Part shown: positions 1 through 64,000 of the stretch, in pieces | Layout: each line of letters opens with the position of its first letter | Position numbering within the stretch: position 1 is the stretch's first letter | Origin: a virus | IMG/VR virus record: IMGVR_UViG_3300017991_000049 | Span: 64,001-128,000 of that record | Reading direction: 5' to 3' (one strand) | Length of the DNA stretch: 64,000 nucleotides | Translations under genes and position numbers: made by a program | Notes under the pieces: generated by a model | The model's input: only the letters and a program-made list of their open reading frames with translations | Told to the model about the DNA's origin: nothing | Databases searched by the model: none

Positions 1-178
1 ACGCAGGCGACGACCTCGTGCAGGTTCTGGTGCTGCTGCCGCACCAGCTCGAGATTGGCCTGCGCCATGGCTGCGAGCGGAGCGCTTCCACCGTAGTAGT
101 CCGTCCACAAAGACCCTAGCAGCCCTAAAACTGCATCTGGAGTCGGTAGGTCGAGCGTGTTGGCTAGGTGGTGTGGCA
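1..178 (-). CDS. Partial CDS: N-terminal ~59 codons of a minus-strand gene that continues past the left window edge
   Basis: Reverse-complement frame from the ATG at 176-178 runs stop-free to position 1 (MPHHLANTLDLPTPDAVLGLLGSLWTDYYGGSAPLAAMAQANLELVRQQHQNLHEVVAC). Same strand as all neighbours. Absent from the ORF track because it is truncated. Confidence 0.3.
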
Positions 179-243
179 TGCTTATGTCACTTCTGCATTA
201 TTGTCACGGTGGGGGTAAAAATAGCATTAACTGTCCGGATTCG

Positions 244-270
244 TCGCAAACCCTACGCCTATAGGGGTTT
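244..270. promoter_or_regulatory. Palindromic hairpin element GCAAACCCTACGCCTATAGGGGTTTGC
   Basis: Near-perfect inverted repeat (8-9 bp arms) with an inner CCTATAGG palindrome. Lies between the stop of 366..1865 and the start of the partial gene. Could be a terminator or operator. Confidence 0.4.
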
Positions 271-365
271 GCGTTAGTCACGATGCGCAATTACTGTTTA
301 GTAACGGGTTTGGCCGGGGTCCTTATGTCAGTCCTGGGTCATGCAAAAAGCGCGGTGACTCAACA

Positions 366-1865
366 TTATGCCGATACGATGTGCACATTGCGGAGTGCGA
401 TGAACGCCGCCATGGTCTTGTCGTCAACGGTGTCTCCCTGGATCAGCACGTTAGAGACAGCTGTGGAGTCTGGCAGCGCCCGCGCGAGCGCGAACTGCTT
501 CGGCTGTACGCCGATCGGCAGCCCGTTTATGTACGCGACGGCCGCGCGCTTGAACTCGTCTTCGTCTACCTCGGCGGTCACGTTGATCCGCACGGTGACC
601 AAGGCTGGCTTCACAGCTTTGATCAGCACATCGAGGCCAGGTTGACGGACTGCCGGCTTATCGACTGCAGTCTGAATCGTATCGACGTCAGGCATGACAA
701 GCACGGTCACGATGAAGGCCTTCTTGTCGCCGACACTGAGGCCGAGCGTCTCGATCTCCTCTTTGAACGTGATTGTGGCTTCCTGGTAAGCGCTGTACAG
801 CCCTTCGTCTACCGTCTGGACGTCCGGCACAGCGCCTGCGGTATTCATGCTGCGGACATCGTCCAGGATCGTGCAGCCGTCGGCGGTGTGTGGCAGTCCA
901 GGCGCACGGATGTCACGGACCAGATAGAAACCAGGCGCGTCGTCGCGCGCCAGCGTGACTTCCCAGGTAGCCTCCGTTGGCGTCTTGGACAGCAACGTGG
1001 CGTTCTTGGTGATGCCGCGGCTCTTCGGGAAAGCTCGCGTGCGCACGTAGACGTCCAGCTTGCCGCCGCCAGACACGGTACCACCGCGCCGGTCTCGTAG
1101 CATTTCAGGATCACTCGCACCGATTACGGCCACATCGAGCACGTTGAATGTCAGGCTTTTGATTAGCGCCTTGACGCTCTCAGGACTGCCGAAGCCAGGC
1201 ATCGCGGCGCCGGTCTGCATCTGCTGCACTAGCTCCTCGTTCGACTGCGCTACGTTGCCGCCAGCGAAGTCTTCCGTGGCGTACGCCAGCAGAACACCCG
1301 GCGGGCTCGGTACTATGGTGAGCTTGTCGAACTGCGCCAGTACGGCGTTCTCGTGGATCTCGGCGGCCATGACAGGTACTTGCACGGCGAAGTTGCCGTT
1401 GTCCAGCTCCTCCGAGCGCACATCGTATGTGCCGAGGCTGCTAGTATCAGGCGCTTTCACGCTGACCGGCCGTGTGGCGTAGAACAGTTGCCCGTTGGCG
1501 CGGAACTTCGTGCTCGTGCCAAAGTTGATGCCACTGGCTCTGTCCATTACGACGGTGACGCTACCGGCCGCCTTGGTGGACACACGCCGGGTGATGCGAT
1601 AGTTGGACGCCAACGCGTCGACAGCAGTCGGAACTGCTGCGTCGGGCTCTTGGGCCAGCTCCAGCGCCGACATAGACTTGCGCAGCCGTTCGATCGCCTC
1701 CATGCTTGCGCCCTGCAAGATGGCGTGCAGTTCTGTCACCAAGTCACCGAGGACACCCCTGCGGGCATTCAAGTCCGGACACTGCTCTTCGACCATCTGG
1801 GCGATGATGGCGTAAGCCGCATCGACGCGGTCGTCGTCAATCTCATTCAGTTCGGGCCAGTACAT
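366..1865 (-). CDS. Hypothetical virion structural protein (tail or baseplate-like, 499 aa)
   Basis: Long ORF with non-artifactual composition at the distal end of the structural module. Any baseplate-J resemblance is subjective only. Confidence 0.55.
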   Translation of the reverse strand: MYWPELNEIDDDRVDAAYAIIAQMVEEQCPDLNARRGVLGDLVTELHAILQGASMEAIERLRKSMSALELAQEPDAAVPTAVDALASNYRITRRVSTKAAGSVTVVMDRASGINFGTSTKFRANGQLFYATRPVSVKAPDTSSLGTYDVRSEELDNGNFAVQVPVMAAEIHENAVLAQFDKLTIVPSPPGVLLAYATEDFAGGNVAQSNEELVQQMQTGAAMPGFGSPESVKALIKSLTFNVLDVAVIGASDPEMLRDRRGGTVSGGGKLDVYVRTRAFPKSRGITKNATLLSKTPTEATWEVTLARDDAPGFYLVRDIRAPGLPHTADGCTILDDVRSMNTAGAVPDVQTVDEGLYSAYQEATITFKEEIETLGLSVGDKKAFIVTVLVMPDVDTIQTAVDKPAVRQPGLDVLIKAVKPALVTVRINVTAEVDEDEFKRAAVAYINGLPIGVQPKQFALARALPDSTAVSNVLIQGDTVDDKTMAAFIALRNVHIVSA

Positions 1866-1874
1866 CAGTAACTC

Positions 1875-2300
1875 CTATGTTGGGAGCGGCAGAATGAACT
1901 GCATCGATTCAGCCTCTGTTGTCAGCGTGATCACGAGCTGCATGACGCCTGGTTGGACGATGATGTTGTTCAGCTGTAGGCGTTTGAAGCGCTGCTCAGG
2001 CGGGTCGTCCTCTGTCTCTTCCTCCTGCATTGCCGCAGCGATATGGCGCGCGGCCGATTGGAAGTGCGCCGCCACGTCGGACTCGGTGAACATGTGGCCC
2101 TGCTGCCACAGCGTCATGAATGGGCACGCACGCGGCACCTCGCGGCCGAACGTGTAGCGCTGACTGCCGGTCTCGGTCAGCAGCACGCACAATACGCGTT
2201 GCAGCACGTTGTGGATGCCGGAGGAAACACCGCCGTCATCAAACTGCGAGAGGACGAAACCCTCCTCGTCGACGCTCCAGGCTGTTATGTCTTTGCTCAT
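1875..2300 (-). CDS. Hypothetical protein (~142 aa; start re-picked at internal ATG)
   Basis: The ORF-track N-terminus (Arg-rich) overlaps the upstream gene. An internal ATG at 2298-2300 overlaps the upstream stop as ATGA. Confidence 0.45.
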   Translation of the reverse strand: MSKDITAWSVDEEGFVLSQFDDGGVSSGIHNVLQRVLCVLLTETGSQRYTFGREVPRACPFMTLWQQGHMFTESDVAAHFQSAARHIAAAMQEEETEDDPPEQRFKRLQLNNIIVQPGVMQLVITLTTEAESMQFILPLPT

Positions 2301-2731
2301 GTCGTCAACATCTCCTGGATGAATGCCTCCACAGAGCCCTTGTGTACGCCGTTGGCGGCGTCTCCGTGCGCCTTGCGCCGCCCCGACAGCAACATGCACG
2401 CGCGTGTGGGTGTGCGGTGACGCTCGCGGAACGAGCGTTCCATCATGGCCATGTAGCCGATCTCGATACTGGTACCCGCTGCGATCCTACTCTTGTTCTC
2501 ACCCGCGCCTGTGAACTCGTCGATGTAATCCTGGTTCACGTCCGTACGGTCGAACGGGTCGCCCATATCGGGGATGTCCGTAGGGTCGAACGTCCAGCCG
2601 GGTGTCTTCCCACTTGGGATCATCCACGGCCGCTGCACGGCGTTACCTTCCAGGTACGATCCGATCGACAATGAGTCGGCCGATACGTCGTCCATCAGGC
2701 TCGTAAATTGTGCGTCAACGGCAAGGGTCAT
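2297..2731 (-). CDS. Hypothetical protein (144 aa)
   Basis: Complete ORF, acidic and hydrophilic. Its stop overlaps the next gene's start (ATGA). Confidence 0.5.
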   Translation of the reverse strand: MTLAVDAQFTSLMDDVSADSLSIGSYLEGNAVQRPWMIPSGKTPGWTFDPTDIPDMGDPFDRTDVNQDYIDEFTGAGENKSRIAAGTSIEIGYMAMMERSFRERHRTPTRACMLLSGRRKAHGDAANGVHKGSVEAFIQEMLTT

Positions 2732-3471
2732 TAGAGCATCTCCAGGGTATCGCGCTTATCGAGCTTCTGCTGGATTTGCGCCATCCTGTGGCTGACAGCA
2801 GCCGGGCTGATCTTCAGCTGCGCCGCCACCTGGCTGGGCTTGGTTTGCGGGTGCCCGTGCATGCCCAGCACCCGCTCCATGATGAACTGGTTGGTCTCGT
2901 CTAGGTCATCATAAACTAGTTCGAGCCATACGTCAGGGCGTTCTTGCAGCGAACGTACCCGAGGGTCGTAACCTCCGCTGCCTTCGTCGCCCGGCCGGGT
3001 GATCGTGCTCTCGGCCAGGGGCCTGCCGCTACCACGGATATACTGCAGCCGCTTGAGCGACAGCCCGGTGAAGTCCGACAGCTCCTGGTCCGACGGCGGC
3101 CGGCCCAGCTTGTCTTCCAGCTCGTTGACAGCACGCTCGGAGTGCATCTGGTCCAGCGCGACCTGCTCTGGCACGCGGATGATCTGGCGATGACTGGACG
3201 CCGTACGCCGCAAGCGCTGCAGCCGGGACATCATGTGCGACTTGAGCGGACCACGGGCTGGATCGTACGAGTGCAGGGCTTCCGCGGCCATACGCTTAGC
3301 CTGGGACCTGATCGTCACACTCTTGGCCGACGGGCCGGCGTACGCGCGTACGGCCATGCTGATAACCGGATCGAGCGCCTTGAGCATCTGACCTGTGTTT
3401 GCGCGGGACGGATCGGTAGCCCAAGCCTTGTATGGCTCCTGAAAATCGGGCTCTAGCAGGTTTTTCGACAT
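2731..3471 (-). CDS. Sigma-70 family RNA polymerase sigma factor (~246 aa)
   Basis: C-terminal region 4.2-like HTH (ERVLGMHGHPQTKPSQVAAQLKISPAAVSHRMAQIQQKL) and a region 3/4 stretch (GLSLKRLQYIRGSG). Start re-picked at the ATG at 3469-3471, which is preceded by GGAGGT. The ORF-track N-terminus overlaps the upstream gene and looks artifactual. Confidence 0.75.
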   Translation of the reverse strand: MSKNLLEPDFQEPYKAWATDPSRANTGQMLKALDPVISMAVRAYAGPSAKSVTIRSQAKRMAAEALHSYDPARGPLKSHMMSRLQRLRRTASSHRQIIRVPEQVALDQMHSERAVNELEDKLGRPPSDQELSDFTGLSLKRLQYIRGSGRPLAESTITRPGDEGSGGYDPRVRSLQERPDVWLELVYDDLDETNQFIMERVLGMHGHPQTKPSQVAAQLKISPAAVSHRMAQIQQKLDKRDTLEML

Positions 3472-3479
3472 GATACCTC

Positions 3480-5180
3480 CTACGGCGCCGGCGCCGGTGG
3501 CGCGCCGCCACACGAGTCGCTCAGTGTTGGACACGTCTGACCCGCAGTCAAGTTGTGCGAACCTATCCACGGCGTGGTATACAGCGGATGCGCCGTTACG
3601 GTGTAGTCGTCGCTCGCATGCTCGGTAGCCGTGCGGATATGCGACATGCGGAACGCGGTGTAGCACTTCTGATGCTGCGCATCGAAGAAGTGGCTGACGC
3701 GTACCACCGAGCCGTACCGCTTCTCTCCGGCGATCGGCGGCTGGTTGCTGCCCTCAGTGCCTTCGAACGAGATCGTGGAGCCTGGCGCGATGTCAAAGCG
3801 GACCGGACCCACAATATCGCCCCAGCGGTTCTTGAGTATCTCGTTGACGTAGAAGGCGTGGGCCAACTCGTCCAGGATAGTCTTCTGATCGTCTTTGGAG
3901 TCTACCGGGTCTGGTAGAACGGCGTTCGGCGTACCGACGCCTGGGTGGTTATGGGCGTTGCCGCGTACGGTATTGGCGCCGGCGATGCCTACGGAGTCGG
4001 CTGAGAACCCGGATGGTTGCACGTACTCAGACAGGTACGACGGCGCGCGTTTCAGGATAACGATGCCGTCCTCGCGTCCGACATACATACCGCCGATCGT
4101 ATCCTCGACCGTGTCGTCCGGGCGCATGTTGCCGCCAGATCGCGAGCCGTAGCCAGCGAAGAACCCCACAGCCCGGGTTGCGCGCGGCAGGAAGGCGTTC
4201 ATGTCCTGCTGCGACATGTCACGTGTGAGGATCGACGCGTTGGCGCCTCCCGGATTCCACTCAGCACGCAGGCCCGGAATGAACGGCACGATCGCGGCAT
4301 GCGTTGGGTATGGGATGAGCTTGAAGAAGAACTTGGCTGACAGCTCCCCGATAATCTTGTCCCAGAACGTGGTATGCGCCATCGCGTTGAGCGTATTGGA
4401 CCGGTTGGCCGGCGTCAGCGAGCTGACCGCGATGTCGTTGGCGATCGCCATTGCTGCCACGTCGGCGTCGACGCCGCCAGGCACCTTGAAATCCAGTACC
4501 TCGCCGCTGATATTGATCAACTTGAGCGCGGCAAGCGCCTCGTGGTTCTTGCTGTCGTTCTCTGCGTCGCCGTCAGGGAACAACTGAAACTGCGCTGAGC
4601 CGATGCGCGGCAAGCAGCACAGTTCCTCGAACCATGGCATGATGGCGTCACCCCACAGGTCGCTCTGGATATTGGCTGCCGTGACGACGGACTGCGCAGT
4701 CGTCCGGCCCAGCCAGTGCGTCAGCGCGCCGCCCGACGCGTCGAAGTCGATCGCGCTGTTGAACGTGAAGTGCGAAGGGTTCTGCGGGTGCATCATGGCG
4801 TTGAGCGTCGACGAGAAGCTGAGAGCTGACAGCCAATGAGTCATCTCGAGCGTCATGGCGTAGCCGTCGTAGGTTCGCCGATAACCGATGCCTGTCACCC
4901 AGCCACAGAAGATTCTGTACAAACCTGCCGGCCAGATACCAGGCCCGCCAGCCTTGAGTGTCGATGTGACGTAGACTTGAACCTGCAGCTGCAACGGAGA
5001 ATTCAACCCGCCACCATGGGCGGTCGACGCTACGAGCGTATCGGCCCTGTAGCCGACCGGCAAAACCGCCGTGGCAGTCGGGATCTTGTTCATTTCGTAC
5101 GAACAGCCGAATTGCACCAGCTCGTAGAACGTGCCTCCGATCTGGGCGACTAGTTCGAATTCGATCGCAACGTAACTCAT
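3480..5180 (-). CDS. Large virion structural protein (~566 aa; tail sheath/tubular-like candidate)
   Basis: Long ORF. Start re-picked at MSYVAIEFELV (ATG 5178-5180), which overlaps the upstream stop as ATGA. Function not recognisable by eye. Confidence 0.55.
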   Translation of the reverse strand: MSYVAIEFELVAQIGGTFYELVQFGCSYEMNKIPTATAVLPVGYRADTLVASTAHGGGLNSPLQLQVQVYVTSTLKAGGPGIWPAGLYRIFCGWVTGIGYRRTYDGYAMTLEMTHWLSALSFSSTLNAMMHPQNPSHFTFNSAIDFDASGGALTHWLGRTTAQSVVTAANIQSDLWGDAIMPWFEELCCLPRIGSAQFQLFPDGDAENDSKNHEALAALKLINISGEVLDFKVPGGVDADVAAMAIANDIAVSSLTPANRSNTLNAMAHTTFWDKIIGELSAKFFFKLIPYPTHAAIVPFIPGLRAEWNPGGANASILTRDMSQQDMNAFLPRATRAVGFFAGYGSRSGGNMRPDDTVEDTIGGMYVGREDGIVILKRAPSYLSEYVQPSGFSADSVGIAGANTVRGNAHNHPGVGTPNAVLPDPVDSKDDQKTILDELAHAFYVNEILKNRWGDIVGPVRFDIAPGSTISFEGTEGSNQPPIAGEKRYGSVVRVSHFFDAQHQKCYTAFRMSHIRTATEHASDDYTVTAHPLYTTPWIGSHNLTAGQTCPTLSDSCGGAPPAPAP

Positions 5181-5644
5181 GTGCGTGCGCGCTCCGTGCA
5201 GTCTGCGACGGCCAGCATCAGCCCGCCTAGCTTGTAGGGCAGCTGGTCGTGATTCTTCCACAATTCGAGGAAGGTCTTATTTGGCTCCTGCTCGCCGTCG
5301 CCGAACAGCTCAATATCGTCGTCCACAGTCAAAGTCGTGATTAGCGCTGGCAGCAGTTCTGGAAGGCCGCCATCGGCGGTGTTACCCAGGTGCGCAGCGT
5401 CAAACGGCAGGTACGTGATCCGTGGATCGTATGCCAGCACGTACTCCTCGAGTTCGGTGGCGTGCAGCATCTGCATCACTTGCTGCAGCCGCAGGCCTGT
5501 TACGGGCGGGTTACCGAACACGATGTCGCGCACTTTCTGGACGGCCGCAGGGATTGCCTGCGGGACAAAGTCCTGCGGCACCCACTCGTCGTCGGAGCCG
5601 GTGGCCGCCATGTTGTGCAGTAGGGTTCTTACGTGATTTATCAT
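5177..5644 (-). CDS. Hypothetical protein (~155 aa; start at internal ATG)
   Basis: The ORF-track N-terminus overlaps gene 5641..6111. The ATG at 5642-5644 forms an ATGA overlap with that gene's stop. Confidence 0.45.
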   Translation of the reverse strand: MINHVRTLLHNMAATGSDDEWVPQDFVPQAIPAAVQKVRDIVFGNPPVTGLRLQQVMQMLHATELEEYVLAYDPRITYLPFDAAHLGNTADGGLPELLPALITTLTVDDDIELFGDGEQEPNKTFLELWKNHDQLPYKLGGLMLAVADCTERART

Positions 5645-6111
5645 GGTGGCACGATGGTCTTGAATATGAGCTGGAACTTGGCCAGCCGGGACTTGGGGTT
5701 CATGTAGTCGAACTTGCCGCCGACTAGGAACGCGTCTGCGCTGTACCCGGCGAACACCAACGTAACCGGCGTACCCGTGATCGAGATAGCGTAGGTGTTG
5801 TAGTAGTCCATCGCCGCAGTCAGCCCGTGGCCCGACAGGAAGCATTCCATGCCGCCGATGCCGCTCACGACGACGTCGCCCATCTTCTCGCCGAAGACGT
5901 AGACGTAGGTGTAGTTTCGCAGCGTGAGCAAGAACTGGTAGTTGCCCTGCGTGCGCGCTGACACGCCTGACACCACAGCATGACCTGGTGACGACGGGAT
6001 AGCCGGGTTCAGTGTGAATGTCAACGGAACCGCCGTGCCGGTAGCCACCACGTTCATGATGCCGGTCAGCTCGCCGCTTTTGATGGCATTGGTCCCGAAT
6101 ATGTAGGCCAT
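5641..6111 (-). CDS. Small virion-associated protein (156 aa)
   Basis: Complete ORF with TAATG start/stop overlap to the upstream gene. Composition is beta-rich and structural-like. Confidence 0.5.
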   Translation of the reverse strand: MAYIFGTNAIKSGELTGIMNVVATGTAVPLTFTLNPAIPSSPGHAVVSGVSARTQGNYQFLLTLRNYTYVYVFGEKMGDVVVSGIGGMECFLSGHGLTAAMDYYNTYAISITGTPVTLVFAGYSADAFLVGGKFDYMNPKSRLAKFQLIFKTIVPP

Positions 6112-8174
6112 TATGCGATTCCTCCTGTATCGCCAGGTTGCTCGCTCACACCGTTCATCATGCCTGCTATCGTCTGCGAGTCCCCGTCACCAAACGAGAA
6201 GGACAGCGCATCCGTGTCAACGGCTGTAGCGCCGGCACGCTCTCCTGGCAGGTCTTGTGCGGCATCCGTGCCCGATTCCTGCTCGTCTACCTGTCTTGCT
6301 GCGGCCCTGTCATTCGATACCTCCGTGGCACCCGCAGCAAACGCTGCGGCCTCCTCCGGCGTTTTGACGCCCGATTTGACGGCATGGGCAGCGCGTCCGA
6401 CGAAGTTACGCTGCCCGTCCGCGGCATGCTCGATCTCGTCGTCCACACGTCCCTGGGCCTTGTCTTGCTCCTTATGCGTCTCCTCCAGGGCACGCTTGCT
6501 GTGCATTGCAGCAGCATGGCCTGCGCCACCCCTATAGTTTAAGCTACGAGCCGCTCTTGAGGCAGCGCCAAGTGCCAGTTCTGCCGTGGCCTCGGCGTTT
6601 CTGCCGCCTAAACCCGCCTCTTCAAGGCGCTCAGCGATGGCCTCGATCACTTCCTCGCGGGACGCGCCGGCCATTTCGCGCACGGTGCTGGTCACGATCT
6701 CGCCGGCCTTCCACATCCGCCGGGCTGACGTCCGTTTGCCACGCTGGCGCAACACGCCCGACATCTGGTTAGCCACGGTCCTTCGCATGAGCGGTGCGAT
6801 GTCGGCGTCCCACTGGGTTTCGCGGACAGCGCCGGCCACCTTGTCGCCGTACAGGTCTTTATTCTCGTCGCGCTGATGGATGATCCCGGTGGCCACGGTC
6901 ATGTCGACGCCGCTCTTCTCCAGCGTCTTGCGGAAGGCCGCAGCGTCGTAGAGGTTGAACTCGCCCTCCTCTTTCAGCTTGATATACGCCTTGTGCGCTG
7001 GCGAGCCGTCTCGGAGCATGCCCTTGTCGCCCATCCGGAGTAGCGCTGCTGCGTTGTTGGCAGTCTCGCTGCGTCCGGCCTGCGCCATTAGCTGAGTATC
7101 CTGCTGCATCATCTCGTTAGCGCTGATACCGCCAGCCGCCTGGATGAACCCAGCGCCCTGGCTCTTGGCGTATGCGCCGAAAGCCATACCGTGCTGACCG
7201 GCCATGACGCCCGACATCGCGTCGCCGCCCTTGGCTACCGACGCGGCGCCGCCGAACTGCTGCAGGCCCGCAGCCTCGCCGTAGCTGATGTCGGCCTGAC
7301 GGGACAGCTGCTTGAACATGCGTGTCTGCTGCTCCAGCTGTTCATTGTTGACGCCACGGGAGAACCCACCCATGTTGAGCTGATCGAGCGTCTGCGCCAT
7401 CTGGTCGGCATTCATGGCAGAGTAACCGCCGCCGAGGTCGCGGATAGCGCTCATCGGCTTGGCGAGCCCAGCCTGCCAGTCAGTGAAGTCTTTGCGCCCA
7501 GCTTGGGTCTGGTAGTCGATGTTGCCGGGACCAAGTCCACGCTGCATAGCTGGGGCTACGAACGACGACAGCTGGCCCAGGCCGAAGCCGCGGGTGGCAG
7601 CTAGGCTGCCCTGCGGATGGCTGTACAGATTCTGCTGTGCCGCGCCAGTCAGTTGAGTCGCCGCGCCCGTCAGCTGCCCCGGCGTCATACCTGTGCCAGG
7701 CTGCCCAGGAGTCTGCATCTGGTTACGGAACAGCTCGGAGTAGTTGCCGGCCGCCTGGTTCGCCCCGAGGCCGAGCGCGTCCATCGTACCGCCGGGCATG
7801 AAATTACCAACCAGCGGCGTGATAGCGGCTACCGCCGCGCCGAACTTGTCGCTCTGCAACAGTTCGGACATCTTGTTGCCTTCTTCGGAAGACAACAGCC
7901 CCATGCCGACCAGCCCACCACCCTGCGACCCAGCGTAGCCGTGAATCAGCTCCTGCAGGCTTTGCTGCGCAGCCGCCATGCCGATACCGCTGACGGCGCC
8001 CAGCTGGCCCTGCTCGAACTCGCGGGCGCGCTGGGTGTCCTGCAGGTTCTGCGTAGGCCAGAACTGTCCCAGTGTCATGCCAGACGGAACCATCCCCTGC
8101 CCGAACGTCTGTAGAAACATGTTCAGGAGAGGATTGCTCGAAAAGGCTCCACTAGGGTGCGAAGCGCCTGACAT
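6111..8174 (-). CDS. Gly/Gln/Met/Ala-rich low-complexity virion protein (~687 aa; tape-measure or internal-protein-like)
   Basis: Long biased-composition ORF. Start re-picked at MSGASHPSG (ATG 8172-8174) to avoid a 77-nt overlap with the upstream ORF. Confidence 0.5.
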   Translation of the reverse strand: MSGASHPSGAFSSNPLLNMFLQTFGQGMVPSGMTLGQFWPTQNLQDTQRAREFEQGQLGAVSGIGMAAAQQSLQELIHGYAGSQGGGLVGMGLLSSEEGNKMSELLQSDKFGAAVAAITPLVGNFMPGGTMDALGLGANQAAGNYSELFRNQMQTPGQPGTGMTPGQLTGAATQLTGAAQQNLYSHPQGSLAATRGFGLGQLSSFVAPAMQRGLGPGNIDYQTQAGRKDFTDWQAGLAKPMSAIRDLGGGYSAMNADQMAQTLDQLNMGGFSRGVNNEQLEQQTRMFKQLSRQADISYGEAAGLQQFGGAASVAKGGDAMSGVMAGQHGMAFGAYAKSQGAGFIQAAGGISANEMMQQDTQLMAQAGRSETANNAAALLRMGDKGMLRDGSPAHKAYIKLKEEGEFNLYDAAAFRKTLEKSGVDMTVATGIIHQRDENKDLYGDKVAGAVRETQWDADIAPLMRRTVANQMSGVLRQRGKRTSARRMWKAGEIVTSTVREMAGASREEVIEAIAERLEEAGLGGRNAEATAELALGAASRAARSLNYRGGAGHAAAMHSKRALEETHKEQDKAQGRVDDEIEHAADGQRNFVGRAAHAVKSGVKTPEEAAAFAAGATEVSNDRAAARQVDEQESGTDAAQDLPGERAGATAVDTDALSFSFGDGDSQTIAGMMNGVSEQPGDTGGIA

Positions 8175-8643
8175 AACTCTTTCCCCATTTCGCGAGCTGT
8201 TTACGGATGGCTTCCTTGCCCTTCTCACTTCGAGGATCGCTGAAACGCTTCACATAGGTATTACGCATCTCTTCGTTCGCTATCAGCTGCGCCTGGCGTC
8301 CGGTCGGCACCCACGGCAGTAGCTCGCTGAGAAGCTGGTTGCGCAAAGACTCGGTCTGCTTATGGTGCAGATTGAACGCCATCTGGTCTGCGCCATAGTC
8401 TAGTAGCGCCAGATTGAACTGGTACTGATGCTCCCGCGCCTGAATACGCAGCTTCCGCGCGACATGCTCGACAACGAGGTTGGCTTTACGCCACCATCTT
8501 ATGTCAAGTATATCACCGCCCAGGTCCAACAGCCCCTCGCAATGTGCGTGGAGCAGCAAGCATGTTAGGCGGTTCTGTCGAAAAAATCGGGGTCTTCCGC
8601 CTTCGCTTCCATGTACTGCAGCACCTGGTTGAACTGCACCCAC
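8152..8643 (-). CDS. Hypothetical small protein (start uncertain, probably internal or non-ATG)
   Basis: The C-terminal ~110 aa are hydrophilic and protein-like. The N-terminal part overlaps gene 8565..9761, and no clear ATG follows the overlap. Confidence 0.35.
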   Translation of the reverse strand: MGAVQPGAAVHGSEGGRPRFFRQNRLTCLLLHAHCEGLLDLGGDILDIRWWRKANLVVEHVARKLRIQAREHQYQFNLALLDYGADQMAFNLHHKQTESLRNQLLSELLPWVPTGRQAQLIANEEMRNTYVKRFSDPRSEKGKEAIRKQLAKWGKSYVRRFAP

Positions 8644-9761
8644 TGCGAGCTGATCGCGCGCCGTAGGCTATCGGTGGTGCAGATGTCGTTGTCGATGTAC
8701 TCTTTCAGTGCCAGGATCGGCGACTCGCCCTCATCGACATCGATCGCGTCGACTTCTGGGAGCGTTACAGGGCCTTGACCAGCGCGCGTAACGGACTCGA
8801 CGCCCATGGCCATCTTGTACGTCTCTGCGATGCGCACGTACTGCATGATGTGCTGGATCTTGCCGTTAGCCATCTCCTGGTCGGCCAGCTGCAAAGCCAT
8901 GTCGACCTCCCGCGGCAGCAGCCCGCGGAATACGACCTTGACGCGCCCGCCAAACAGGTTGATCTCCTTACGGAAACGCGCTTCGCCCATGATCGCTGCC
9001 AGGTAGGCCGCGACATCCTCGTTCGTGGGCGTGACCAGTTCGCCGTTCAGGTCGTGGTTGCAGCGCGGGCAGTTGACGGTGGTGCCGGCCAGGTCGCCGC
9101 CAGCGCCTTCGATCGGACCTGCGTCAAACCCGTCCGTCTGCGGTGCTTCGGGTTCCTCGTCGACTGGGTCGGGTCCCTTCTCCTTCAACTTGAACGGTGG
9201 CGCAGGCGGCGCGTCTGCCGCAGCGGGCGGCGCGGGAACGTCGCGCTCGCGCTCGGCCTCAGCTGCGGCCGTGGCTACCGCCACCGCGGCGGCTGCGCCC
9301 GGCTTTGCCATCATGGCCCGCTTGGCGGCCATCCGCTTGTGCTTTGCGGCCTGGCGTTTGGCCGTCATGCTGTCCTGTAGTTCGTCCATTTCCTGGAACA
9401 CGCGCAACGCTTCGGCGCGCTCAGCAGGCGGCAGCGTATCGACGTCCACCGGCTCGGGCGGATCGATAGCTGGCGTGCTAGGATCGATCGGGTTCAGGTG
9501 TGAATGGTCGGCGGCCTTGGCAACCACAGTGGCGACCTGATCCTGCAGGTCGTCGGTGATCTTCACGCTGCTTGGCGCTGCGTCCACAGGCGCTGCCATG
9601 GCCTCCCTAACCAGCACATGCTCCGTTTCGGTCAATTCCTCGGTGCCACGCACCGCATCCAGAGGCACTCTGCCGATTACAGTACCGGGCCGCATCGGGA
9701 GCCCTTGATGGCCCTCGTTGGCGGTCGGGACTGGGAAACGGCCACGTCTTGCCTTACTCAT
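8565..9761 (-). CDS. Ala/Pro-rich protein with a zinc-ribbon motif (398 aa)
   Basis: CPRCNHDL plus an upstream cysteine pair, acidic segments and a poly-Ala tract. Confidence 0.5.
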   Translation of the reverse strand: MSKARRGRFPVPTANEGHQGLPMRPGTVIGRVPLDAVRGTEELTETEHVLVREAMAAPVDAAPSSVKITDDLQDQVATVVAKAADHSHLNPIDPSTPAIDPPEPVDVDTLPPAERAEALRVFQEMDELQDSMTAKRQAAKHKRMAAKRAMMAKPGAAAAVAVATAAAEAERERDVPAPPAAADAPPAPPFKLKEKGPDPVDEEPEAPQTDGFDAGPIEGAGGDLAGTTVNCPRCNHDLNGELVTPTNEDVAAYLAAIMGEARFRKEINLFGGRVKVVFRGLLPREVDMALQLADQEMANGKIQHIMQYVRIAETYKMAMGVESVTRAGQGPVTLPEVDAIDVDEGESPILALKEYIDNDICTTDSLRRAISSQWVQFNQVLQYMEAKAEDPDFFDRTA

Positions 9762-9773
9762 CTTCTTCTCCCT

Positions 9774-12587
9774 TTAGCTTGCGGGATTGTGATAGTAGTT
9801 GCCATCGATCTCAACGAGATTCGGTGCATCTAGTGTAACAGTTGCCTCATAGGTAGCGCCACGGTCTTCTGCCGTGCCGGCTGATACGTCGTACAGCTTA
9901 TTGTCCACGGTCCGGTACGCTGTGCCCGCTGTCAGGCGATCCTTACCCGGGAATGGATACGTATCTTCGCTGGAGTCGTTGCTTTCGACTGCGTTCTCGG
10001 ACCATTTTGGTACTGCGTCGCCGTTCTCACGGACCATCTGCTGCCAGCGCGCCTCGTACATGGTGAAGTATTGGGCCTTCATGTCGGCGGTCAGCCGCAT
10101 GTCAAACCACGCTGATTTCACGACGTCGATGTTGCCGGGGCGCCCGGTAGCGTACCACATCGTGTTGAGGTCGATGCCCCAGCGCGTGGTACTCCACGTA
10201 CGCAGTGTGGCTTCATAGGTATGCCCGCTGTTGATAGCAGTACAAGCAGCACTGGTGCCGGCCTTGGCGACCATGCCGCCCGCCGTGGAGTAATAATGCC
10301 CAGAGCACGAGACCACGTCGTTGCGGACCAGGTGCGAACCATAGTTCAACAGGTCACCGTCGATGAAGACGTCGTTGCACAGTGTTGCACCGTCCTCGGT
10401 GAAGAAGTTGACCTGCCGGGTCGTCGCGTCGTCTGGGAACGCATGCATCACTGCGCACTGGACCCAGTGCTTAACGAACTCGGACCGGGTGATGATGTCG
10501 CCCTTGCCCTTGGTATCGAGGACGATGTCGCCCTCTTTCGGCTGTGACGGCGGCGTCGTGCTGACACCGTCCACCTTACCGAGGGCGTCGCCCATCTTCG
10601 TCATCAGGTAGACGTTTCGTCCCCAGCCGACGATCTCCGAGTTCTTGGCCTTCATCACGATGCCGGTATGATAAGCGTGCTCGCCAACAACGTCCCAGGA
10701 ATATAGCGAGTGGCCCTGTGTGCCGTTGACCGGGCTTTCGGATATATCTGAGCGCGACTCGATGAACACGCCGTACGCGCCGCCGCCGTTCGCGCCGAGC
10801 ATGTTCAAGTTCTGCTCGGCTTTGAGCCGTACGTCCGCCTCACTGGCTGAGATGTCCACACTGTTGTGTGCGCGCAGACAGATGTCGCGGCCACCCCAGG
10901 CGATGACGTTACGGCCAGGAGCTAGGAACACATCGCCGGGGCACTCCAGGAAGATGCAGCCGCCGGCCATGCGGATCTCAGAGCCCCAGCCGTCGCCGAT
11001 ACAGACACCGCCCTCGTCGGTGATGGTGAAGTATGCAGTGTTCTTGTAGACCGTAGCGCTGGTCTCTGGTGTACGATGGTCGTACTGGATAGTTTCGGTG
11101 CCCGGGACGTCCAAATACCACTGGCTAGTGCTGTCGAGGTCGGCCCAGGTCGGAATATCCTGGTTGGAGTCGACGTGCGCGTAATCGCCCTCTTCTGGCA
11201 GGTAGAAGTCGTTCTCGTGGTAATGGAACGGGTGCGAGCCTTCCCAGTTGAACAGGTGCGCATGCAGGTCGGGCACCGAGGAGGCCATGAACAGATGGCG
11301 CTCGTCCGCAAGCACACTGCCGCTGACGCCCGGCGTAGGCTGTACTTTGTGCGATGACCCGCCGCCGTAGTAGCCAGAGGCCATGTAGTTCGTGGAATTG
11401 TCGCCATCTTCGGCTGTGACGATCTGGTTGCGCTTTGGTACCGGGATGATCGGGCGCTTGGCCAGCGTGAATCCCAATGCAGAGCGCACGCCCCAGTGGC
11501 CGGACAGCGCAATCTGCTGTTCGTGCAATCCAACAGGCTCGTAGTACGTGTCGCTGTACAGCAACTCGTTCTCTGAGCTACTGTAGTCAGGCGCACACAG
11601 CAGCTTCTTCTGGCCTTGTCCGAGGTAACCGGCGTACGTGCGGAATCGGTGGAACGGCTGCAGATCGTCGTTGGTCGGTTCGATCCGGCCGTACCACGGA
11701 TATGTGTTCTGAATGTTGTCCGCGGTAAGCTCAGCACTGGAGCCAGAATACGGGCTCTCCAGCATACCCTGGTGCTCCCACGGGTAGACTGAGATGCCGT
11801 GGTAGTAGACGGTCTCGCCTTCGTCGTCGTAGACTTCGCGCTCGGTAGGCCCGGCCCACTCCTGGAACTGTTGGCCGGCAACACGGCATAGGCCGTCCCA
11901 GTAGAAGACCCAGATGCCCGTGTACTCGTCGGCGCGCATGAACGACATGTACGAGTCCAGATGCAGCATCACGCCCAGCTCGGACGCTCTGTTGAACTCG
12001 CCGATCTCCATGCTGTCGATAGGCGTACGGCCGGACCAGTCGGTGATACCGCCGTTGAGATCAACGGAGCCGCTATAGGCAGTGCCGCCTAGGCTGAACG
12101 GATACTGCGGGCCGGATTCGACTTTCAGCCCGGTATTGGAGCCCTGGCTGATGATGTCGCCGTAGCACTTCGTGGGATCCCACATGTACACGGGCTCGAC
12201 ACCGATGATGGTGCCGGATGTGCCGTTCGGAAGCCGCATGAAGCGCACATGCGTGCCTGGTACGAGCGTATCAGCATCGTACGCGCCGATCGGTGTGACG
12301 GACGCGCTCATACACTTCGAGCAGTCTATCGCCATATTGCCGCCGTCCGGCAACACTTTGTAGCAGCGAGCCAGCGGGATGCCGTCGATGATGATGCCGA
12401 ACTCTACGCGGCCGTCGGTAGCGAGGTCATGTTGATGACTTTGCCCCGCGCCCATGCTATCTTCGGCGGGACGCTGATCCCCGGCGTGTCCGGGTGAACT
12501 ACGCGTATTCCAATCGTTCGCACGCGCGAGTCTGCCGAGATTCTCAGCAGCGAACGCGGCGCCATGGGCAAACAGTTGTCCAAACAT
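9774..12587 (-). CDS. Large structural protein (937 aa; tail fibre, spike or baseplate candidate)
   Basis: Longest ORF in the structural block. Rich in Gly, Ser, Thr, Tyr and Trp, typical of fibre or spike proteins. Confidence 0.6.
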   Translation of the reverse strand: MFGQLFAHGAAFAAENLGRLARANDWNTRSSPGHAGDQRPAEDSMGAGQSHQHDLATDGRVEFGIIIDGIPLARCYKVLPDGGNMAIDCSKCMSASVTPIGAYDADTLVPGTHVRFMRLPNGTSGTIIGVEPVYMWDPTKCYGDIISQGSNTGLKVESGPQYPFSLGGTAYSGSVDLNGGITDWSGRTPIDSMEIGEFNRASELGVMLHLDSYMSFMRADEYTGIWVFYWDGLCRVAGQQFQEWAGPTEREVYDDEGETVYYHGISVYPWEHQGMLESPYSGSSAELTADNIQNTYPWYGRIEPTNDDLQPFHRFRTYAGYLGQGQKKLLCAPDYSSSENELLYSDTYYEPVGLHEQQIALSGHWGVRSALGFTLAKRPIIPVPKRNQIVTAEDGDNSTNYMASGYYGGGSSHKVQPTPGVSGSVLADERHLFMASSVPDLHAHLFNWEGSHPFHYHENDFYLPEEGDYAHVDSNQDIPTWADLDSTSQWYLDVPGTETIQYDHRTPETSATVYKNTAYFTITDEGGVCIGDGWGSEIRMAGGCIFLECPGDVFLAPGRNVIAWGGRDICLRAHNSVDISASEADVRLKAEQNLNMLGANGGGAYGVFIESRSDISESPVNGTQGHSLYSWDVVGEHAYHTGIVMKAKNSEIVGWGRNVYLMTKMGDALGKVDGVSTTPPSQPKEGDIVLDTKGKGDIITRSEFVKHWVQCAVMHAFPDDATTRQVNFFTEDGATLCNDVFIDGDLLNYGSHLVRNDVVSCSGHYYSTAGGMVAKAGTSAACTAINSGHTYEATLRTWSTTRWGIDLNTMWYATGRPGNIDVVKSAWFDMRLTADMKAQYFTMYEARWQQMVRENGDAVPKWSENAVESNDSSEDTYPFPGKDRLTAGTAYRTVDNKLYDVSAGTAEDRGATYEATVTLDAPNLVEIDGNYYHNPAS

Positions 12588-12640
12588 ATTCTCACCGACA
12601 TGGTCCTATACCCTAGAGACAATTCTCCGAGCGGGCGACG

Positions 12641-13102
12641 TTACGAAACTGCGTATGTCATCCAGAGGAAGACGAAACCGAGTTGCTCGTTGACGACCAT
12701 GTCCTGCGCTGCGACAGATCCGCCATAACTGTTGATGATCACGTGCTGCATGACCACCGTTACTGTGGCACCAGACGGACCGCCTTGGCATTCCGCGTCC
12801 ATGGCAACCGTCAACGAGTTTCCGTCGCTGTAGCAGACGTTTCCGTATTTCAGGAAGAACGCAGCTGCCAGTGCGGATGGGCCCATCACACGCGACATGG
12901 AGCCTTGGCCCTGTGTACGGCCGCCGACCAGCACAATGTCCGTGGAGGTCACGTCGTAGAGCCGCGTGATGTTCTGGATGTAATTCCACATCAAGTTCTG
13001 GACCAGGAGCCCAGTGTACTTCGAGTCGAACGTAATGGAGGCGCCGTCTGCGCTGAATGCGCCGCCGTACGTGACATCATTTGAAAACATGTCGGTAGCC
13101 AT
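12641..13102 (-). CDS. Hypothetical structural protein (153 aa)
   Basis: Complete ORF in the structural operon. Confidence 0.5.
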   Translation of the reverse strand: MATDMFSNDVTYGGAFSADGASITFDSKYTGLLVQNLMWNYIQNITRLYDVTSTDIVLVGGRTQGQGSMSRVMGPSALAAAFFLKYGNVCYSDGNSLTVAMDAECQGGPSGATVTVVMQHVIINSYGGSVAAQDMVVNEQLGFVFLWMTYAVS

Positions 13103-13187
13103 TAGGGCGACCTCCTATACGCAATGACTTGTTACTACTATCTATCCCCGCCACCAGCCGGACCTTCAAGCGCCGTCCGGCAGAGCG

Positions 13188-13841
13188 CTAACACAAGCCC
13201 GCACCTCCGCAGTCCGGTATGTATGTCTCGAAGATCTGCGACAAACGTACGTCCGTAGGCGCATGCTCGCGGGTTTGCCATGCCTCGTTCCAGCCGTAAG
13301 CGACCGTGACCGGCACGACATAGCTCTTGGTCGTCTCCTCGATCTGGCTCAATGCGCCGACGTCAACCAGCTCGAACTGGAGCAGGTTGAAGCTGCTACG
13401 GAACACCTCGCCGAAATGCATCAGGAAGCGGTACGTCTCGGCTACCAGGATCTCCGCCTCGCCGCCCTCTGGCGATATGCAGAACAGCGTGTGGCTGCCG
13501 CGCCAGAGTTTGACGTACTGCGGATTGCCATCGACGGTACCTGTCTTGCCGCCGAGTGTCAGCCGCTTCATGTGTTTCCATCCGTTACGCTTGACCACGA
13601 TGCCCGGACGATTCTGTGTGCGCGTTGGCGTCCACACATTGGCGTCCTCGATCAGGATGCCTGTCGTGTCCTCGTTGCCCGTAGTCTGCGTGAACAGGCG
13701 CTCCCGGAACACGCCCTGCTCAATGTTGTCCTCCGATGCAAAATGTTCACGTAGGAGCAGCAGGAACAGGCCCGTCATGATCTGCGGGCGCGGCCCTAGC
13801 GTGCACAGGTTGCTTTCGTGGTATGTCCTATCTTCCGGCAT
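13188..13841 (-). CDS. Hypothetical structural protein (217 aa)
   Basis: Complete ORF. GGAGG-type Shine-Dalgarno upstream. Confidence 0.5.
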   Translation of the reverse strand: MPEDRTYHESNLCTLGPRPQIMTGLFLLLLREHFASEDNIEQGVFRERLFTQTTGNEDTTGILIEDANVWTPTRTQNRPGIVVKRNGWKHMKRLTLGGKTGTVDGNPQYVKLWRGSHTLFCISPEGGEAEILVAETYRFLMHFGEVFRSSFNLLQFELVDVGALSQIEETTKSYVVPVTVAYGWNEAWQTREHAPTDVRLSQIFETYIPDCGGAGLC

Positions 13842-13994
13842 TCTTCGGGCCCTTTATCGGCAGGAAGGATGGCTCGCGCATCAGCTCCTGATCGATCAAT
13901 GAGATCGAATCGAGCGGCGGGACCCAGTTATTGATGCTGAGCGTCGGAAGGAGCGGATTGCGCTCCTTCTCCTCTGGTTCCTTAGGCTCAGTCA

Positions 13995-14804
13995 TCAGCT
14001 TCCCTCCTCTGGATCTACAGTGTAGATGATATCACCGAACTCAGCCAGCCGCAGCTCTGCACGCACGATTATGGGCACTCTGCCCAGCTCGGCAAGCGTC
14101 TGCACTTGGCCGATAACATAGCGACGATCGCTATTGGCGTCGATCCACACGTCGTTCCGATGGAGCATCGGCACGCCGACGAACGAACCGGCCAATGTGA
14201 CATCATTGACAGTACCCTTCTCCGAGCGCTTCGTGTCGTTGCCCTCGGGCGTCAGGTCGTACATCGTGTTCTCGGTGGCCTTCCAGTACCCGTCGACCTT
14301 GCCGGTGCCGTGGCAGACGGCGCAGTCGGAGTTCAGGATGCCGCCCGTGATCGGGTCGACGCAGCCGGTCTCAGTACAGGCCGTGCCGTACAGCTTGCGC
14401 TTCATCAGGTAGCCAGGAAGCCGATCAAGGCCGCGTGGCGTAAGTAGTTGCCGGCGGATGATTGCACGCGCTTGAAGCCACTGGCGCTTAGACAGGTTGC
14501 CGAGTACCTGTGCGTTCTCGCTCGTGTATGTCTCCCACGGCGTCGTGAGCACGACCCGGTACGCCGTACGCAGCGACTTGGCGTGCTGGCGCTGGCTGTC
14601 GTCGAGGGCGTAGTACGTGTTGCGCACCGACGAGCCGACGTTGGACCAGGTGCCGCCACCGTCCTGGTTGACCTGGAGCTGGAAGTCCCAAGGCAACGGA
14701 TCGAGCAGATCTTCACGTACCTCCCACGTGATGCGGGCTCCGCCGGTCATGGCGTAGTCCACATAGATCCGCTTGATGCCGTCTTCGCTCTTGGTTAGTG
14801 GCAT
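13995..14804 (-). CDS. Hypothetical protein with a CxxC zinc motif (269 aa)
   Basis: CAVCHGTGK plus an upstream cysteine pair. Its start codon is immediately preceded by the AT-rich palindromic motif. Confidence 0.55.
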   Translation of the reverse strand: MPLTKSEDGIKRIYVDYAMTGGARITWEVREDLLDPLPWDFQLQVNQDGGGTWSNVGSSVRNTYYALDDSQRQHAKSLRTAYRVVLTTPWETYTSENAQVLGNLSKRQWLQARAIIRRQLLTPRGLDRLPGYLMKRKLYGTACTETGCVDPITGGILNSDCAVCHGTGKVDGYWKATENTMYDLTPEGNDTKRSEKGTVNDVTLAGSFVGVPMLHRNDVWIDANSDRRYVIGQVQTLAELGRVPIIVRAELRLAEFGDIIYTVDPEEGS

Positions 14805-14807
14805 TGA

Positions 14808-14829
14808 ATTTTATTCATGAGATCAAAGT
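14808..14829. promoter_or_regulatory. AT-rich near-palindromic motif, site 1 (ATTTTATTCATGAGATCAAAGT), 3 nt from the start codon of 13995..14804
   Basis: A 22-bp AT-rich island in GC-rich DNA. Shares the ATTTTG-N10-CAAAAT architecture and TCATGA centre with sites 2 and 3. Confidence 0.5.
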
Positions 14830-14832
14830 TGA

Positions 14833-15816
14833 CTACCAGCGCCACATGCCGAAGCGCCCGTACCGGCCGCCGAAGGTACCGAAGCCGCGCTGCGCATTCA
14901 TCTGCGCCTTCTGGTGCATGACCATCTTCTTGAACTGCGCGTACTCGTCCTTCCAGGCCGAGTTGTACTCCCGATGCCGGTTCTTGTCGTCGGTCGTGGT
15001 GCCGCCAGCGCTGTGCTTGAAATGGTTACGGCGGTAGTGCTCTTCGGCCATCTGGAACAGGAACAGCTTGGTGCCGGCCGTCCAGATCTCTCTGAACGGG
15101 AACGTGAACGTCGAGTAGTTCGCCGCGTTCATGATCGGCGGCTGCTCGTTCCAGAAGTTGACCGTCCGGATCGCCGCATGGCAGATCTCCACGACACCGA
15201 AGTCGTAGTTCTCCAGCAGCTCGTTCTCGTACGGGCTGTTGTCACGGAGCGCCAGGCGCATGTCGTCGACCAGTGGTGGGCCGTTGTACGTGCTGTCGCC
15301 GCAGCAGGTCCACGCCGAATGCTCCATGTAGATGTAGACCTCGTCGGTGAACAGCAGCTCGCCGTCGGAGTTGATCGCCCCAGCTTCTGCAAACCAAATA
15401 CCAGGCTGCGTCATGACCTGGGACGGTACGACACACATGATGATGCCGTCCGCGGCAGACAGCACCGCGGCCTGGATCTGGTACGTGGTCGGGATCTTCA
15501 TCGACGCCTCGCGGAAGCGCACCATGACATGGCCATAGGTGGGGCTGGCGCTAGAGCTCGAGCTGGAGTCCAGCATCTCGAGCCCGGCGCTGCCTGAAAT
15601 GCCATAGCTGGACAGATTGACGCCGTTGCCGTCGCGATCGCGCATGATCATGCGCAAATAGACGGTCGTACCCTCTCTGGCCTTGCACGCACGCTTCTTG
15701 GTCAGCAGCTGCTCGTCGAACGCCTCGCTGATCTCCGGGATCAGGATGTCGAGGTCGTTGCACGTCTGCAGCTCGTAGGCTGTGCGCAGCCAAATCGGTG
15801 TAGCATTAACAGGCAT
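14833..15816 (-). CDS. Hypothetical structural protein (327 aa)
   Basis: Complete ORF, Trp- and Tyr-rich. Confidence 0.55.
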   Translation of the reverse strand: MPVNATPIWLRTAYELQTCNDLDILIPEISEAFDEQLLTKKRACKAREGTTVYLRMIMRDRDGNGVNLSSYGISGSAGLEMLDSSSSSSASPTYGHVMVRFREASMKIPTTYQIQAAVLSAADGIIMCVVPSQVMTQPGIWFAEAGAINSDGELLFTDEVYIYMEHSAWTCCGDSTYNGPPLVDDMRLALRDNSPYENELLENYDFGVVEICHAAIRTVNFWNEQPPIMNAANYSTFTFPFREIWTAGTKLFLFQMAEEHYRRNHFKHSAGGTTTDDKNRHREYNSAWKDEYAQFKKMVMHQKAQMNAQRGFGTFGGRYGRFGMWRW

Positions 15817-15827
15817 TGGCTAGCTCC

Positions 15828-17672
15828 TTACGAGGAGACGACGACATCTTGTGTATCCGGGCCGTACTCTCCCTGCTTGTAGTAAACGAAGGTGTACGTA
15901 TCGGCGTTGAGTCGGAACTCGTTCTCAAAGCGGCCGTTGGCATCGGTACGCGTCTCAGCGCGCACGTAGTTGCGCGTGCGGTTGCCGGCGTCGTAGTCGG
16001 TCTTGAGGTACGCCTGGACGGTAGCGTCGTCGACGGCCTGACCGCCATCAACGATGTAGGCCAGGTTGTCCGTGCCGCCGTAGTCATGGTCGACCGAAAT
16101 CGAGCCGACGCCACTGAAGCAGATCGATGCCCAGTTGGCGTCGCCGTGGGTAAGGATGTGCTCGTGCGCACAGCAGCAGGGCCACGTACGCGGCAAGCCA
16201 CATGTGAGTGCGGCAGTTGTGCCGTACCAGCAGTTGACGTTGACGCACGGCATACCGATACCGCATGCGGCTGTGCAGTTCCACAGCGACACATCCACTG
16301 CCGGAATACCAAATCCGGAGACCGGTCCCTGGTCCCAGCAGCAAACGTTGACGCTCGGGTATCCTCCGACGCCCTGGGCTGTCTGTGCGTACCACTTACA
16401 AACATCAGTTTGAAGAAGGTAGCAGCCCGGCGTATCTGAGGCAGACGCGCGCACCAGATAGCCAGCACATTCCACGGCGTTCACTACGACACACGGAAAG
16501 CCACCGAGGTCGCCCTCAGCGGTATTGCCGCGCCACTCTTCGACGTTGACGTTGGGCAGTCCTGAAACTGGATCGCCCGCAACGGCGACACCGTCCCAGT
16601 AGCAGACGTCGACGACCGGGACGCCGTTCGTGTTCACGGCATGCAATATCTGGCCGTTCCAGAGGCAGACGTCGGTGCACGGGAAGCCGTTGGCGCCCTT
16701 GGCTGTCGTGCCTTTCCATTCCGCCACGTCGACCTTCGGGAATCCGTTGATATCGATCGTGCCGCATACTTGTGTCGTGCGCCACTCCTTGACATTGACA
16801 TCCACAGTGCCACCGCTGGAAGTCTGCGACATGCTATCGCACTCTTTCCACTTCCATACCTGCATCATCGGCAGGGTTTTACCTGCCGCTGCGCCCGTAG
16901 CGCCGACGCTGGAACAGACATCGCCGCCGAGCCACTCGCAGACGTTGACGTTCGGAATACCGTTTGTATCGGACGCGACGAGTTGGGTCAGCCACTCCCT
17001 GACATTGACATCCACCGTACCGCCGCTGGAAGTCTGCGACATGCTCTCGCAGTTCTTCCACTTGCAGACCTGGATCATCGGCAGCGACTTACCGTTGCCA
17101 ATACCCAGTGTGCCGCACGTAGAGCAGACATCGCGGCCATTCCAGCACTCGACGTTGACCGGGATGTTCGGATTGGCCGCGAGGTTGGAGTAGCACCAGC
17201 ACGTGACGTTCACGCACGGACGGAAGCCGGTGACCAGGTTGTTGCTCTCCCACGCGCACACATTGACCATCGGCATCGCATCGCCGCCGAATGTGTGCGG
17301 CGTCATGACGTCAACACCCTGCCATTGGCAGACATTACCGGCCGGGATTTCGCGCAGCGATGAGATAATACCTATGGCGGTATCGGCGCCGTTGTCCGAC
17401 TGCAAGTGAACCTTGACATTGGTGCCACTTGGGACAGTGAATTGTTCACTGTGCATCTGGCCTTCTGCTGCGCCAAAGCTCGCCGTTGGCTCATGCAGAT
17501 GTAGCGGAACGCCAGCGACGCACACATCCATGGTCATGACATCGCCAGCCGGCGCGAGCGCTAAACAAACGACGGCCTCGTAGATCCCGTCGTCAGTTGG
17601 TGTATAACTGAGCAACTGACACCACGACGAGATATCCTTCGTCCCAGAATTACTGCAGCGTTGGATATACAT
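15828..17672 (-). CDS. Tandem-repeat protein with ~14 copies of a ~20-aa Trp/Cys repeat (614 aa; fibre or adhesin-like)
   Basis: Repeats follow the pattern G-[FIVLM]-P-x-V-[DN]-V-x-x-W-x-G, for example GFPKVDVAEWKG, GLPNVNVEEWRG and GIPAVDVSLWNC. Confidence 0.6.
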   Translation of the reverse strand: MYIQRCSNSGTKDISSWCQLLSYTPTDDGIYEAVVCLALAPAGDVMTMDVCVAGVPLHLHEPTASFGAAEGQMHSEQFTVPSGTNVKVHLQSDNGADTAIGIISSLREIPAGNVCQWQGVDVMTPHTFGGDAMPMVNVCAWESNNLVTGFRPCVNVTCWCYSNLAANPNIPVNVECWNGRDVCSTCGTLGIGNGKSLPMIQVCKWKNCESMSQTSSGGTVDVNVREWLTQLVASDTNGIPNVNVCEWLGGDVCSSVGATGAAAGKTLPMMQVWKWKECDSMSQTSSGGTVDVNVKEWRTTQVCGTIDINGFPKVDVAEWKGTTAKGANGFPCTDVCLWNGQILHAVNTNGVPVVDVCYWDGVAVAGDPVSGLPNVNVEEWRGNTAEGDLGGFPCVVVNAVECAGYLVRASASDTPGCYLLQTDVCKWYAQTAQGVGGYPSVNVCCWDQGPVSGFGIPAVDVSLWNCTAACGIGMPCVNVNCWYGTTAALTCGLPRTWPCCCAHEHILTHGDANWASICFSGVGSISVDHDYGGTDNLAYIVDGGQAVDDATVQAYLKTDYDAGNRTRNYVRAETRTDANGRFENEFRLNADTYTFVYYKQGEYGPDTQDVVVSS

Positions 17673-17704
17673 GGTCTGTCCATCCTTGGACTAAAGTGCG
17701 TTAG

Positions 17705-18697
17705 CTATGGTCCGCCCGACGCTGCTACGCCCTGTGGAATCATGTGCCGATACTGCACCGGCCACATCAAACTCCACCGCTCGGGGCTGTTGTTTACCGG
17801 GAAGATAATGCACGTCTGCATGTGGCCGATGACTCCGACTTGTACAGGCGCAAAACCGGCTTGGCGTGCTGCACTATTGAAATAGGAGCACTCACAATGC
17901 GTCCGCTCCGAACGCGTCGGATCTTTGCCCATGTTCCACCACACGCCACGTGTGACGTTGCCGATCTGCTGCAAGCAGCGTAGCGACACGCGGAAGCACG
18001 CGGCGGCGAAGTTGCCGGGACCACTATGGCCACGGCCGCCTTGCGCACCGACATGGCCGCAGTAAACCAAATCGCCTACGGCTGTCAGCAGGTTCTCAGT
18101 CTCTCCGCACGGTACCATATCTGCGTCGAGCATAATCAGGTACTGCTTGCCGCGCGGCACGTCGTGGGCCAGGAACTCTCGCGTGACTCTGTTCCTAGTT
18201 ACGTCGACGTCGTACGAGTCGTGGGCACGTCGCCAAAGCAGGCCCTTCGTCGACAACCATTGCGCCAGGAACTCGTTTGGGTCGCCTAGGACGACGACCT
18301 GCATCTCTTCCAGCTTAGGCGCTTCCGGCGCCGGCATATTGCACGGATACGGGGGCGCTTCCGGTACCTGCACTGCGCCTTGTGGTGGCTGCGGCTGCTG
18401 TGGCTGCGGCGCTTGGCCCATGGATTGCTCCAACTGCGGCTGCAGATACGGCGCCGGATTCAACGGACCGCGCTGCTGTTGCTGTTGGTTCACCTGGCCG
18501 TAGCCAGGGATGGGTTGCTGCGCTACCATGCCTTGAGGTTGGCCTCCTGTTGCTGGCACCATTACAGGCTGTGGCTGCGCCGGCGCTTCACTGTGAACAG
18601 GACTATCGGTTGCTGGCGTGGCTTTCACGCCGTTGGCTTCTTGCTCTTGCTTCGGACAAGGGCATCCGCCAGGGCTCTCCTGGGGGAGTCCAAGCAT
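17705..18697 (-). CDS. Gln/Pro-rich N-terminus plus globular C-domain with a DxD-like motif (330 aa)
   Basis: QPQPPQ-rich N-terminus. The C-terminal part carries LIMLDADM, a possible GT-A-like DxD motif (weak). Confidence 0.45.
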   Translation of the reverse strand: MLGLPQESPGGCPCPKQEQEANGVKATPATDSPVHSEAPAQPQPVMVPATGGQPQGMVAQQPIPGYGQVNQQQQQRGPLNPAPYLQPQLEQSMGQAPQPQQPQPPQGAVQVPEAPPYPCNMPAPEAPKLEEMQVVVLGDPNEFLAQWLSTKGLLWRRAHDSYDVDVTRNRVTREFLAHDVPRGKQYLIMLDADMVPCGETENLLTAVGDLVYCGHVGAQGGRGHSGPGNFAAACFRVSLRCLQQIGNVTRGVWWNMGKDPTRSERTHCECSYFNSAARQAGFAPVQVGVIGHMQTCIIFPVNNSPERWSLMWPVQYRHMIPQGVAASGGP

Positions 18698-18719
18698 TCT
18701 TCACCTTCCTTTCAACAAG

Positions 18720-18989
18720 TTACTCGGGATCAGGCTCGGGGTCGGTCGCCATCTCTTCGACGTCGATGCCGCCGTATTTCAAGGCCATCGCCTTGATGTC
18801 GCCGTAGAAGTCGCGCAGGTCAGCCGCATCGTCGCCAAACTCAGCCAAAAGCGCAGCGCGCGTGTGCTGCTTGATGAGCCGGTTGATCTGGGCCAATGCG
18901 CCTGTGGCCTGACGGCTCACGCGCGTGACGATCTGGCGGATCTGGTTGGCGCCATCGGCAGCGGAATCTCGGGGGGCTACAAGTGTCAT
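18720..18989 (-). CDS. Small hypothetical protein (89 aa)
   Basis: Complete ORF, hydrophilic. Confidence 0.4.
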   Translation of the reverse strand: MTLVAPRDSAADGANQIRQIVTRVSRQATGALAQINRLIKQHTRAALLAEFGDDAADLRDFYGDIKAMALKYGGIDVEEMATDPEPDPE

Positions 18990-19105
18990 CGAAAGCTCCT
19001 TGTATGTATAGTCAAGCCGTTAGCTGGCTGCTTCCAGTCTATCAAAAAATAAGGCGGCGGCACATGCCGCCGCCTTTGGTAACGACGCTAAGACTCGGAA
19101 AACAC

Positions 19106-19513
19106 TTACTGCGTGGCGAGGCCGGTGCCATCGTCCGTGCAGGCAATGCTTTCGGAGCTGTAAGATCCCCAGCACGGGTCGGCTTGGACAAAGTCGCCGT
19201 CGACCAGCGTGATGATCTTGGTTTCGTCCTGTGTGGCATCGTACAGGTGCACTGCCGGGGTGTTGACAAGTGCCAAGACCTGGGCATACGTGCTATCCCC
19301 TGCGAGCGCCACCTGGAGCGAACGACGAGCGCGGTCATTCGGCGTGAACCGAGTGAGCCAGTGCTGGATGTCGCCCCAGACGGTCATCTCTTCGCCACAT
19401 GCCAGCCTGCGGCCGTGAGGCGGCAGGAAGCCGAAGAATTTCTCCGACGTCGACACGTTTCGGACGGTCGAGTAAAGGCACTCGACAGCCGTTGGGGTTG
19501 CAAGAAGTGCCAT
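19106..19513 (-). CDS. Hypothetical protein (135 aa)
   Basis: Complete ORF. AGGGGA Shine-Dalgarno 7 nt upstream, embedded in the recurring GCAAACCC..TATAGG element. Confidence 0.5.
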   Translation of the reverse strand: MALLATPTAVECLYSTVRNVSTSEKFFGFLPPHGRRLACGEEMTVWGDIQHWLTRFTPNDRARRSLQVALAGDSTYAQVLALVNTPAVHLYDATQDETKIITLVDGDFVQADPCWGSYSSESIACTDDGTGLATQ

Positions 19514-19518
19514 CGTTT

Positions 19519-19536
19519 ATTCCCCTATAAAGGGTT
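19519..19536. promoter_or_regulatory. Second copy of the GCAAACCC..TATAGG element (plus strand CCCCTATAAAGGGTTTGC)
   Basis: Shares GGGTTTGC plus a TATA(A/G)GGG core with the 244-270 element. Immediately upstream of the start of 19106..19513 and embeds its Shine-Dalgarno sequence. Confidence 0.35.
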
Positions 19537-19557
19537 TGCTTGTTGGGTTCCGGCTGG

Positions 19558-19929
19558 CTACTCCGCCAGCTCGCCGCCAGTGTGCTTGTGGGCGTAAACC
19601 AACGCAGCAGTCTTGGCGAGATCACTCTGGCCGACCAGTTCGTCGGCGCTCTTCTTGATCATGGCATCCACATCGGGTTGCGGCTGCAAGCCAGCCAAGA
19701 CATGCGTCAGGAAAGGATTGCTCCCGTCCTCGGCCTGCTTGATCTGACCGTCCGCTTCGGCATGCGCCAGAACAGCACCCAGCTGCAGGAACTGCTGCGC
19801 TTCCGCTTTCGTCCGAGGCTGCAGCCCGTTAGCGGCTAGCTTCTCGAAGAACGCCGGGACGTGAATCTGATCAACCATGAAGGATTCGGACTGTGCAGCC
19901 TGATCCTTTGTTGGAAGTGGGGTACTCAT
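19558..19929 (-). CDS. Hypothetical protein (123 aa)
   Basis: Complete ORF directly downstream of the capsid gene terminator. Confidence 0.5.
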   Translation of the reverse strand: MSTPLPTKDQAAQSESFMVDQIHVPAFFEKLAANGLQPRTKAEAQQFLQLGAVLAHAEADGQIKQAEDGSNPFLTHVLAGLQPQPDVDAMIKKSADELVGQSDLAKTAALVYAHKHTGGELAE

Positions 19930-19984
19930 TTGGGTTACCGTTCCGGTTGTTCAGGTGATTGGTTATGTGATCCACAAAGCCCCA

Positions 19985-20008
19985 GGCACCCGGGCGAACC
20001 CGGGTGCC
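19985..20008 (-). terminator. Stem-loop terminator candidate downstream of the capsid gene
   Basis: Perfect 10-bp stem GGCACCCGGG-cgaa-CCCGGGTGCC, 19 nt after the stop codon. The minus-strand transcript continues with GGGGCUUUGUGG. Confidence 0.45.
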
Positions 20009-20026
20009 AGGACTGTGGATGACAGA

Positions 20027-20956
20027 CTACGCGAAGTCGGCGCGCGCCAGGCCGCCGGTGTGCCCGATCGAACCGCCAAGCGTCTCGTAGGCGAAGAATT
20101 CAATCATGAATGCCTCGCGCTTGATATGCATGGTGGTGTCTTCGAGCAAGTACGACTTGCCGATGAACCGAGGGTCGCCGAAGAAGTACATCGAATCATC
20201 GGGGACCAAGTCGCGCTTGATCGTGATGATCCACTTGCAGCCCATCAGGTCGATCTCGGACCAACCGCTCTTCAGCATGTCGCCGGAGAGCGAGCCACCA
20301 GCCTCGTCGTAACCCCACTTGAGGATTTCGCGAATGGTGACGTTGTTGATCAGGACCGTGTTGACTTCGAGGTGACTCGGAGTCTTGGGCATGATCTTCA
20401 GGGCTTCCTGCACGGTATCGCGCGAAATACCGCCCCAAACGGTCTCCCACTGGGCAACGCCAGAGGTCGGCACGATTGCATTGGCGGCGCCACCGAGAGC
20501 TGTGTTGACGGCGGTGAGGAACTTGCTGTCCTCTTCCGCCAACATGTCCTTGATGGCATTGTCACTGAGCACTTGGCGGATGTCCATCTGCCAAGTGCGC
20601 AGCTCGTCGATGTCCTTGACGAAGCGCGGCGTCACGATCCGGTCGAACTGCACACGGTAGCGCGGGCCACGGATGTACACGTTGATCGGCAACGTGGCGA
20701 ACGGGATGGAGATGGCTGCCGGAGAACCAGGCTCCTTGTCCACAACGATGACCGGCTTGTCGGTGTCGACTTGGCGGTCAAGGTCGTCATTGCTGACCTG
20801 GACAGGCGGGATGATCTTCCGGTAGAAGCCGTCTTCACGCACACGGACACGGGTGAACTCGTTCACGGCGTCCAGAGCGTTTTTCTCCATCCCCGGCGTC
20901 TCGAGCTGGCTAAACAGCTCTTCGTTCAGGACTTGAACGCTTGAGGGGCTGGACAT
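20027..20956 (-). CDS. Major capsid protein candidate (~309 aa)
   Basis: Size and composition fit an HK97-like capsid protein. It follows the scaffold-like acidic protein and is followed by a strong hairpin terminator. The ORF-track start is TTG; the ATG at 20954-20956 has GGAGGTT upstream. The N-terminal motif ALDAVNEFTRVRVREDGFYRKIIP is duplicated at 52.9-53.1 kb. Confidence 0.55.
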   Translation of the reverse strand: MSSPSSVQVLNEELFSQLETPGMEKNALDAVNEFTRVRVREDGFYRKIIPPVQVSNDDLDRQVDTDKPVIVVDKEPGSPAAISIPFATLPINVYIRGPRYRVQFDRIVTPRFVKDIDELRTWQMDIRQVLSDNAIKDMLAEEDSKFLTAVNTALGGAANAIVPTSGVAQWETVWGGISRDTVQEALKIMPKTPSHLEVNTVLINNVTIREILKWGYDEAGGSLSGDMLKSGWSEIDLMGCKWIITIKRDLVPDDSMYFFGDPRFIGKSYLLEDTTMHIKREAFMIEFFAYETLGGSIGHTGGLARADFA

Positions 20957-21036
20957 CTTCAACCTCCTTGATTGGTTTTCACTTCCTATCCGTGGAAGCG
21001 ATCATTATCGGTTTATGCGACGCCTTCCTAACTGCC

Positions 21037-21666
21037 TTATGAGGACAGTGCAGGGAGGAAGTAGCTCCAGAACGTCAGTGTCTCGACTCCGTGGGCATTG
21101 TAGCCCCGTGGACTCGATGCAGCAGCCTGACCGCCGGACACGTCGGTGCCGTCAGCCACGCCTTGCACGTGCCACGATGCAACGCCGCAGACCCACGTGG
21201 TGTAGGCCGTGACGTTAAGGTTGGTAAGGATACCGTCCGTGCCTGCGGTGAGCAGGTCGTTCGGCAGGTAGGTCCGATCGGCGAACTCGGTGGTCTGCAA
21301 TTCGTAGCCACCGGTTGCGACGAGGCCGGACATAACACCGGTAGGCGAAATCGCGTACCAGTGTACAACGGAGCTGCTAGAGCTCGTGCCGTCGTTTTGC
21401 ACGTCGGCGTGGTCAGAGCCGTTCCACAGGAAGATCGGCATCGCGGTGTCGGTATTGGTGATGCTCGTCCGGTCGAGGACGAATTCGCCAACGTCGTTGA
21501 TCACCGCCACGCGGCCTGCCGGAATAACGGTAGACTGACCGAGTAGAGCGCTGGACAGCTTGGCAGAGTGGTCCAAAGCAGCCAGGTGGAACCATCCCTT
21601 GACGGCGTCCAAGGCTTGCTCGAACATCTGAGCGACTTGACCAGGCATCGTTGACCTCCATGTCAA
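21037..21666 (-). CDS. Hypothetical virion protein (209 aa)
   Basis: Complete ORF with beta-rich composition. Confidence 0.5.
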   Translation of the reverse strand: MTWRSTMPGQVAQMFEQALDAVKGWFHLAALDHSAKLSSALLGQSTVIPAGRVAVINDVGEFVLDRTSITNTDTAMPIFLWNGSDHADVQNDGTSSSSSVVHWYAISPTGVMSGLVATGGYELQTTEFADRTYLPNDLLTAGTDGILTNLNVTAYTTWVCGVASWHVQGVADGTDVSGGQAAASSPRGYNAHGVETLTFWSYFLPALSS

Positions 21667-21718
21667 GATTTCAAGGTTATGCTGCAGTTACCCGCAGCGA
21701 ACATTTCGTGTGAGCGCG

Positions 21719-22117
21719 TTATGCGCCCAAAAGGGTGTTGCGAAAGTTTTGGCCGGACTCAGTCGCGTCCCAGTCAGCGACGCCTGCGCCGGTGATTGGG
21801 CTGGCCGCAGCTTTCTTTTCTTGCCCGACCGGACTGCCGATAGCGTCAAGCTCAGCGGCATTCCGATGCTTGGCCAGATCACGGATCAGTTCGATGCAAG
21901 CAGCGTGGCTGGATGCAATCTTCTCCGCGACTGCCTCTTTCTGATGCCCGAAGATGCGCTCGTTGGCTTCCAAAGCTTCGATCGCTTCGGGAACCAGCGC
22001 GTCCACGGCCTCCTTGACCGCAGCGTCCTTCTCCAGGCGATCCTGGAAACGCTTTGAGGTCTCGTTGGCCATGCGAAGTTGCGCAAGTACCTTCGGTGCC
22101 AGTACGTCGGTGGTCAT
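21719..22117 (-). CDS. Hypothetical helical protein (~132 aa)
   Basis: Start re-picked at the second ATG (22115-22117), which is preceded by GGAGGTTACC. Confidence 0.5.
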   Translation of the reverse strand: MTTDVLAPKVLAQLRMANETSKRFQDRLEKDAAVKEAVDALVPEAIEALEANERIFGHQKEAVAEKIASSHAACIELIRDLAKHRNAAELDAIGSPVGQEKKAAASPITGAGVADWDATESGQNFRNTLLGA

Positions 22118-22183
22118 GGTAACCTCCATGTTCCCTAGATTAACCTATTTCACCACAAAGTGAGAACAGGGTTTTTGGTGAAA

Positions 22184-23515
22184 CTACTTGCGGCTCCGGT
22201 TGTACAGCTCCAGGACGAATCCCTTCATGTAGTCGCGGACCTTACGATCGGCACTGCCTTCCTTCGCTTCGGTGAAGGCAGCCTTGCCCGTACGCTGGAA
22301 ATCCTGGACAGCGGATGCGATCTTCTGGCCTTCCGGTTGCGCCATGGCAGCCAGCTGGGCCGGATCGATACCGAGTTCTTGCAGCGCCATGAACAGCTGC
22401 TGTAGCGCAGCCTCGTCGCCCATGCCGCCCATCTCAGGCGGAGGACCGCCCATTTCGCCGCCCATTTCCGGCGCAGGAGCGCCCATCATTTCCGGCGCGG
22501 GCGCGCCCATCTCAGGCGGAGGACCGCCCATTTCGCCGCCCATCTCAGGGGCCATCTCGGGACCTGCGCCTGCTCCCTCAGGGCCGCCGCCACCCATGGC
22601 AGCCAGAAGCTCTTCAGCGCCTGCCGGCGGCTCTTCGCCGCCTACAACGTCTCCTTCTCCTTCGCCTTCTGCGGGTGGCTCGCTACTAGGGTCCGAGCCA
22701 CCGCCTTCCTCGGTTCCGTGATCCTCGCCCTCACCAGCGCCGCTGGTGGGGTCCTCGGCCTCGCCCTCTGCCTGCTTCTTCATGGCGGAGAGTTCCTTGG
22801 CCAAGTGATCAGTGACGAGGTCGGCCTCGTGGTAGGCCTGCTTCACGACCTGCTGAATGACACCAGAAGCGATGTCGTTGAGCTTGTCGCCCAGTTCACC
22901 TGCCTCCTCGGCGGTCTTCTCACCGGCCTCGGCGGCTTCCTTGGTGTTAGGCGCTTCCGCAGGCTTCTCAGCCGGCGCGGAGAAGTGGCCGTTGGCGATG
23001 GCAGCAGTGAGTTCGTTGCCAACGTCGGCCGCACTCTTGAGCAGAGTGTCGTCGTCCATGGCCGCAACGGCGTCGGCGGAATACTTCTCGCCATAGTCGC
23101 CAGTGGCCGGGTGGGTTGTCCCACCTTGGTCGCCCTGCTTCTTGTCTCCTTCGAGCTTACCCTTGTAGTCCTCCTCGGTGGAAGGATCTTCGCCGGTAGG
23201 CTTGGCTTCGTCGACGCCTTGACCCTGCTGGGTGTCCGTGGCCTTGGGCGCGTTGCCCTCGGTGGCCTCGGGCTTCTCGTCGACGGAATCGGGGATCATG
23301 TCCTTGACACGCTTCTCGTTGTCAGCGGACTGTTCTCCCTCGCTCTTGGGCTGCAAATCGTCATCCGTCTTCTTTGACGGGTGCGAAGTGGGGCCCTCCG
23401 CACCGCCAGGATCCGGAATGCCGGTCTCGGCACTCTTCTCCTGAGCAGCGGCTTGCTTCTCGGCACCGATCTCTTCGACGAGACCAGATACGCGATCAAA
23501 AAGGCTGGTAGGCAT
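22184..23515 (-). CDS. Highly acidic Glu/Gly/Pro/Met-repeat protein (443 aa; scaffold-like)
   Basis: Tandem PEMGGEMGGPPPEMGAPAPEMMGAPAPEMGGEMGGPPPEMGG repeats with Asp/Glu-rich flanks. Sits between the 500-aa morphogenesis protein and the capsid gene. Confidence 0.55.
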   Translation of the reverse strand: MPTSLFDRVSGLVEEIGAEKQAAAQEKSAETGIPDPGGAEGPTSHPSKKTDDDLQPKSEGEQSADNEKRVKDMIPDSVDEKPEATEGNAPKATDTQQGQGVDEAKPTGEDPSTEEDYKGKLEGDKKQGDQGGTTHPATGDYGEKYSADAVAAMDDDTLLKSAADVGNELTAAIANGHFSAPAEKPAEAPNTKEAAEAGEKTAEEAGELGDKLNDIASGVIQQVVKQAYHEADLVTDHLAKELSAMKKQAEGEAEDPTSGAGEGEDHGTEEGGGSDPSSEPPAEGEGEGDVVGGEEPPAGAEELLAAMGGGGPEGAGAGPEMAPEMGGEMGGPPPEMGAPAPEMMGAPAPEMGGEMGGPPPEMGGMGDEAALQQLFMALQELGIDPAQLAAMAQPEGQKIASAVQDFQRTGKAAFTEAKEGSADRKVRDYMKGFVLELYNRSRK

Positions 23516-23618
23516 TGGATTCCTCCATGAACTTCGGGTTGCTTTTACACCCGTCGTGGTTCATTGTGAGCCAAATGCAGGTATGGCGTCAACACCTAGT
23601 TAGCGCCACCCCGCTACT

Positions 23619-25121
23619 TTACCGAACAAAATTGGACCGTACGACCAAATCCTGCATGAATTTCGCATCAGGATCGGCCGCATGTGCTTGTAGGAAACCG
23701 AGCTGGTAGAGCGCGTAATGCTTTGCCAACTCGTCTACATTACCGGCTACAGCCACCTTGGTCATAGGCCGGCGACTGCCCAGCGGCGTCGGGTGCCGCA
23801 GCGTCGAAAGCTGCAAGCGCTGGACTACGCTCGGGCGGTCTAGCGACCATTCGGCCGCGTGTTTCAGCACCCAATGGCGCACCCGGCGTGGCGTAGGCCC
23901 GCCCGGGACGTATGGGCTGTTTCTGAGCTCCTCTTCCAGCCGCGGGTCCGTTGCCAGACGATTGTAAACGCCTGGCAGCCGGTCGGCAACTCGATCCGCG
24001 GCGGTCTTGATGCCGATGTCGTTGCCCGTCAGAAGCACTAGGAAGCTGTCTAACGGCAGCAGGCACTTCTCGTCCGACAGCGCGGTGACGACGTGCGCAA
24101 GCTTGAACGGGCCTGTGCGGACGTCTGGGGCGTCTGTACGGAGCGGCTGGACATCCGGCATGAATGACCGGTCCAGCGGCGACGGAACCTCCTCGGCGGA
24201 GATCTCGTCCTCCAGGCTGATCAGATCGCTGGCGACCTTGAGCTGGCCCACGATCTTGGGATCGGCCCAGGGGCCGTCCGCCATCAGCCACAGCGGCGGC
24301 GTCACGCCTAGCTTCTCGGCCAGATAGCCGGAGCTGCGCGTCTCGCCATACGTATCCGCAGCTGCTTTCAGCATGCCTTCGTAGTCGGCAGCGGCCTTGG
24401 CCATGCCGATCGTGTAGGCGATGCGGTCCGCCGGGCGGAAAACGTTCGAGATATCGAAGTACGACGGATTCGGGTTGAACACGCCCAGCGTCGTGCCATC
24501 GTCGAAGGTCTTGGCCAGGTTGTCCTTACAGCCGCCGTACTTGCACATCTCAGGACCGCAGTATTCTGCGCGGCTCTGCGCCTTGTTTCCGCAGCCAGAG
24601 CATTCGTCGTACGCCACACGGCATGCCATCGAAACAGGGATGTCTTCGCCGCGCGCGAGCTTCTCCATCTCTTCGTCGGCGACCAGGCCGCCGTTGCGGT
24701 CAGCAGCTTCTTTCGTACTGTTGAGCGCCACGATCAGCTCGATACGGCGCATGTCGCCGTTGTAGGCCGACGCTTTGACGATGCCACGACCCTTCTTCGG
24801 ATCCTTGTTGTCGTGGTTGCGATACCAGCGCGCGTACTTCTTGAAGGTCGGATGACACTTCTGGCACTCGGCCTCCTTGAAGCCGTCGCCGTTACGGTTG
24901 AAGCCGTAATACTCGTGCGCGCCCACGGCGATCAAATGCACCGGAACTTCACCGGGATTCAGCCGCATCGACGCCACCTTGTCGATGAATTGCACCGAAG
25001 CGCGTTTCACGAAGGCGTCCATATCGGACCCACGCAGCCCGTTACGGGCCAGCTTGATCCGCTGCGCGATCGGCTCGTGGAAGTTTTGGGAGCCGGGCGT
25101 AATGAGTTTGACGTGCGCCAT
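23619..25121 (-). CDS. Virion morphogenesis protein (500 aa; portal or prohead-protease candidate) with a Cys cluster
   Basis: Position immediately upstream of the scaffold-like and capsid genes. Cys cluster CSGCGNKAQSRAEYCGPEMCKYGGC. No family recognisable by eye. Confidence 0.5.
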   Translation of the reverse strand: MAHVKLITPGSQNFHEPIAQRIKLARNGLRGSDMDAFVKRASVQFIDKVASMRLNPGEVPVHLIAVGAHEYYGFNRNGDGFKEAECQKCHPTFKKYARWYRNHDNKDPKKGRGIVKASAYNGDMRRIELIVALNSTKEAADRNGGLVADEEMEKLARGEDIPVSMACRVAYDECSGCGNKAQSRAEYCGPEMCKYGGCKDNLAKTFDDGTTLGVFNPNPSYFDISNVFRPADRIAYTIGMAKAAADYEGMLKAAADTYGETRSSGYLAEKLGVTPPLWLMADGPWADPKIVGQLKVASDLISLEDEISAEEVPSPLDRSFMPDVQPLRTDAPDVRTGPFKLAHVVTALSDEKCLLPLDSFLVLLTGNDIGIKTAADRVADRLPGVYNRLATDPRLEEELRNSPYVPGGPTPRRVRHWVLKHAAEWSLDRPSVVQRLQLSTLRHPTPLGSRRPMTKVAVAGNVDELAKHYALYQLGFLQAHAADPDAKFMQDLVVRSNFVR

Positions 25122-25123
25122 GG

Positions 25124-26383
25124 TTAAGGTCCCAGTTTGTTTTGCTGCGCCCGAACACTATCGAGCTGTTTGAGCAAGTCCTGCGTCTGTGCGTTGTAGT
25201 CGTAGTGCGCGTTGCCGCCGGTTTGGTCGATCATCGAGCGCGTCAGCAGGTCTGCCGCGAGCCCGACCAGTCCAGCACGCCCGAGCTGGCGTGTGCGGTG
25301 TAACGGACGTGTTCCGCCGCCAGGGGCCTGACTACGCGCCCAGTTGCGCCCAGCCTGCCAAGACGATGTCCGTGCGCCGGTCGTGTCGGGCATCAGCTTG
25401 CGGTACTGCGGCGGCTGTGGCTGCGGTGCAGGCAGGATCGGCGGCTTTCCACCGCCCTTCGGAGGCTTGCCAACCGAAGGTTTGGGCGTCGACTGCGGCA
25501 AAGGCTCGCCGACATTTACGCCCTGCGCCGGAATCGGTTTCGCGTTTTGTCCCTTCAACACCTGTGCCTCTACAGGCCCGTGCCGCAATGACCACTTGGC
25601 GCCAAGCTTCTTCTGTGCTTCGATTGTGTCCTTCAGCGATTGCTTAGCGTCTGCGCTCAGCGGGTTGCCGGGCGCATCGCTCAGCATCGACTGGACGTGT
25701 GCCTTGGCCTTGCCCGTGCCGCGATGGCCCTTCTGGAGCGCCCGGTCGGCCAGTGCCGCTACTACGGCGTTGGCTTCTGGCTGCCCATAGTTTAGCGGAA
25801 CATGCTCGCCACTTGTAACACCGCTGATGTCCTCCTTGAGCGAACCCAGGCCAGGAATCAGCGTCTGCAACAAGTCTAGTCGTGATACTGGCACCGTTTG
25901 CGTCTTGCCTGCAGGGTCAGTGTACTCGCGCTCGCCGCCGGTGATTGTCTTCGCCAGCCGTTCGAACCAGTTCATGTCTTCGTAGCCCGCGCCGGCACCT
26001 TCGCCGCGTGCGCCGATCGAGCTTTCGAGGTCTCGCCGCTGGTCAGCAAGGTTACCGCGCTCAGTGTCAGCTTGCGCTTCTGCGAGGCCGCCACTCAGCG
26101 CGTTGTACAGCCCGCCACCAAGGCCGCCGAGCATACCGCCCGTCAGCGTGCGGCCAAGCGCATTGCGCCGATTCTTTGGCTGCCACAGCGACGACAGCGC
26201 ACCAAGACCGGCACCACCAGCAGCGCCGAGACCAATGTCCCAGTACGGCTTGTGCTCGGGGTTAGCCCAGCTGGCTTGCGCTTGCTCGCCCATGTTGGCA
26301 AGCCAGTTCTGCACATCCTCCTGCCAACCGGCAGTCTTGATGGCCAACTTGGCTTCCGCATAGGTCATGTTGTCGTAGTCCAT
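25124..26383 (-). CDS. Gly-rich virion-associated protein (419 aa)
   Basis: Complete ORF with Gly-zipper segments and a basic PKPSVGKPPKGGGKPP tract. Confidence 0.5.
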   Translation of the reverse strand: MDYDNMTYAEAKLAIKTAGWQEDVQNWLANMGEQAQASWANPEHKPYWDIGLGAAGGAGLGALSSLWQPKNRRNALGRTLTGGMLGGLGGGLYNALSGGLAEAQADTERGNLADQRRDLESSIGARGEGAGAGYEDMNWFERLAKTITGGEREYTDPAGKTQTVPVSRLDLLQTLIPGLGSLKEDISGVTSGEHVPLNYGQPEANAVVAALADRALQKGHRGTGKAKAHVQSMLSDAPGNPLSADAKQSLKDTIEAQKKLGAKWSLRHGPVEAQVLKGQNAKPIPAQGVNVGEPLPQSTPKPSVGKPPKGGGKPPILPAPQPQPPQYRKLMPDTTGARTSSWQAGRNWARSQAPGGGTRPLHRTRQLGRAGLVGLAADLLTRSMIDQTGGNAHYDYNAQTQDLLKQLDSVRAQQNKLGP

Positions 26384-26400
26384 TTGTACTTCCCTGTACG

Positions 26401-27867
26401 CTAGGCTGACGGCTTCAGGGCATCATCGACAATGTTCTGCTTATCGGGCTTGCTCTCAGAGATACCGCGCGGCTTGCTCATCGGCGGGCCCAGCTCTCTG
26501 GCCGGGCCAGGCGCCGCGTTTGCCATCAGCTGTTGCGGCATGTCGCGATTGGTCAGCTTGCCCTCGACGTCGAGCATTTGGTCAACGTCGAACGGATCGA
26601 TCGCGGACGCTTGCTCCAGGTACTTCCGCAGCAACGCCTGCGCCATTACGCGCTGCTGCATAGCCTTGGGCGCCACTTCGGAGAGGTGGTTGTATGCTTC
26701 CATGACGGCGGCTGGGTCGTAGCCGCTGATGACCGGGTCACTGGCCATCATTTCGTGCATCATGGTCTGCATACGGATTGCGCGCAACCGATCCTCATGA
26801 TCTGGTGCGCCAAGCTCCTGCAGCTTCTCCTGGATCAGATCCTCTTTGGTCTTCGGCGCCATCTTGTTTGCGAGGCCCCGTGCAGACCCACCAACGGCGC
26901 CAGCCAAACCCAGGCCGAGCAAGCTAACCGCCTGCTTAGTCTGCGATTGATTGTCCCATACTGAGCCGGTGATCACGTCTGTCTCGGGGCTGAGGCCAAA
27001 AGGGGCGAGGGTCTCCGCGCGCTTCTCGGGCAGCTCTTTCTCGAATGCGTCGAGTTCGGCGCGGCGCTTGGCGAAGTCGGCCATGGAGTGGAGCGCTGTT
27101 TTGATCAGGCTGTAGGGCGCTTCGTCCCAGCTGACCGCGTGCGGACCCCGGGCTGGCGGGTACTTGACCGACTTGTTCATGTCGGCGGCGTGCTTAACGA
27201 GCCTACCCGCGCTCGCACCTAGCACCAGCTCGGCGTTCTTGCCAACCTCGTCCGGGTGCTGAGCGTCCGGGCGCCGGAAGTAGTCTCCGACGGCGTTGAC
27301 GTCCTCGGCGACCTTGTAACAGGCGTGCATGGCTGCATCCTTGACCCGCTGATGCTCTCTGCGGAGGTCGTGGAGCTTGGACATGGCTTGCTTGCCGGCG
27401 CGGTGTGGCTCCTCCGGATAACTCGGCATATCTTGCGAGTTATCGGCTGAGGCGACCTTTTCTCGCAACGTAGTACGAGTTATGGCCTCGGCACGGCGGC
27501 GCAGCCAGCCTCGTGGCGACAGCTTGTAATCGTCGGCGATCGCTGCCGCGGCCTTCTGCTGCGCGGGCGTTTCGATCTCAGACGGGAACATGCGCTCGAG
27601 AATCTCGCTGGCGTCAGCCAGTTCGAACGCTGCTGCCTTCTCGGCGAGCGTGTCGTGAGTACGCAGATGGCCGATGCTGCGGCCGTTGTTGAACGCGCGC
27701 ACCATGAGCCGGACCTGGCCAGCAGGGACTTTCCGCGTCGAGGCTACCTTGACGATAGCGTCGTTCGGGGCGTAGCCCTTATTGGTGAGTGCAGCAACCT
27801 CGGAAAGCGCGGCGCTGATCCGCTCCTCGCTCTCTTTGGTTAGTCTAGGAATTTTCGTCATGATCAC
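26401..27867 (-). CDS. Hypothetical protein (488 aa)
   Basis: Complete ORF, helical and charged. Confidence 0.5.
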   Translation of the reverse strand: MIMTKIPRLTKESEERISAALSEVAALTNKGYAPNDAIVKVASTRKVPAGQVRLMVRAFNNGRSIGHLRTHDTLAEKAAAFELADASEILERMFPSEIETPAQQKAAAAIADDYKLSPRGWLRRRAEAITRTTLREKVASADNSQDMPSYPEEPHRAGKQAMSKLHDLRREHQRVKDAAMHACYKVAEDVNAVGDYFRRPDAQHPDEVGKNAELVLGASAGRLVKHAADMNKSVKYPPARGPHAVSWDEAPYSLIKTALHSMADFAKRRAELDAFEKELPEKRAETLAPFGLSPETDVITGSVWDNQSQTKQAVSLLGLGLAGAVGGSARGLANKMAPKTKEDLIQEKLQELGAPDHEDRLRAIRMQTMMHEMMASDPVISGYDPAAVMEAYNHLSEVAPKAMQQRVMAQALLRKYLEQASAIDPFDVDQMLDVEGKLTNRDMPQQLMANAAPGPARELGPPMSKPRGISESKPDKQNIVDDALKPSA

Positions 27868-28804
27868 CTCGCTCTGGGAACGTGGCTGTGCTCATCAATT
27901 GACCGAGACCAGCGGGGAACTCACCCACGCCGATACCAACAAGCTCTGCAGCGCGTAATCGTACGCCCTGGGCCTCCAACTGTGCGATCTGGCCCGTAAG
28001 GCGCGTATCGCCGTCTTCGCGTGTCTTGACCAGCAGACCTTGGAAGGTGTCCACCAGTTGCTGCACGTTCTGCGTGTACGTTTCTGTGCCGATGCCAGCC
28101 TGTCCAGCCTGTGCCTCCAGCGCCAGCATGTCTTTCCATAGCGTAAGGATAAGCTCGCGTGTCTGCCAGTCGGACTTCATCGTGATCATCGTAATCGCGG
28201 CTTTGATGTCGATGGCGTCCTTCGACAAGTCCCGCATCGCGGCCCGTAGGCCGTCATGACCCTCAGTATGCCGCGGGTTGTTGAACTTGTAAGCAAGCGC
28301 GTCCAGGACGGACGGCCCGAGCCAATACCCGAACAGTTTCCACAGACAGTCGTATTCGCGCTCCGCAAGGCCTGTCTGAACCGATTTTCCGATCACCGTG
28401 TGGGTGATCAATCCGGGGGCATCGAGTCGGTCCATCACGTCGAAGAATATCCGCTCGTACAGCATGATGGCATCGATATCAATTCCTAGCTTATCGGAGA
28501 TAGCAGGAAGTGACTCTCTTGCTAGCAAGCGTGCTTCCAACTCCCACTTGTTATTGGTGTGGTCGTCGGTCGCGTCGTACAGCGAATATGCCTCGTACAG
28601 TGCTGGGTGGGCGTCAAGGGCAGCCAGCTTGTCCATATCAGTTTCGCAGCGCTGAATCAGCCGGCGGAACTTACAGGCAGCTCGAACTACCTCGTCATCC
28701 CTACCGCGGACCGGGCGCGCACCTTCGGCCAGTTCGCAGGCACGCTGCCACCGCCAGTCCGGCGGACGTCGCTTGTTATCGGGTCTGTTGACCAGGATAC
28801 TCAT
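27845..28804 (-). CDS. Hypothetical protein (~319 aa; start re-picked at M20)
   Basis: The ATG at 28802-28804 lies 5 nt downstream of the conserved AT-rich palindromic motif. The longer ORF-track start would overlap the upstream gene. Confidence 0.5.
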   Translation of the reverse strand: MSILVNRPDNKRRPPDWRWQRACELAEGARPVRGRDDEVVRAACKFRRLIQRCETDMDKLAALDAHPALYEAYSLYDATDDHTNNKWELEARLLARESLPAISDKLGIDIDAIMLYERIFFDVMDRLDAPGLITHTVIGKSVQTGLAEREYDCLWKLFGYWLGPSVLDALAYKFNNPRHTEGHDGLRAAMRDLSKDAIDIKAAITMITMKSDWQTRELILTLWKDMLALEAQAGQAGIGTETYTQNVQQLVDTFQGLLVKTREDGDTRLTGQIAQLEAQGVRLRAAELVGIGVGEFPAGLGQLMSTATFPERGDHDENS

Positions 28805-28808
28805 TTGG

Positions 28809-28830
28809 ATTTTGATCTCATGAACAAAAT
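28809..28830. promoter_or_regulatory. AT-rich near-palindromic motif, site 2 (ATTTTGATCTCATGAACAAAAT), 5 nt from the ATG at 28802-28804
   Basis: Perfect 6-bp inverted arms ATTTTG/CAAAAT around ATCTCATGAA. Confidence 0.5.
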
Positions 28831-28833
28831 TGG

Positions 28834-29286
28834 CTAGTTCCGCTCGTTGCCGACCTCGCATTCGAGGGCGAGCTCGAACTCCAGCCCGTTGTCGTTAGTG
28901 GGCACGGTAATGTGCAGGTACACAGCGCGTACAGGCACCGTGAATGTACCCTCGCGATTGCGGTAGGACCACGGGCCGTCGTTCTCGAACAGCTCCAGCA
29001 CCACCCCCGCATTGACATTCTGGGTGGGGATGATCTTGGCTAGCGCCTGCGTCATCGGGTCCACGTCTTCAAGCGACGTCGACGAGCCGCTACCTACGTC
29101 GCAGACCTGCCGGTCAAACAGGTTGACCACCAAGGCCACAGCCGGTCCGCTGGACTGCCGCAGCAGCATGCGGGTGATGCGTCCCTCTTGCGGGAAGCCG
29201 ATCTCGAAGCACTGGCTCAACTCTCCGCCAGGCAGGTACAGCTGTGTCCCCTGGGACTCAACAAATTCACGCTTGTAGATATGCAT
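28834..29286 (-). CDS. Hypothetical protein (150 aa)
   Basis: Complete ORF. Confidence 0.45.
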   Translation of the reverse strand: MHIYKREFVESQGTQLYLPGGELSQCFEIGFPQEGRITRMLLRQSSGPAVALVVNLFDRQVCDVGSGSSTSLEDVDPMTQALAKIIPTQNVNAGVVLELFENDGPWSYRNREGTFTVPVRAVYLHITVPTNDNGLEFELALECEVGNERN

Positions 29287-29295
29287 GGTTTACCT

Positions 29296-31704
29296 CTACA
29301 TTTCGCCTTCGCCGAGATCCATATCCACACCTTCGTCTGGGTACGGCTCGACAGTCTTTTGCTTGAGCTCCAGAGTCACGTCGCCCAGGCCCTCGAAGGC
29401 GTTTCGCATGGCGTCGGTCAAGTCCGGAAGGTTATTGCCACCGTACCGGTCCTCGAACTTGTCGTGGTGCCAGTACATGTTGAACAGCAGGCGGCCAAGG
29501 CTGTCGAGACCCTTCATCAGGTTCGACAGGTGCTTGTCGATTAGGGTTTCGTTCTGTGTGCCCTTGAGCAAGTTGGACAGCAAGGACGTGTCCAAGACCT
29601 CTTTCTGGCCGGTCTGGGACGCTTCCATGATCTGCTGCGCCATCATCGGCTCAGGCGGCGGAGACATCAACGGATGCTCTCGCGTCGCGCGCAGGCCATC
29701 GACTGGGACCTCTTGGATGTCCTCGCCGTACGTTGTCGGAACGCCGGAGCCCATGAAATGGTCAGAGCCCATCTCCGGTTCCGGGAACGTCGGAGCCGTC
29801 GGCGGGTAGCCGAGCGCCTCGTACGGCTGCGCCAGCTTGATTCGGCACTTGATACCGCGCTTGAGCGACGCTTCCTTGAGCAGTTCGCGTGCAGCCTTCT
29901 CGCGCAGTCCGTAATCGCGGACCAAGCTGACCATAGCGCCTACTGGCGACATGCGCTTACCGTCGACTACGGCCTCGGTGCCGTTGTTGAAGATCCGCAG
30001 TTCCTCGGAGGTCTTGTAGATTCCGAGCTGCAGGTCGACGTGGCTACCAGGACGCAGCGCAGGCGGATCGCTGGAGTCTTCCATGTCGCAGCACGTTACC
30101 GGGACTGGGCAGCAGCAATCGCCTTCGCAGCCGCAATCGGGCTTCGGGGGATCTTTGATCTTCACGGCTTTGGCGCCGTCCGGCACGTACAAGCAGCACA
30201 GCCGGGAGACGAACCGCGGACCCTTGATCCGATTCAGCATCACTGAGTCTGCCCCCTCGCAATCACTGTCGTACTCATACCGCCGTTCGGCAACAGGGGG
30301 CAGATGGTCAGGACGTCGGCTGCCGTAGCGATTACGCCAGCGGACCTCGTAACATTTTTCGTCGCCCTCGGCCGGCAGAGTATTCTTGACCTTGAAGACG
30401 CTGGTGCCCTGCCCGTTCGGCGCCAGGAGGACGTACATTGCGCCCTCTTCAAGGCTCGTGGTCTCCGGCAGTCCATCAAAGTAGTCGCGGAAGGACTCGC
30501 CGTTGTAGTCGTTAGAGACAAAGATTGCTCCGGGGTGTGTTTCCGTCCATGCCTTCTCGCCATCACCAATCCGGATCAACACGCCGTTGGGCTTTGTGCC
30601 GCGCGCATTGAACGGGGAGTGAATGTAGAGACACTTCTCGAATGAGTCTGGCTTGCACAGCACTTCGTAGATGCCCGTGTCGTCCGGGTTCATCAGTTCG
30701 AGCGGCTCCTGCACGCGGTATGCGTGGGAGACTTCGTCATCGGTACGCTCGTCAGCGATGAATACGCCGTCGCGCTTGAGCTCTTGGGCCTGTTTCTCCG
30801 TGAGGCCATTGCTGCAATTGCGCGCACGCACATCAGTGCTATCATCGTAGCGCCAGATCTTGACTTTTCCTGCAAGCTGCTCTCGAGCCTGTGCAGCTGC
30901 AGACTTCTCGGGGAATAGACTCCCGGTCTTGTAGGTCTTCCCCTTCTTTTTCTTGTGCTTCTGGCCGGTTGGGATGGCCGACTCGGTGGTCTTGGCGCAG
31001 TCGATTGCTTCCTTGACTACGTCCGCGCCGTACATGTCCGTAAGCGGCCGGACCAGCTGTGGATAGGCGTCCAGCAGCGTGATGAACTGCATGGCGGCGT
31101 CGGCGTTCTCCTTGACCAGACCAGGCACCTGGACCTGCAGCTCGACGTGCCGGCCAAGCGCGTGCATCAAGCCGGGCAGCGCGGGTGCAAGCCAGTCCGG
31201 GTAGGCTGACGCGTACTTGTTCCGCGGAGAGTCACGGAAGACGTCCATGTTCGGACGATCGACTCCGAGCGCAGCCAGGTTCGGCTTGGCTTCCTCGCCG
31301 ATGACGTTGGGCTTCCGGTTCAACACGTAGTTGATCCAGTTCTCCTTCATCGGGACGAACGTGTCCGAGTCCTTGAGGTAGAGTAGCTCGTGGCCTTTCA
31401 GCTCACCGTTCAGGAAGAACACGGGAGCGTACAACAGCTGCGACCCGACACGGAAACCGAAGATGCCGACGGCGCGGTCGTTGTCCTCGTTCTTTTCCAG
31501 CAACTGGAAGCCCAGTTCGTGGTCGAGAAGTTGGGGTGCGCGGTCCTTGAGGTACGCGTGGGCCAGGTTTGAAAGGGCCTGCTCGAACGGAACAGATTGG
31601 CCATCACCCCCCAAATCAGCACGCTTGATGTGCTGTGTACGGGCGTGGGACTGACAAACCTGTCTCCAATGTGCAGCGGGCCTCGAGAGCGGCTTGGTGC
31701 TCAT
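29296..31704 (-). CDS. Large virion morphogenesis protein (802 aa; portal candidate)
   Basis: First gene of the structural block after the RNA polymerase genes. Large size and acidic C-terminus (DMDLGEGEM). Specific family not recognisable by eye. Confidence 0.5.
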   Translation of the reverse strand: MSTKPLSRPAAHWRQVCQSHARTQHIKRADLGGDGQSVPFEQALSNLAHAYLKDRAPQLLDHELGFQLLEKNEDNDRAVGIFGFRVGSQLLYAPVFFLNGELKGHELLYLKDSDTFVPMKENWINYVLNRKPNVIGEEAKPNLAALGVDRPNMDVFRDSPRNKYASAYPDWLAPALPGLMHALGRHVELQVQVPGLVKENADAAMQFITLLDAYPQLVRPLTDMYGADVVKEAIDCAKTTESAIPTGQKHKKKKGKTYKTGSLFPEKSAAAQAREQLAGKVKIWRYDDSTDVRARNCSNGLTEKQAQELKRDGVFIADERTDDEVSHAYRVQEPLELMNPDDTGIYEVLCKPDSFEKCLYIHSPFNARGTKPNGVLIRIGDGEKAWTETHPGAIFVSNDYNGESFRDYFDGLPETTSLEEGAMYVLLAPNGQGTSVFKVKNTLPAEGDEKCYEVRWRNRYGSRRPDHLPPVAERRYEYDSDCEGADSVMLNRIKGPRFVSRLCCLYVPDGAKAVKIKDPPKPDCGCEGDCCCPVPVTCCDMEDSSDPPALRPGSHVDLQLGIYKTSEELRIFNNGTEAVVDGKRMSPVGAMVSLVRDYGLREKAARELLKEASLKRGIKCRIKLAQPYEALGYPPTAPTFPEPEMGSDHFMGSGVPTTYGEDIQEVPVDGLRATREHPLMSPPPEPMMAQQIMEASQTGQKEVLDTSLLSNLLKGTQNETLIDKHLSNLMKGLDSLGRLLFNMYWHHDKFEDRYGGNNLPDLTDAMRNAFEGLGDVTLELKQKTVEPYPDEGVDMDLGEGEM

Positions 31705-31793
31705 AGTACCCTCATCCTGTGGGAAATTTGGCGTCCTGCCTGATCAAGAGCATGCTACCTATCGTAGCAGATACGTGGAGATCAGGGCAACGT

Positions 31794-33683
31794 CTAGGTT
31801 TTAGGCGGCCTCAACACGTCCTTCGGCCAATTCCGACCAAACTCAGTGCCCTCGGCCATAGCCGGGACAAAGCTCGTACCCTTGGTGTCGGACACAGCGC
31901 CACGATGCGTCGCGCTGAGTAGGCTTTTCTTCTGATTCGAACCCAGGAATCTGGTCATCCAGTCAGGATCATGACCGATCGAGGCCATGGCCCTGACCAT
32001 GTGCGGGCGAAACGCCGGCTCGGTGTCGTGCGCCTCGACCGACTTCACGCCGAATTCTTCGAATACTGGCAGCATTGATGGCGTTATCCGGGTGCCGATC
32101 GTGTAGTGGAGCACCGGACGCTCCAGATACTTGCCTACAGCGTACTGCGGCTCAAACTGGGCCGAACCGTCGCGTGGCTGGTATCCGCGCTCAAATTGCT
32201 GGTACGGGATGACATCGCCTGGAACGTGGCCGTCATCCTCGTCCACCATCTCTACGTGATCGATCAGTCCTCGGGCGAGCAGCTCGATGTTCCGGCGGTT
32301 GGCGTACATGCCTCCGGCTCTGTACGCGTCTGCGAAGGTGTCGACGAAGTATCTTCGTCCTTCGCCGATTCCCTTATGCTTGACAATCTCTGAAGGATTC
32401 GGGATGCCGTCGCTGATGACGTCACCGGCCTCGACTGTATCTCCTCTCTCAACTTGGAGATCAAACCCCGGGAGCACGAAGTGTCTCTGTCCGCTAATGG
32501 TAACGTACCGACCACCTGCCGGCGCATCTTCGACGGCCGTCACCTTCCCGTCGAGCTGGGCATGGGCTGCGCCTCCTTTGAAGGTTTTTGGCACTTGCAC
32601 GAGCTGGTTGACGTGTTGGAAGCCGGTGACGGACTGCGCTTCTCCTTTGACTCCACCTGAATGCTTTGAGGATAGCTGACCTTGCGTAAGCTTCTCGCTG
32701 AGTGCTTGTGCCGCCGCGACGCCAACCATGTCGCCAACCGGTGATAGGCCACCACGCTCACGTATACCAACATCACGAGAATACACCCCAGAGGCAGGCC
32801 CTCCCACCATTGGACTACGGACAAGAATACGCTTAACACCTTGATTCTCCAGGTCCTTCAAGATCTTCGGGGTAAGGACGGTGTTCCGCTCATAATCACC
32901 AGCTGGGGACGCCAACAGTGCTCCTTCACTGTCAACGTCGGTCACGTCGACTGGCAGGCCCCGTATCGGCGCTCCTTCGCCCGGTTCCTCATCGTCATCA
33001 GAAGCCGTGACGAGTAGTCGGTGTGCCAGCTGGTTAAGTTGCTTCGAGAAGAAGCCCGCATCTTGGGTCGCAAATTTCACGTCGATCAGACCCTTGCGCG
33101 CGCCATACGTAGCGGCCCAGAACTCCGCAGGCCGCAGACCCTCGGCGAAGCTTGTCTGTACTGGAAACGGAATGACGTTCTCGTGGTGATCGACATACAG
33201 CATGTCGCCGCCGATCAGGCGCTTTAGTCCGGTGATACCCTTGCCACCGCCTACAAAGCCGGACACCACCTGGTCAGCCAGCGGGTTCTTGGCCTTCTTG
33301 GCGTCGGCAAGAATCTCCTTCTGTAGCCGTTCGTGCTCGACCGCAGTCGCTTCGACGACCTTCTCTTCCTTCTTCTCCTCACTCCACTTATCGTTGGACA
33401 GGATGTCCCGGATGCGCCTGTTCAGACGCTGGCGAGACATGTGGACAGAAGGCGTTGGGCGCATATGACGCAGGCCAAAAGAACTCCCACCGGTTGTGAA
33501 CGCAACGTCTCGGCCCACGTCAGACAGGCGTTTGGAAACTTCACGGTACTTCTCCGGATGTTCCTCGGCGACTTGGCGAAGCAGCGCGCTGATGCCCTTC
33601 TTGTCCAAGACACGCGTGTAGTCACGCATATCCGACGGTAGCGCCTCGTTCACCATGAGTTGTCCGATGGTCGTACGAATCAC
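31794..33683 (-). CDS. DNA-directed RNA polymerase beta-prime subunit, C-terminal segment (629 aa)
   Basis: ATYGARKGLIDVKFATQDAGFFSKQLNQLAHRLLV matches the beta-prime/RPB1 region around the trigger loop (compare [29 protein letters not shown]). Confidence 0.8.
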   Translation of the reverse strand: MIRTTIGQLMVNEALPSDMRDYTRVLDKKGISALLRQVAEEHPEKYREVSKRLSDVGRDVAFTTGGSSFGLRHMRPTPSVHMSRQRLNRRIRDILSNDKWSEEKKEEKVVEATAVEHERLQKEILADAKKAKNPLADQVVSGFVGGGKGITGLKRLIGGDMLYVDHHENVIPFPVQTSFAEGLRPAEFWAATYGARKGLIDVKFATQDAGFFSKQLNQLAHRLLVTASDDDEEPGEGAPIRGLPVDVTDVDSEGALLASPAGDYERNTVLTPKILKDLENQGVKRILVRSPMVGGPASGVYSRDVGIRERGGLSPVGDMVGVAAAQALSEKLTQGQLSSKHSGGVKGEAQSVTGFQHVNQLVQVPKTFKGGAAHAQLDGKVTAVEDAPAGGRYVTISGQRHFVLPGFDLQVERGDTVEAGDVISDGIPNPSEIVKHKGIGEGRRYFVDTFADAYRAGGMYANRRNIELLARGLIDHVEMVDEDDGHVPGDVIPYQQFERGYQPRDGSAQFEPQYAVGKYLERPVLHYTIGTRITPSMLPVFEEFGVKSVEAHDTEPAFRPHMVRAMASIGHDPDWMTRFLGSNQKKSLLSATHRGAVSDTKGTSFVPAMAEGTEFGRNWPKDVLRPPKT

Positions 33684-33943
33684 GGGTTATCCCCTGGCTT
33701 CCATAACGTGCCTGGAGGCGTCGGCATATCCAGCATATTGCTCATGACCGTCTCGTCGAGACCGACGCCACGCAGCGCACGCTGCATGGCCTCATCACCG
33801 TCACCGCGATGGACGATGAAATAGTTGTCCGGCCCGACCTGCATCGCTACGCATAGCGCCTGTCCGTCAGCTGATCGCAGCACCAATCTGGTAGCCTCGA
33901 TCTGCTCGGGGCTGCCGAGTTTGTTATGCAGCTCGACGATCAT
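33680..33943 (-). CDS. Small hypothetical protein between the RNA polymerase genes (87 aa)
   Basis: Complete ORF with ATGA-type coupling to neighbours. Confidence 0.4.
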   Translation of the reverse strand: MIVELHNKLGSPEQIEATRLVLRSADGQALCVAMQVGPDNYFIVHRGDGDEAMQRALRGVGLDETVMSNMLDMPTPPGTLWKPGDNP

Positions 33944-33944
33944 G

Positions 33945-34637
33945 CTACGCTCCGGTCAGGCCACGAGACAGCGCGGAAAGTGCGTCGATCCGGCGTGCGC
34001 TGTCGTCGAAATCGGGGGCCTCTTCGGGCGCGGCGGGCGCACGGAACAGCGACATAACGCCGTCCGCATCGGCAGCGGGCTTCTCTGTACCGCCAGCGGG
34101 TTCGATCGGGCTGACTGGCGCTTGGCCGCCGATCGCGGGCAGTTGTCCCGCCTGCTCGGACTCACCGCCCTGGCCGATCGGTGCGCTTTGTGGCGGCTGC
34201 CCTTGGGAGAGCATTGCCACAGTACCGTCGTCCAGAATATCCGGAGGCATCTCGATCCCGGTGTGCTTCATCATGTGGGTCAGGAGCTTGCGAACGCGGC
34301 TCAGCTCTTGGTAGATGAAGGTTGGGTCGATCTTGGGCTTTCCGCCTGCAGCGGGGGCGCCTGCCGCGGGCGCTGCCGGAGGAGCTGCAGCTGCAGCCAT
34401 TGGGTCCATTGGAGGCGCCCCACCTGGCGGCATTCCTGCCATCGCCGGATCCATCGGCGGTGCGCCGCCCATTGCTGCGGGGTCCATTGGCGGCGCGCCG
34501 CCTGGCGGCATGCCTCCGCCCATCGCTGCGGCCGGGTCCGTGGCGCCCTGCGGCACAAAGGCTTGCTTTTCTGCCTCACCGCGAAGCCTCCAGTCGGCTA
34601 CGTCGAAGAGCGTCTCGTTCATTTCGTGTCTGGTCAT
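33945..34637 (-). CDS. Met/Pro/Gly-repeat protein between the RNA polymerase genes (230 aa)
   Basis: Three GGAPPMDP repeats and a poly-Ala/Pro tract. Same compositional theme as 22184..23515. Confidence 0.5.
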   Translation of the reverse strand: MTRHEMNETLFDVADWRLRGEAEKQAFVPQGATDPAAAMGGGMPPGGAPPMDPAAMGGAPPMDPAMAGMPPGGAPPMDPMAAAAAPPAAPAAGAPAAGGKPKIDPTFIYQELSRVRKLLTHMMKHTGIEMPPDILDDGTVAMLSQGQPPQSAPIGQGGESEQAGQLPAIGGQAPVSPIEPAGGTEKPAADADGVMSLFRAPAAPEEAPDFDDSARRIDALSALSRGLTGA

Positions 34638-34717
34638 GGCAAAGCGAACTCCAGTGAGGGTTCATGATATCTTACCAGCTTATCGGGGACGCGGTGTTTA
34701 TACAATCCGACTGTCCG

Positions 34718-37700
34718 CTATTCTAGGATCTCCACGCGCTGGCCGGAGCCTATTTCGCCGCGATGGTAAGCGGCAATTGCATCTTTCTTGGTCTTGAACA
34801 CGCGTGCTGGCGTGGGGTCGGCCTTCGCTGTAGCCGCCCACAGCCCGCCGACGTATTCCTTGCTCGGCGTGTAATGGACATCGAAATCGCCGACAGCCAG
34901 CAGGTTCTTGGACGGCATCAGCTTCTCTTTGGCCTCGTCCACGGCGTCGTCACTGGACGGCACGTGGAACTGCATGGCGTCACCATCGAAGTCAGCGCCG
35001 AAGCCGCCAACGGTCAGCGGCGGAATCTCCAGCGTGGATGACGATGTGAGCTGCGGCCAGAACGCCATCACGCCGAACCTGTGCAACACAGGTGCGCGGT
35101 TGATGACCACCGGCCGGGTCTGCATTTCGCTCTGTAGCTCACGCAGCGCCAGCGGGGTGCGCTCCTTAGCCTCCTCCATGGCCTTGATCTTGCCCATGCC
35201 ACGCCGTACGAGGCGGCGCACGATGAACGGCTGGTACAACGTCCACGCCTCGTCGATCGGCAGCCCGACCTGGTCCATGTCGAGGTTCGGGTTAGGCGTG
35301 ATCGTAGCGCGTCCAACGAGGTCGACGGTGCTGCCGAGCAGCTTCCGTTGTACGGTACCGAACTTCGGGCTACTGCCAAAGACATGCTTGAGGATGCCCT
35401 TGATGTCCTGCTCTTGGAACTCCGGCGAGATCGGGTTACCGAGGCCGGTCACGCCCTTGAACGCCTTGTACACGGCCAGGCGCTCGTCAGTGATGTCGTC
35501 GGTGAGCTTAGACAGGTCTTTCAGGTTCTTCGTGGCCTCGAAGACCTCTTTGTACAGGTAGTTTGCGTCGTTCACGAGCTGCGTGTTGGTATCGGCGAAC
35601 AGCGAGACCGGGCGGAACGTAGGCGGCAGCACGGGCACGCGGTCCATCATCCAGTCACCTGGGTGCTGGCCGTTCTCCTTCGCTGACTTGAGATACTGCA
35701 AGCGTCGGATCGCCTTGTCGCGGTAGGTCTTCTTACCGCTGTTCATCTCTGCACGTGCGCGCTCGATCTCCTTGTTGAGGTTGATATCCTCAAGCGCAGA
35801 CTTGATGCCCGCAGGTCCAGTTAGCTGCTCACGCCCAGGCAAGCCTTCGCGGCCAGCCAAGACCGATTCGAACTGCTTCTGCGTCAGCCCTAGGATGCGC
35901 CGGATAGGTTCTTCCATAACCGGGTTTGGCAGCGGCTCGTGCAGCTTGATATGGCTCCAACGGTTACCACCGTGGCCGCCGGTAAGCGACTCGTCGAACA
36001 GGCCGCCCTTGATCGGCGTCAGCTTGCTGATACGCCAGTCGACTGTCTGTGCGTTCTGGATTTCGCGATCGCCGGTGAGATCAACAGCGTCCGGACCGGT
36101 CATGGCCATGACTTGCAGCTGCGTGCCGGTCTTGACTGGGTTGATGCCTGCGCCCTTCAACTGCGCAACGAACTTCTCGAACATGAACGGGACCTTCGGC
36201 TCGGGCGGCGTATAGCCGGACATGAGCATGCGCCAGTAGTCCTCGTTCCGCTGGCCTCGGACGATGCTGGCGTCACGGATGGTCTTGTACGCACCGTGTG
36301 ACAGCAATGCATTCAGTTCGAGCATACCGACGCGCTTCGAGCCTGATGGTCCGCCCTTGGCAGGCTGACCCTCAGCGGTGTAGCCGCCACCGGCCGCGCG
36401 GCCTTGCAGCTTGGCCTCGGCTGTGTGGTGCAGCTTCATGATGAAGCGGTTGCCGGCATCGATGTCCTTGAGCGTGCGCCCGGTCTTCGGGTCGGTCAGG
36501 TCTTCGGTGTCCGGCAACCCGTGCTTGCGCAGTTCGCGTTCGGCGAACTCGCGGAGGTCTTTCAGGCTGCCGAAGTCTTGCAGCTTGTACGGCTTACCAG
36601 TCAGCGCGGCAATCTTACCTAGCTGGGCCTCGATGATCTGCGAGGGATTGCCCCGACCCATGATGCCGCCTGGGTTGAGTAGCACTTCGTATGGCACTTT
36701 GTCGGGACCGTGCGGCATGTCTTCGTCCGGGACGATGGCGGCCACAACGCCCTTATCGCCGTAACGTCCGGCGAACTTGTCACCAACTTGCGTGGGATGT
36801 AGGGACTTAACGACAACGGAGATACCCTTCTTTCCTTTGTGAACGTCGGTTACGGTTCCTGGCGAGTGGTGATCCCACATGATCGATGCGTTCGACCACG
36901 ACGCCTTGCGACGACCAAGCCGCGGACCCGTCTTACGCTCTTTCACGGCCAAAATCAACGGCTCGTCCATGTTCACCGTCTCGCCGACGCGCACTACGCC
37001 GTCGTCATCGTACTTCTCCAGCAGCTTCCGGTCGTATTCGCCCGGATAGATCGACATGAATGTGTTCTTGGACGCCTTGGTGCCTTCGGCAATATCAAGC
37101 TCGTGCTGGTACATGTGTTCCGAGCTAGCGCGCTTAGCGAACGACTCCGAGATTACGATGGCGTCTTCGAAGTTGTAGCCTTTGTACGGGAGGTACGCGA
37201 CGCGTGCATTTTTGCCAAGGGCAGTTGTCCCGCCTTGATCAGTGAAGTTTGAGGAGGCAAGAAGCTGGCCGGAGCGAACTTTGTCACCAGGTCGGACCAC
37301 AGGGCGATTGTGGACGAAGGTCTTTCTGTTGTAGGGGTGGTTGTCATAGAGCTCCTCGTAATGAACCTTCCGGTCCTTACCCCTGATCTTGATAGCGCTC
37401 GGCGTGACTTCCAGCACCGTACCGTCGACCTGGCTCTTCACCGCGCCCATGTCACTGCCGAGCAAGTCCTCGAACGATGTGCCTTCCATGCCCGGGACAC
37501 CAGACTGTACCAATGGCGCCTCTGCGTCCGCCATCGGCAGCGCTTGCGAAAGCATGCGGCTGCCCATAGAAACGCGCTGTGGGAACGCAGCGCCTTTCAA
37601 CGGGACCATGGATGCCAACGGGCCGAACGCCTCGGTCATGTCGGCTAGCTGGTAGTCGACGTCCTTGGCGGCGACGTACTTGAGCTTGCCTTTGTGCTGT

Positions 37701-39088
37701 GCGCGGACGTGCGGCTGCCCCGATTCAAGCTCTCCTGGAAAAGCGACGACAGCATCTGCAACATCCTGTGGTGACTTCCAGACGGTCTTGCCTGTCTTCG
37801 GATGAAGGAATCGCGAGTATATGCGTCCGTCAGGGCCTTTAAGCGTTCGGATTGATAGGCGGGAATCGATACCGATCTTGCCCGACTCTGGGGTGTGGAC
37901 AGGATCAATGAATCCAAGGTGGCTAGGTTGAACATTACGCGCCTCGTCGGGAACCGAATCGGACGACGGGATGCCGCCCTCGCCCATACGCGTTACGCGC
38001 ACGCGCTGGTCGTACAGTTCCGCTGGGTTGATTTCTTCTAGTGGATTGCCAAGCCCGGTCTCGAGGATAGCGCCTCGCACCATCTTTTGGAAGATGTTGG
38101 GCTGCAATCTGCTGAGATTACCGGGCAGCGTGGCCTTCCACAGCGCCTTACGCGCTTCGATCGCAGCCTTGTTGATGCGCTCGGCGAATAGATCCTCCGG
38201 CCCGACAGTGCGCTGGAACGCCATGGCGTCGCGGTCGTCGGCATCTTCCTCGCCCTTGTGTACGCGCAGTAGCTTCTGTGTCGACGACAGGATGACCTCG
38301 GGATCAACCTTAGCATAAGGTTTGCCGAGCGTACGCTTAGTGACCTCTGGGTCCAGTTCCATCTCGTCGAAAGCTGCACGGATAGCCTCGAACATCTCCT
38401 GGTCGTCGCCAGCAGTGCCTCTGCGGACCAGTTTCTTGTACAGCTTCTTGATCGTGCCTGGGTCGCTCTTCTGCGCATTCGCAACGAACAACTCGTTACC
38501 CCAGGCATCGCGTATCTGTCTGTCCGTGGCACCCAATGCTTTAAGCACCGGCATCAACGGCATGCGAGCTTGTCCGAACTGAATTCGAAAGATACCTGTC
38601 TCTGGGTCCAGGAAGTAGCGGTGACCAAATCCCCGTGCAACATTGACATGGGACTCTAACTCGCCGGACTCCTTGATACGAGTGAAGATCCCAGGTCGTA
38701 ACCGCATCTGGTGAGACAAGCTGTACTCGTTGCCGTTGAGGATGAACGTACCACGGGGAGTCATGTGCGGAATGCTGGCCAAGGTGACCCGCTTCTCGTC
38801 CACGACTTGCTGGGCGTCATCGTTTGTGCGCAGCTGGTATGTACCGCGCAAACGGCGGCCGAGCGAGCGGCCCTCTAGGACAGCGCGCTTCTCATCGGCC
38901 TTTGTGTATGTTTCTGGTCCGTCGTAGCCAACATTAGACAGGCCCAGTATGTATTTCTGGTTGGAGACGGGCGCCTGGTTCTGCGCCGCCGTAAGCGCAT
39001 TCTGGTAGACAGCGGCACGCGTGGCATTCACGTCACCGAATGCGCGGGCCTCTGGTGGCCCGCCTTGCATATCCAGCAGAGGATTCAT
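34718..39088 (-). CDS. RNA polymerase fusion protein: beta-like subunit fused to the N-terminal catalytic part of beta-prime (1456 aa)
   Basis: Beta motifs RGTFILNGNEYSLSHQMRLRPGIFTR, NFEDAIVISE and GDKFAGRYGDKGVVAAIVPDEDMPHGPDKVPYEVLLNPGGIMGRGNPSQIIEAQLGK. Beta-prime active-site motif GGFGADFDGDAMQFHVP near the C-terminus. Confidence 0.85.
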   Translation of the reverse strand: MNPLLDMQGGPPEARAFGDVNATRAAVYQNALTAAQNQAPVSNQKYILGLSNVGYDGPETYTKADEKRAVLEGRSLGRRLRGTYQLRTNDDAQQVVDEKRVTLASIPHMTPRGTFILNGNEYSLSHQMRLRPGIFTRIKESGELESHVNVARGFGHRYFLDPETGIFRIQFGQARMPLMPVLKALGATDRQIRDAWGNELFVANAQKSDPGTIKKLYKKLVRRGTAGDDQEMFEAIRAAFDEMELDPEVTKRTLGKPYAKVDPEVILSSTQKLLRVHKGEEDADDRDAMAFQRTVGPEDLFAERINKAAIEARKALWKATLPGNLSRLQPNIFQKMVRGAILETGLGNPLEEINPAELYDQRVRVTRMGEGGIPSSDSVPDEARNVQPSHLGFIDPVHTPESGKIGIDSRLSIRTLKGPDGRIYSRFLHPKTGKTVWKSPQDVADAVVAFPGELESGQPHVRAQHKGKLKYVAAKDVDYQLADMTEAFGPLASMVPLKGAAFPQRVSMGSRMLSQALPMADAEAPLVQSGVPGMEGTSFEDLLGSDMGAVKSQVDGTVLEVTPSAIKIRGKDRKVHYEELYDNHPYNRKTFVHNRPVVRPGDKVRSGQLLASSNFTDQGGTTALGKNARVAYLPYKGYNFEDAIVISESFAKRASSEHMYQHELDIAEGTKASKNTFMSIYPGEYDRKLLEKYDDDGVVRVGETVNMDEPLILAVKERKTGPRLGRRKASWSNASIMWDHHSPGTVTDVHKGKKGISVVVKSLHPTQVGDKFAGRYGDKGVVAAIVPDEDMPHGPDKVPYEVLLNPGGIMGRGNPSQIIEAQLGKIAALTGKPYKLQDFGSLKDLREFAERELRKHGLPDTEDLTDPKTGRTLKDIDAGNRFIMKLHHTAEAKLQGRAAGGGYTAEGQPAKGGPSGSKRVGMLELNALLSHGAYKTIRDASIVRGQRNEDYWRMLMSGYTPPEPKVPFMFEKFVAQLKGAGINPVKTGTQLQVMAMTGPDAVDLTGDREIQNAQTVDWRISKLTPIKGGLFDESLTGGHGGNRWSHIKLHEPLPNPVMEEPIRRILGLTQKQFESVLAGREGLPGREQLTGPAGIKSALEDINLNKEIERARAEMNSGKKTYRDKAIRRLQYLKSAKENGQHPGDWMMDRVPVLPPTFRPVSLFADTNTQLVNDANYLYKEVFEATKNLKDLSKLTDDITDERLAVYKAFKGVTGLGNPISPEFQEQDIKGILKHVFGSSPKFGTVQRKLLGSTVDLVGRATITPNPNLDMDQVGLPIDEAWTLYQPFIVRRLVRRGMGKIKAMEEAKERTPLALRELQSEMQTRPVVINRAPVLHRFGVMAFWPQLTSSSTLEIPPLTVGGFGADFDGDAMQFHVPSSDDAVDEAKEKLMPSKNLLAVGDFDVHYTPSKEYVGGLWAATAKADPTPARVFKTKKDAIAAYHRGEIGSGQRVEILE

Positions 39089-39960
39089 TAGGCAAGCTCA
39101 GTAGAAGGCTTCAATTGGATGGGGGTCGTTCCGCCAAAGCGCTCCTTGGCGCGCCGCTTCAACGCTTCCTCGGCGATGAGGCGCTCGTTGCGCTTCTTGA
39201 AGTAGTCGTAGCTGAGTTTGCCGCTGGCAAGCGCGGACAGCATGGCGTAGCTCAACAGCATGCCGAGGCCTTGGCTCGGTATATCGCTGATCGCAGCCTG
39301 CTTCTCGACGGGCTCTGTGACAATCTCAGCCAGGTCGTCGAGCTCTTGCTCGATGGAGGTGTCGTCGGCGCTCTGCTTAGCCAGCGTGGCGTTCAACAGC
39401 TGTTCGTATTCGTCCTTGGCACCCTCAAGCTCGCTGTCCAGCTCCTGTCGGCGGCGCCAGTCCAGGATCTTGTCGACTAGCTTCCAGCCGCCGTAACCGC
39501 TGACCATGGCCGCCGGCAGTCCGAGTGTCCACAGCGCAGGGTTCGAGTACGGCGACGAGGCTTGCCGGCCCCAGAACGTGGACTCGCCCCACGGCAGGTC
39601 CTCAGTCGCGCCCTTGAGCTTGTCATAGAGCCATGCGCCTGGGTTCGGTACCGCTTCTTTGTCCATGCCCGTTTTCTCTGCCTCTTCCTCTTCCTCCGGC
39701 ATCATAATGCCGATCGACTGGAAACTGGGCGTAGGTGAGAAGCCGGACTCTTGACGACCTAGACGCAATGCACCAAGACCGGTACGGCCAAGCGCGCCCA
39801 GCCCCGCGGCAGCAAGAATCCACTTCCACATCTCAGCATTAGCGCGCTGCCCCGCCGATGCAGCGTCGGCTGGGCTAGGTTGCAAGATGTTGTCCCAGAT
39901 CGACGGATCGGCGCTAAGCTTAACTAGGTCGTCGTAGCGCGAATTGGGTTGAGCTTCCAT
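39088..39960 (-). CDS. Hypothetical protein (~290 aa; start re-picked)
   Basis: ATG at 39958-39960 preceded by GGAGGGAG. The ORF-track N-terminal 72 aa are Ser/Thr/Arg-rich artifact overlapping the upstream gene. Contains a Gly-zipper hydrophobic segment. Confidence 0.45.
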   Translation of the reverse strand: MEAQPNSRYDDLVKLSADPSIWDNILQPSPADAASAGQRANAEMWKWILAAAGLGALGRTGLGALRLGRQESGFSPTPSFQSIGIMMPEEEEEAEKTGMDKEAVPNPGAWLYDKLKGATEDLPWGESTFWGRQASSPYSNPALWTLGLPAAMVSGYGGWKLVDKILDWRRRQELDSELEGAKDEYEQLLNATLAKQSADDTSIEQELDDLAEIVTEPVEKQAAISDIPSQGLGMLLSYAMLSALASGKLSYDYFKKRNERLIAEEALKRRAKERFGGTTPIQLKPSTELA

Positions 39961-40315
39961 GCCCTGTACTCCCTCCGGATGGTTGGCTTGGTGACAGTAC
40001 GTAACACTGTGTCCATTCGAGGTAGATGATCGGCCACTCTTTGTCTTCCGGCCAGTTACGCGACTCGTGGTCTCTGATGAACAGGCCGTTGCGGATACGA
40101 TCACGCACCCAGTTGTAGTATTCTCGGTCCTCCTGCTTGTTGAGGTCGAACACGTGCTCGTGCGCCTGGCCGACAACAGGCAGCGCTTCGACCTCCTTCT
40201 GTTTCAGTGACGGCGCCGTCTCCCCTTGGAAAGGAAAGCCGTTGGCACCTGGCCACTGCAACGCTCCGTCGTATCGGTCGTCTTGTTCGCCGTGATACTT
40301 ACTCTGCGTGTGCAT
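39920..40315 (-). CDS. Hypothetical Trp-rich protein (131 aa)
   Basis: Complete ORF with protein-like composition. Confidence 0.4.
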   Translation of the reverse strand: MHTQSKYHGEQDDRYDGALQWPGANGFPFQGETAPSLKQKEVEALPVVGQAHEHVFDLNKQEDREYYNWVRDRIRNGLFIRDHESRNWPEDKEWPIIYLEWTQCYVLSPSQPSGGSTGHGSSTQFALRRPS

Positions 40316-40318
40316 CCT

Positions 40319-40672
40319 TTAACCCGCTCCCATGCCAGCCTGCTGACGTGCCTGCAGCCGCTGTAGCTGCTCGACGGCCCGCTGGTACTCGCTGATCTCT
40401 TCGCGCTTGTACGCCTCGTTCTTGTCGAACGTGTCGTTCTGCGCCTTGGCGAGCATAGCGCCGCCACCAACGCCGACAAGTGGCGGAGCCAGCAGGGCTA
40501 GTGGCCAAGCCGCGCCGAACATGGAACGGAGAGTATCCCAAGCGCCACGGGCAATACCGGACTTGAGCATGAACTTTGCCTGGCGGATACGCAGGAGCGT
40601 TTCGTCCTCTGACAAACCGTCTTTGGCGCACTTCTCCAGGAATCCGATCTTGAATGCTTCCTTGGGGGTCAT
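40319..40672 (-). CDS. Small membrane protein (117 aa; holin-like candidate)
   Basis: One hydrophobic Gly-rich span (AWPLALLAPPLVGVGGGAML) and a charged C-terminus. Confidence 0.4.
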   Translation of the reverse strand: MTPKEAFKIGFLEKCAKDGLSEDETLLRIRQAKFMLKSGIARGAWDTLRSMFGAAWPLALLAPPLVGVGGGAMLAKAQNDTFDKNEAYKREEISEYQRAVEQLQRLQARQQAGMGAG

Positions 40673-40675
40673 TTC

Positions 40676-41191
40676 CTACCTCCGGTTAGCACGTGCGCGC
40701 TGTATCGCGGTGGCGCGCTGTGGTGTGATCATGTTCGACGCCCCGAGCGTCAGGTCGGGCGTTACGGTGACTCCGGCCGAGAGCGTATCGGCTGGCGTAC
40801 GTCCTTTTCCCTTTATCTTGAGCGGCGCTTGGCCAGGCATCGCCGGAAGCTCGTGCGGCATCACGATTGTGCGCTTACGCTGATGCCTGACGACATGGTC
40901 CAGAACCGACGGATCGGTAGGATCGCCCTGCATCTTCGCCAGCTTGCACGCCTCCTTGGCATCGTTGACCATTTTGCGCAGTTCAGCCGCTTTGCTGGCA
41001 TACAGCTCGGGGTCCTGCATGAGCGCAGCAATTGCGCGCTTCATGAACTCGCCCGGCGGTATACGCCAATGACTCTGCTTGGTACTAGCGCTATCCGCAG
41101 CGATTTCTGTGTCGACAAGGCTGATCATGCCTGTCTCGGCCCAGAACTCGAGATGCTGGAAACGGTAGTGTCGGCCCTCTCCTCGTGACAT
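40676..41191 (-). CDS. Hypothetical protein (171 aa)
   Basis: Complete ORF. Confidence 0.45.
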   Translation of the reverse strand: MSRGEGRHYRFQHLEFWAETGMISLVDTEIAADSASTKQSHWRIPPGEFMKRAIAALMQDPELYASKAAELRKMVNDAKEACKLAKMQGDPTDPSVLDHVVRHQRKRTIVMPHELPAMPGQAPLKIKGKGRTPADTLSAGVTVTPDLTLGASNMITPQRATAIQRARANRR

Positions 41192-41243
41192 TTTTGGTCC
41201 TCCAAACTGCGCTTACTCATAATAACTGATCCTGGCACAGCTG

Positions 41244-41765
41244 TCATGGCAGATACAGTCCTGCATGGCCAGCAGTAACCATCAGCTTGTTCAAATTGAC
41301 TCGTTGCACCATCTGGCGTGTGGGGCCGTCAGCCTCGGAGCCGATCAGCTCCACCAGCCAACGGCCGAACTTTCCGCGGCAGGCGCGCGGCCGGTAGTCG
41401 TTCTTCGGCCGCAGCTTCTTATGGGTGCGTACGCCGATCCACCAGCCGTTGCCGGGCCAATCGCCCGCTTCAGCGCGATAACTGTAGTAGCGCTGGATCA
41501 ACTCCCGCAGGTAGTCTCTGGCAGCAGTGCCAGCTTTACGCGTGGACAGCGGCCTAATCTCCGGCGCCTGGATGCCGTAAAGGCGGTAGTGCAGCGGACC
41601 AACCCACTGCTCCATGCCCAGATCGATAATCAGCGTGACGGTATCTCCGTCGTAGATCGCGGGTTCGCCATCCTCATTCTCGGGGATCAGTCCGAAGTAC
41701 GTGTAGTCCTGCAGGCTGAGCGGGGCATCTTCGGATAGTGTTTCGATAGGGCGGGCCATTGACAA
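41244..41765 (-). CDS. Staphylococcal-nuclease (SNase/thermonuclease)-like nuclease (173 aa)
   Basis: IYDGDTVTLIID...HYRLYGIQAPE matches the SNase core DGDT...R(L/I)xGID(A/T)PE. Confidence 0.65.
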   Translation of the reverse strand: MSMARPIETLSEDAPLSLQDYTYFGLIPENEDGEPAIYDGDTVTLIIDLGMEQWVGPLHYRLYGIQAPEIRPLSTRKAGTAARDYLRELIQRYYSYRAEAGDWPGNGWWIGVRTHKKLRPKNDYRPRACRGKFGRWLVELIGSEADGPTRQMVQRVNLNKLMVTAGHAGLYLP

Positions 41766-41767
41766 CC

Positions 41768-42331
41768 TCAGTTAGCAAGCATGACAGCAAAAGCAGAATC
41801 ACCTGCACGGGACAGTACGTGCATCTCACGATTATTGTCGTCTGCCCAGGTGTAAAAGTCCACTAGCAAGCTGTCAACTACTATGACGGTTGTCCCGCAC
41901 ACCAGTCGGTGGGCCAGCCGATCGAGCAGGTCGGGCACCTCGTCCTGCAGGTAGAGCAACGAGATGTGGCTGCCCTGCTTACGACGGAACGTCGTGACCT
42001 CGTCGGCGTTGGTCAGGCAGAAGATGTGCTGCTGCGGCATCGTATCGTTGAGGACGCGGCGTACAACCGCCTCCTCGTCCAACGCGCCCGCAAAGACTAC
42101 CAGGCCATCCGTGGTCGCCTGGGTGCCCATCAGCGCTACAAACCGCTCGTGTACAGCGAAATGCTCCTTTGCAGCACGGAGGTCGTCGATCGACGTGGCT
42201 GTGTCTGTAGGCAGATCGAACTTCACAGTGGACGCTTGGCGCGCTGCATGGCTTTTTCGTCTACGGTTACGCGCTGGCCCCGTAGGCCGACGACGCCCCT
42301 TCTTACGTAATCGCTTACGCCGCATTGGCAA
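41768..42331 (-). CDS. Hypothetical protein with a very basic N-terminus (187 aa)
   Basis: Complete ORF. The N-terminus (MPMRRKRLRKKGRRRPTGPARNRRRK) is extremely basic. Confidence 0.4.
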   Translation of the reverse strand: MPMRRKRLRKKGRRRPTGPARNRRRKSHAARQASTVKFDLPTDTATSIDDLRAAKEHFAVHERFVALMGTQATTDGLVVFAGALDEEAVVRRVLNDTMPQQHIFCLTNADEVTTFRRKQGSHISLLYLQDEVPDLLDRLAHRLVCGTTVIVVDSLLVDFYTWADDNNREMHVLSRAGDSAFAVMLAN

Positions 42332-42343
42332 TACCTCCGCATG

Positions 42344-43003
42344 CTACGAAGGTACGCCCAACGTAAACATGTAGTGCAGCAACGGCGAGCGTGCGAGCGC
42401 GCCTGGTGATGTGTAATGGTCGGGCATGTTGCGCACGACGTCCGTGAATGCGCGGCGCAGCGCACAAGATACTGCCTCGCTGCAATACGGCGGCCGTCCG
42501 CGGTCTTCGAGATCGTCGTCCGTCGGCGGCCGGAAGAAGAAACGCACGCCAGGAAGGTGGATCAGCGATGTCCACAGGATGTGCATCTTGCCGTACTCGC
42601 CGGGGCGACAGAAGTCACGTGCAGTCATCACGGCCTTCTTGCGATCCAGCACCTTCGTCTCGCCTTGCTGCGACTGCGTACCGTCGTCCCACCAGTATTC
42701 AGTGTGCGTGTCAGCGCAGCGATAGACGTCGATCATGCCGGGCCACTTCTCAACATGCGCCGCTAGCGTTGTACTCTGTCCGCCGCGCCAAAGCATCTCG
42801 TAGGCCATCAGGCGGTTGTACTCACTGTCGGGATCGCCGTTGGTCCAGCCGGCCATACCCACGTGCGAATAGATCGACAGCCCGGCGATGGCAACGCACT
42901 TCGGGATGAATCCGCGCCGACGATATAGCAACACATCAGCGTCGAGGATGTGCTGACGTGCCTCATCGTACGGGAGGAAAACTTTTTCTGAATCGGATGG
43001 CAT
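42344..43003 (-). CDS. Hypothetical protein (219 aa; possible Cys/His hydrolase)
   Basis: Complete ORF with Cys then His in CVAIAGLSIYSHVGMAGW. Peptidase-like, but weak. Confidence 0.4.
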   Translation of the reverse strand: MPSDSEKVFLPYDEARQHILDADVLLYRRRGFIPKCVAIAGLSIYSHVGMAGWTNGDPDSEYNRLMAYEMLWRGGQSTTLAAHVEKWPGMIDVYRCADTHTEYWWDDGTQSQQGETKVLDRKKAVMTARDFCRPGEYGKMHILWTSLIHLPGVRFFFRPPTDDDLEDRGRPPYCSEAVSCALRRAFTDVVRNMPDHYTSPGALARSPLLHYMFTLGVPS

Positions 43004-43514
43004 TCTCTTGCTCCTTGGTCAGCTTATGCGCCGTGAATTTCCCCATCACGTCCAGTTGTGGTTCGTATGCCGGCGTCATACGTGCGCGGTGACCCTCCAG
43101 TGTTGGATACGTCCCGGTGTCTTGCACTTCGCGGAATACCTCGGTTGCGCTGTGATGCCCGGGCACGTACTCCGGGGCGCAGCGTGCGCGTGTTGGTAAG
43201 TGATGTACGCCGGTAATTACAATGTCCGGCTCGCCAGGGTGGTATGTCTGCTCCGAGCGCTCGAACACCGCTGGGATCTTACCGGCCGCGGCCTTGTAGT
43301 CGAGCACGATCCGGTCAGCTTCTAGCGCACCGGGCTTTACACGCCGCTGAAACTCTGCCAAGAATTCTTCCATTGAGATCCTCGCTGCAGATGCTTCCAG
43401 TTGACGATAGTTACCGAGCACGGCGCGCTCGCGCTCCAGCTCGTCCTGTTTCTTTGTCAGCTCTGCAGAACGCCGCAGGTATTCTTCTGCCGACATACTT
43501 CCACCATCGCTCAT
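42963..43514 (-). CDS. Hypothetical protein (183 aa)
   Basis: Complete ORF. Confidence 0.4.
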   Translation of the reverse strand: MSDGGSMSAEEYLRRSAELTKKQDELERERAVLGNYRQLEASAARISMEEFLAEFQRRVKPGALEADRIVLDYKAAAGKIPAVFERSEQTYHPGEPDIVITGVHHLPTRARCAPEYVPGHHSATEVFREVQDTGTYPTLEGHRARMTPAYEPQLDVMGKFTAHKLTKEQENAIRFRKSFPPVR

Positions 43515-43524
43515 CGGTCATCCT

Positions 43525-44670
43525 TTACAACATGCCGGTGATACCACGAATGGCTCCGGCGAGCAGACCAGCCCGTTGAATGCCCTTCTGCACTGGCGGG
43601 GTCAGTCCAAGGAACTTGCCGGCCAACGATCCAAGGTAACCGTAACCGTAGCCAAGGCCGGCATTGACGGCGACGGACGCTACGTCACGCGGCGACACCA
43701 AGTTTGAGCCGCGCATAGCGCCTGCTGCAGCAGGAACGCCAGCAGCAATCGCCTTCTCTGGATTGTCTAGGAACGGGTCGCGCATTACAACCTCTCCCCA
43801 CTCATTCGTGCTGAATTTCGGCAGCATGCCGCCGGAGAGGTCCGCACACTTCGTGAATGCGTCTTCGTCGATCGTGACGTTGAGTTCGCTCGTCAGCCTG
43901 TCTAGCACGTCGGCGAGTACGCTCGATGCGCCCTTCACGCGCTCGTAGTGCTGTGGGTCTGGGATCGGCCCGTACTGACCTGTGCGCACATCGTTGGCGC
44001 CGAACTCGTAACCAGCGGCGCCCGGCTTGGGCAGGTTCTCTGTGCCACGCGGATAGGCCCACTGCTTAGTCTTGCCGTCCCACTTGCCGCCAGCAGTCAA
44101 CCGGGCGACATTGGCACCAGGAGCCATGTCAGCGGCAGGGACGTTGGGTGCGTTGGCATACGCAGGGCCACCCTGTAGCGGCTGCTGTGTCCACAGGCCA
44201 CTAATACCCTGATTGCGCAACGCAGGCAGACCATGGATGAACCCAGGCACAGCTGCGCCGCCGAGCGCCCCGATCGCGCCGAACGCGGTTGGCGTGCGCT
44301 TGTTGAACCACTGCGGGAACAGCTTGTTGAGAATCCACCCGCTGCCATAGCCTAGTCCGCCAGTCAGCGCGCCGGTCAGCAGCATCGACGTGAGCGGATT
44401 GGGTCCACCGATGTACTCCTGCACCTTGCCGTGCGCATCGCCCATCTGCTTGAAACTGGGAATCATCCCGCGGAGCTTGTCCATCCAGGTAGGATCCGGA
44501 GCAGCGGCCCACTTCACCATGACCGGCCCGACCTCTTCGGTGTCGAGCACCCAGCCAGCGTCGTGATTCTGCTCGCCCTGCGTCAGCTCGTACGCTGCGC
44601 CAGCGTATTTCACGTACAGATCCTTCACGCGGAAGGGTACAGACGCCCAGTTTTGGTTGCTGTCAGTCAT
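43525..44670 (-). CDS. Gly-rich virion or membrane-associated protein (381 aa)
   Basis: Gly-zipper segments. Its start codon lies 3 nt downstream of the conserved AT-rich palindromic motif. Confidence 0.5.
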   Translation of the reverse strand: MTDSNQNWASVPFRVKDLYVKYAGAAYELTQGEQNHDAGWVLDTEEVGPVMVKWAAAPDPTWMDKLRGMIPSFKQMGDAHGKVQEYIGGPNPLTSMLLTGALTGGLGYGSGWILNKLFPQWFNKRTPTAFGAIGALGGAAVPGFIHGLPALRNQGISGLWTQQPLQGGPAYANAPNVPAADMAPGANVARLTAGGKWDGKTKQWAYPRGTENLPKPGAAGYEFGANDVRTGQYGPIPDPQHYERVKGASSVLADVLDRLTSELNVTIDEDAFTKCADLSGGMLPKFSTNEWGEVVMRDPFLDNPEKAIAAGVPAAAGAMRGSNLVSPRDVASVAVNAGLGYGYGYLGSLAGKFLGLTPPVQKGIQRAGLLAGAIRGITGML

Positions 44671-44673
44671 AGC

Positions 44674-44695
44674 ATTTTGATCTCATGAACAAGAT
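44674..44695. promoter_or_regulatory. AT-rich near-palindromic motif, site 3 (ATTTTGATCTCATGAACAAGAT), 3 nt from the start of 43525..44670
   Basis: 20 of 22 positions are identical to site 2. Intergenic. Confidence 0.5.
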
Positions 44696-44724
44696 TCAAC
44701 GGTTCTGATAGCTAAAAAACGGGT

Positions 44725-45399
44725 CTATGTAGGCGTTCGGCGCTTCAACCACCGCTCATAATCTCGAGGACGGTCGAAGTCCTCTGTCTCGTCGACAATC
44801 TCCGTGAAGCATGCAGGTGTAGGTGCCGGCGATCTACGGTACTGAAATGGCAGTCCGTGCAGTTGGCAATATGTCTCCCACGCCTTGCATTTCCGCAGCC
44901 GCCCTTCGTCGAGCAGTCTCTTCACAGCCATCGCCGCGTGCATAAGCTCCGGACACCGGCTCGCTGGAAACGTCAGCCCAAATATCTCACCGCAGTGTTT
45001 ACCTGTTACGGCATTGGCGCCGGCGTGGCCAAACCACTCTATCTCATTCGAGTTTATTCCTAGGATGGTTTCCACAGCTGCGTCGGTGCAGCATACGTCG
45101 CCAAACACTATGATCGTTCTATCTTCAACGTCCCAAATCGGCAAGGACGACAACAGCTTCGTGCTGTCGTCGTAGTCTGCGTCGGCCGGTAATACGTACA
45201 ACTCTGCGCCCGGCACGGCCATATGTTGGCACTCCTGGCGCACTACAACGTAAGGCTGACAGCCCGGCGCACGCGCCAAAAACTGCCGCACCGTTCTGTG
45301 CACAAGCGGCTCGCCGTTCACCGGCACCCATTGCTTCTGTATACCCAGATACCCTCTCCAGCGAATTTGCGTCCCGGCACATGGTAATATCAGTCGCAT
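44725..45399 (-). CDS. Nucleotidyltransferase-fold protein (224 aa; sugar-phosphate nucleotidyltransferase-like)
   Basis: N-terminal LILPCAGTQIRW resembles the (L/I)xPAAGxGxR loop of sugar nucleotidyltransferases and MobA-like enzymes. Confidence 0.45.
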   Translation of the reverse strand: MRLILPCAGTQIRWRGYLGIQKQWVPVNGEPLVHRTVRQFLARAPGCQPYVVVRQECQHMAVPGAELYVLPADADYDDSTKLLSSLPIWDVEDRTIIVFGDVCCTDAAVETILGINSNEIEWFGHAGANAVTGKHCGEIFGLTFPASRCPELMHAAMAVKRLLDEGRLRKCKAWETYCQLHGLPFQYRRSPAPTPACFTEIVDETEDFDRPRDYERWLKRRTPT

Positions 45400-45403
45400 G
45401 GCA

Positions 45404-48400
45404 CTAGTAGTCCTCGTGCATCGCGATCAACGCTGGTGCTCTCCAGGCCCCTGAGGGGTACTGTTCTTGCGAGCGGATTCTTGCAACGCGGCCAATATAT
45501 GCTGCAGGGTCCGCGAGCAGCTGCGCGCGCAGCTCGTCTGACAGGCCCGTGCCGACTTCACCAGCGCGCGGACCTCCCGGCGCAAGCGCGTAGCCGAAAC
45601 CTCCAGCACCTGTTCCTTGGTATTTGCCTCCTCCTGGGAAGACGTCGGTGATGTGGACATCGGATTCCTCCAGTCGCTTTGCCTTGGTGGGTTTGCCTAC
45701 AGGTGGTTGGAATACGATACCTTCACGCGTTAATGGGTGCTTGCCTGCGATAATGCTGTGCCACAGTTGCTTAGCCTCTTCGGGGTCGGTTGTCTCCTCT
45801 GCTAGCTGAAACTTGTCTGGCGGCAGATACGGTAGGATTTCCTCGATCATCTTGCGTCGTTCTGCATAAGGCGTCACGTTTGGATCTATCGGCGTCTTAC
45901 CCAGCTGCTGGATATCGAAGAGCATGTTCTTTATGTCGAGCCCTTGCTCGCGCTGTTTGTCTCTGGAGTGTTCGACGGTTGCGTGGAGGAGCCCGCCAAG
46001 ACGTTGCGGCTCCACAGCTCGAAGGACTTGCGCAGCTTCGTCAGCCTGAGCTGCCACGCCTGCTCCTTCTTCCACTCCTGCATCGTCACTGGTAGGCCTG
46101 GAAACGTCGTCAGGCCGTATCTTTTCGGCATAGAGTTCTCCTTTCAGAACTGACCCCTCGTACTTCTTCGGAATATCCAGTTGTGGCCGCCCGCCGAACA
46201 TGCGCTCGGTATGGACGATAGGATGCCCAGTCCGCTTGGCAGTCCTGTAGCTAAGCACTTCTGCGCCACCGCGCATCAACTTGACGAGCGATGACGCGCC
46301 ATCCAACTTGGCCGACACTGACGTGCCTTCCTTCATCTGTTCAATGTAAGGCTCCACGTCTTCTGGCGCCAGTTTCTTATAGCGCACTTTGTCGTAAGGC
46401 ACTGCTTTCTTCGGCGTGACGTTGATCATCAGCCAGTCACGATCGCCCCATTTCTCGGGCTTCATCAGCACGTAGCGTTCTGGCGTGCCAGTTGTGGCTA
46501 CCGTGTACTCGATCTTTGTGGGCGTGGCCTTGGTGATCATCACCTTTCCGCGCCGCTCCTGCCGAACCTCACCCTTGCCGTAGCCGGAGCCGATACTGCC
46601 CTGAAACGCGCCATACTGGTGCGAATGCACAGGTTGCTGCTTCATGAACTTCTTCTCGCCCGGAGCGGGGATGTGTGTCGGCTTCGTCGCCCAGGAGAGC
46701 AAGCCGGTCTCCGGCGTGCCGAGCCTGTAGTCGAAGTGCTCGCCGGCGCGCTGTGCGCGGTGTCGCTGCACGAATAGATCAACAAGCTCATCGGTATCGA
46801 GCTTCGACGGGTCGCCGAAGTCGGTTCGATCTGGAATGCCACGCGCGGCCGTCTTATCCATGGCCATCTTGGAGATGTCGTCCACACCCTTGGACGTGAT
46901 GCCGACGATCTGCATGAGCTGGCGCAGCAGCACATCCTTCTCTCTAGGATTCTCCATCAACGGCTTGTGAACTGCGTCAAGGATTTGCTCATGCTCACCC
47001 TTGTGCTGCCGGAAGAACCAGTTGAGCGCCTTCTCCGCCTCCTGCGGTGTAGACACATGCTTTCCAGTAGCCTGGACGTATTCGCGCTTGACCGTCGCCA
47101 GATAGGCTTTCAGCTCCTCTGGCGTCGTCGCGTACTCCCATGTCTTCCGTGGAACCGTGCGCGTCTTCCGGCTGCCCCAGAAGGTCTTGCCCATGTCTTG
47201 AACACGCGGCCGATCATCGTAGTGCAACACCCGCGGATGGCGGGTGCCCGGATTCTGCGCCGGACCAGGCGCACGCAGCCGTGCGTGTGTCAGCTCGTGC
47301 TCAATATTGCTTGTGACGTCATCGGTCATCGCGTGGCCTGGCGCTGCTGCCCACAAAGTCTCGTCGTTGGGGTCGTATACGCCCTTCACGCCGAAATTGG
47401 CAGCCTGGCCCGGCAACGGCGGCAGATACTCTCTGTCGACCGTGGACACGGTTGTCTCTGTGTCCAGCTCTGCCGGATCCCAGCGGTGGATCCCGTACGG
47501 GTCATTGTCGTTGGCCATCGACTCTTGGGCGCGCCGCACGGCCTCGTCCAGCCCGCCAGGCGCGTCCTTGTAATACTTGTCCAACTGGTCGCGCAGCGTC
47601 AGCTTGTGCTCTTTGACGTCAGCGCCGCCCGTCGGATCGTACGGGCCGAAATTGCTGCGCCTGCGTTCCATCTCCTGACGCACGGCGTCCCAGTAGACTT
47701 TGCCGGCCAACCCGAGCGCGCCACCGACGCCTGCGCCCATCAAGCCGCTCTCCAAGACACGCCGCCAAGTGGGGCGCTCATCGTCCGGATACGGGTCGTC
47801 TACGAATTCGGAAAGTGCGCTTATCCCCCCGCCGAGGGCTGCGCCTCCTAAGCCCCATTTTGCCCAGCTATTCAACGCGGTCTTCTCAAACCATTCACGA
47901 AAACCTACATGTTTTCGTGAATCGTCAGCGGCCATTTTCAGTGGGCCTGGCAGCTTCGCGGGCGTACGGACGCCACCGAGGACGCCAGCAGCGAATTCTG
48001 CTGGGCCCTGCGTGCCGCGCTGGACCTCATGTACGAATCGACGGACTGGCCCTTTCTGCCCTAAATGCGCCATCTGCTGCTCGACACGGGCCTGGTTCTC
48101 CGCCTGGGAGTAGACGTTACCGATCTGTGCAGCAGCGCCGCCTTGTAGCTGATCGTAGTGTTGCCGGTTCCGGTAGCCCCACTGCTTAGCCAGGCGCGAC
48201 TTCTCGCCTTGCATCAGCATGTCACGGCCAGGGCCTTGCCCAAAACGGCGACCAGCGAGCGCTAGCTGGCGATTGTGATCGAACGCCGGCTGTGTCATCC
48301 GTACGGTACGGATGAGGTTCTTGTAATTGGGATTCTGCGCCAGGAACAGCTGATTCTCGGCAGACTGCCCGGCCAGCATCGCAGCCATGGCCGGGCTTGC

Positions 48401-49456
48401 GCCAGAGCGCGCCATCATCTGCCGCCACTGGCTTGGGTCGATGTACGACAATTCGCCGGCCTGGATCTTGTCGAGCCAGCGCTTGGCTTCTGAGTTCTCG
48501 TTGATAGCCCCCGACTGTGCAGCACGCGCCGTAGCGAGCACCAGGTTGCCTGTGTGGCTCTTGGCTGCCTGCTGTGTCAGGATCTCGTTCTGGGCGTTCA
48601 ACTCTGCCAGACTGGCACCGCCCTCTGGGATAGTCTCTCCGGCGGCGTCCATCGCAGCGCCCATGATGCCGCCGCGCTGCTGGAAATAGCGCCCGACCCG
48701 GATGTTCTTGTCGGCCTGATCGAAGTTGTAATGCGCATTTGGTGCGATCTTATCGAGCGCCTGGAACATGCCGGCCATGTCGCTGGTGTCGTACCCTTCC
48801 GGGCCGAGCGCGTCACGGACGGCGGACGTGGCGCCGAGAATCGGCGTTAGGTCTTTGATCTGGGTCTCAGTATCTGTACCTGTGCCGACCCAGCCACGCT
48901 TGGTGGCTTCCCTGTACGCGCCGCCGATTTCCTGCAGAGACATACCACGATGCTTCATCGGGTCGCTGAGGATGTCCTCGGCCATCTCCTCGGCCATCTG
49001 GACAGCCTTCTCCGCGGTCATGTCGTCATCGTACTTGTGCGCATCAGCGATAGCCGAAGCCAACGAGGCCACCGAACCCTCGCCGCCGTGCATGGCATCC
49101 CACCAGTTGGGTGCCCAGCGCATCAGATACGGCGAGATCTCGCTCAGATTGTCCCGGATGGTCTCAGCCTGCTGCTGCTTGCCCTCGTCCCAGTCTTGGC
49201 CCAGCATCGTGCTGTAGCCTTTGAGGATCTTGATGGGCGCCTTGTCGCGAGACGTGGCAGACCGCATGATCTCGGTCTGCATATCACGCATCTCCTGCTC
49301 ACGCAGGTGATCCATGATATTGCCACCGGGCTTCCACGGACCCAGCTCGAAGTCAGGGTTGACGCTCTTGACCCACTGACGGAGCTTGGGTTCGCCCAGT
49401 GTGTCCCAGATGGACTGGATGAAGCCTTGAGAGTCAGCTAGCGCGTATTTGTCCAT
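45404..49456 (-). CDS. LigD-like 3-prime phosphoesterase plus ATP-dependent DNA ligase with a ~880-aa N-terminal extension bearing an HExxH motif (1350 aa)
   Basis: Phosphoesterase-domain motifs HFDYRL...GLLSWATKP...YGAFQGSIGSGYGKGEV. Ligase motif I SAKLDG, then VLKGELYA, EGIVFQ and the OB-domain tail VGTGLSDELRAQL...IGRVARIRSQEQYPSGAWRAPALIAMHEDY. The N-terminal region carries IEHELTH. Confidence 0.75.
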   Translation of the reverse strand: MDKYALADSQGFIQSIWDTLGEPKLRQWVKSVNPDFELGPWKPGGNIMDHLREQEMRDMQTEIMRSATSRDKAPIKILKGYSTMLGQDWDEGKQQQAETIRDNLSEISPYLMRWAPNWWDAMHGGEGSVASLASAIADAHKYDDDMTAEKAVQMAEEMAEDILSDPMKHRGMSLQEIGGAYREATKRGWVGTGTDTETQIKDLTPILGATSAVRDALGPEGYDTSDMAGMFQALDKIAPNAHYNFDQADKNIRVGRYFQQRGGIMGAAMDAAGETIPEGGASLAELNAQNEILTQQAAKSHTGNLVLATARAAQSGAINENSEAKRWLDKIQAGELSYIDPSQWRQMMARSGASPAMAAMLAGQSAENQLFLAQNPNYKNLIRTVRMTQPAFDHNRQLALAGRRFGQGPGRDMLMQGEKSRLAKQWGYRNRQHYDQLQGGAAAQIGNVYSQAENQARVEQQMAHLGQKGPVRRFVHEVQRGTQGPAEFAAGVLGGVRTPAKLPGPLKMAADDSRKHVGFREWFEKTALNSWAKWGLGGAALGGGISALSEFVDDPYPDDERPTWRRVLESGLMGAGVGGALGLAGKVYWDAVRQEMERRRSNFGPYDPTGGADVKEHKLTLRDQLDKYYKDAPGGLDEAVRRAQESMANDNDPYGIHRWDPAELDTETTVSTVDREYLPPLPGQAANFGVKGVYDPNDETLWAAAPGHAMTDDVTSNIEHELTHARLRAPGPAQNPGTRHPRVLHYDDRPRVQDMGKTFWGSRKTRTVPRKTWEYATTPEELKAYLATVKREYVQATGKHVSTPQEAEKALNWFFRQHKGEHEQILDAVHKPLMENPREKDVLLRQLMQIVGITSKGVDDISKMAMDKTAARGIPDRTDFGDPSKLDTDELVDLFVQRHRAQRAGEHFDYRLGTPETGLLSWATKPTHIPAPGEKKFMKQQPVHSHQYGAFQGSIGSGYGKGEVRQERRGKVMITKATPTKIEYTVATTGTPERYVLMKPEKWGDRDWLMINVTPKKAVPYDKVRYKKLAPEDVEPYIEQMKEGTSVSAKLDGASSLVKLMRGGAEVLSYRTAKRTGHPIVHTERMFGGRPQLDIPKKYEGSVLKGELYAEKIRPDDVSRPTSDDAGVEEGAGVAAQADEAAQVLRAVEPQRLGGLLHATVEHSRDKQREQGLDIKNMLFDIQQLGKTPIDPNVTPYAERRKMIEEILPYLPPDKFQLAEETTDPEEAKQLWHSIIAGKHPLTREGIVFQPPVGKPTKAKRLEESDVHITDVFPGGGKYQGTGAGGFGYALAPGGPRAGEVGTGLSDELRAQLLADPAAYIGRVARIRSQEQYPSGAWRAPALIAMHEDY

Positions 49457-49608
49457 TTCGATCCCGCTTACGTCAATTAGTCACAACGGGCCATTCCGAA
49501 ATGGAATGGCCGTAACTCCAAGGCTGACAATGGCTTCCTATTTAAGCGCAAACCTGCAGGCCTGCAAACACGCCGCGCTTACGTCAAATGTGAGGACCTC
49601 GCTGCGAG

Positions 49609-50277
49609 TTACTTCGTGTACTCCTCATCGCTGCCCAGCCCGTCGATCTGGTAGTGGAAGTCGATGTACTTGGCTAGCACGTCCTCCTGCGGGCCTTCGG
49701 CTGACGCGTTGCGGTAGAACCGCAGATCGAGGTTGCTGGATATTGTCTCATTGGCCGGCGGGGCAATCTCTGCGAAGGTGGCGATCTGTAGCATATCGCC
49801 CGACGTGTATGTGAAGACGCCCTGATTACCTTGTAGGGTGGCAATGGTTGTCCAGCTGCCCGGTACTGCTGCGCCGTTGTTGTACCACCGATAGTCCGCC
49901 TTCCAGATCGGTTTGACCACGTCCGACTGGATGTAGTGGACATGCAGCCTGATCGCAGTATCCAGCTTCTTCTGGTGCTGCATCTGCATGGTCAGGTAGA
50001 CTATTTCCGCCTCGTCGTCATACGGGAACAGCAGACCGTTATTGGTGAAGTCGTAGTCGGGCTTGCTGTTCTGGCCCTGCTTGTCGCGTGTAAGCGGAAC
50101 GGAGAAGTCATCCCAGGCAACACCGTCATCGCCGCCGCCGAGTGTATGCAGACGGTCGGCGATGTAGCGCCAGTTCAGGTGACTGTGGTGACCGCCGATC
50201 ATATCGGGGCTCGTCCACAGTCCCTTATATAGGCTAGGCGGAATGTACTTTCCCATTTGCCTCCTCCTTGAGGTCAA
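49609..50277 (-). CDS. Hypothetical protein (222 aa)
   Basis: Complete ORF. No Ku-like features seen. Confidence 0.45.
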   Translation of the reverse strand: MTSRRRQMGKYIPPSLYKGLWTSPDMIGGHHSHLNWRYIADRLHTLGGGDDGVAWDDFSVPLTRDKQGQNSKPDYDFTNNGLLFPYDDEAEIVYLTMQMQHQKKLDTAIRLHVHYIQSDVVKPIWKADYRWYNNGAAVPGSWTTIATLQGNQGVFTYTSGDMLQIATFAEIAPPANETISSNLDLRFYRNASAEGPQEDVLAKYIDFHYQIDGLGSDEEYTK

Positions 50278-51607
50278 ACTGCTCCAGTAGCTTCTCGAAC
50301 TCGTCCTCCATCGACTTCAAGGTCTCCTCGCGCTCGTCCTCGTTCTTGACCTCCGGCGGCACAAAGCGGATGGTCGTCGAGCGCTGTAGCACGAGAATAC
50401 CTGGCGCATCGTCGCTGTCGTCCTGCTTCTCAGCCGCAGCCTTCTTCATCTTAAAGGTTTGCGTGGAGACCGGTCTAGTCTGGCTGCCGTCCTTCAACCA
50501 CTCCTTGAACTGCTGCATGGTCAACGGGGTTATTTTTCCTAGGCCTTTCCAGCCTTTTTCGTAATTGGCAAGGTAGGCGTCTTTTGCTTCGCGCAGGCTC
50601 GAAAAGCCGAGCATGACCTTGTGCTCGTCGAACCGCTTGGTCTCGGGGTCAATCTGATCGACGACAAAAGCCAGTTCGGTATCCGGGGATCCGCCAAGGA
50701 ATACGTCGACGGAATCGCCGTCAGCGTCGGTTGTGCGTCTGATGTAACCATAGTGGTGCTGCAACGCCGGCCAGGCCGGATCGCGCTTGTCTCCCTTCTT
50801 CGTCTCGATCGAGATGTCTAGGCCGTGCATACGGACATGGCCCTTACGGTAGTTGCCAGCCTCGGCCTGGGCGGGCGATGGCTGCGCAGCCTTGCGCGCT
50901 GCGCGGGCAATCGACTGTCCGAGCGTGACTGTGTCGGCGGCTTCCTTCGGCTTGCCGTATCGCTCACAGATCTCACACATAGTGACGTCGGGGTACGGCT
51001 CGTCCTTCTTGAACTTCCTGCCGCAGCCCGGGCACTTGTCGGCGGCCACCTTCAAGCTCTGGACGCCGGGCTTGTCCCACGGTAGCTGCGCCTTTTGGGC
51101 CTTTCTTGCGCCATTTGTGCCATTAGCCTTGCTGGTCTCATTGGCGCCCAGCACGCCGCTCTTACGCACGGCGAAGGTCACATGGAACTCCATCGCCTTG
51201 TCGGTCTTCGGGTGCACTGGCAGCGGCGTGAGCCCGTAGGTCTGCCGCAGCTTCTTGAGTTCTGGGCTCTTGACCTCGAACACCCAGCAGCGGTTCATCT
51301 CTTCCCAACCGGCCGGGTTGAAGTCCTTGATCTTGCCCAGGGAGTAGCCGAACTCGTGTCCGCGTTCGGTAATTTTGTCAGGGCCGCCAAACGACTCGAT
51401 TTCCTCGGGCCGCATGACGGAGACGTGCGCGTTGTAGCGCAGTTCCGATTCGGACATCGGCAGTTCGGTGCCGGGCTCGTTCAGCGCATCGAACGCACCG
51501 CGGCCAATAGCATTAGGTACGGACATCAAGAGCCAGCCCGACTGTGAGAGGTAGAGCTTGCCCTTGAGTGGCGCAGCCGCCGTCTTGAACAATTCGAGTA
51601 CGGACAT
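50234..51607 (-). CDS. Multidomain protein: 2H phosphoesterase-like, Zn ribbon and family-I inorganic-pyrophosphatase-like domains (457 aa)
   Basis: Two HxT/S motifs (NAHVSVM, EFHVTFA). CPGCGRK...CEIC zinc ribbon. HHYGYIRRTTDADGDSVDVFL closely matches PPase NYGYIPHTLSLDGDPVDVLV. Confidence 0.65.
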   Translation of the reverse strand: MSVLELFKTAAAPLKGKLYLSQSGWLLMSVPNAIGRGAFDALNEPGTELPMSESELRYNAHVSVMRPEEIESFGGPDKITERGHEFGYSLGKIKDFNPAGWEEMNRCWVFEVKSPELKKLRQTYGLTPLPVHPKTDKAMEFHVTFAVRKSGVLGANETSKANGTNGARKAQKAQLPWDKPGVQSLKVAADKCPGCGRKFKKDEPYPDVTMCEICERYGKPKEAADTVTLGQSIARAARKAAQPSPAQAEAGNYRKGHVRMHGLDISIETKKGDKRDPAWPALQHHYGYIRRTTDADGDSVDVFLGGSPDTELAFVVDQIDPETKRFDEHKVMLGFSSLREAKDAYLANYEKGWKGLGKITPLTMQQFKEWLKDGSQTRPVSTQTFKMKKAAAEKQDDSDDAPGILVLQRSTTIRFVPPEVKNEDEREETLKSMEDEFEKLLEQFDLKEEANGKVHSA

Positions 51608-51609
51608 AA

Positions 51610-52518
51610 CTATCGCTCTGTATGGTTTGCGCCGGTCCCGTGATCGCGGATGAACGTCTCAAGTGCCTGGATGCGCTCCTCGTGTGCTTTCCCCTGATTT
51701 CCGGTAAAGCGGTCAGCAGACTTGGCATCGATGGTGCTAAGCAGCGTGTCGTATGATTTACGCAGGCTGCCGACCATTTGCTCTAGCTTTCCGCGCGCTT
51801 CGGCCCCCGCGATGAATTGTGGCCAACGGCGATCCTGCTGCTTCTCCGAAGCGCGCATGCGCGCAGAGAGTTGCGCACGGTCTGCGCGGCAATCGGCAAT
51901 ATCTTCGATTAACGCGTCCGTTGTCCTATGCAGCTTCTCGATCTCGAAGTGGTGGTCGGCCAGGCGGTCTTCTTGTCGATTGTGCCGTTCCGCGCTGACG
52001 TCGTCCAGCATACGCATCTCGCGCTGTAGCTGTGTATCGAGCCCGGCAATCTCCATCTTGCGCGTGTCGTCAATCAGGCGCATCTCGCGTTGCAGCATAG
52101 TATCGAGCTGCACGATCTCGCCCTCCATGAATTCGGCTTTCACCTGGGCGACAGCCACCTGCGTGGCCTGGGACATGCCCCAGGTGACGACGGCGATGAC
52201 AACCACCCAGATCAGTGAACAGAGTGCGACAGCGACGCCCCAGTTGATCTTTCCGCGCTCAGAAGATTTCTCGGCCTGTCTGTCGAGTCGCTGGTGTAGT
52301 TCAGAAGTGCGCTCGTCCTGGCGCCGAGCCGCTGACGCCATCATTTCGCGCGTCTCGGCGAAGCCTGTCTTGACCGTGTCAGTCAATGACGCAACTGCCT
52401 GGGACATGTTTTGCATGTCCCGTTCCAGCCCAGTGACGCGTCCTTCGAGCTTCTGCTGTTGCTGCTGTTGCTGCTCTAGCTCCGTGGTCATCGCTGCGCC
52501 TCCGTGCTGTTGATCCAT
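51610..52518 (-). CDS. Coiled-coil membrane-anchored protein with a poly-Q tract (~302 aa)
   Basis: The ORF-track start is GTG. The ATG at 52516-52518 is preceded by AGGTGAG. Single transmembrane helix (VAVALCSLIWVVVIAVVTW) and the internal repeat LDTMLQREMRLIDD / LDTQLQREMRMLDD. Confidence 0.5.
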   Translation of the reverse strand: MDQQHGGAAMTTELEQQQQQQQKLEGRVTGLERDMQNMSQAVASLTDTVKTGFAETREMMASAARRQDERTSELHQRLDRQAEKSSERGKINWGVAVALCSLIWVVVIAVVTWGMSQATQVAVAQVKAEFMEGEIVQLDTMLQREMRLIDDTRKMEIAGLDTQLQREMRMLDDVSAERHNRQEDRLADHHFEIEKLHRTTDALIEDIADCRADRAQLSARMRASEKQQDRRWPQFIAGAEARGKLEQMVGSLRKSYDTLLSTIDAKSADRFTGNQGKAHEERIQALETFIRDHGTGANHTER

Positions 52519-52533
52519 GATTCTCACCTACTT

Positions 52534-52556
52534 ACTTCCGGATCCCCTACCCGGAA
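52534..52556 (-). promoter_or_regulatory. Hairpin (CTTCCGG-N9-CCGGAAG) just upstream of the RBS of 51610..52518, at the edge of a 320-bp noncoding gap
   Basis: 7-bp inverted repeat followed on the minus strand by UAAGUAGGUGAGAAUC-AUG. Confidence 0.3.
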
Positions 52557-52847
52557 GCACCGACGGACACGCAAGTGCCGTTTCGCAGTAGACCGAAGGC
52601 CACGTCTAACTGCTCCTCCCCCACACCTCAGTAAATCTATGGCATGGTTCCGGATTCCGCTGCGCCGTCCATGACGAATTGGAATCTCCTAACCGATCAG
52701 TGGCTTGACCTGGGGCGCTACGCCGCGCCCTAAGCGGTGAGAATATGGCGGCATCGTGCCGAACTGGTGCGTCCATGCAAACCTCTGACACCAGTGTACC
52801 AAAGCGACAGCAAAGATGGGAATGTCTTTCAATGACAGCAACGGTAG

Positions 52848-53318
52848 CTAGTCCCTGAGCCGGACACGCCGCGGGCGCCGATTGTCGTTAGATTTGATGC
52901 GCTCTCCGCACAATTTTTCTGGCGTCAATTCGGCCTCGCCGGAAAGTCCATGGACGAGATGGGACGTGATTCGCGTCTCGGGCGCCTCAACCGTAGGCGG
53001 CGCCACCTGCGGAATAATGCTGCGGTAGAAGCCATCCTCGCGCACACGCGTACGTGTGAACTCGTTCACAGCGTCGACGGCCTGCTGGGTCATCTCCGGC
53101 CTGTTCAGCAGCGACCGCAGATTCGCAGCGATTACATCGGTATCGACGTCAGCTGAAGGCATATCGGTATCGATGTCAGCTGGAGGCATTGCGGATTCGG
53201 ACCTTTCGTGGGCGGCGGGATTCGACGGCTGTGAGTGGGCCGAGGTGGCCCAATGATCCCAGATTTGCCGCGCGTTTGAGTTTCTCATAGGTCTTGACCG
53301 GGATCGTGATCTGGTCAC
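52848..53318 (-). CDS. Capsid-protein N-terminal paralog or remnant (156-aa ORF; start uncertain)
   Basis: AVDAVNEFTRTRVREDGFYRSIIPQV is near-identical to the N-terminus of the 20027..20956 protein. The 27-nt tandem repeat encodes MPPADIDTD / MPSADVDTD. Confidence 0.35.
   Translation of the reverse strand: MTRSRSRSRPMRNSNARQIWDHWATSAHSQPSNPAAHERSESAMPPADIDTDMPSADVDTDVIAANLRSLLNRPEMTQQAVDAVNEFTRTRVREDGFYRSIIPQVAPPTVEAPETRITSHLVHGLSGEAELTPEKLCGERIKSNDNRRPRRVRLRD
53136..53189. repeat. 27-nt tandem direct repeat (2 copies)
   Basis: ATCGGTATCGACGTCAGCTGAAGGCAT / ATCGGTATCGATGTCAGCTGGAGGCAT. Encodes MPPADIDTD / MPSADVDTD in the 52848..53318 ORF. Confidence 0.55.
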
Positions 53319-53412
53319 CAGCGGCCGCTTCCGCGGCTAACCGCTTCTCTCGGTCCAGCTGCTCGCGACAGCAGTTGGCCATCACCACGTCTAGTCGATC
53401 TTCGTACGGCAT
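53176..53412 (-). CDS. Small hypothetical protein (78 aa)
   Basis: Complete ORF directly downstream of the RHH gene. Overlaps the upstream end of the 52848..53318 ORF, so only one of the two may be real there. Confidence 0.3.
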   Translation of the reverse strand: MPYEDRLDVVMANCCREQLDREKRLAAEAAAGDQITIPVKTYEKLKRAANLGSLGHLGPLTAVESRRPRKVRIRNASS

Positions 53413-53416
53413 ATCG

Positions 53417-53641
53417 TCACTTAGCGCCAGCAGCGACGACCTTGTCCAGGATCTCGCTCTTGATTGCCAGCTTGGCGACCGCGAGCTTGTTGGCTGACGT
53501 CTTCCGTGTCCGGGCCTCGTCCTTGAGCGCCTCGTGCAGCTTGGCCGGCATGCGTACGGTCATAACCCGAATGTCCTCGGGCTTGCCGTTTGAGCTCTCG
53601 CCAGGCAATTCGTGGATGATTTCTTTCAGTATGTCCTGCAT
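53417..53641 (-). CDS. Ribbon-helix-helix (CopG/Arc-like) DNA-binding protein (74 aa)
   Basis: RVMTVRMPAKLHEALKDEAR matches the beta-strand-plus-helix N-terminus of the RHH family. Confidence 0.5.
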   Translation of the reverse strand: MQDILKEIIHELPGESSNGKPEDIRVMTVRMPAKLHEALKDEARTRKTSANKLAVAKLAIKSEILDKVVAAGAK

Positions 53642-53662
53642 CGTCCCCTCCTTTAGGGCAAC

Positions 53663-54319
53663 TTATGCGCTGGCAACCTGCGCTGCGCGAGCCTCTTCGA
53701 TGACCTGGTAGATCTCGTCGTGCAGGTGTTCTCTTGTCTTGTCATAGCCTTCATCGTCCACACAGTCTACCACATGCCAGCGGCGGTAGGTACGGGCCTG
53801 TTCCAGGTAAACGTCCCGGACGCGTGCCATATAGGATAGAGAGTCTTGATGAAGGTCTTTCGTGTCGTCGCGGGTATGGGTACGCCGATACGACGCCTCA
53901 GCAGTCAGATCCAGCAGAATGACCAGATCCGGCCTGGGCAGGCCAAATATCTCGTACTCGGTCTGCTCGATACGGTAGATCAGCGCAGCGCGGCTGTCCA
54001 CGGGCTCGTTGGCAGCCTGATGCGCGATGTTGGACGGCACGTAGCGGTCGCAAATGACCGTAAGGCCGCCGGCCAGCGCAGCTTGCAGGTCGGGCAAAGC
54101 CTCGTAGCGATTGATCGCGTACAGCATCGCGACCAAGAACGGGTCGTTCTGGCCTAGTTCGCCAAACTCTCCACGGAGGTAGCGCCGCACGTGCGGCCCG
54201 AAGACCGACGTGTCATAGGTTGGAAAGCTGAACAACTCAGATCCGTTCAGCCTTTGGTGTAGCATCCGTGCCTGTGTCGCTTTACCGCTTCCATCAATTC
54301 CTTCAAACGCAATCAGCAT
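53663..54319 (-). CDS. tmk: Thymidylate kinase (dTMP kinase)
   Basis: P-loop MLIAFEGIDGSGKATQ and a DRY-like DRYVPS motif. Start re-picked at the ATG of MLIAFEG (54317-54319). Confidence 0.8.
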   Translation of the reverse strand: MLIAFEGIDGSGKATQARMLHQRLNGSELFSFPTYDTSVFGPHVRRYLRGEFGELGQNDPFLVAMLYAINRYEALPDLQAALAGGLTVICDRYVPSNIAHQAANEPVDSRAALIYRIEQTEYEIFGLPRPDLVILLDLTAEASYRRTHTRDDTKDLHQDSLSYMARVRDVYLEQARTYRRWHVVDCVDDEGYDKTREHLHDEIYQVIEEARAAQVASA

Positions 54320-54527
54320 GCTCTGGCTCCAAACGAATAGCGGCAAGCGGCACATCCAGGATGACCGTACCGTCCTTCAATTCAAAATCTTGGTGCGTGC
54401 GCGCTTCCAGCGTCAGGCAGCCCATGTTGATAGGCTCGATGACTTCGTTAGCGCCAAACACCATGGTGGTCATGTCGCCATCCGGCATGACAGCACCTAC
54501 GTGACAGACGTAGTTGAAGGCGAATCG
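54303..54527 (-). CDS. Small hypothetical protein (~75 aa; internal start)
   Basis: MRFAFNYVCHVGAVMPDGD... fills the gap between the thymidylate kinase and the phosphatase. The longer ORF-track version would overlap the phosphatase gene. Confidence 0.3.
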   Translation of the reverse strand, partial: RFAFNYVCHVGAVMPDGDMTTMVFGANEVIEPINMGCLTLEARTHQDFELKDGTVILDVPLAAIRLEPEHADCV

Positions 54528-55180
54528 CATTGTTCTTCCTCCTCTTCCGTGGGTTCGAAGCTTCCGGTGTAGTTCACCGTTTGTAACTCCATAACCCCCC
54601 GAAAGACACGAATCACATTCACGCATCCAGGGTCCTGGTCGATCTCCCTTGCGCGGTGCATGGGCAACGCCATGAGATGCGCTAGAACCGCCCGGTTCAC
54701 ACATCTGTGGGAGATAACTACCACACGCTGGTCCGGATGCTTAATGGCGAGCTTCTCGATGAAGGCCAGGGCTCGACGGCAAATCTGGGAGAGGTTCTCT
54801 CCATCAGGAAAGCCGTATGTCCCTGGGTCCGCCAAGAAGGCGCCATAGTTCTCGTCGTCTTCCCGCATTATACGGTCCCACGACAAACCTTCCCAGCTCC
54901 CCATGTCGGCTTCTACGAGGGACGTGCAGAAAGTCACAGGTCCATCCACCGACGTGTTGACGATGCGAGCCGTCTGAACCGCCCGACCCAGGGGGCTCGC
55001 GTAAATCGCATCAATGCCCTTACCCTCGAAATACTCGGCCAGGGCGTTAGCCTGCGCAACTCCACGATCGGACAGGCAGATGCCAGTGGCCATCCGCTGT
55101 CCCATCAGGATAGGGTAGTTCTGATCATTGTTGCTCGTGGCACAATGACGCATCAGATAAATGATGCCCGAACCGTCCAT
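54497..55180 (-). CDS. Histidine phosphatase superfamily protein (phosphoglycerate-mutase-like, 227 aa)
   Basis: IYLMRHCAT is an RHG-type catalytic motif. The second His lies in VVVISHRCV. Confidence 0.6.
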   Translation of the reverse strand: MDGSGIIYLMRHCATSNNDQNYPILMGQRMATGICLSDRGVAQANALAEYFEGKGIDAIYASPLGRAVQTARIVNTSVDGPVTFCTSLVEADMGSWEGLSWDRIMREDDENYGAFLADPGTYGFPDGENLSQICRRALAFIEKLAIKHPDQRVVVISHRCVNRAVLAHLMALPMHRAREIDQDPGCVNVIRVFRGVMELQTVNYTGSFEPTEEEEEQCDSPSTTSVT

Positions 55181-55182
55181 TT

Positions 55183-55941
55183 CTACCTCCTAGTAGCTTC
55201 CAGCTCCTTGTTGACCATGTCGGCCGCCCATTCGACGTTGGTGCGGCGAAGCATATCCGAATCGAGGATGACGTGGCTGCCACCGACCTTCATGATCTCG
55301 GTGATGCCGGCGAGCTTACGTTCGTCCTCGTTGGGTGTCTCCATATAGTTGTACGCGCGGCGTTGGGCGAATATCAGGAGCGGGATCTTCTTGCCGGCCT
55401 TGCGCACAGCGCGCACGTCGTCGTACTCAATGAGGATGCCGTCGGCACCAGCAGCGACTAGCTGCTTGGCTGCCTGCGTGACATGCCCGGCACGGCGTAC
55501 GCGCAACTGCAGGTCGTCTACCATCTCTGCGTCAGTGATACAGTGGGGCAACGCGCTGACGAATATCCGCGGGCGCTTGATCTTGTGCGTCAGTGCTTTG
55601 CTCGCTTCGGCTGCCTCCACTGCAAGTTGTATGCTTTGTGCCCCGGCCAGCGCGCTGACGGTGATCGCCTTGATGCCCTGCTTGGCGGCTTCCGTCACGC
55701 ATTGCCATAGTTCAGCCCGGCTGCTCAGCAGCCGCATGTCCAGGACGACGTCGGTGATGCCCAGCTCGTAGAAGCAGCGCACCCCAGAAGGTCCATGGGC
55801 TAAGAAAAAGTTAGGCGTTATGACAACAGTTCGGGTACAAGACCGCATGTCTCGAGCCACCATAATGGCGGCTTCGAGACTAGCGGTATTAAGCCAGAGT
55901 GCCACTGTGTCTCGCAGTAGCTGCTTTGGCAGTTTTTTCAT
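55183..55941 (-). CDS. TIM-barrel protein (orotidine-5-phosphate decarboxylase-like fold; 252 aa)
   Basis: ITDVVLDMRLL and KVGGSHVILDSD resemble the OMP-decarboxylase / KGPDC barrel motifs. Weak. Confidence 0.35.
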   Translation of the reverse strand: MKKLPKQLLRDTVALWLNTASLEAAIMVARDMRSCTRTVVITPNFFLAHGPSGVRCFYELGITDVVLDMRLLSSRAELWQCVTEAAKQGIKAITVSALAGAQSIQLAVEAAEASKALTHKIKRPRIFVSALPHCITDAEMVDDLQLRVRRAGHVTQAAKQLVAAGADGILIEYDDVRAVRKAGKKIPLLIFAQRRAYNYMETPNEDERKLAGITEIMKVGGSHVILDSDMLRRTNVEWAADMVNKELEATRR

Positions 55942-55961
55942 TGGGCTCTCCTGGGAGCTTA

Positions 55962-56849
55962 CTACGGGTGTTCACCGTATCCGCGGCAGTTGGCCTCTTC
56001 GAGGGAAGCGACCAGCTGCTGTGCGCCGTCCTCGCCGACGGAGTCTACAAGCGCTTGGCACTGCATACGCGACAGTGTCGTCGTGGCGACGAGCATATCG
56101 ACCGTGCTCGGCGCCGTGTACTTGTACGCTTCCGGACGCGATTCCGCAATCGCCTTCAACTGCATTGTGACGAAGACGGTTGCATTGATACCCAGGCCGG
56201 CATGCAGCGCGTTGACTGTACTCGACCTAACCCACGGACACAAGTCGCGCAACACGTCATAAAGCGCCTTCGACGCTAGTGCAGGCTGCGGCGCTGCTTC
56301 GCGCATGGCTTCGCTGGCCGCAGCCATATCGTCGACGCCGATGTCCTGTCCGCAGACGTTTACCGTTGCCTTGCACTCAGGCGCCTTACGGGCGCCGGTA
56401 TCAATAGCGGCCAACTCCATCGCAGCGTCCTCGACCTCCTGGGCCAAGTGCCCGTCGGGCCAATCGGACGCAAAGTCGCCCTCGATGACCCTGGCCGGGG
56501 TAACGCCAGTACGCTTCACACGGATCTGCGTCGGATAGTCGGTAGCCGGGTCCTTGAAGAACTCCACCGTGATCCCGCTATCCCGCAGCGTGAAGTCCGT
56601 ACCCCTGCGGAGACCCGTATCGATGGTCTCCCGCAGCACGCGAACGGCTGCCTTTACGTGCTCGTCGATCGCTGCGCGCAGCAGGTCCGGATCGTGGAAC
56701 CACACAGGCTCTTTCGGCAGACGTTCCCACAGGTACGCGGTGTAAAACCCGCGGCCCATCTTGTCGGGATCGTCCTCCGTCACGACAATGACCCATTGGT
56801 CGCGACTGTAGTGACCGCTCGGGCCTCTCTTCAACTCTCGGTCCATCAT
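55962..56849 (-). CDS. Hypothetical protein (295 aa)
   Basis: Complete ORF. Confidence 0.45.
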   Translation of the reverse strand: MMDRELKRGPSGHYSRDQWVIVVTEDDPDKMGRGFYTAYLWERLPKEPVWFHDPDLLRAAIDEHVKAAVRVLRETIDTGLRRGTDFTLRDSGITVEFFKDPATDYPTQIRVKRTGVTPARVIEGDFASDWPDGHLAQEVEDAAMELAAIDTGARKAPECKATVNVCGQDIGVDDMAAASEAMREAAPQPALASKALYDVLRDLCPWVRSSTVNALHAGLGINATVFVTMQLKAIAESRPEAYKYTAPSTVDMLVATTTLSRMQCQALVDSVGEDGAQQLVASLEEANCRGYGEHP

Positions 56850-57247
56850 TCACTTCCTTTCAGTAACAGGTAGATGACGCCCACGTGGAGCGTCGTTTGG
56901 ACAAACGAACTACCGAAATACTTCCGGTGCTTGAAGAACCGGTCTCGCTGGTGTCCTTGCCAAAAGGACCCCAGCTGAGAAGTTCTTTTGGCACCACCGT
57001 ACTGCTTCAACATATCGCGCACACGCGCTCGAGAATGACCAGCTTCCAGCAATGCTGCGGCGCAGGTAAGCACCGTAGCGTCGAACAGTGACAGTAATCT
57101 TGCGCTGCCTCGACCAGCCCGTGAGGCCCGCAGGCCCTCTACGAGGTCGTGGTCGAGTGCGTAGCGCAATGTTCGCAAAGGTAGATCTGTACGTTCGGCG
57201 ATCGCCGCTAGGTCTAGCTTTTTGATCACATGATCAACTTTGGTCAC
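56846..57247 (-). CDS. Putative HTH DNA-binding protein (133 aa)
   Basis: LDLAAIAERTDLPLRTLRYALDH resembles a MerR or excisionase-like HTH. Confidence 0.4.
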   Translation of the reverse strand: MTKVDHVIKKLDLAAIAERTDLPLRTLRYALDHDLVEGLRASRAGRGSARLLSLFDATVLTCAAALLEAGHSRARVRDMLKQYGGAKRTSQLGSFWQGHQRDRFFKHRKYFGSSFVQTTLHVGVIYLLLKGSE

Positions 57248-57277
57248 CGGTATCCTCCTGCAAGTATGATAGCACTA

Positions 57278-58285
57278 TCAGCTATCTTGAACAACCCCCT
57301 CTTGAGAAGATTCGTCATTTTCGGCGTCTTTTAGCCGAATGTTCCGCGGAGCCCGGTTCTCAATGGGGGGTAGGTCAGGGCCGGCCGCGGTAACGATCTC
57401 ATTGTCCGCCATCACGGCGTCGTAGCTGTCGGACGACCAGTTGCCAAACATCCGTTGCTCAGCCCGACGCCGGTTCGCCAGCTGTTGATACGCTGATTCG
57501 TACGTAGCGCACGCTGGACTGTAGGATGGCTGCGGGTCTTCCAGCCGATGCGCGCCGCCAACCAGCCGTCCCATGCTCGTAACGTAGGGTTCATGCCCTG
57601 CAGCGTATTCGACAACTACGATGTTATCGAGGCGCTGCAGCACACGGCACATACCCCAAGCGACAGCGTCTCTGGAACGAAACTCCGCAGCGTTTATGGC
57701 CTGATGCCTGTCGTCGTAGATGAGATCCGTGTCTTGCCAGTCCTCGTCCTGATGACGGTTCTGCACCATGTAGGACACACGCGGCGATACAGGTGGGTTA
57801 CTCGGAAGGGCGCCCATAGCTACCTCCAGATCAGAACGGCCATCCGGATAGCGCCGGTTGGCTATGTCGTCGTCCGAACGCACCATCGTCACAGAGTCGT
57901 CGTAATGGCCGAGTCGGCGCGCAGTCTCGGCGGCCGCCACCATCCCTTCCGTCGGTATTGGCTCTACGGTCTCGTAGTGATCCAACAAGCCACCAGGCGC
58001 AGGCACGCCAGTGATCGTTTCGACCGGCTCTACGTTCACCACCTTGTTATTGGCGATGACCATACGATAGCGCGGATGGCCGGCAGGAAACTCGACCAGG
58101 ACCCGCGCATCGCGATCGATCACGCGGCAAGCAATACGCTCATCACGCGAGCGCCATTCGGCGTCGCGCGCTGCGTTACCCAGGTCAGCATATTCCACAC
58201 CACTGCCCCAATCGTTCCCATCGCGGGCACGGTGCTGCACCCAAAACTTATTGGGCTTCTCCCGCCTACGAAACGGCCATACCAT
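57278..58285 (-). CDS. Hypothetical protein (335 aa)
   Basis: Complete ORF. Confidence 0.45.
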   Translation of the reverse strand: MVWPFRRREKPNKFWVQHRARDGNDWGSGVEYADLGNAARDAEWRSRDERIACRVIDRDARVLVEFPAGHPRYRMVIANNKVVNVEPVETITGVPAPGGLLDHYETVEPIPTEGMVAAAETARRLGHYDDSVTMVRSDDDIANRRYPDGRSDLEVAMGALPSNPPVSPRVSYMVQNRHQDEDWQDTDLIYDDRHQAINAAEFRSRDAVAWGMCRVLQRLDNIVVVEYAAGHEPYVTSMGRLVGGAHRLEDPQPSYSPACATYESAYQQLANRRRAEQRMFGNWSSDSYDAVMADNEIVTAAGPDLPPIENRAPRNIRLKDAENDESSQEGVVQDS

Positions 58286-58937
58286 CGAAGCGTTCCTCTG
58301 GTCGCGCTATGTCCACGTGCTCCAAGCAGATGCGGGACCACAGCTCGAAATCGTCCATCGCGGCTACCAGCAAGTCCTTCGTACGCCAGTCCAGCTCGAC
58401 GATGTCGTCTTCGTTGGATTGACAGTCGGTAGCGGCGCCAAGGTGCAGCACATGCACCACGCCCAGATGTACCTGCCCTACGGGCGTTTGGTCCTCGTGG
58501 ACAAGCCCGACAGTGCGCATGGTCCAGACAGGCGGCTGGGGCTTGAATTGCAGCTCCTCCGTCAGCTCGCGCAGCATGCCGCGGATATACATGTCGGACA
58601 TGAACTCGTTGCGCTCAGCGAGACGGCCCAGCTGCGAATACGCGAGATCGCACGGGTTGATGTGCCCGCCGATGCCGATCGAGCGCTTGCCGTGCAGCCG
58701 CTTCTCGCCTTGCCCGCCGCCGCGCCAGTAATTCATGAGGCGCTGGCCGCGTTCCACGATGATGTAGGGGATCAGCTGCTTGAAGCTGGAATCCTCTTCT
58801 ACTGCGTCGCGCGGTTGGAACGACTGGTTGCTCTCTGCGAACAGCGGCGTGTAGTTGCTGCTGAGCGGCATGAAGCCGTTGAAGTAACCGCACTCACGAA
58901 ACAGGGGTGTGCCTACGCACAGAACTTCTTCACTCAT
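58266..58937 (-). CDS. Hypothetical hydrolase-like protein with a Nudix-box-like segment (~223 aa)
   Basis: Start re-picked at the ATG at 58935-58937, which has a strong AAGGAG upstream. RELTEELQF resembles the Nudix REUxEExGU box, imperfectly. Confidence 0.4.
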   Translation of the reverse strand: MSEEVLCVGTPLFRECGYFNGFMPLSSNYTPLFAESNQSFQPRDAVEEDSSFKQLIPYIIVERGQRLMNYWRGGGQGEKRLHGKRSIGIGGHINPCDLAYSQLGRLAERNEFMSDMYIRGMLRELTEELQFKPQPPVWTMRTVGLVHEDQTPVGQVHLGVVHVLHLGAATDCQSNEDDIVELDWRTKDLLVAAMDDFELWSRICLEHVDIARPEERFDGMAVS

Positions 58938-58984
58938 TGTGACTCCTTTCACAGAAATATAGCGACTCTGCCCAGACGGGTCAA

Positions 58985-59716
58985 CTAGAACGTCCGGAGC
59001 GGAATGCCACCCATCAGGGCAGCGTGTGTTGAGAATGACGACCAATAAGTCCCTATCAACTCCTTGGTGCGTGCTAACGAGAATAGATCGATTGCCGAGT
59101 CGGCCACAGATGTATGCCGGCCACGTCGTGCGCGCTGCGGGCGCATAGTCTGTTCGCGCCAGATAATACGATCGCCGTAGAGCCGCCGCAGCCACTTCAC
59201 GCTGTCGAAGTTGTCCGAACAGAGCAGGAACTGCGCGTCGGCGTCTTCAGCGACTACGCGATCAAGCTCCTTCTTCAACAGCGGGTCGGACTGACGACAG
59301 TTTGGTAGGTCGGTACGCCGGACATGCAGGCCAATGGCGTCGGCCGGCACGGTCTCCATGAACGCCTCCAGCGTGTCCTCGAACTCTGGCTGCAGCCGTA
59401 GCGCACGCGCCCGTGCTGTGGCAATAGTCATGAATTCGTCGTGGGGGATCTCCAGTTGCGTCCTGTTGTACCATTCGACGATGTGCGTCGAGCGTTCTCC
59501 TACGAACTCGCGGATGCGCTTGTACTTACGCCCATCACGCCGAGACGGCATGATCGCGCAGGTGTCTGGCACGAATACGTCAGCGAACGTGGAGCTACAC
59601 GCCGCATGTCGGTTCCAGTGCACCAGAAACGACAAGCCGTAGTAGTCGGCAATCGCCCCAATGCCGGTCCAACCACGCAGCCTGTTGCACAGGCCGCTCT
59701 GCGTGCAGTGCTGCAT
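58985..59716 (-). CDS. GT11-like alpha-1,2-fucosyltransferase family glycosyltransferase (~243 aa; internal start)
   Basis: IGLHVRRTDL matches the GT11 HxRRGD motif. YWSSFSTHAALMGG matches the C-terminal SxFSxxAA motif. The ORF-track N-terminus is Arg-rich artifact overlapping the upstream gene. Confidence 0.55.
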   Translation of the reverse strand: MQHCTQSGLCNRLRGWTGIGAIADYYGLSFLVHWNRHAACSSTFADVFVPDTCAIMPSRRDGRKYKRIREFVGERSTHIVEWYNRTQLEIPHDEFMTIATARARALRLQPEFEDTLEAFMETVPADAIGLHVRRTDLPNCRQSDPLLKKELDRVVAEDADAQFLLCSDNFDSVKWLRRLYGDRIIWREQTMRPQRARRGRHTSVADSAIDLFSLARTKELIGTYWSSFSTHAALMGGIPLRTF

Positions 59717-59757
59717 GATAACCGGGAACGTGTGGCGCGTACGTCCAGGCGCCGGAA

Positions 59758-60303
59758 TTATGCCGGTCCTTCGCGGGATAGCTTTTCTGCAAAGCGCCTC
59801 AGCCTGCTTTTTCCAGTTCTGTTTACCCACGGAAATGTCCGATCTGGGACGGGCAGATTTAGAAACGCGCATAGCGGCTCCCATCCGTCGCCGCCGCATA
59901 CGTCGTACACCAGCAGGTCGTCCTGCCGTTCCGCAAAGTGCTTGTAGACAGCTGCTGTGTGCTCGTCCCATTTTCGTCTATGCAGCGCAGGACTGCCTCC
60001 AAATTGCGACATGCGGCTGATGATCCACGGGTCCATGTCTCGGACAGTCAGGATGAACTTGCTGCCCGGGTACGCCGCGTCCAGCTCGCGGAACATGTAG
60101 TTGATCGGCGAGTCACAGAAAGCATTGTACTCCTCGTCGAGAGAGTGCAAAGGCGGCTTTCCGTGTCGCTTGTTCTGCCTGGCAACCGTCTTGACCTTGC
60201 GAGCCCAGTGCAGGCAATTGAAGCCGAGGATGTTCAAGGCCTTCTGCAGCGATGCAGTGCCGGTCTTGTTCATCCCTATACCAAGTATGAGTGATTTGGC
60301 CAC
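59758..60303 (-). CDS. Sulfotransferase-family protein, paralog 1 (181 aa; GTG start)
   Basis: PAPS 5-prime-phosphosulfate-loop-like GIGMNKTGTAS and 3-prime-phosphate motif TVRDMDPWIISRM. The GTG at 60301-60303 overlaps the upstream TAG as TAGTG, giving exactly the same length as the paralog. Confidence 0.6.
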   Translation of the reverse strand: MAKSLILGIGMNKTGTASLQKALNILGFNCLHWARKVKTVARQNKRHGKPPLHSLDEEYNAFCDSPINYMFRELDAAYPGSKFILTVRDMDPWIISRMSQFGGSPALHRRKWDEHTAAVYKHFAERQDDLLVYDVCGGDGWEPLCAFLNLPVPDRTFPWVNRTGKSRLRRFAEKLSREGPA

Positions 60304-60848
60304 TAGGCTAATCCCCTTCTTTTTAGCGCTCGGCGACGGCGACGGCGTAGGTACGGCGTCGTCTTGTTCTTCCACGGGAACGGCTGATCGGGCACAGGCA
60401 CGCCTAAGAACTCGCACAGCGGCACCCAGCCCACGCCGTCGCATAGATGGTACACAAGGATGTCGTCTTCACGGCCCTTGAAGTAGCGTGCCACCGCCTC
60501 GCAGTGGTCGTCCCAGCAGCGAGAGTGGTACTGTCGCGTATCACCGAATTGGATCATACGGCTCTTGATCCAGGCTTCCTTGCTCCGCATCGTGAAGATG
60601 AAACGGCTACCCGGATATGTGATGTCCAATACCTCAAAATGCAGGGGTATGGGGCAGTCGCAGAACGCGCGGTACTCGTCGGTGAGCGAATGCAGTATCG
60701 GCCGCTTGCGCAGCTGATTCTCCTCGATGACCTTGCTGACACGTACTGAGTCGTGTAGGCAAGGAAACCCAAGCACGTCCAGGGCGCGCGTCAGTGACAC
60801 CGTCCCGGTCTTGTTCATCCCTATGCCAAATATGAATGGCTCATCCAT
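60303..60848 (-). CDS. Sulfotransferase-family protein, paralog 2 (181 aa)
   Basis: GIGMNKTGTVS and TMRSKEAWIKSRM, colinear with paralog 1. Confidence 0.65.
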   Translation of the reverse strand: MDEPFIFGIGMNKTGTVSLTRALDVLGFPCLHDSVRVSKVIEENQLRKRPILHSLTDEYRAFCDCPIPLHFEVLDITYPGSRFIFTMRSKEAWIKSRMIQFGDTRQYHSRCWDDHCEAVARYFKGREDDILVYHLCDGVGWVPLCEFLGVPVPDQPFPWKNKTTPYLRRRRRRALKRRGLA

Positions 60849-61584
60849 GATGCTTCCTCGCTGCTTCTTCTAGCGCCGCAGACTCAGCTGGTGATACACG
60901 CCAGCGTTCTGTCTTACGACCTTTCCAGTTACGTCCCAAATGTCCCAAATGCAGCACTGCATAATCAACCCACGGCAGCAGCAGGCGTTTCTCGTCAGCC
61001 CACTCGAGCCCCAGGGCCACATCATACTTGGCCGCAGTGCGGTTTTCACTTATGCCGATTGGACGTGTCGGGTAGTGCCAGAGTTGAAAGTAGCCTTCGA
61101 TACCGATCGGGTTGGATGTTGGGCGCTTGCCCCACACCTTGTTCTTACGCACAGCAGGTAGCGGATCAAGCCCTAGAGAATACCAGGACTTCTTGCGTTT
61201 GCACCGCTTCCACTGCGCCTCGGTCTTACAGCTACGACGACGCGCGCTGTAGAGGCACGTCTTGTCCAACTCGTTGAGTCCGACCCTGTCCGGTGGCGGC
61301 GGCATCATCAGGATGTCGGAATCCATAAACAGCAGCCAGCCGTCCGGCTTAGCATAAGCCAGTGCCTCGTTGAGAGCTGCCCCCTTGTTAAACGGCGCGT
61401 TGTATTTGTTCCAAGCGCATGTCTTGAAGCACTCAGCGCCGCACCGCTTTGCCACCGCTTCCGTCGATCCGTCCGTCAGGCTCGTAGCCACTACCACGCG
61501 CCCGTAACGTACCGCCTCCGGCAGCGTCAACGCTAGGAAGTCGCTGTAGTCGACGCTCGTCATTATGATGGTGAGCTGTGGCAT
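60841..61584 (-). CDS. GT-A fold glycosyltransferase (247 aa)
   Basis: N-terminal LTIIMTSVDY is a Rossmann beta-strand. LLFMDSDILM is a DxD motif. Confidence 0.5.
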   Translation of the reverse strand: MPQLTIIMTSVDYSDFLALTLPEAVRYGRVVVATSLTDGSTEAVAKRCGAECFKTCAWNKYNAPFNKGAALNEALAYAKPDGWLLFMDSDILMMPPPPDRVGLNELDKTCLYSARRRSCKTEAQWKRCKRKKSWYSLGLDPLPAVRKNKVWGKRPTSNPIGIEGYFQLWHYPTRPIGISENRTAAKYDVALGLEWADEKRLLLPWVDYAVLHLGHLGRNWKGRKTERWRVSPAESAALEEAARKHHG

Positions 61585-61587
61585 ACG

Positions 61588-62241
61588 TCATTTGGCTTTA
61601 CGGATCATCTTCTTGTGCCAGCCGCTCATGAAGGACCGACGCCGGTACTTCCCGCGCAGCTCGGAAAAGCCGTCTTGCTGACCTACGATCATCTTCTTGG
61701 CCACCAGGCACAGCGACTTGGGCTGCACCTTGTAAGCGTACCAGCGATCGATCGGCTGGGTCGCCACGCAGTACGCCGGGAACAGCGAACGGTGTACAGC
61801 ATAGGCGTGCCCGCACAGGTAGCCGCCGCGTAGCTGACACAGGTGTTTGCTGAAATCGCGCGCACCCGTGGGTATGTTCACGCGGCGCTGTGACGGATAG
61901 CCGCCCATGTAGAACAGCCGCCAATCCGTCTGCGACAGCTCATGGATAACGCCGGCCATCTCGGAGGTATCGAGCACCTTGATATCGTCCTCGAAGATAA
62001 GGACGTTGTCCAGATCTTCTTCCATCGCCCAGTTAGCGCAGGCGACGTGGGACCGGTAACACCCGCGTTCGGGGTCTTCCGGGTCTTCGATTGCAGAGAA
62101 GCGCTCCACGCGGTGCGCTATACCCATCTTCTCGAACTCGGCCTGGGCCTGCTCCCAGCGATCGGTGTGGCTGTCCAGGTTGATACAGAGAATACGATCG
62201 AAGTATCCGCACGGGTTCAGCCCGTCGAATTCCTTAGTCAT
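61588..62241 (-). CDS. Glycosyltransferase family 25-like protein (217 aa)
   Basis: ILCINLDSHTDRWE matches the GT25 (LPS beta-1,4-galactosyltransferase-like) N-terminal xVINLxRRxDR motif. DDIKV is a DxD motif. Confidence 0.55.
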   Translation of the reverse strand: MTKEFDGLNPCGYFDRILCINLDSHTDRWEQAQAEFEKMGIAHRVERFSAIEDPEDPERGCYRSHVACANWAMEEDLDNVLIFEDDIKVLDTSEMAGVIHELSQTDWRLFYMGGYPSQRRVNIPTGARDFSKHLCQLRGGYLCGHAYAVHRSLFPAYCVATQPIDRWYAYKVQPKSLCLVAKKMIVGQQDGFSELRGKYRRRSFMSGWHKKMIRKAK

Positions 62242-63056
62242 TTGAAGCTCCTAACGGTTGCGGCCAGTGGAAACGGGCCTCTGGCAGAGAAGTCGACTCT
62301 GCCCTTTGAGTGCCACCGTGTCCAGCGCCACGACGGCCGAACTAGTGAAGCTAGGCCGATGTGCTGGCACACCGCTGGGTGCATCCGATAGATGTCGCAC
62401 GCGCTACGGACGTGCGCGCAGAACTTGTTGTCGAAGCCCATACGCATGTTATGGCGTCGACTGGCCCAAGGGAGCACTGCTTTGATGCCTTCGGGCGTGA
62501 CGTAGTAGCACTGCGCCGTGACGCCACCATGCGGCACGTACGTCATCGGGCTGCGCTTCTGCGAATTCTTCTTGTTGATCCAACATCCGGCAACAAGACC
62601 GACAGGACGTCGATTTGGTTCAGGCTCTTGCGCTGCAGTCGTCATACGCGCCATCCAGTCCGCGTTGAACACTACGTCGTCCTGCATAATTATAATGCCG
62701 TGATCACGCCCGAAACTTTCGACCATCCGGCAGAACGCCTGACAGGATGCGTTCACCACGCCGGACGGGCCACGGCCCAGGCGGATGACCCGGACCTTGC
62801 CGTCCAAACCCGGGCTCTTGTTCCGCGAACGCACCTGATCTAGGTCCATATCGCGCCACCGCTGCGACCTCGGCCACGATGCGCCTACAAACACCGGCTT
62901 GTCCGTGTACAGGTAATCCTTTGTGGACTGCTGGTTGCTGGCATCGTCAAAGACAACTACCTGCTGGTCAGCAGGTAGGTCAGATGCGCTAAGCGAACGC
63001 AGCGTCACATCGAGCATGGTGTGACGGTTACGTGTTACAATCCCGATCGGAATCAT
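62238..63056 (-). CDS. Glycosyltransferase family 2-like protein (272 aa)
   Basis: IGIVTRNRHTML...VVVFDDASN is the classic GT2 N-terminus. MQDD is a DxD motif. Confidence 0.55.
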   Translation of the reverse strand: MIPIGIVTRNRHTMLDVTLRSLSASDLPADQQVVVFDDASNQQSTKDYLYTDKPVFVGASWPRSQRWRDMDLDQVRSRNKSPGLDGKVRVIRLGRGPSGVVNASCQAFCRMVESFGRDHGIIIMQDDVVFNADWMARMTTAAQEPEPNRRPVGLVAGCWINKKNSQKRSPMTYVPHGGVTAQCYYVTPEGIKAVLPWASRRHNMRMGFDNKFCAHVRSACDIYRMHPAVCQHIGLASLVRPSWRWTRWHSKGRVDFSARGPFPLAATVRSFK

Positions 63057-64000
63057 GCCCAGTCCTTGATATACGGCTCGACGGCTATCAGATCAGGCCG
63101 CTGTTCGACAGCCTGGTCGCGTGATGCCTTATCATAGAAGATTCGCAGCACGTAACCACCCCAACCAGAGCCACAGTATCGATGGCAGATCTGTCCAGGC
63201 ATAGACGTCAGTGGCGCCATCCCTTCGTCCAGTTGCATCTCGTGCGTGAGCGCAACGCCCTCCGCTAGTAGATGCAAATTGTTGTCAGCTACGCCTGCAT
63301 GGGCACGCGCGCCGGCTTCAACTAGCTTGTCGTAGTCTCGTGGCGTATCCACGAGGTCAACCGTGCAATGCGGCTTGCCTGTCCATTCCAGCAGCATTCT
63401 GCCGTTCAGCATCTCCGGATTGCGTTTGAGCACCAGCACGGGATATGCACCGGAGCGCCAGCTGCACAGCCCTGTCTCTTTGATGACAGCAGGGTCTTGC
63501 CAGCCAACACCGCTACGCAGCTCCGCGGCCACCGGGTCTTTACCCTGCAACAGCGCCCAGGCCGCAGAGCCGCCCACACCGCCTCCAGGCTTGTACACAG
63601 GCTTATCCAGGCTCATCATCGGCGTGATCGCGCAGTTCACGATGCAGCCGTCGTCGCGCGCCAACCGAGGCACGTCGAGCCAGCCGCCGGCCAGGTCCAC
63701 CCGCGCGGGACAGCGATCGGGCGCAGCCATTTTGATGCGCAGGTCCGTGGAGCTAACGCTGTCGGGCACCGGTGTCTTCGGAATCTGTACGTACTTGACG
63801 CCGAGCTTGGCGCACAGCTCCTTCTTCTGCGAGACGTACTTGTCATCGACCGTTGCGGCGAGGATGTCGAAGTCGCCCGAGCGCATCGTCAGCTCGAAGT
63901 TCGTCTCAGGCGCCCAGTCGCTGCCGCCGATTACTACGGAGTCGACGAAGTCTATCGAGAGTAGGATGAGCTTCTTGTGCGACGCAGGCAGACAGGGTTC
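63053..64000 (-). CDS. GHMP-family sugar kinase; the reading frame is open upstream to the window edge, so the N-terminus probably lies outside the window
   Basis: GHMP motif KPGGGVGGSAAWA and PARVDLAGGWLDVP. The frame continues stop-free from the ORF-track ATG (63884-63886) up to 64000 (…KKLILLSIDFVDSVVIGGSDWAPETNFELT-MRSG…), suggesting a longer, possibly bifunctional protein. Confidence 0.55.
   Translation of the reverse strand, partial: EPCLPASHKKLILLSIDFVDSVVIGGSDWAPETNFELTMRSGDFDILAATVDDKYVSQKKELCAKLGVKYVQIPKTPVPDSVSSTDLRIKMAAPDRCPARVDLAGGWLDVPRLARDDGCIVNCAITPMMSLDKPVYKPGGGVGGSAAWALLQGKDPVAAELRSGVGWQDPAVIKETGLCSWRSGAYPVLVLKRNPEMLNGRMLLEWTGKPHCTVDLVDTPRDYDKLVEAGARAHAGVADNNLHLLAEGVALTHEMQLDEGMAPLTSMPGQICHRYCGSGWGGYVLRIFYDKASRDQAVEQRPDLIAVEPYIKDWA

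Follow-up and report, generated by a model that had tools for sequence, protein, structure and literature searches.

A phage protein that joins a LigD-type phosphoesterase and an ATP-dependent DNA ligase to a tail-protein-like domain, and its possible role as a virion-associated repair enzyme

Introduction

What would a large phage gain from placing a LigD-like phosphoesterase and an ATP-dependent ligase at the end of a very long protein, and where would such an enzyme act? The question is raised by a gene in a 64,000-nucleotide stretch of viral DNA, which was analysed as a whole and is termed here the window. A first-pass annotation, made from the sequence, had described the gene product as a LigD-like end-healing and sealing enzyme with a single N-terminal extension of ~880 amino acids (aa) carrying a possible metallopeptidase motif, and had suggested that it is delivered by the virion or associated with a membrane.

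45404-49456, minus strand: the whole open reading frame (ORF), 1350 aa, encoding an N-terminal domain (N-domain), a variable insert, a phosphoesterase (PE), a ligase nucleotidyltransferase (NTase) and an OB domain; from the ORF listing

The ORF and its layout

The ORF runs uninterrupted from ATG to stop, and all of the motifs quoted in the first-pass annotation (HFDYRL, SWATKP, YGAFQGSIGSGYGKG, KLDG, GELY, EGIVFQ and IEHELTH) are found in it. An identical protein (P0001) is encoded on a 150,722-bp contig of an uncultured large phage. The ORF is real and not an assembly artefact, since the same order of N-domain and PE-ligase is seen again in six other cluster representatives (P0002-P0007); the PE-ligase cassette is also present on eight further N-domain representatives, some of them fragments or differently arranged. 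GC and GC3 are even along the ORF except for a lower GC3 in the ligase part, and this composition, together with the recurrent domain order, speaks against two genes having been joined by an assembly error. The ‘one ~880-aa extension’ has instead resolved into a conserved domain of ~500 aa followed by a linker slot that holds differing inserts among the relatives.

The phosphoesterase and ligase domains

46427-46819, minus strand: LigD-type 3'-phosphoesterase (PE), aa ~880-1010; from Pfam LigD_N and alignment to 3n9b, 2lj6 and 3p4h
45662-46399, minus strand: ligase NTase, aa ~1020-1265; from phrog_114, DNA_ligase_A_M in homologues, conservation counts and PDB profile matches
45407-45661, minus strand: OB domain, aa 1266-1350, whose C-terminal motif VI reads R1339-A-P...H-E-D-Y; from DNA_ligase_OB_2 in relatives and profile alignment

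The first-pass assignment of the C-terminal half to a LigD-type phosphoesterase and, after it, an ATP-dependent ligase ending in an OB domain is borne out by intact catalytic residues and by matches to family profiles. For the PE domain, residues 897-982 of the query alone match Pfam LigD_N at E 4.5e-7, with a score of 30.4 bits that lies just below the gathering score of 31.1 bits, whilst a profile built from 43 family sequences matches solved PE domains with E-values from 4.7e-21 (3p4h) to 3e-16 (3n9b). Residues H899, H907, D909, R911, H944 and Y948 align with H42, H48, D50, R52, H84 and Y88 of the Pseudomonas LigD PE domain, and these six catalytic residues are kept in 121-125 of 127 homologues, the remainder being mostly alignment gaps. 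Judged by its sequence, this is a genuine LigD-type 3'-phosphoesterase with its catalytic residues in place, and 3'-phosphoesterase activity is predicted.

The ligase half (aa 1009-1349) matches the PHROG family phrog_114, ATP-dependent DNA ligase, at E 5.5e-18. The nucleotidyltransferase motifs are assigned as I (K1050-L-D-G), Ia (R1071), III (E1107), IIIa (D1181), IV (E1245-G) and V (K1258-x-K1260); between III and IIIa lies an acidic, variable insert (aa ~1110-1150). K1050, D1052, G1053, R1071, E1107, E1245, G1246 and K1258 are present in all 127 homologues and K1260 in 126, and D1181 is conserved as well. The absence of the motif I lysine or of the PE histidine and aspartate residues, which the first reading had named as what would overturn it, is not seen in the alignments. 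In motif VI, provisionally assigned by comparison with the PBCV-1 ligase, P1341 and H1347 do not vary and R1339 is retained in at least 90% of the sequences. DNA_ligase_A_M is matched by relatives (E 6.6e-9) and not by the query, and the weak DNA_ligase_OB_2 match occurs in four of seven close relatives (E 0.14 in the query, 0.0025 in one relative). In the PDB, the ligase half of the family profile finds ATP-dependent DNA ligases only (E 4e-7 to 3e-5), and its OB part aligns with the OB domain of the PBCV-1 ligase (E 3e-5). This OB domain is the sole confident part of the C-terminal AF2 model; the PE region, modelled from an alignment of just seven sequences, has a pLDDT of 22-68, and the PE and NTase folds are assigned from sequence only because the model of the catalytic half is poor (pLDDT 45). 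The PE and ligase signals nevertheless lie far beyond chance at the sequence level, and motifs I-VI mark the ligase half as a minimal DNA ligase of the ATP-dependent type, for which sealing activity is predicted. Among annotated phage proteins, the closest relatives are replicative ligases, for example KVP40 gp30 (24-26% identity); three cassette homologues also match Pfam RNA_ligase, and at least 42 of the 127 cassette homologues are stand-alone, one of them adjoining SNF2 and RNase HII genes.

The N-domain and its paralogue in the tail module

47957-49456, minus strand: N-domain, aa 1-500, all-alpha; from AF2, family search and hhalign against tail-slot proteins
6111-8228, minus strand: 705-aa N-domain paralogue occupying the tape-measure slot of the tail/baseplate module; from hmmsearch and synteny

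The N-domain is predicted with high confidence as an all-alpha structure (pLDDT >90 over aa ~10-495), and its family comprises 520 cluster representatives at E<=1e-3. No fold match was found among solved structures in the PDB, and no Pfam or PHROG family matched the N-domain of the target or of the distant N-domain proteins; its best viral fold match is annotated as a tape measure protein (Foldseek E 2.7e-6, TM-score 0.10). Within the same window, hmmsearch identified the product of 6111-8228 as a paralogue (E 1.3e-35 over aa 33-632), and when the N-domain was compared with 15 tail-slot proteins using hhalign, the two aligned over 480 columns (probability 100%, E 2.5e-48). The module around 6111-8228 is gene-for-gene syntenic with loci L006, L007 and L008, in which the slot is filled by P0170, P0176 and P0184. 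The syntenic module of the tail-slot proteins ends in baseplate J/wedge genes; here the end is the gene at 366-1865, which matches the baseplate wedge family phrog_6. On sequence grounds, the N-domain is thus homologous to the tail protein that the phage itself encodes in the tape-measure position, over the conserved N-terminal part of that protein. The label ‘tape measure’ for 6111-8228 would follow from gene position, variable length and the one annotated fold match (TM-score 0.10), and no Pfam or PHROG tape-measure model matched this protein, the target or the distant N-domain proteins. It is the paralogue that occupies the slot between tube/chaperone and baseplate genes; the target gene lies ~33 kb from the tail module.

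The insert between the domains

46862-47923, minus strand: insert, aa 512-865 (354 aa), situated in the inter-domain linker; from alignment to relatives
47687-47866, minus strand: two Gly-zipper-like hydrophobic segments, aa 531-552 and 568-590; visible in the sequence
47285-47299, minus strand: HExxH, H720-E-L-T-H724; judged a chance motif

At the position of the insert, relatives carry either a HAD phosphatase or nothing, the HAD_PNKP-like insert being found in P0002, P0004 and P0007. The composition of the insert matches that of its flanks, and no homologue was found among GenBank phages, in the PDB or in a large protein database, the last of these searches not recovering the insert itself either. 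Its two Gly-zipper segments reach Kyte-Doolittle maxima of 1.05 and 1.25, which is marginal for transmembrane helices, in a region modelled with low confidence; with peaks of only 1.0-1.25, the proposed membrane association is weak. The insert also contains the IEHELTH stretch that had been put forward as a metallopeptidase motif. HExxH occurs at chance frequency in the window proteome (1 observed against 0.72 expected), its region is modelled as non-helical with pLDDT <50 and without alignment support, and no Pfam peptidase family matched the protein; for these reasons, and with the insert having no detectable homologue, a metallopeptidase (zincin) reading is not supported.

Neighbouring genes and domain shuffling

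50234-51607, minus strand: upstream partner gene, 457 aa, 2H-SAK phosphoesterase and InPase (pyrophosphatase); from Pfam
44725-45399, minus strand: downstream gene, 224 aa, phrog_33187, with a weak MobA-like NTP-transferase match; from family searches
43525-44670, minus strand: conserved downstream gene, 381 aa, Gly-zipper protein; from homologues in related loci

The target gene lies between nucleotide-metabolism genes, including one for thymidylate kinase, and RNA polymerase genes. The upstream partner matches Pfam InPase at E 1.9e-47 and 2H-SAK at E 5.4e-9, and is found in the same position in L001-L003. Downstream, a homologue of the 224-aa protein (42% identical) is in the same position in L001, and in L001, L003 and L005 a gene for the cassette or the N-domain is followed by one for a homologue of the Gly-zipper protein. 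A TROVE/Ro60 protein is encoded in the same genome.

The same enzymes recur as fusion partners. Among 46 large N-domain proteins, eight carry InPase, six 2H-SAK and six LigD_N, with others bearing GNAT, HAD, NUDIX or an AAA_18 P-loop, whilst cassette homologues are fused to InPase, 2H-SAK, NUDIX and AAA_18; 2H-SAK alone is fused to nine cassette homologues and eight N-domain proteins. P0132 consists of an AAA_18 P-loop, HAD_PNKP, PE and ligase, and in L005 a PE-ligase gene is followed by a gene for InPase plus N-domain and then by the homologue of the Gly-zipper protein. In metagenomic phages, N-domain and PE-ligase are therefore repeatedly fused to, or found beside, 2H-SAK, InPase, NUDIX, HAD-PNKP, a kinase-like P-loop and GNAT.

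The earlier statement that no Ku homologue is evident nearby stands for the region covered, as none was found among the scanned window ORFs or among Pfam hits ~10 kb past each end (~84 kb of the 150.7-kb contig); one Ku/ligase scan of window ORFs ran over all but ORF 62238-63056 and three plus-strand ORFs. Nor did the scanned window ORFs include a second ligase, the fully scanned part being 64 kb out of 150.7 kb. Within the protein, no Pfam match to the LigD primase-polymerase (POL) domain was obtained at E<=1, and N-domain and insert together make up the part outside the PE-ligase.

Possible roles of the protein

The reading that we tentatively favour, and to which we give slightly less than an even chance, is that of a virion-associated and probably ejected enzyme which heals and seals ends in the early repair of breaks made by nucleases. 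The N-domain (aa 1-500) would act as a carrier that brings the protein into the virion, in the simplest case through co-assembly with the tail-internal protein, and the protein would be ejected into the cell at infection. There, the PE domain would turn blocked 3' ends (3'-phosphates or 3'-terminal ribonucleotides) into ligatable 3'-OH ends, and the ligase would seal the break via a lysyl-AMP intermediate on K1050. The product of the adjacent 2H-SAK/InPase gene may cooperate, its 2H domain opening 2',3'-cyclic phosphates and its InPase domain clearing the pyrophosphate freed when the ligase is adenylylated. Such a domain-shuffled healing and sealing toolkit would, at an early stage of infection, mend breaks that nucleases have made in the nucleic acid of phage or host; on this reading the phage would inject a break-repair enzyme along with its genome. 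As to the substrate, the DNA-type ligase points to nicked duplex DNA, perhaps bearing a 3' ribonucleotide as LigD substrates do, whereas the 2H partners point to RNA or to ends that terminate in a ribonucleotide. The virion delivery first proposed has gained independent, if indirect, support from the homology of the N-domain to the tape-measure-position protein and from the recurrent linkage of the cassette to InPase and 2H-SAK, for which packaging and injection have been predicted (Iyer et al. 2017, PMC5512222). Against it stand the distance of ~33 kb between the gene and the tail module and the size of a folded PE-ligase (~50 kDa), which would be hard to fit in a tail tube, and the stand-alone cassettes suit an ordinary cytoplasmic replication or repair ligase.

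That last role is the substance of a rather unlikely alternative, in which the protein is synthesised after infection and stays out of the virion, sealing nicks or Okazaki fragments once the PE domain has cleaned the 3' ends, with the N-domain serving, for example, as a scaffold or protein contact. Membership of the ATP-dependent DNA ligase family, the replicative nature of the closest annotated phage relatives, the lack of another ligase among the window ORFs, the stand-alone cassette beside SNF2 helicase and RNase HII and the adjoining genes for thymidylate kinase and other nucleotide metabolism all favour it. It leaves unexplained, however, the fusion to a paralogue of a tail-module protein and the repeated fusions to InPase, 2H-SAK, NUDIX and HAD-PNKP, and a separate replicative ligase may exist in the genome, of whose 150.7 kb the 64-kb window was fully scanned.

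A further alternative is RNA repair of the T4 Pnkp/Rnl or bacterial Pnkp-Hen1 type, to which we assign a lower, distinctly doubtful standing. Here the damage would consist of cuts made in tRNA or other RNA by host anticodon nucleases or toxin RNases, and resealing would proceed with 2H-SAK opening 2',3'-cyclic phosphates, PE (HAD in relatives) removing the phosphate and the ligase sealing the RNA. The 2H-SAK fusions in nine cassette homologues and eight N-domain proteins, the composition of P0132, the HAD_PNKP-like inserts, the three Pfam RNA_ligase matches and the TROVE/Ro60 protein point in this direction; the sealing enzyme, however, has the architecture of a DNA ligase (NTase and C-terminal OB with motif VI), its profile finds neither RNA ligases nor capping enzymes in the PDB, the query has neither a 5'-kinase nor a P-loop, and characterised PE domains act on DNA primer-templates. 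Very improbable by comparison is a protein that processes itself through an HExxH metallopeptidase and, as an NHEJ-like LigD, protects or circularizes the genome as it enters, possibly aided by a Ku from another part of the contig. HExxH does occur, at aa 720-724, and zincin peptidases have been proposed to serve polyvalent proteins as modules for self-processing (Iyer et al. 2017, PMC5512222), but the grounds given above against the zincin count against this account too, the insert that carries the motif is missing from all relatives, and neither a LigD polymerase domain nor, in ~84 kb, a Ku was found.

Comparison with known systems

The catalytic half resembles bacterial LigD, in which PE and ATP-dependent ligase likewise share one polypeptide, and the full His/His/Asp/Arg/His/Tyr site is that of LigD and stand-alone archaeal PE domains (3n9b, 2lj6, 3p4h and 3p43). 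In contrast to LigD, no primase-polymerase was found in the phage protein and no Ku partner in the region scanned; its cassette is compact (~450-470 aa), with PE preceding a minimal NTase and OB, and it sits in a phage, fused to a tail-protein-like domain. With minimal ATP-dependent DNA ligases (PBCV-1, the Lig E-type 4d05 and the archaeal cores 4eq5 and 2cfm) it shares NTase, OB and motifs I to VI in a remote similarity (profile E 4e-7 to 3e-5), whereas the variable acidic insert that separates motif III from IIIa and an N-terminus that is always joined to PE set the phage family apart. The principle that an end is healed before it is sealed, and the HAD_PNKP and P-loop modules of relatives, recall T4 Pnkp and Rnl1 and bacterial Pnkp/Hen1; here, however, the ligase is DNA-type with an OB domain rather than Rnl-type, and 3' healing would fall to the PE domain in a protein that has no kinase.

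Tape measure proteins with enzymatic domains, for example muralytic ones, occur in T5 (Pb2) and in mycobacteriophage. These are ejected, mostly helical tail-internal vehicles, and it is with proteins encoded at the tape-measure position that the N-domain shares homology; the target differs in being encoded outside the tail module, in matching no curated tape-measure family and in carrying a cargo predicted to act on nucleic acid ends rather than on the cell wall. A further parallel is provided by polyvalent proteins, which combine enzymes with a virion anchor (MuF, portal or DarA-N) and often an MPTase domain (Iyer et al. 2017, PMC5512222). No MuF, portal, DarA-N or MPTase domain was found in the query by Pfam, and its carrier is instead homologous to tail-module proteins; 2H domains of the polyvalent type were reported never to have been seen with RNA ligases (Iyer et al. 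2017, PMC5512222), whereas here 2H is fused to a cassette of PE and an ATP-dependent, DNA-type ligase. Common to both are large multidomain phage proteins that string together host-conflict enzymes, among them (in relatives of the query) InPase, 2H, NUDIX and GNAT, and a predicted delivery by the virion: polyvalent-type InPase and 2H domains have been predicted to be packaged and injected, with InPase possibly removing pyrophosphate that would otherwise inhibit (Iyer et al. 2017, PMC5512222).

Domain organisation of the target protein

The genes of the window lie nearly all on the minus strand, at a G+C content of about 60%, and the target is an open reading frame (ORF) of 1350 aa that runs from ATG to stop and contains, in translation, all of the motifs quoted in the first-pass annotation. 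An identical protein is on record in a 150,722-bp metagenomic contig (ENA ERZ27256790 k141_165457), in which the window corresponds to about 71.6-135.6 kb, read as the reverse complement. The portion preceding the catalytic domains had been described as a single extension of ~880 aa; alignment of the query with six relatives (P0002-P0007, 959-1107 aa) divides the protein into four parts, so that the 'extension' is not one unit and separates into an N-terminal domain (N-domain) and a variable linker slot.

Parts of the target ORF, 45404-49456 (-), from the alignment with P0002-P0007
aa 1 to ~500: N-domain, conserved in the alignment
aa 512-865: 354-aa insert of the query, in a linker slot of variable content
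aa ~880-1010: LigD-type 3'-phosphoesterase (PE) domain
aa ~1020-1265 and 1266-1350: ligase, comprising nucleotidyltransferase (NTase) and OB domains

In P0002, P0004 and P0007 the linker slot is filled by a HAD phosphatase of ~120 aa that shows a DLDGT motif and matches HAD_PNKP or LNS2 weakly; in P0003, P0005 and P0006 it is almost empty. An assembly chimera was ruled out, as numerous independent contigs share this architecture and the composition is even.

The 354-aa insert of the query includes the HExxH (aa 720-724) that had been put forward as a possible metallopeptidase motif. This identity was rejected: the motif occurs at chance level in the window proteome (1 seen, 0.72 expected), Pfam has no match within the insert, and the area around it was modelled, without alignment support, as non-helical with a pLDDT <50. 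No homologue of the insert was found in GenBank phages or the PDB, nor in a large protein database from which the parent protein was likewise not recovered, making the sensitivity of that search uncertain. Its two Gly-zipper segments are only marginally hydrophobic and its composition is that of its flanks; it is treated here as an addition, not a peptidase, in a linker tolerant of insertions.

The PE-ligase cassette

Pfam LigD_N covers aa 897-982 (E 4.5e-7; at 30.4 bits, just under the gathering score of 31.1 bits), DNA_ligase_OB_2 weakly matches aa 1274-1343, and PHROG phrog_114 (ATP-dependent DNA ligase) covers aa 1009-1349 at E 5.5e-18. The target also directly matches the solved LigD-type PE domains 3p4h, 3n9b and 2lj6, and in alignment its H899, H907, D909, R911, H944 and Y948 correspond to H42, H48, D50, R52, H84 and Y88 of the Pseudomonas LigD PE, which we take from the LigD literature to be the essential residues. 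A profile search with the cassette alone (PE plus ligase, aa ~880-1350) recovered 173 proteins at E<=1e-3 in metagenomic phage-like contigs. The six PE residues are kept in 121-125 of 127 aligned homologues, the remainder being mostly alignment gaps; ligase residues K1050, D1052, G1053, R1071, E1107, E1245, G1246 and K1258 are present in all 127 and K1260 in 126, and the conserved C-terminal R1339-A-P...H-E-D-Y corresponds to OB motif VI. A profile built from 43 sequences matched PE structures at E 4.7e-21 to 3e-16; for its ligase half, all matches were to ATP-dependent DNA ligases, namely archaeal cores, an enzyme of Lig E type and the OB domain of the PBCV-1 ligase. Because NTase motifs are shared, identity as an mRNA capping enzyme or RNA ligase was considered; it was ruled out, neither type of enzyme being among the matches of this profile in the PDB. 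The proposed pairing of a LigD-type phosphoesterase with an ATP-dependent ligase is thus borne out by residue conservation and profile matches, and to judge from sequence both enzymes are intact. An AF2 model of the catalytic half from a 7-sequence alignment was poor, at a pLDDT of 45.

Among GenBank phages, relatives came to light for the ligase half alone, namely annotated replicative ATP-dependent ligases at 24-26% identity; tblastn against 50,697 GenBank phage records did not detect the PE-plus-ligase cassette. Between ligase motifs III and IIIa lies an acidic low-complexity insert (target aa ~1110-1150, window ~46007-46129), found in some relatives and missing from others (P0004-P0006), which is probably the reason that the query goes unmatched by Pfam DNA_ligase_A_M.

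Neither Ku nor a LigD polymerase domain was found in the scanned ORFs of the window or in precomputed Pfam hits for ~10 kb beyond either end, about 84 kb of the 150,722-bp contig in all. The earlier remark that no Ku lies nearby therefore holds over this region, and a classical non-homologous end-joining (NHEJ) role is unlikely.

The N-domain and its tail paralogue

When 1.84 billion cluster representatives were searched with an N-domain profile, 520 proteins were recovered at E<=1e-3 and 46 at E<=1e-30, the domain occurring alone (~500-600 aa) or within proteins of 700-2000 aa. It belongs to no Pfam or PHROG family, and its all-alpha fold, although confidently predicted, has no match among solved structures. 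A second copy lies in the window, in a module closed by a baseplate gene.

Tail-module genes
6111-8228 (-): 705-aa paralogue, matching the N-domain model at E 1.3e-35 over aa 33-632
366-1865 (-): baseplate gene closing the module (Baseplate_J / phrog_6 baseplate wedge)

Distant N-domain members (P0170, P0176 and P0184; 1136-1499 aa) are located in three further metagenomic loci, L006-L008. Gene by gene these loci correspond one-to-one to the window from 12641 down to 366, and the slot of 6111-8228 always holds an N-domain protein. The slot protein, which has long coiled-coil-like tails, ranges in length from 705 to 1499 aa, its neighbours being constant in size; in L008 a weak Phage_sheath_1 gene lies upstream. 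When the profile of the enzyme-fused group was compared with that of 15 tail-slot proteins, the probability was 100% and E 2.5e-48 over 480 columns (N-domain aa 15-500), and at the level of sequence profiles the homology of the N-domain to the tail-slot proteins is therefore firm. From position, length variation and fold-hit annotation, we infer that the slot protein is a tape measure.

The flanks (366-13841) form a tail/baseplate module with gene-for-gene synteny to L006-L008, in which Pfam and PHROG are almost silent except at 366-1865; as most of the window is unannotated by these databases, the module assignment rests on few markers. PDB sequence searches with three tail-module proteins gave no match. 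Inside the baseplate cluster, 2731-3666 (-) has a weak Sigma70_r3 match (E 0.0021), and its homologues in L007 and in the source contig (L009) have faint Sigma70_r4 and r3 matches; its product may be a phage sigma-like factor encoded among tail genes.

Domain shuffling and gene neighbourhood

The 46 large N-domain proteins include InPase in eight, 2H-SAK in six and LigD_N in six, together with GNAT, HAD, NUDIX, DUF5661, AAA_18 and Hint intein domains. Three show the range of combinations.

P0129: N-domain, HAD-like segment (DLDGT motif visible), GNAT, PE, ligase
P0132 (1961 aa): AAA_18 P-loop, N-domain, HAD_PNKP, PE, Hint intein at the expected ligase position
P0161: 2H-SAK, NUDIX, InPase, N-domain; also matched by the cassette model

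In P0132 the Hint/Vint intein-like domain spans aa ~1319-1395, just downstream of the PE. At least 42 of the 127 cassette homologues stand alone (~445-480 aa), and others are fused to InPase, 2H-SAK, NUDIX, AAA_18, LysM or GNAT. Close to the target itself lies a gene of the same repertoire:

50234-51607 (-): 2H-SAK + InPase gene by Pfam, second gene upstream of the target

This 2H-SAK/InPase arrangement is common to L001-L003, where the fused RNA polymerase, the downstream 224-aa gene and the downstream 381-aa Gly-zipper gene are likewise conserved. On the 214-kb contig of L005, PE-ligase is followed by InPase and N-domain in one 803-aa protein and then by a homologue of the Gly-zipper protein. 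Through these fusions, N-domain, InPase, 2H-SAK and PE-ligase are functionally linked.

The linker between 2H-SAK and InPase in 50234-51607 contains a zinc-ribbon-like CPGCG...CEIC and begins with LKVAAD, an instance of the [LI]K[MV]AA motif also seen at the target's own domain junction. The motif falls exactly at module boundaries in the target (aa 506 and 860), 50234-51607 (aa 185) and 63053-63886 (aa 51), as well as in P0002, P0007, P0138 and P0168, and could be a linker signature or processing site. Its enrichment is weak (window, 3 against 0.46 expected; family set, 5 against 1.5), and as a prohead-protease cleavage motif at module junctions it is kept as an observation only.

Transcription and other genes

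Other genes of the window
34718-39088 (-): 1456-aa multisubunit-type RNA polymerase, beta C-terminal part fused to beta' N-terminal part (Rpb2_3, Rpb2_6, Rpb1_1, Rpb1_2)
31794-33683 (-): separate 629-aa protein, beta' C-terminal part (Rpb1_5)
53663-55180 (-) and 59758-63056 (-): thymidylate kinase, His_Phos_1 phosphatase, two Sulfotransfer_4 paralogues, GT2 and GT25 glycosyltransferases
51610-52527 (-): weak Pfam Bcl-2 match (E 0.0016, under the gathering score), probably spurious

The same beta-beta' fusion (1456-1458 aa) is encoded in L001-L003; the polymerase may belong to the mReC lineage (PMC7481178), and the phage lineage is similar to the Caudovirales with RNA polymerase genes that were described by Weinheimer and Aylward 2020 (PMC7481178). 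The whole window has no tRNA genes, and sigma-70-type promoters and intrinsic terminators were not enriched in a scan of 39-54 kb, which fits transcription by the phage's own polymerase. His_Phos_1 is also found upstream of the cassette in L001, L003 and L005, and just outside the window there are more genes of sugar metabolism, together with Cpn10 and a cold-shock protein.

Proposed mechanism, substrate and delivery

In the proposed mechanism, the PE would convert 3'-phosphate or 3'-ribonucleotide ends to 3'-OH and the ligase would seal the break via K1050-AMP, while 2H would open cyclic phosphates and InPase, by removing pyrophosphate, would pull the adenylylation step forward. Two substrates have to be weighed. 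The DNA-ligase architecture points to duplex DNA, as does a stand-alone cassette that has SNF2 and RNase HII for neighbours; the partner domains (2H, NUDIX, P-loop, HAD) and a TROVE/Ro60 gene point to RNA or ribo-terminated ends. TROVE/Ro60 is a component of RNA quality control and repair, and the gene concerned (TROVE/Ro60 + vWA_Ro60, L009 19836-21500) belongs to this phage genome too, some 8 kb past coordinate 1 of the window.

By analogy with its tail paralogue, and perhaps by co-assembly with it, the N-domain would load the target into the virion, from which the protein would be ejected into the host. Iyer et al. 2017 (PMC5512222) predicted packaging and injection for InPase and 2H domains of the polyvalent type, which bears on this route. 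A wider proposal, rather doubtful, is that the N-domain is a general cargo-loading module derived from the tape-measure-position protein, co-assembly causing enzyme-bearing paralogues to enter the tail and to be ejected ahead of the DNA; this would constitute a hitherto unrecognised injection route for nucleic-acid repair and counter-defence enzymes in large uncultured phages, and the target would be the first phage-delivered DNA-type ligase. The cargo would comprise PE-ligase, 2H, InPase, NUDIX, HAD-PNKP, kinase-like P-loop and GNAT enzymes. Known injected phage activities include RNA polymerase, ADP-ribosyltransferase and anti-restriction proteins; if the carrier does direct virion loading, ligation and end-healing would join them, a break-repair enzyme would be delivered ready-made when the phage genome is most exposed, and a new packaging handle would be gained.

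Significance and comparison with known systems

Independently of the delivery route, the cassette is widespread in metagenomic phage-like contigs yet undetected in GenBank phages, where searches with the whole protein, region DNA, cassette, insert, tail-slot paralogue and a 937-aa tail-module protein returned nothing. The N-domain family of 520 representatives likewise stands on its own, with a confidently predicted fold unmatched in solved structures, and the fusion of 2H-SAK/InPase to a ligase cassette bears on the roles of 'polyvalent' domains. Three features appear to be undescribed in the literature searched: a compact cassette of PE and ligase that serves as a module in phages, the joining of this cassette to a domain with homology to tail proteins of the tape-measure position, and its systematic association with 2H-SAK and InPase.

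According to Iyer et al. 2017 (PMC5512222), polyvalent-type 2H domains had never been observed together with RNA ligases, whereas here 2H is fused to a cassette of PE and DNA-type ligase. The catalytic parts of the target fall into two known families, ATP-dependent DNA ligases and the superfamily of LigD PE domains, and the protein as a whole is rated as akin to LigD-like end-processing ligases on the one hand and to the polyvalent or injected proteins of phages on the other.

What the first reader, a model, noticed from the sequence alone, without database searches (positions are those of the whole stretch)
50234..51607. Unusual fusion of a 2H phosphoesterase domain, a zinc ribbon and a family-I inorganic-pyrophosphatase-like domain
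The N-terminal ~170 aa carry two HxT/S motifs (HVSV, HVTF) diagnostic of the 2H phosphoesterase superfamily, which covers LigT/RNA ligase-like and 2',3'- or 2',5'-phosphodiesterase enzymes. The C-terminal half matches the PPase active-site stretch (YGYIRRTTDADGDSVDVFL versus YGYIPHTLSLDGDPVDVLV). Viral 2H phosphodiesterases are known to destroy 2'-5' or cyclic oligonucleotide immune signals. Placement next to the LigD-like gene alternatively suggests an RNA/DNA end-healing role. The domain combination appears uncommon.
Basis: partly seen in the sequence, partly recalled or inferred. Interest (0 to 1): 0.6.

Follow-up and report, generated by a model that had tools for sequence, protein, structure and literature searches.

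The report
Phage 2H phosphodiesterase–pyrophosphatase fusion enzyme
A gene of an uncultivated giant phage joins two intact phosphate-cutting enzymes, a 2H phosphodiesterase and a stripped-down pyrophosphatase; the pairing is common in related phages and is repeatedly fused or adjacent to a DNA/RNA end-repair ligase, which suggests a repair kit rather than a one-off oddity.

Summary
The ORF is real: 50234-51607, minus strand, 457 aa. Both domain calls hold.

- **2H domain.** Residues ~13-160 are a 2H phosphoesterase (Pfam 2H-SAK, E=5e-9). Both HxS/T motifs are conserved in about 95% of homologues, and the AlphaFold model matches only 2H folds.
- **Pyrophosphatase domain.** Residues 246-372 are the phage-specific InPase domain (PF18823, E=2e-47). 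It has a family-I pyrophosphatase fold and an invariant Asp triad, but appears to lack the K29/E31 hairpin.
- **Zinc ribbon.** The four-Cys ribbon is an optional linker insert, not a family feature.

"Uncommon" is wrong for metagenomes. I collected 113 proteins with 2H followed by InPase, mostly from jumbo-phage-like contigs that carry a fused beta-beta' RNA polymerase. No isolated phage has the full architecture.

The new point is the link to the neighbouring gene. Its LigD-type 3'-phosphoesterase + ATP-ligase module is about 50% identical to modules fused to 2H and/or InPase in 29 related proteins. It lies next to the 2H-InPase gene in the closest relatives.

My best reading (about 0.45) is a nucleic-acid end-healing and sealing kit. 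The main rival (about 0.25) is an Acb1-like eraser of immune nucleotide signals. No biochemistry exists for InPase. This is a new variant of a known kind, of moderate interest.

The parts
50234..51607 (-). Complete gene for the 457-aa 2H / Zn-ribbon / InPase protein
   Evidence: ORF list. The identical protein P0001 is in public assemblies. Homologues at 40-74% identity align end to end.
51128..51571 (-). 2H phosphoesterase domain (aa 13-160)
51416..51427 (-). First catalytic motif, H61-V-S63-V
   Evidence: H61 is present in 86 of 90 homologous domains. It lies on predicted strand 61-65. Translation checked.
51173..51184 (-). Second catalytic motif, H142-V-T144-F
   Evidence: H142 is present in 87 of 90 domains; T144 is T in 81 and S in 5. 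It lies on predicted strand 141-149.
50966..51040 (-). Cys4 zinc-ribbon-like insert in the inter-domain linker (C192, C195, C211, C214)
   Evidence: Sequence checked. Only sub-threshold HMM support (Prok-RING_1, E=0.054). Shared with the closest relatives P0002 and P0003, and with the start of the motif in P0050. A CxxC...CxxC pattern occurs in the linker of only 32 of 113 two-domain proteins.
50492..50872 (-). InPase domain: hairpin-less, family-I-type pyrophosphatase (aa 246-372)
   Evidence: PF18823, E=1.9e-47, full-length match. AlphaFold2 model with pLDDT 83.2. All top 50 Foldseek PDB hits are family I pyrophosphatases.
50705..50722 (-). Metal-binding Asp triad D296-G-D298-S-V-D301
   Evidence: D296 in 95 of 95 domains, D298 in 94, D301 in 94. 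Aligns to E. coli pyrophosphatase D65/D67/D70.
50237..50491 (-). C-terminal tail (aa 373-457): a short hydrophobic strand-like motif (PGILVLQRSTTIRFVPP) followed by an acidic helix-like end
   Evidence: The motif is shared with a subset of homologues: P0002-4, P0007, P0017, P0030, P0039, P0056, P0066 and P0050. Function unknown.
49609..50256 (-). Overlapping downstream gene (215 aa, no detectable family) between the 2H-InPase gene and the PE-ligase gene
   Evidence: Gene call on the public contig. No Pfam, PHROG or NCBIfam hit. Absent from locus L006, where the two enzyme genes abut.
45404..49456 (-). Neighbouring 1350-aa gene: conserved N-terminal region, HExxH module, LigD-type 3'-phosphoesterase and ATP-dependent ligase
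   Evidence: LigD_N and LigD_PE_dom hits. PHROG 114, ATP-dependent DNA ligase. Matches solved LigD phosphoesterase domains.
45407..46840 (-). PE + ligase module of the neighbour (aa 873-1350), with HFDYR (907), HSHQY (944) and the ligase KLDG motif (1050)
   Evidence: 48-51% identical to modules fused to InPase and/or 2H in P0068, P0050 and P0031. 29 fusion proteins in the census. Motifs checked.

Best explanation
The gene encodes a modular protein with two working hydrolases.

**Shown.**
- The N-terminal domain is a 2H phosphoesterase with both HxS/T motifs.
- A Cys4 ribbon lies in a variable linker.
- The C-terminal domain is the phage-specific InPase. It has the family-I pyrophosphatase fold and the complete acidic metal-binding cluster, but a deletion where the K29/E31 hairpin should be.
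- The host is an uncultivated jumbo phage (about 226 kb) with its own fused beta-beta' RNA polymerase.
- The gene is physically and evolutionarily coupled to a LigD-type 3'-phosphoesterase + ATP-ligase module. That module is encoded next door here. In relatives it is adjacent or fused to 2H, to InPase, or to both.

**Inferred mechanism.** Together these modules heal and seal broken nucleic-acid ends, most plausibly RNA or ribonucleotide-ended strands cut by metal-independent host nucleases.
1. The 2H domain opens 2',3'-cyclic phosphate ends.
2. The PE domain removes the remaining 3'-phosphate or 3'-ribonucleoside.
3. The ligase seals the break.
4. InPase hydrolyses the pyrophosphate released when the ligase is adenylylated, or a diphosphate-bearing end or nucleotide. 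This pulls the reaction forward.

Whether the protein is carried in the virion and injected, as proposed for InPase- and 2H-containing 'polyvalent' phage proteins, is not shown here.
For: **Domains and catalytic residues.**
- Pfam hits.
- Conservation of H61, H142 and T144, and of E268, R275, Y286, D296, D298, D301, D327, E328, K330, Y345 and Y349 across 90 and 95 homologous domains.
- Motif census: 160 of 172 2H domains have at least two Hx[ST] motifs; 161 of 174 InPase domains keep both acidic motifs.
- Confident AlphaFold2 models match 2H enzymes and family I pyrophosphatases.

**Coupling to PE-ligase.**
- The neighbour's aa 873-1350 is 51%, 48% and 50% identical to modules fused with InPase or 2H in P0068, P0050 and P0031.
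- Of 120 listed PE-ligase homologues, at least 7 carry 2H-SAK and 5 carry InPase.
- Domain census of the 340 proteins then held:
  - 113 carry 2H followed by InPase.
  - 10 carry all three modules, e.g. P0240 and P0245.
  - 12 carry 2H + PE-ligase.
  - 7 carry InPase + PE-ligase.
- In L006 the 2H-InPase gene is directly followed by, and overlaps, the PE-containing gene.
- Matching contig lengths suggest that P0005/P0345 and P0012/P0348 also share contigs.
- The PE catalytic motifs and the ligase KxDG motif are intact.
- Other fusion partners are also end- or nucleotide-phosphate enzymes: NUDIX, an LNS2/HAD-like phosphatase and a weak P-loop kinase-like domain.

**Further points.**
- The best Pfam match is the 2H family named after 'Swiss Army Knife' RNA-repair proteins.
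- In BFVD, SAK, cyclic phosphodiesterase and LigT-like phage proteins score better than Acb1 proteins.
- LigD PE is an established Mn-dependent 3'-end-healing enzyme (abstracts of PMC3300020, PMC3082917 and PMC3258152).
- The 2H-InPase gene is the best-conserved gene in its neighbourhood across divergent relatives.
Against: - No 5'-kinase was found in the window. One would be needed to seal the 5'-OH ends left by metal-independent RNases.
- PE-ligase lies within 10 kb of 2H-InPase only in the closest relatives. It was not found in L003, L004 or L008-L011.
- In L006 the neighbour has PE but no ligase.
- The same linker also hosts SET, GNAT and C39-peptidase domains. These have nothing to do with end repair and fit a 'co-delivered independent effectors' logic.
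- InPase is widespread in phages without any ligase. It is fused to portal, minor head and DarB-like proteins, so its core role cannot be ligase-specific.
- Iyer et al. 2017 reported that 2H domains of polyvalent proteins never associate with RNA ligases.
- No enzyme of this family has been assayed.
Confidence: 0.45

Rival explanations
1. Immune-signal eraser. The 2H domain acts like Acb1 or the poxvirus cGAMP phosphodiesterases and cleaves the cyclic or 2'-5' oligonucleotide messengers of CBASS, type III CRISPR or OAS-like systems. InPase, like the NUDIX domains found in relatives, cleaves pyrophosphate-linked signals such as ADP-ribose-derived messengers or alarmones. The fusion would disarm several nucleotide-signalling defences at once.
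For: - Iyer et al. 2017 predicted exactly these roles for 2H and InPase in phage polyvalent proteins.
- The missing K29/E31 hairpin could open the pyrophosphatase site to nucleotide-sized substrates.
- NUDIX is a recurrent fusion partner.
Against: - There is no sequence-level match to any Acb1 family. PHROGs gave nothing for the N-terminal domain except an unannotated family at E=0.095, and the profile found no PDB sequence.
- In BFVD, Acb1 proteins score worse (E=0.02-0.5) than SAK, cyclic phosphodiesterase and LigT-like proteins.
- This reading does not explain the repeated fusion and adjacency with an ATP-dependent ligase.
Confidence: 0.25
2. Generic 'polyvalent' cargo. The protein is a virion-packaged, injected string of independent effector domains. 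The fusions reflect only shared delivery or location, not a shared pathway. Each domain (2H, InPase, PE-ligase, SET, GNAT, NUDIX) has its own unrelated early target.
For: - Linker length ranges from about 0 to more than 1000 aa and hosts unrelated domains.
- An HExxH module shared by the neighbour and P0245 resembles the processing peptidase logic of polyvalent proteins.
- In isolated phages InPase is fused to portal, minor head and DarB-like proteins.
- One relative fuses InPase to an encapsulated-ferritin-like or rubrerythrin domain.
Against: - No portal, MuF or other packaging anchor is present in this protein.
- The gene lies about 30 kb from the major capsid gene, among nucleotide-metabolism-type genes (dTMP kinase, histidine phosphatase).
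- The domain order 2H then InPase is invariant in 113 of 113 proteins. The partner set is dominated by phosphate-chemistry enzymes, which is more order than random shuffling predicts.
Confidence: 0.2
3. Housekeeping pyrophosphate removal. InPase simply clears pyrophosphate to drive phage transcription, replication or DNA and sugar modification. The phage has its own RNA polymerase and a nearby transferase and kinase cluster. The 2H domain would be an accessory RNA-processing activity.
For: - Iyer et al. 2017 list pyrophosphate clearance as an alternative role.
- The gene sits between a glycosyl/sulfotransferase and kinase cluster and the RNA polymerase genes in at least seven loci.
Against: - Hosts already have abundant classical pyrophosphatase.
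- The missing hairpin removes pyrophosphate-binding residues.
- This reading does not explain the obligatory N-terminal 2H domain or the ligase fusions.
Confidence: 0.1

Closest known systems
InPase (PF18823) and 2H domains of phage 'polyvalent proteins' (Iyer, Burroughs, Anand, de Souza & Aravind, J Bacteriol 2017, PMC5512222)
   Same: The same InPase family, with a full-length HMM match, the hairpin deletion, conserved acidic residues and a phage-only distribution. The 2H domain acts as a module in multi-domain phage proteins, with variable partners such as NUDIX and GNAT.
   Different: There is no MuF, portal or DarB-type scaffold. The direct 2H-to-InPase pairing and its linkage to a LigD-type PE-ligase are not mentioned in the parts of that paper's text I read. 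The text also states that these 2H domains were never seen with RNA ligases. The paper's figures and supplement could not be checked.
Pseudomonas phage Pa193 (Pbunavirus) portal gp19, PDB 9B41
   Same: Its residues 636-762 are a close InPase homologue (E=7.7e-26 to this protein; 7.7e-45 to the family profile).
   Different: There the domain is the C-terminal appendage of a portal protein, and residues 529-765 were not resolved. No solved InPase structure therefore exists. That protein has no 2H domain.
Acb1 anti-CBASS nucleases and poxvirus cGAMP phosphodiesterases (2H superfamily; PDB 7T27, 9BKQ)
   Different: Only 11-14% identity and no sequence-family match. Those are stand-alone proteins of 140-200 aa, whereas here the domain is the N-terminal module of a fusion. 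Fold scores are no better than for RNA cyclic phosphodiesterases or Usb1.
End-healing and sealing enzymes: bacterial LigD (PE + ligase + polymerase), fungal/plant tRNA ligase Trl1 (ligase + kinase + 2H cyclic phosphodiesterase), T4 Pnkp/Rnl1
   Same: A 3'-end-healing phosphoesterase combined with an ATP-dependent ligase. The 2H + ligase pairing in one polypeptide in relatives parallels Trl1. The PE catalytic motifs are conserved.
   Different: There is no polymerase domain, no Ku and no clear 5'-kinase. The pyrophosphatase partner is not, to my knowledge, part of those systems. Here the modules are split over two genes. Substrate (RNA or DNA) is unknown.
Classical family I soluble inorganic pyrophosphatase (PF00719, e.g. 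E. coli Ppa)
   Same: The same OB-like fold (Foldseek probability 1.0). The Y55 and D65/D67/D70 equivalents and the E20 equivalent are conserved.
   Different: Below the Pfam cut-off (14.8 against 23.5 bits). There is a deletion of about 13 residues where K29/E31 lie. TM-score is only about 0.45. A distinct invariant N-terminal AGNYxKG motif is present.

Membership tests
2H phosphoesterase superfamily | Two HxT/S catalytic motifs | tested here: met
   H61-V-S63 and H142-V-T144 are present. They are conserved in 86 and 87 of 90 homologous domains. 160 of 172 domains have at least two Hx[ST] motifs.
2H phosphoesterase superfamily | 2H fold, with the two motifs on central beta-strands | tested here: met
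2H phosphoesterase superfamily | HMM match to a curated 2H family above its threshold | tested here: met
   PF22547 2H-SAK scores 36.8 bits against a cut-off of 27. No other 2H-clan family was reported even at E<=10.
Acb1 anti-CBASS nuclease family | Sequence-level membership in the Acb1 family | tested here: not met
Acb1 anti-CBASS nuclease family | Hydrolysis of cyclic di- or tri-nucleotide immune signals | not testable with these tools
   This needs an enzyme assay.
InPase (PF18823), phage polyvalent-protein pyrophosphatase | Full-length HMM match above threshold | tested here: met
   160.9 bits against 26.8; profile positions 2-135 of 135.
InPase (PF18823), phage polyvalent-protein pyrophosphatase | Conserved acidic metal ligands, and absence of the beta-hairpin between strands 1 and 2 that classical enzymes have | tested here: met
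   D296, D298, D301, D327 and E328 are conserved in 94-95 of 95 domains. The feature is as described in PMC5512222.
Classical family I inorganic pyrophosphatase (PF00719) | HMM score above the gathering threshold | tested here: not met
   14.8 bits against 23.5; only residues 283-307 align. The family profile against PDB pyrophosphatases gives E=0.04-1.
Classical family I inorganic pyrophosphatase (PF00719) | Family I fold and the D65/D67/D70 triad | tested here: met
   The top 50 Foldseek PDB hits are all family I pyrophosphatases, probability up to 1.0, TM about 0.45. The triad aligns.
Classical family I inorganic pyrophosphatase (PF00719) | Complete set of pyrophosphate-binding residues, including K29 and E31 | tested here: not met
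   The segment carrying K29/E31 is deleted in the alignment. This mapping is sequence-based and of low confidence outside the motifs.
Polyvalent proteins (Iyer et al. 2017) | Several effector domains in one phage or plasmid polypeptide drawn from a shuffling pool | tested here: met
   Two catalytic domains plus a Zn ribbon. Relatives swap in SET, GNAT, NUDIX, PE-ligase, HExxH and C39 modules.
Polyvalent proteins (Iyer et al. 2017) | Evidence of virion packaging: MuF or portal fusion, or a head-gene neighbourhood | tested here: inconclusive
   No MuF or portal domain. The major capsid gene lies about 30 kb away at 20027-20962. Flanking genes are uncharacterised. Other InPase proteins are fused to portal or minor head proteins.
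Nucleic-acid end-healing and sealing systems (LigD, Trl1, Pnkp/Rnl type) | A 3'-end-healing phosphoesterase linked to a nucleotidyl-transferase ligase | tested here: met
   The neighbour carries PE motifs HFDYR and HSHQY and ligase KLDG. Family hits. Fusions and adjacency.
Nucleic-acid end-healing and sealing systems (LigD, Trl1, Pnkp/Rnl type) | A 5'-end-healing activity (polynucleotide kinase) | tested here: not met
   No polynucleotide kinase is detectable in the window genes scanned. Only one relative, P0175, has a weak, sub-threshold P-loop kinase-like domain before PE-ligase.
Nucleic-acid end-healing and sealing systems (LigD, Trl1, Pnkp/Rnl type) | Demonstrated repair of broken RNA or DNA | not testable with these tools
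   This needs reconstitution assays.

The most novel reading that the evidence does not exclude
2H-InPase together with the LigD-type PE-ligase, plus NUDIX, a HAD-like phosphatase or a kinase-like domain in relatives, is a previously undescribed nucleic-acid repair pathway. It would be close to a core gene set of a large clade of uncultivated jumbo phages that carry their own fused beta-beta' RNA polymerase. It would reverse damage inflicted by host metal-independent RNases or nucleases. In this reading InPase is a dedicated pyrophosphate- or diphosphate-end-processing partner. That would give the first functional handle on a domain found in thousands of phage protein clusters, including the portal of therapeutic Pbunaviruses.
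Probability: 0.3. Interest if true: 0.7.

Novelty: new variant of a known kind. Interest (0 to 1): 0.45.

Why it matters
InPase is one of the most widespread phage enzyme domains with no assigned activity. In a library of 1.84 billion representative proteins, 11,681 matched this protein at E<=0.001. The domain also sits on the portal of Pbunaviruses used in phage therapy.

The recurrent three-way link found here (2H phosphodiesterase, InPase, LigD-type phosphoesterase-ligase) turns a vague prediction that InPase 'acts on some nucleotide' into concrete, cheap experiments. These are end-healing and sealing assays with and without pyrophosphate, run against cyclic-nucleotide cleavage assays.

If the repair reading holds, a large clade of uncultivated jumbo phages would carry a self-contained kit for undoing nuclease-based immunity. 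If the signal-eraser reading holds, the protein would be a dual-specificity anti-defence enzyme. Either result would be new biochemistry, but within concepts that are already established.

Tried and rejected
- **Classical pyrophosphatase membership.** Rejected: below the Pfam cut-off, with the hairpin deleted.
- **LigT, 2_5_RNA_ligase2 or other 2H Pfam families.** No hits even at E<=10.
- **Acb1 membership.** Rejected at sequence level.
- **NCBIfam.** Nothing for the target.
- **Sequence search of solved structures for the 2H domain.** Only chance hits to pentraxin.
- **Promoter and terminator scan of 45-54.5 kb.** Fewer or no more sites than in shuffled sequence, so uninformative.
- **Head-gene neighbourhood as support for packaging.**
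  - The 381-aa neighbour has no PDB, Pfam or PHROG match.
  - The capsid gene lies about 30 kb away.
  - Homologues of the neighbour's N-terminal 870 aa are few (10) and carry no informative domains.
- **Shared C-terminal targeting peptide.** 'DG[FL]GSDEEY[ST]K' is shared only by the 215-aa downstream gene and homologue P0004, so it is not a general signal.
- **PE-ligase near 2H-InPase in more distant relatives.** Not found within 10 kb in L003, L004 or L008-L011.
- **Literature.**
  - Burroughs & Aravind 2016, the source of the 'Swiss Army Knife' name, is not held.
  - The supplement of the polyvalent-protein paper is not held.
  - No paper on InPase biochemistry was found.
Full report
**1. 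Observation**

The window holds an ATG-initiated ORF of 457 codons at 50234..51607 on the minus strand. Its start lies two bases after the stop of the upstream gene. Its end overlaps the start of the next gene, so it sits in a tightly packed, one-directional gene array. The identical protein is already present in public metagenome assemblies on contigs of up to about 226 kb.

**2. Domain identity**

Pfam gives two hits above their curated cut-offs:
- PF18823 InPase: aa 246-372, E=1.9e-47, full-length.
- PF22547 2H-SAK: aa 42-150, E=5.4e-9.

The classical pyrophosphatase model PF00719 is sub-threshold. No other 2H-clan family is reported. The Cys4 ribbon (C192, C195, C211, C214) has only a sub-threshold RING-like hit.

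I built domain alignments from homologues and predicted both domains.
- The InPase model (pLDDT 83.2) finds only family I inorganic pyrophosphatases (top 50 hits, probability up to 1.0, TM about 0.45).

**3. Catalytic residues**

Across 90 homologous 2H domains, H61 is kept in 86 and H142 in 87. T144 is T in 81 and S in 5. R82, G83 and R121 are invariant.

Across 95 InPase domains, E268, R275, Y286, D296, E328, K330, Y345 and Y349 are invariant. D298, D301 and D327 are kept in 94.

HMMER aligns Y286, D296, D298 and D301 with E. coli pyrophosphatase Y55, D65, D67 and D70. It also shows a 13-residue deletion over the hairpin that carries K29 and E31. This agrees with the published description of InPase as a hairpin-less, monophyletic, phage-specific branch (PMC5512222). 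Both domains therefore look catalytically competent, although the pyrophosphate-binding pocket is altered.

A few homologues, such as P0066, have lost both His motifs yet keep InPase.

**4. How common is the architecture?**

- **Isolated phages.** In 50,697 records only the InPase half matches. There are 460 records, and none covers 80% or more of the query. The matches lie inside portal, minor head, DarB-like and 'tail' proteins. PHROGs gives the same picture.
- **Solved structures.** The only solved entry with a homologue is the Pa193 portal (9B41). Its InPase-bearing residues 529-765 had no density.
- **Metagenomes.** More than 60 clusters at 90% identity carry 2H-SAK + InPase. An exhaustive phmmer search of 1.84 billion representatives gives 11,681 hits at E<=0.001 and 3,001 at E<=1e-30.

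In my census of the 340 proteins collected by then, 113 have both domains. The 2H domain always comes first, and lengths run from 334 to 2046 aa. The linker runs from about 0 to more than 1000 aa. It can hold SET, GNAT, NUDIX, an LNS2/HAD-like phosphatase, an HExxH module or even an intein. A CxxC...CxxC pattern appears in 32 of 113 linkers. The ribbon seen here is shared only with the closest relatives, and in part with P0050.

So 'uncommon' holds only for cultured phages.

**5. Genomic setting**

All genes in the window run on the minus strand. The window encodes:
- a fused beta-beta' multisubunit RNA polymerase (34718-39088) and a further beta' piece (31794-33683);
- a baseplate wedge homologue (366-1865);
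- a major capsid protein (20027-20962), 30% identical to that of Salmonella phage Arash, the nearest cultured relative (RNA polymerase 33% identical).

Upstream of the target lie a dTMP kinase, a histidine phosphatase, and sulfo- and glycosyltransferases.

The same order is seen in at least seven related loci from contigs of about 40-226 kb. It runs: transferase cluster, then 2H-InPase, then about 8-10 kb of unknown genes, then RNA polymerase. Between such loci the 2H-InPase protein is the best-conserved gene. It keeps 43-53% identity, whereas neighbours show at most about 40% over partial alignments, or nothing.

**6. The neighbour and the fusion network**

The 1350-aa gene at 45404-49456 ends in a LigD-type 3'-phosphoesterase and an ATP-dependent ligase. 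The PE motifs (HFDYR, HSHQY) and the ligase KLDG motif are intact.

This module (aa 873-1350) is 51%, 48% and 50% identical to modules fused to InPase and/or 2H in three proteins:
- P0068: PE-ligase-InPase.
- P0050: PE-ligase-(CPGC motif)-InPase.
- P0031: 2H-InPase-PE.

Among 120 listed homologues of the module, at least 7 carry 2H-SAK and 5 carry InPase. In the census, 10 proteins carry all three modules, 12 carry 2H + PE-ligase, and 7 carry InPase + PE-ligase. Two examples are:
- P0240: 2H-PE-ligase-NUDIX-InPase.
- P0245: 2H-HExxH-InPase-PE-ligase.

In locus L006 the 2H-InPase gene is directly followed by the PE-bearing gene, although that copy lacks the ligase. Matching contig lengths suggest that two further close relatives also keep both genes on one contig.

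More distant relatives have no PE-ligase within 10 kb.

**7. Interpretation**

The shown facts are two intact hydrolase domains and a strong, repeated physical link to a PE-ligase. From established enzymology:
- 2H enzymes open 2',3'-cyclic phosphates or cleave 2'-5' and cyclic oligonucleotides.
- LigD PE removes 3'-phosphates and 3'-ribonucleosides.
- ATP ligases release pyrophosphate on adenylylation.

The most economical joint reading is an end-healing and sealing kit in which InPase pulls the ligase step or trims a diphosphate-bearing end. I put this at about 0.45.

The evidence against it:
- No 5'-kinase was found.
- The PE-ligase link is confined to part of the clade.
- InPase is widespread without any ligase.
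- The same linker hosts SET, GNAT and peptidase domains. These fit the 'polyvalent protein' logic of co-delivered but independent effectors.

**8. Comparison with known systems and novelty**

Both domain families and the polyvalent-protein concept are known. No biochemical study of InPase was found in the literature available to me.

Three things appear to be undescribed:
- the fixed 2H-to-InPase pairing as a conserved gene of a jumbo-phage clade;
- its three-way linkage with a LigD-type PE-ligase, where the 2017 survey reported no ligase association for these 2H domains;
- the natural single-chain '2H-PE-ligase-NUDIX/HAD-InPase' proteins.

I classify this as a new variant of a known kind, of moderate interest (0.45).

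Noticed in passing
window 45404-49456 (-), especially 47285-47299: The 1350-aa neighbour is itself a composite protein. It has an N-terminal region of about 500 aa conserved in only 10 database proteins, glycine-rich hydrophobic stretches (aa ~530-590), a module with a conserved HExxH motif (HELTH at aa 720), then the PE and ligase domains. The same HExxH module (HEMTH) lies between 2H and InPase in P0245. It may be a zincin-like processing peptidase.
   Followed up: partly
window 34718-39088 and 31794-33683 (-): A fused beta-beta' multisubunit RNA polymerase gene (1456 aa) plus a separate beta'-like gene (629 aa). The nearest cultured relative is Salmonella phage Arash, at only 33% identity. 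The same fused polymerase lies about 8-10 kb downstream of 2H-InPase in several related contigs of around 200 kb.
   Followed up: partly
window 20027-20962 (-), 23619-25121 (-), 366-1865 (-): Probable major capsid protein (30% identical to Arash gp226), a structural protein homologous to Arash gp222, and a baseplate wedge homologue (phrog_6). Most other large ORFs in the window have no detectable family.
   Followed up: partly
window 53663-55180 (-) and about 57000-64000 (-): A dTMP-kinase-like gene, a histidine-phosphatase (alpha-ribazole-phosphatase-like) gene, two Sulfotransfer_4 genes and a glycosyltransferase lie just upstream of the target. Sugar-nucleotide, glycosyl- or sulfotransferase clusters occupy the same position in related phages. 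They may modify DNA or the virion surface.
   Followed up: no
window 49609-50256 (-); protein P0004: The 215-aa gene between the two enzyme genes ends in DGLGSDEEYTK. Homologue P0004 of the 2H-InPase protein ends in DGFGSDEEYSK. This suggests a fusion or deletion joining the two genes in that phage. No other ORF in the window has this ending.
   Followed up: yes
proteins P0244, P0070, P0021: P0244 (2H-PE-ligase-LNS2/HAD-InPase) carries a Hint/intein-like insert. P0070 fuses InPase to a rubrerythrin or encapsulated-ferritin-like domain. P0021 has a DxDGT HAD-like insert between 2H and InPase.
   Followed up: partly
window 51610-52527 (-): The upstream, translationally coupled gene encodes a 305-aa protein with a poly-Q run, one hydrophobic segment and long coiled-coil-like regions. 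It gives only weak SMC-like hits. It is conserved in L006 at 36% identity.
   Followed up: no
window 50237-50491 (-): The C-terminal tail after InPase has a hydrophobic strand-like motif (PGILVLQRSTTIRFVPP) shared with a subset of homologues, including the PE-ligase-InPase protein P0050. Its function is unknown; it could be a docking or oligomerisation element.
   Followed up: partly

Follow-up and report, generated by a model that had tools for sequence, protein, structure and literature searches.

A capsid N-arm copy in a small gene of a hypervariable slot in uncultured jumbo phages: a candidate mimic of a capsid-assembly contact beside a structured RNA

In the HK97-fold phage 80alpha, a C-terminal helix-and-hook of the scaffold protein binds the helix of the capsid N-arm, and CpmB of the satellite SaPI1 competes at this capsid-scaffold contact by carrying the same scaffold peptide (PMC5644958). 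The internal proteins of phage T4 form a diverse, defence-related set in which the only common feature is a capsid-targeting sequence, by which they are proposed to be loaded into proheads; in the same phage the vertex protein gp24, a paralogue of gp23, represents a second capsid-derived gene within one genome (PMC3012670).

Here we describe orf113, a small gene of an uncultured jumbo phage whose product carries a copy of the N-arm of the major capsid protein. Like CpmB, it would be a small accessory protein with a copy of a peptide from the capsid-scaffold contact, if the N-arm plays the role here that we assume for it from 80alpha. CpmB however copies the scaffold side and is encoded by a satellite which parasitises the phage and redirects the size of the helper's capsid, whereas orf113 is a gene of the phage's own and reproduces the capsid side. 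We regard the finding as a variation on known themes, namely the mimicry of interfaces and sets of variable proteins in which targeting motifs are conserved. To our knowledge, interface mimicry has so far been described only for the scaffold side and in satellites.

The T4 internal proteins IPI, IPII and IPIII resemble the family of orf113, termed orfX here, in being hypervariable small proteins encoded in a fixed slot, with only short terminal motifs in common and a link to an arms race (PMC3012670). Their targeting sequence, however, is an N-terminal peptide of about 10 residues which is cut by the prohead protease and is unlike the capsid protein, whereas the tag of orf113 would be a copy of about 50 residues of the capsid N-arm; its packaging is our proposal by analogy, and the orfX proteins have no sequence homology to the T4 internal proteins. 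Paralogues of the gp24 type keep the whole HK97 fold and build part of the shell, whereas orf113 keeps the first ~54 residues and another orfX member, p506, scattered pieces. The nearest characterised relatives of the source capsid gene are gp27 of phage G and the major capsid protein of phage Arash, at an identity of only 24–30%, and their N-termini show no detectable similarity to orf113.

orf113 and its counterpart in the capsid gene

The window analysed here is a stretch of 64,000 nucleotides (positions 64,001 to 128,000 of IMG/VR record IMGVR_UViG_3300017991_000049) with a GC content of 60%, in which the minus strand holds almost every long open reading frame. The same proteins are encoded by a public contig of 226,656 bp, so that the window belongs to a jumbo phage of about 227 kb, and orf113 is surrounded by phage genes within this contig. 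Judged by its matches, the gene at 20027–20962(−), with a probable start at ATG 20956 and a product of 309 amino acids, is a genuine major capsid protein gene of the phage G gp27/Arash family. Its product shows 30% identity to the major capsid protein of Salmonella phage Arash over 96% of its length (E=3e-33) and also matches the major head protein of Bacillus phage G (E=5e-5), the phage G gp27 structure (PDB 6wkk_A, E=1.6e-5) and PHROG 2522 (major head protein, E=5e-4). The capsid family is highly conserved and has 1717 metagenomic homologues. An AlphaFold model of the capsid protein, based on 53 sequences, predicts helices at residues 4–18 and 23–38 but has a mean pLDDT of only 52, too low for placing the N-arm on an HK97 fold.

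The 5' end of the capsid gene (20801–20956) has its counterpart in a capsid-like segment at 53004–53162(−), in which residues 10–62 of orf113 correspond to capsid residues 1–54 counted from the ATG; the core of this segment lies at 53004–53078 (VDAVNEFTRTRVREDGFYRSIIPQV). A conserved motif of orf113 reads FTRxRVREDGFYR. A preliminary description had noted a peptide nearly identical to a part of the capsid protein in the open reading frame 52848–53318(−). BLASTP indeed aligns 44 amino acids (capsid residues 11–54) at 64% identity (E=4e-15), the ungapped match lengthens in tblastx to 51 amino acids (capsid residues 2–54, numbered from ATG 20956), and the 26-mer singled out in that description agrees with the capsid at 22 of 26 residues. 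The similarity also exists at the DNA level, but the earlier figure of about 80% identity over about 100 bp was slightly high, since we find 72% over 101 nt and 78% in a core of 72 nt. The two stretches (20806–20906 and 53009–53109, aligned without gaps) rank second in length among the window's direct repeats (D2), and the capsid-like stretch is not of low complexity.

orf113 itself (52848–53189(−)) encodes 113 amino acids from ATG 53189 to the stop codon TAG at 52848–52850. It begins with the 27-nt tandem unit already reported in the preliminary description, which Tandem Repeats Finder places at 53136–53189(−) (period 27, 2.0 copies, 92% matches); the two copies are the same at 25 of 27 nt and encode MPPADIDTD and MPSADVDTD. 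An in-frame ATG opens each copy, the second of which aligns with the capsid start codon in the tblastx register. The duplication would be a recent event which doubled the start codon together with an acidic N-terminal motif. At its other end orf113 closes with an Arg-rich tail (DNRRPRRVRLRD, 52851–52886(−)), the common C-terminal motif of the orfX family, which abuts a structured RNA.

The most likely start is ATG 53189. A start at GTG 53318, which would give 156 amino acids, was rejected because the 43 codons upstream of ATG 53189 score −0.37 in that frame, i.e. as non-coding (gene mean +0.33), and because the longer frame overlaps orf78, which scores as coding and has a homologue. From ATG 53189 the overlap with the 3' end of orf78 is 14 nt, which is consistent with translational coupling, and only 4 nt lie between the stop codon of the preceding Arc-like gene and the start of orf78; orf113 is apparently co-transcribed with both genes. 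Codons 1–62 of orf113 have gene-like codon scores of +0.29 to +0.40. The score of codons 63–113 is −0.06, which is under the 5th percentile of real genes, the coding signal being weak over codons 63–101.

An assembly or sequencing artefact, such as a chimeric contig or a collapsed repeat, might be suspected since a public contig from JGI (L003) stops right at the second 27-nt copy, a sign that assemblers struggle there. The DNA of this contig is however 100% identical, the 113-aa product is encoded without any change by a contig from Logan (L006; tblastn, 100%), and public gene callers give this product as well, the identical protein being present on five contigs from JGI, Logan and ENA assemblies. 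As the same protein and DNA occur in several independent assemblies, an artefact is so improbable that it can practically be dismissed. We regard orf113 as a real, intact gene.

Neither a set of 5.8 billion clustered proteins nor a full HMMER scan of 1.84 billion cluster representatives yielded a full-length homologue of orf113. A search of IMG/VR and of metagenome contigs returned only the capsid genes of relatives (L001, L004, L005), cultured phages contained neither a match to orf113 nor a duplicate, and Pfam and PHROG searches gave no family for orf113, orf78, the L014 orfX, P0244 or P0246. AlphaFold predicts helices at residues 17–28 and 35–47 of orf113 (pLDDT 70–79) and disorder for the remainder; this predicted helix-turn-helix corresponds to the two N-terminal helices in the poor capsid model.

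The earlier suggestion of a decaying pseudogene does not agree with these data. The frame is intact and ungapped over 53 capsid-like codons, with no stop or indel from capsid Met1 to residue 54, it stays open through to the conserved tail, codons 1–62 are gene-like, and the differences to the capsid gene cluster at third codon positions. In detail, the core differences at first, second and third positions number 1, 3 and 12 against the resident capsid gene (P=8e-4), 4, 1 and 14 against the non-capsid copy in P0246 (P=4e-4) and 1, 3 and 14 in a third comparison; over the three comparisons the third-position excess has P values of 1e-4 to 8e-4.

The core is 76–78% identical to the resident capsid gene, which is no higher than its identity to the capsid genes of other phages, and among the seven capsid genes examined, the resident gene and six of relatives, nucleotide identity to the core does not exceed 80%. 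Over the same stretch the capsid genes of the close clade are 81–86% identical to each other, those of more distant clades about 70%. These values rule out a recent duplication of the resident gene, which was accordingly rejected as the recent donor. A DGR template/variable repeat pair was also rejected since the 16 core mismatches span all base types instead of being adenine-specific; the neighbouring genes that were checked include no reverse transcriptase.

Additional information comes from the motif TPG[ML]EK, which is present in 120 of 120 capsids at 71–100% identity. The three non-capsid copies (PEMTQQ, PEMEQD and PEQNQA) read P-E-x-x-Q instead, with E and Q where the capsids have G and K. 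Q at the position of the capsid K is also found in the divergent capsid-like proteins P0253, P0258 and P0260. The E/Q-type N-arm did not turn up in exact-pattern scans of IMG/VR and of the GTDB genomes. The third-position excess, the E/Q substitutions and the lack of a close donor together point to an old (or foreign) copy of the N-arm core that purifying selection has preserved outside the capsid gene. The excess could, however, predate a recent transfer and have accumulated inside a divergent capsid-like gene, which would weaken the case for a function of the copy in orf113.

The orfX family and its variable slot

The orfX family was defined in this analysis by its position in the slot, an Arg-rich tail and an acidic N-terminal motif. 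Related loci were fetched by means of the neighbouring InPase/2H protein, and the interval from the Arc-like gene to the next gene was compared. The Arc-like (ribbon-helix-helix) gene at 53417–53641(−), which bounds the variable locus upstream, matches PHROG 582 ('Arc-like repressor', E=6e-4) and shows about 80% amino-acid identity in L007, L008, L009 and L014. On the other side lies a gene for 305 amino acids (51610–52527(−)), the first one past the RNA leader, which has coiled-coil and hydrophobic, membrane-like features as judged from its sequence; its N-terminal ~100–130 residues are 52–68% identical in relatives. Searches of IMG/VR with this gene, the thymidylate kinase gene and the Arc-like gene found nothing, suggesting that the clade is poorly represented there.

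In this clade of jumbo phages of ~220–235 kb the orfX slot is fixed, following the Arc-like gene and preceding the structured RNA, and this position was confirmed for the window, L014 and L022. Its content differs. In the window the slot is occupied by orf78 and orf113, whereas L014, on a contig of 116,156 bp from a phage with a capsid apparently 96% identical to that of the window, has one intact orfX gene of 92 amino acids. L022 carries p506 with 506 amino acids, a cluster member of which lies on a contig of 220,266 bp, apparently together with a 93%-identical capsid. Only a remnant, the last ~50–90 nt of orfX, is left in L007, L008 and L009, and in L018–L021 the slot is empty, the stop codon of the Arc-like gene abutting the RNA. 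The slot thus appears to be hypervariable, with different contents in phages whose capsids are apparently 93–96% identical.

The members of the family range from 92 to 506 amino acids and have the Arg-rich C-terminal tail in common and, more weakly, the acidic N-terminal motif. The tail, NRxPRxxRxR, stands at the stop codon in orf113, orf78, the L014 orfX, P0244 and p506. The tail of orf113, NDNRRPRRVRLRD, matches that of the L014 orfX, TENRHPRLIRLR (ENRHPRLIRLR), with E=0.002 and that of orf78 (ESRRPRKVRIR) with E=5e-4; P0244 ends with ENRQPRGMRMRAR (ENRQPRGMRMR) and p506 with RTPRGVRFRE. The tail of orf78 no longer adjoins the RNA and is nevertheless conserved at the amino-acid level, so that its conservation is not merely a nucleotide constraint imposed by the RNA. 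The acidic motif PxxVDxDxxIAxxL is represented by DVDTDVIAANLRSLL in orf113, DNADQIAADIRALL in L014, PVDIDGQIASAQL in P0244 and two occurrences of PVDLDG in p506, all of which are short matches with E values of 0.06–0.7. orf113 matches the L014 orfX with E=1.5e-4 and P0244 with E=5e-18.

orf78 (53176–53412(−)) is the orthologue of the middle and the tail of the 92-aa orfX of L014, with 55% identity over 71 amino acids (E=3e-17; DNA alignment A5), and a tandem partial paralogue of orf113. Since orf78 matches the middle and tail of orfX while orf113 has the N-terminal motif and a second copy of the tail, the two genes are best read, from their alignments, as rearranged tandem paralogues of one family. 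We had also considered orf78 and orf113 as a plain foreign insertion of ~530 bp; this was dropped because L014 has an intact 92-aa orthologue. The preliminary description had listed a recombination scar among its suggestions, which is right in so far as the locus is a rearrangement hotspot with two apparently rearranged paralogues, but the core, to which no examined capsid gene comes closer than 80%, is not a recent copy from the resident gene.

Pieces of the capsid protein also occur in other non-capsid proteins. The HMMER scan of the 1.84 billion representatives recovered the N-arm motif inside P0244 (362 aa, from a cluster seen on three contigs, the longest of 78 kb) and P0246 (552 aa, locus L017), in both of which the N-arm is internal. 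The 2.5-kb contig of P0246 ends at the stop codon, short of the RNA, and the putative placement of P0244 and P0246 in the orfX slot relies mainly on the tail motif. The two proteins are 48% identical over 104 residues (E=5e-30), including the N-arm and a preceding motif, DISxVxxPADR[IV]A, that is also present at 24417–24476 in the protease-like protein of the window (500 aa, 23619–25121, with an NRNGD motif). p506 lacks the N-arm and carries instead a piece from the middle of the capsid (GGITRDTVAEALQSLP..EILRNGW against capsid residues 158–218, E=5e-5), and the same capsid-middle piece is present in P0246. By these alignments the middles of the orfX proteins are mosaics which repeatedly contain pieces derived from head proteins.

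In p506 an acidic 10-mer is duplicated in tandem (LPNPVDLDGT and LPDPVDLDGN), like the duplicated 9-mer of orf113.

Such a locus might arise without any function being selected, if a recombination hotspot pastes gene fragments by illegitimate recombination and orf113 is an accidental frame or the shrinking remnant of a capsid paralogue. Phages with apparently nearly the same capsid have wholly different genes in the slot, other phages have none or only a remnant, relatives carry genes of the Endonuclease VII type (possibly mobile homing endonucleases) nearby, and orf78 and orf113 resemble a rearranged tandem duplication with a doubled tail. In addition, the low codon score of the second half of orf113, the recent 27-nt duplication and the lack of a full-length homologue would fit with this possibility. 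Against it speaks, however, that the 53 capsid-like codons have stayed in frame and free of indels despite a nucleotide divergence of ~36%, that 12–14 of the 16–19 core differences fall at third positions, also against another non-capsid copy, that the module recurs with the same E/Q substitutions in P0244 and P0246, and that orf78 retains the amino-acid motif of the tail away from the RNA. We therefore consider neutral assembly of the locus unlikely, though a serious alternative, and with its selectively preserved copy and its membership in a fast-changing family beside a structured RNA, orf113 is more likely to mimic a contact of capsid assembly than to be an inert scar.

Possible roles of the capsid-like module

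Among the suggestions of the preliminary description, a reused scaffold-interaction module fits best. An N-arm module with the same non-capsid substitutions does exist inside the non-capsid proteins P0244 and P0246; the interaction itself is deduced from sequence and from the analogy to 80alpha. As the scaffold of 80alpha binds the helix of the capsid N-arm, the copy in orf113 would most likely bind the same kind of partner, that is, whatever the N-arm normally contacts, be it the C-terminus of the scaffold or a neighbouring capsid subunit. The scaffold protein of the phage is encoded at 22184–23515 and has VLELYNRSRK in its C-terminal part. This binding might load orf113 into assembling proheads, the N-arm serving as a portable capsid-targeting tag, and the basic tail may then bind nucleic acid. 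Alternatively, orf113 might titrate or otherwise modulate head assembly.

We put forward this role of orf113, as an N-arm mimic which is loaded into proheads or modulates their assembly, as the likeliest of the explanations considered, but as a tentative proposal that falls somewhat short of being probable. The slot is empty in several lineages and the gene is hence dispensable, no full-length homologue was found, the coding signal over codons 63–101 is weak, and the third-position excess might be older than a recent transfer. If it is true, N-arm mimicry would represent a phage-encoded form of interface mimicry on the capsid side, and it could account for the way in which variable proteins are directed to the prohead in jumbo phages, which would help in understanding injected counter-defence proteins and in the engineering of cargo loading.

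A wider version would be that the whole clade uses its own N-arm as a portable tag by which fast-evolving cargo is loaded into the prohead for injection together with the DNA, as a capsid-derived counterpart of the T4 tag, with the slot being governed by the 330-nt RNA. This extension is conceivable, but we consider it rather improbable.

Other explanations start from the variability of the slot. A hypervariable slot with conserved flanks and a small repressor-type gene resembles the layout of many counter-defence loci. orf113 might accordingly be a decoy which shows a capsid epitope early in infection and so engages or dulls a host immune sensor for the major capsid protein; an arms race would then account for the hypervariability. 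Besides the conserved flanks and the adjoining small, putatively repressor-type (Arc-like) gene, the location of the slot, which closes the nucleotide-metabolism module and lies upstream of virion-type genes, would agree with this, as would the different capsid pieces in different orfX members, and the T4 internal proteins set a precedent for variable anti-restriction proteins (PMC3012670). A capsid fragment might, on the other hand, equally well trigger such a sensor, and no sensor of this capsid family is known, which makes a decoy function improbable.

The structured RNA downstream of orf113

The preliminary description had drawn attention to a noncoding gap of 320 bp beside orf113 as unusual for this genome. 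The gap is real (52528–52847), and what makes it unusual is a conserved structured RNA of ~330 nt (52498–52855(−)), whose end lies immediately in front of the next gene's ribosome-binding site. In relatives its nucleotide identity is 77–79%, while the flanking proteins are 53–81% identical. Its alignment (A6) comprises six lineages, and the covariation support is strong across six to seven phage lineages. On this alignment RNAalifold predicts a fold of 14 helices and 83 pairs, with compensatory double changes at 27 of the pairs; 91% of the cells are paired compared to 38–45% when the partners are slid by 1–3 columns, and none of 500 shuffles matched the observed covariation.

As the last helices end just upstream of the downstream ribosome-binding site, the RNA is probably a structured leader into the next operon. 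No match was found in Rfam 15 at E≤1 for the region in the window or for four relatives, nor in cultured phages, and exact-pattern scans found nothing in IMG/VR or GTDB genomes. The covariation argues well for a new RNA without an Rfam family, a candidate regulatory RNA at an apparent boundary between replication-type and virion-type genes in this uncultured jumbo-phage clade.

The adjacency of the two elements suggests that orf113 might be an RNA-binding regulator whose Arg-rich tail binds the neighbouring RNA, comparable to the arginine-rich motif of lambda N on nut, and controls read-through or translation downstream, with the N-arm helices coupling this control to head assembly. The tail, RRPRRVRLR, indeed lies immediately upstream of the covarying RNA which ends at the ribosome-binding site of the next gene, and it is the most conserved feature of the orfX family. 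The RNA is however kept in lineages without any orfX gene (L018–L021, L007–L009) and so works without orfX, which weakens this explanation to the point of being highly improbable. In the window, nhmmer finds a single copy of the RNA (52498–52852), and the RNA is present in every related locus fetched, partially in L015.

Pieces of head proteins joined in other proteins

The gene at 23619-25121 encodes a protease-like head protein of 500 amino acids, which has an NRNGD motif, a Cys-rich segment and, at window positions 24417-24476 on the minus strand, the motif FDISNVFRPADRIA. This motif is also present in P0244 and P0246, two non-capsid proteins that carry an internal copy of the N-arm (the first ~54 residues) of the major capsid protein, and lies just upstream of that copy in each of them. 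Both proteins therefore join pieces of two head-morphogenesis proteins.

Truncated, extended and permuted capsid sequences

Among the other proteins that matched the N-arm in the profile search, many short ones (P0245, P0251, P0254, P0255, P0259, P0263, P0265 and P0274) consist of a capsid N-terminus which stops at about residues 55-70 and is followed by unrelated sequence. Some of these short matches are frameshift artefacts. The clustering of the breakpoints at about 55-70 possibly reflects an intron, or an insertion site of another kind, within this family's capsid genes. Since the query held the N-arm only, ascertainment bias is likely. In a public contig of 591 bp with a coverage of 1.4 (L002, positions 1-591; ENA ERZ4223250), a stop codon terminates a capsid N-terminus of 63 amino acids, and the gene that comes next is unrelated and, as recognised by eye, presumably DUF58-like. 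This could be either a chimeric low-coverage contig or a further example of a capsid 5' end that has been mobilised.

A second set of matches (P0256, P0257, P0260, P0268, P0269, P0272, P0279, P0280 and P0284) comprises divergent capsid-like proteins that are N-terminally extended. Judged from their sequences, these extensions (SRRDFLK...) look like twin-arginine (TAT) signal peptides, and P0284 shows a weak match to the Pfam family TAT_signal. Such a signal would be odd for a capsid protein. Fusion, permutation or internal deletion of capsid genes seems to have given rise to P0280, P0282, P0261 and P0271. In P0280 the capsid N-terminus directly continues from a capsid C-terminus, P0282 (915 aa) has long inserts between the capsid pieces, and in P0261 and P0271 (93-140 aa) the N-arm is fused straight onto the capsid C-terminus.

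Surroundings of the variable slot

What had been described as a noncoding gap holds a conserved structured RNA of ~330 nt (52498-52855, minus strand) with 14 helices, supported by covariation across six phage lineages with compensatory changes in 27 of the 83 pairs. It has no match in Rfam and is probably the leader of the downstream operon.

In three relatives, the thymidylate kinase gene that immediately precedes the Arc-like gene has Endonuclease VII-type genes next to it, either on one side or on both (L007, 2547-3164 and 3923-4477; L008, 350-946 and 1717-2259; L009, 521-1000). These are possibly homing endonucleases; the window phage has no Endonuclease VII-type gene at this position.

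Repeated elements in the window

The AT-rich 23-nt motif ATTTTGATCTCATGAACAAAATT occurs four times despite the 60% GC content of the genome, in plus orientation at 28809-28831, 44674-44696 and 57219-57241 and inverted at 14804-14827. The copies apparently lie mostly directly upstream of gene starts within short intergenic spaces, and the motif may represent a phage promoter or operator. Internal direct repeats are found in three genes of the window. The 614-aa gene contains a 103-nt pair with 86% identity (16781-16883 and 16991-17093), the scaffold-like gene contains proline/glycine/methionine-rich repeats (22423-22552), and the 305-aa gene that follows the structured RNA contains a 54-nt pair (52000-52119).
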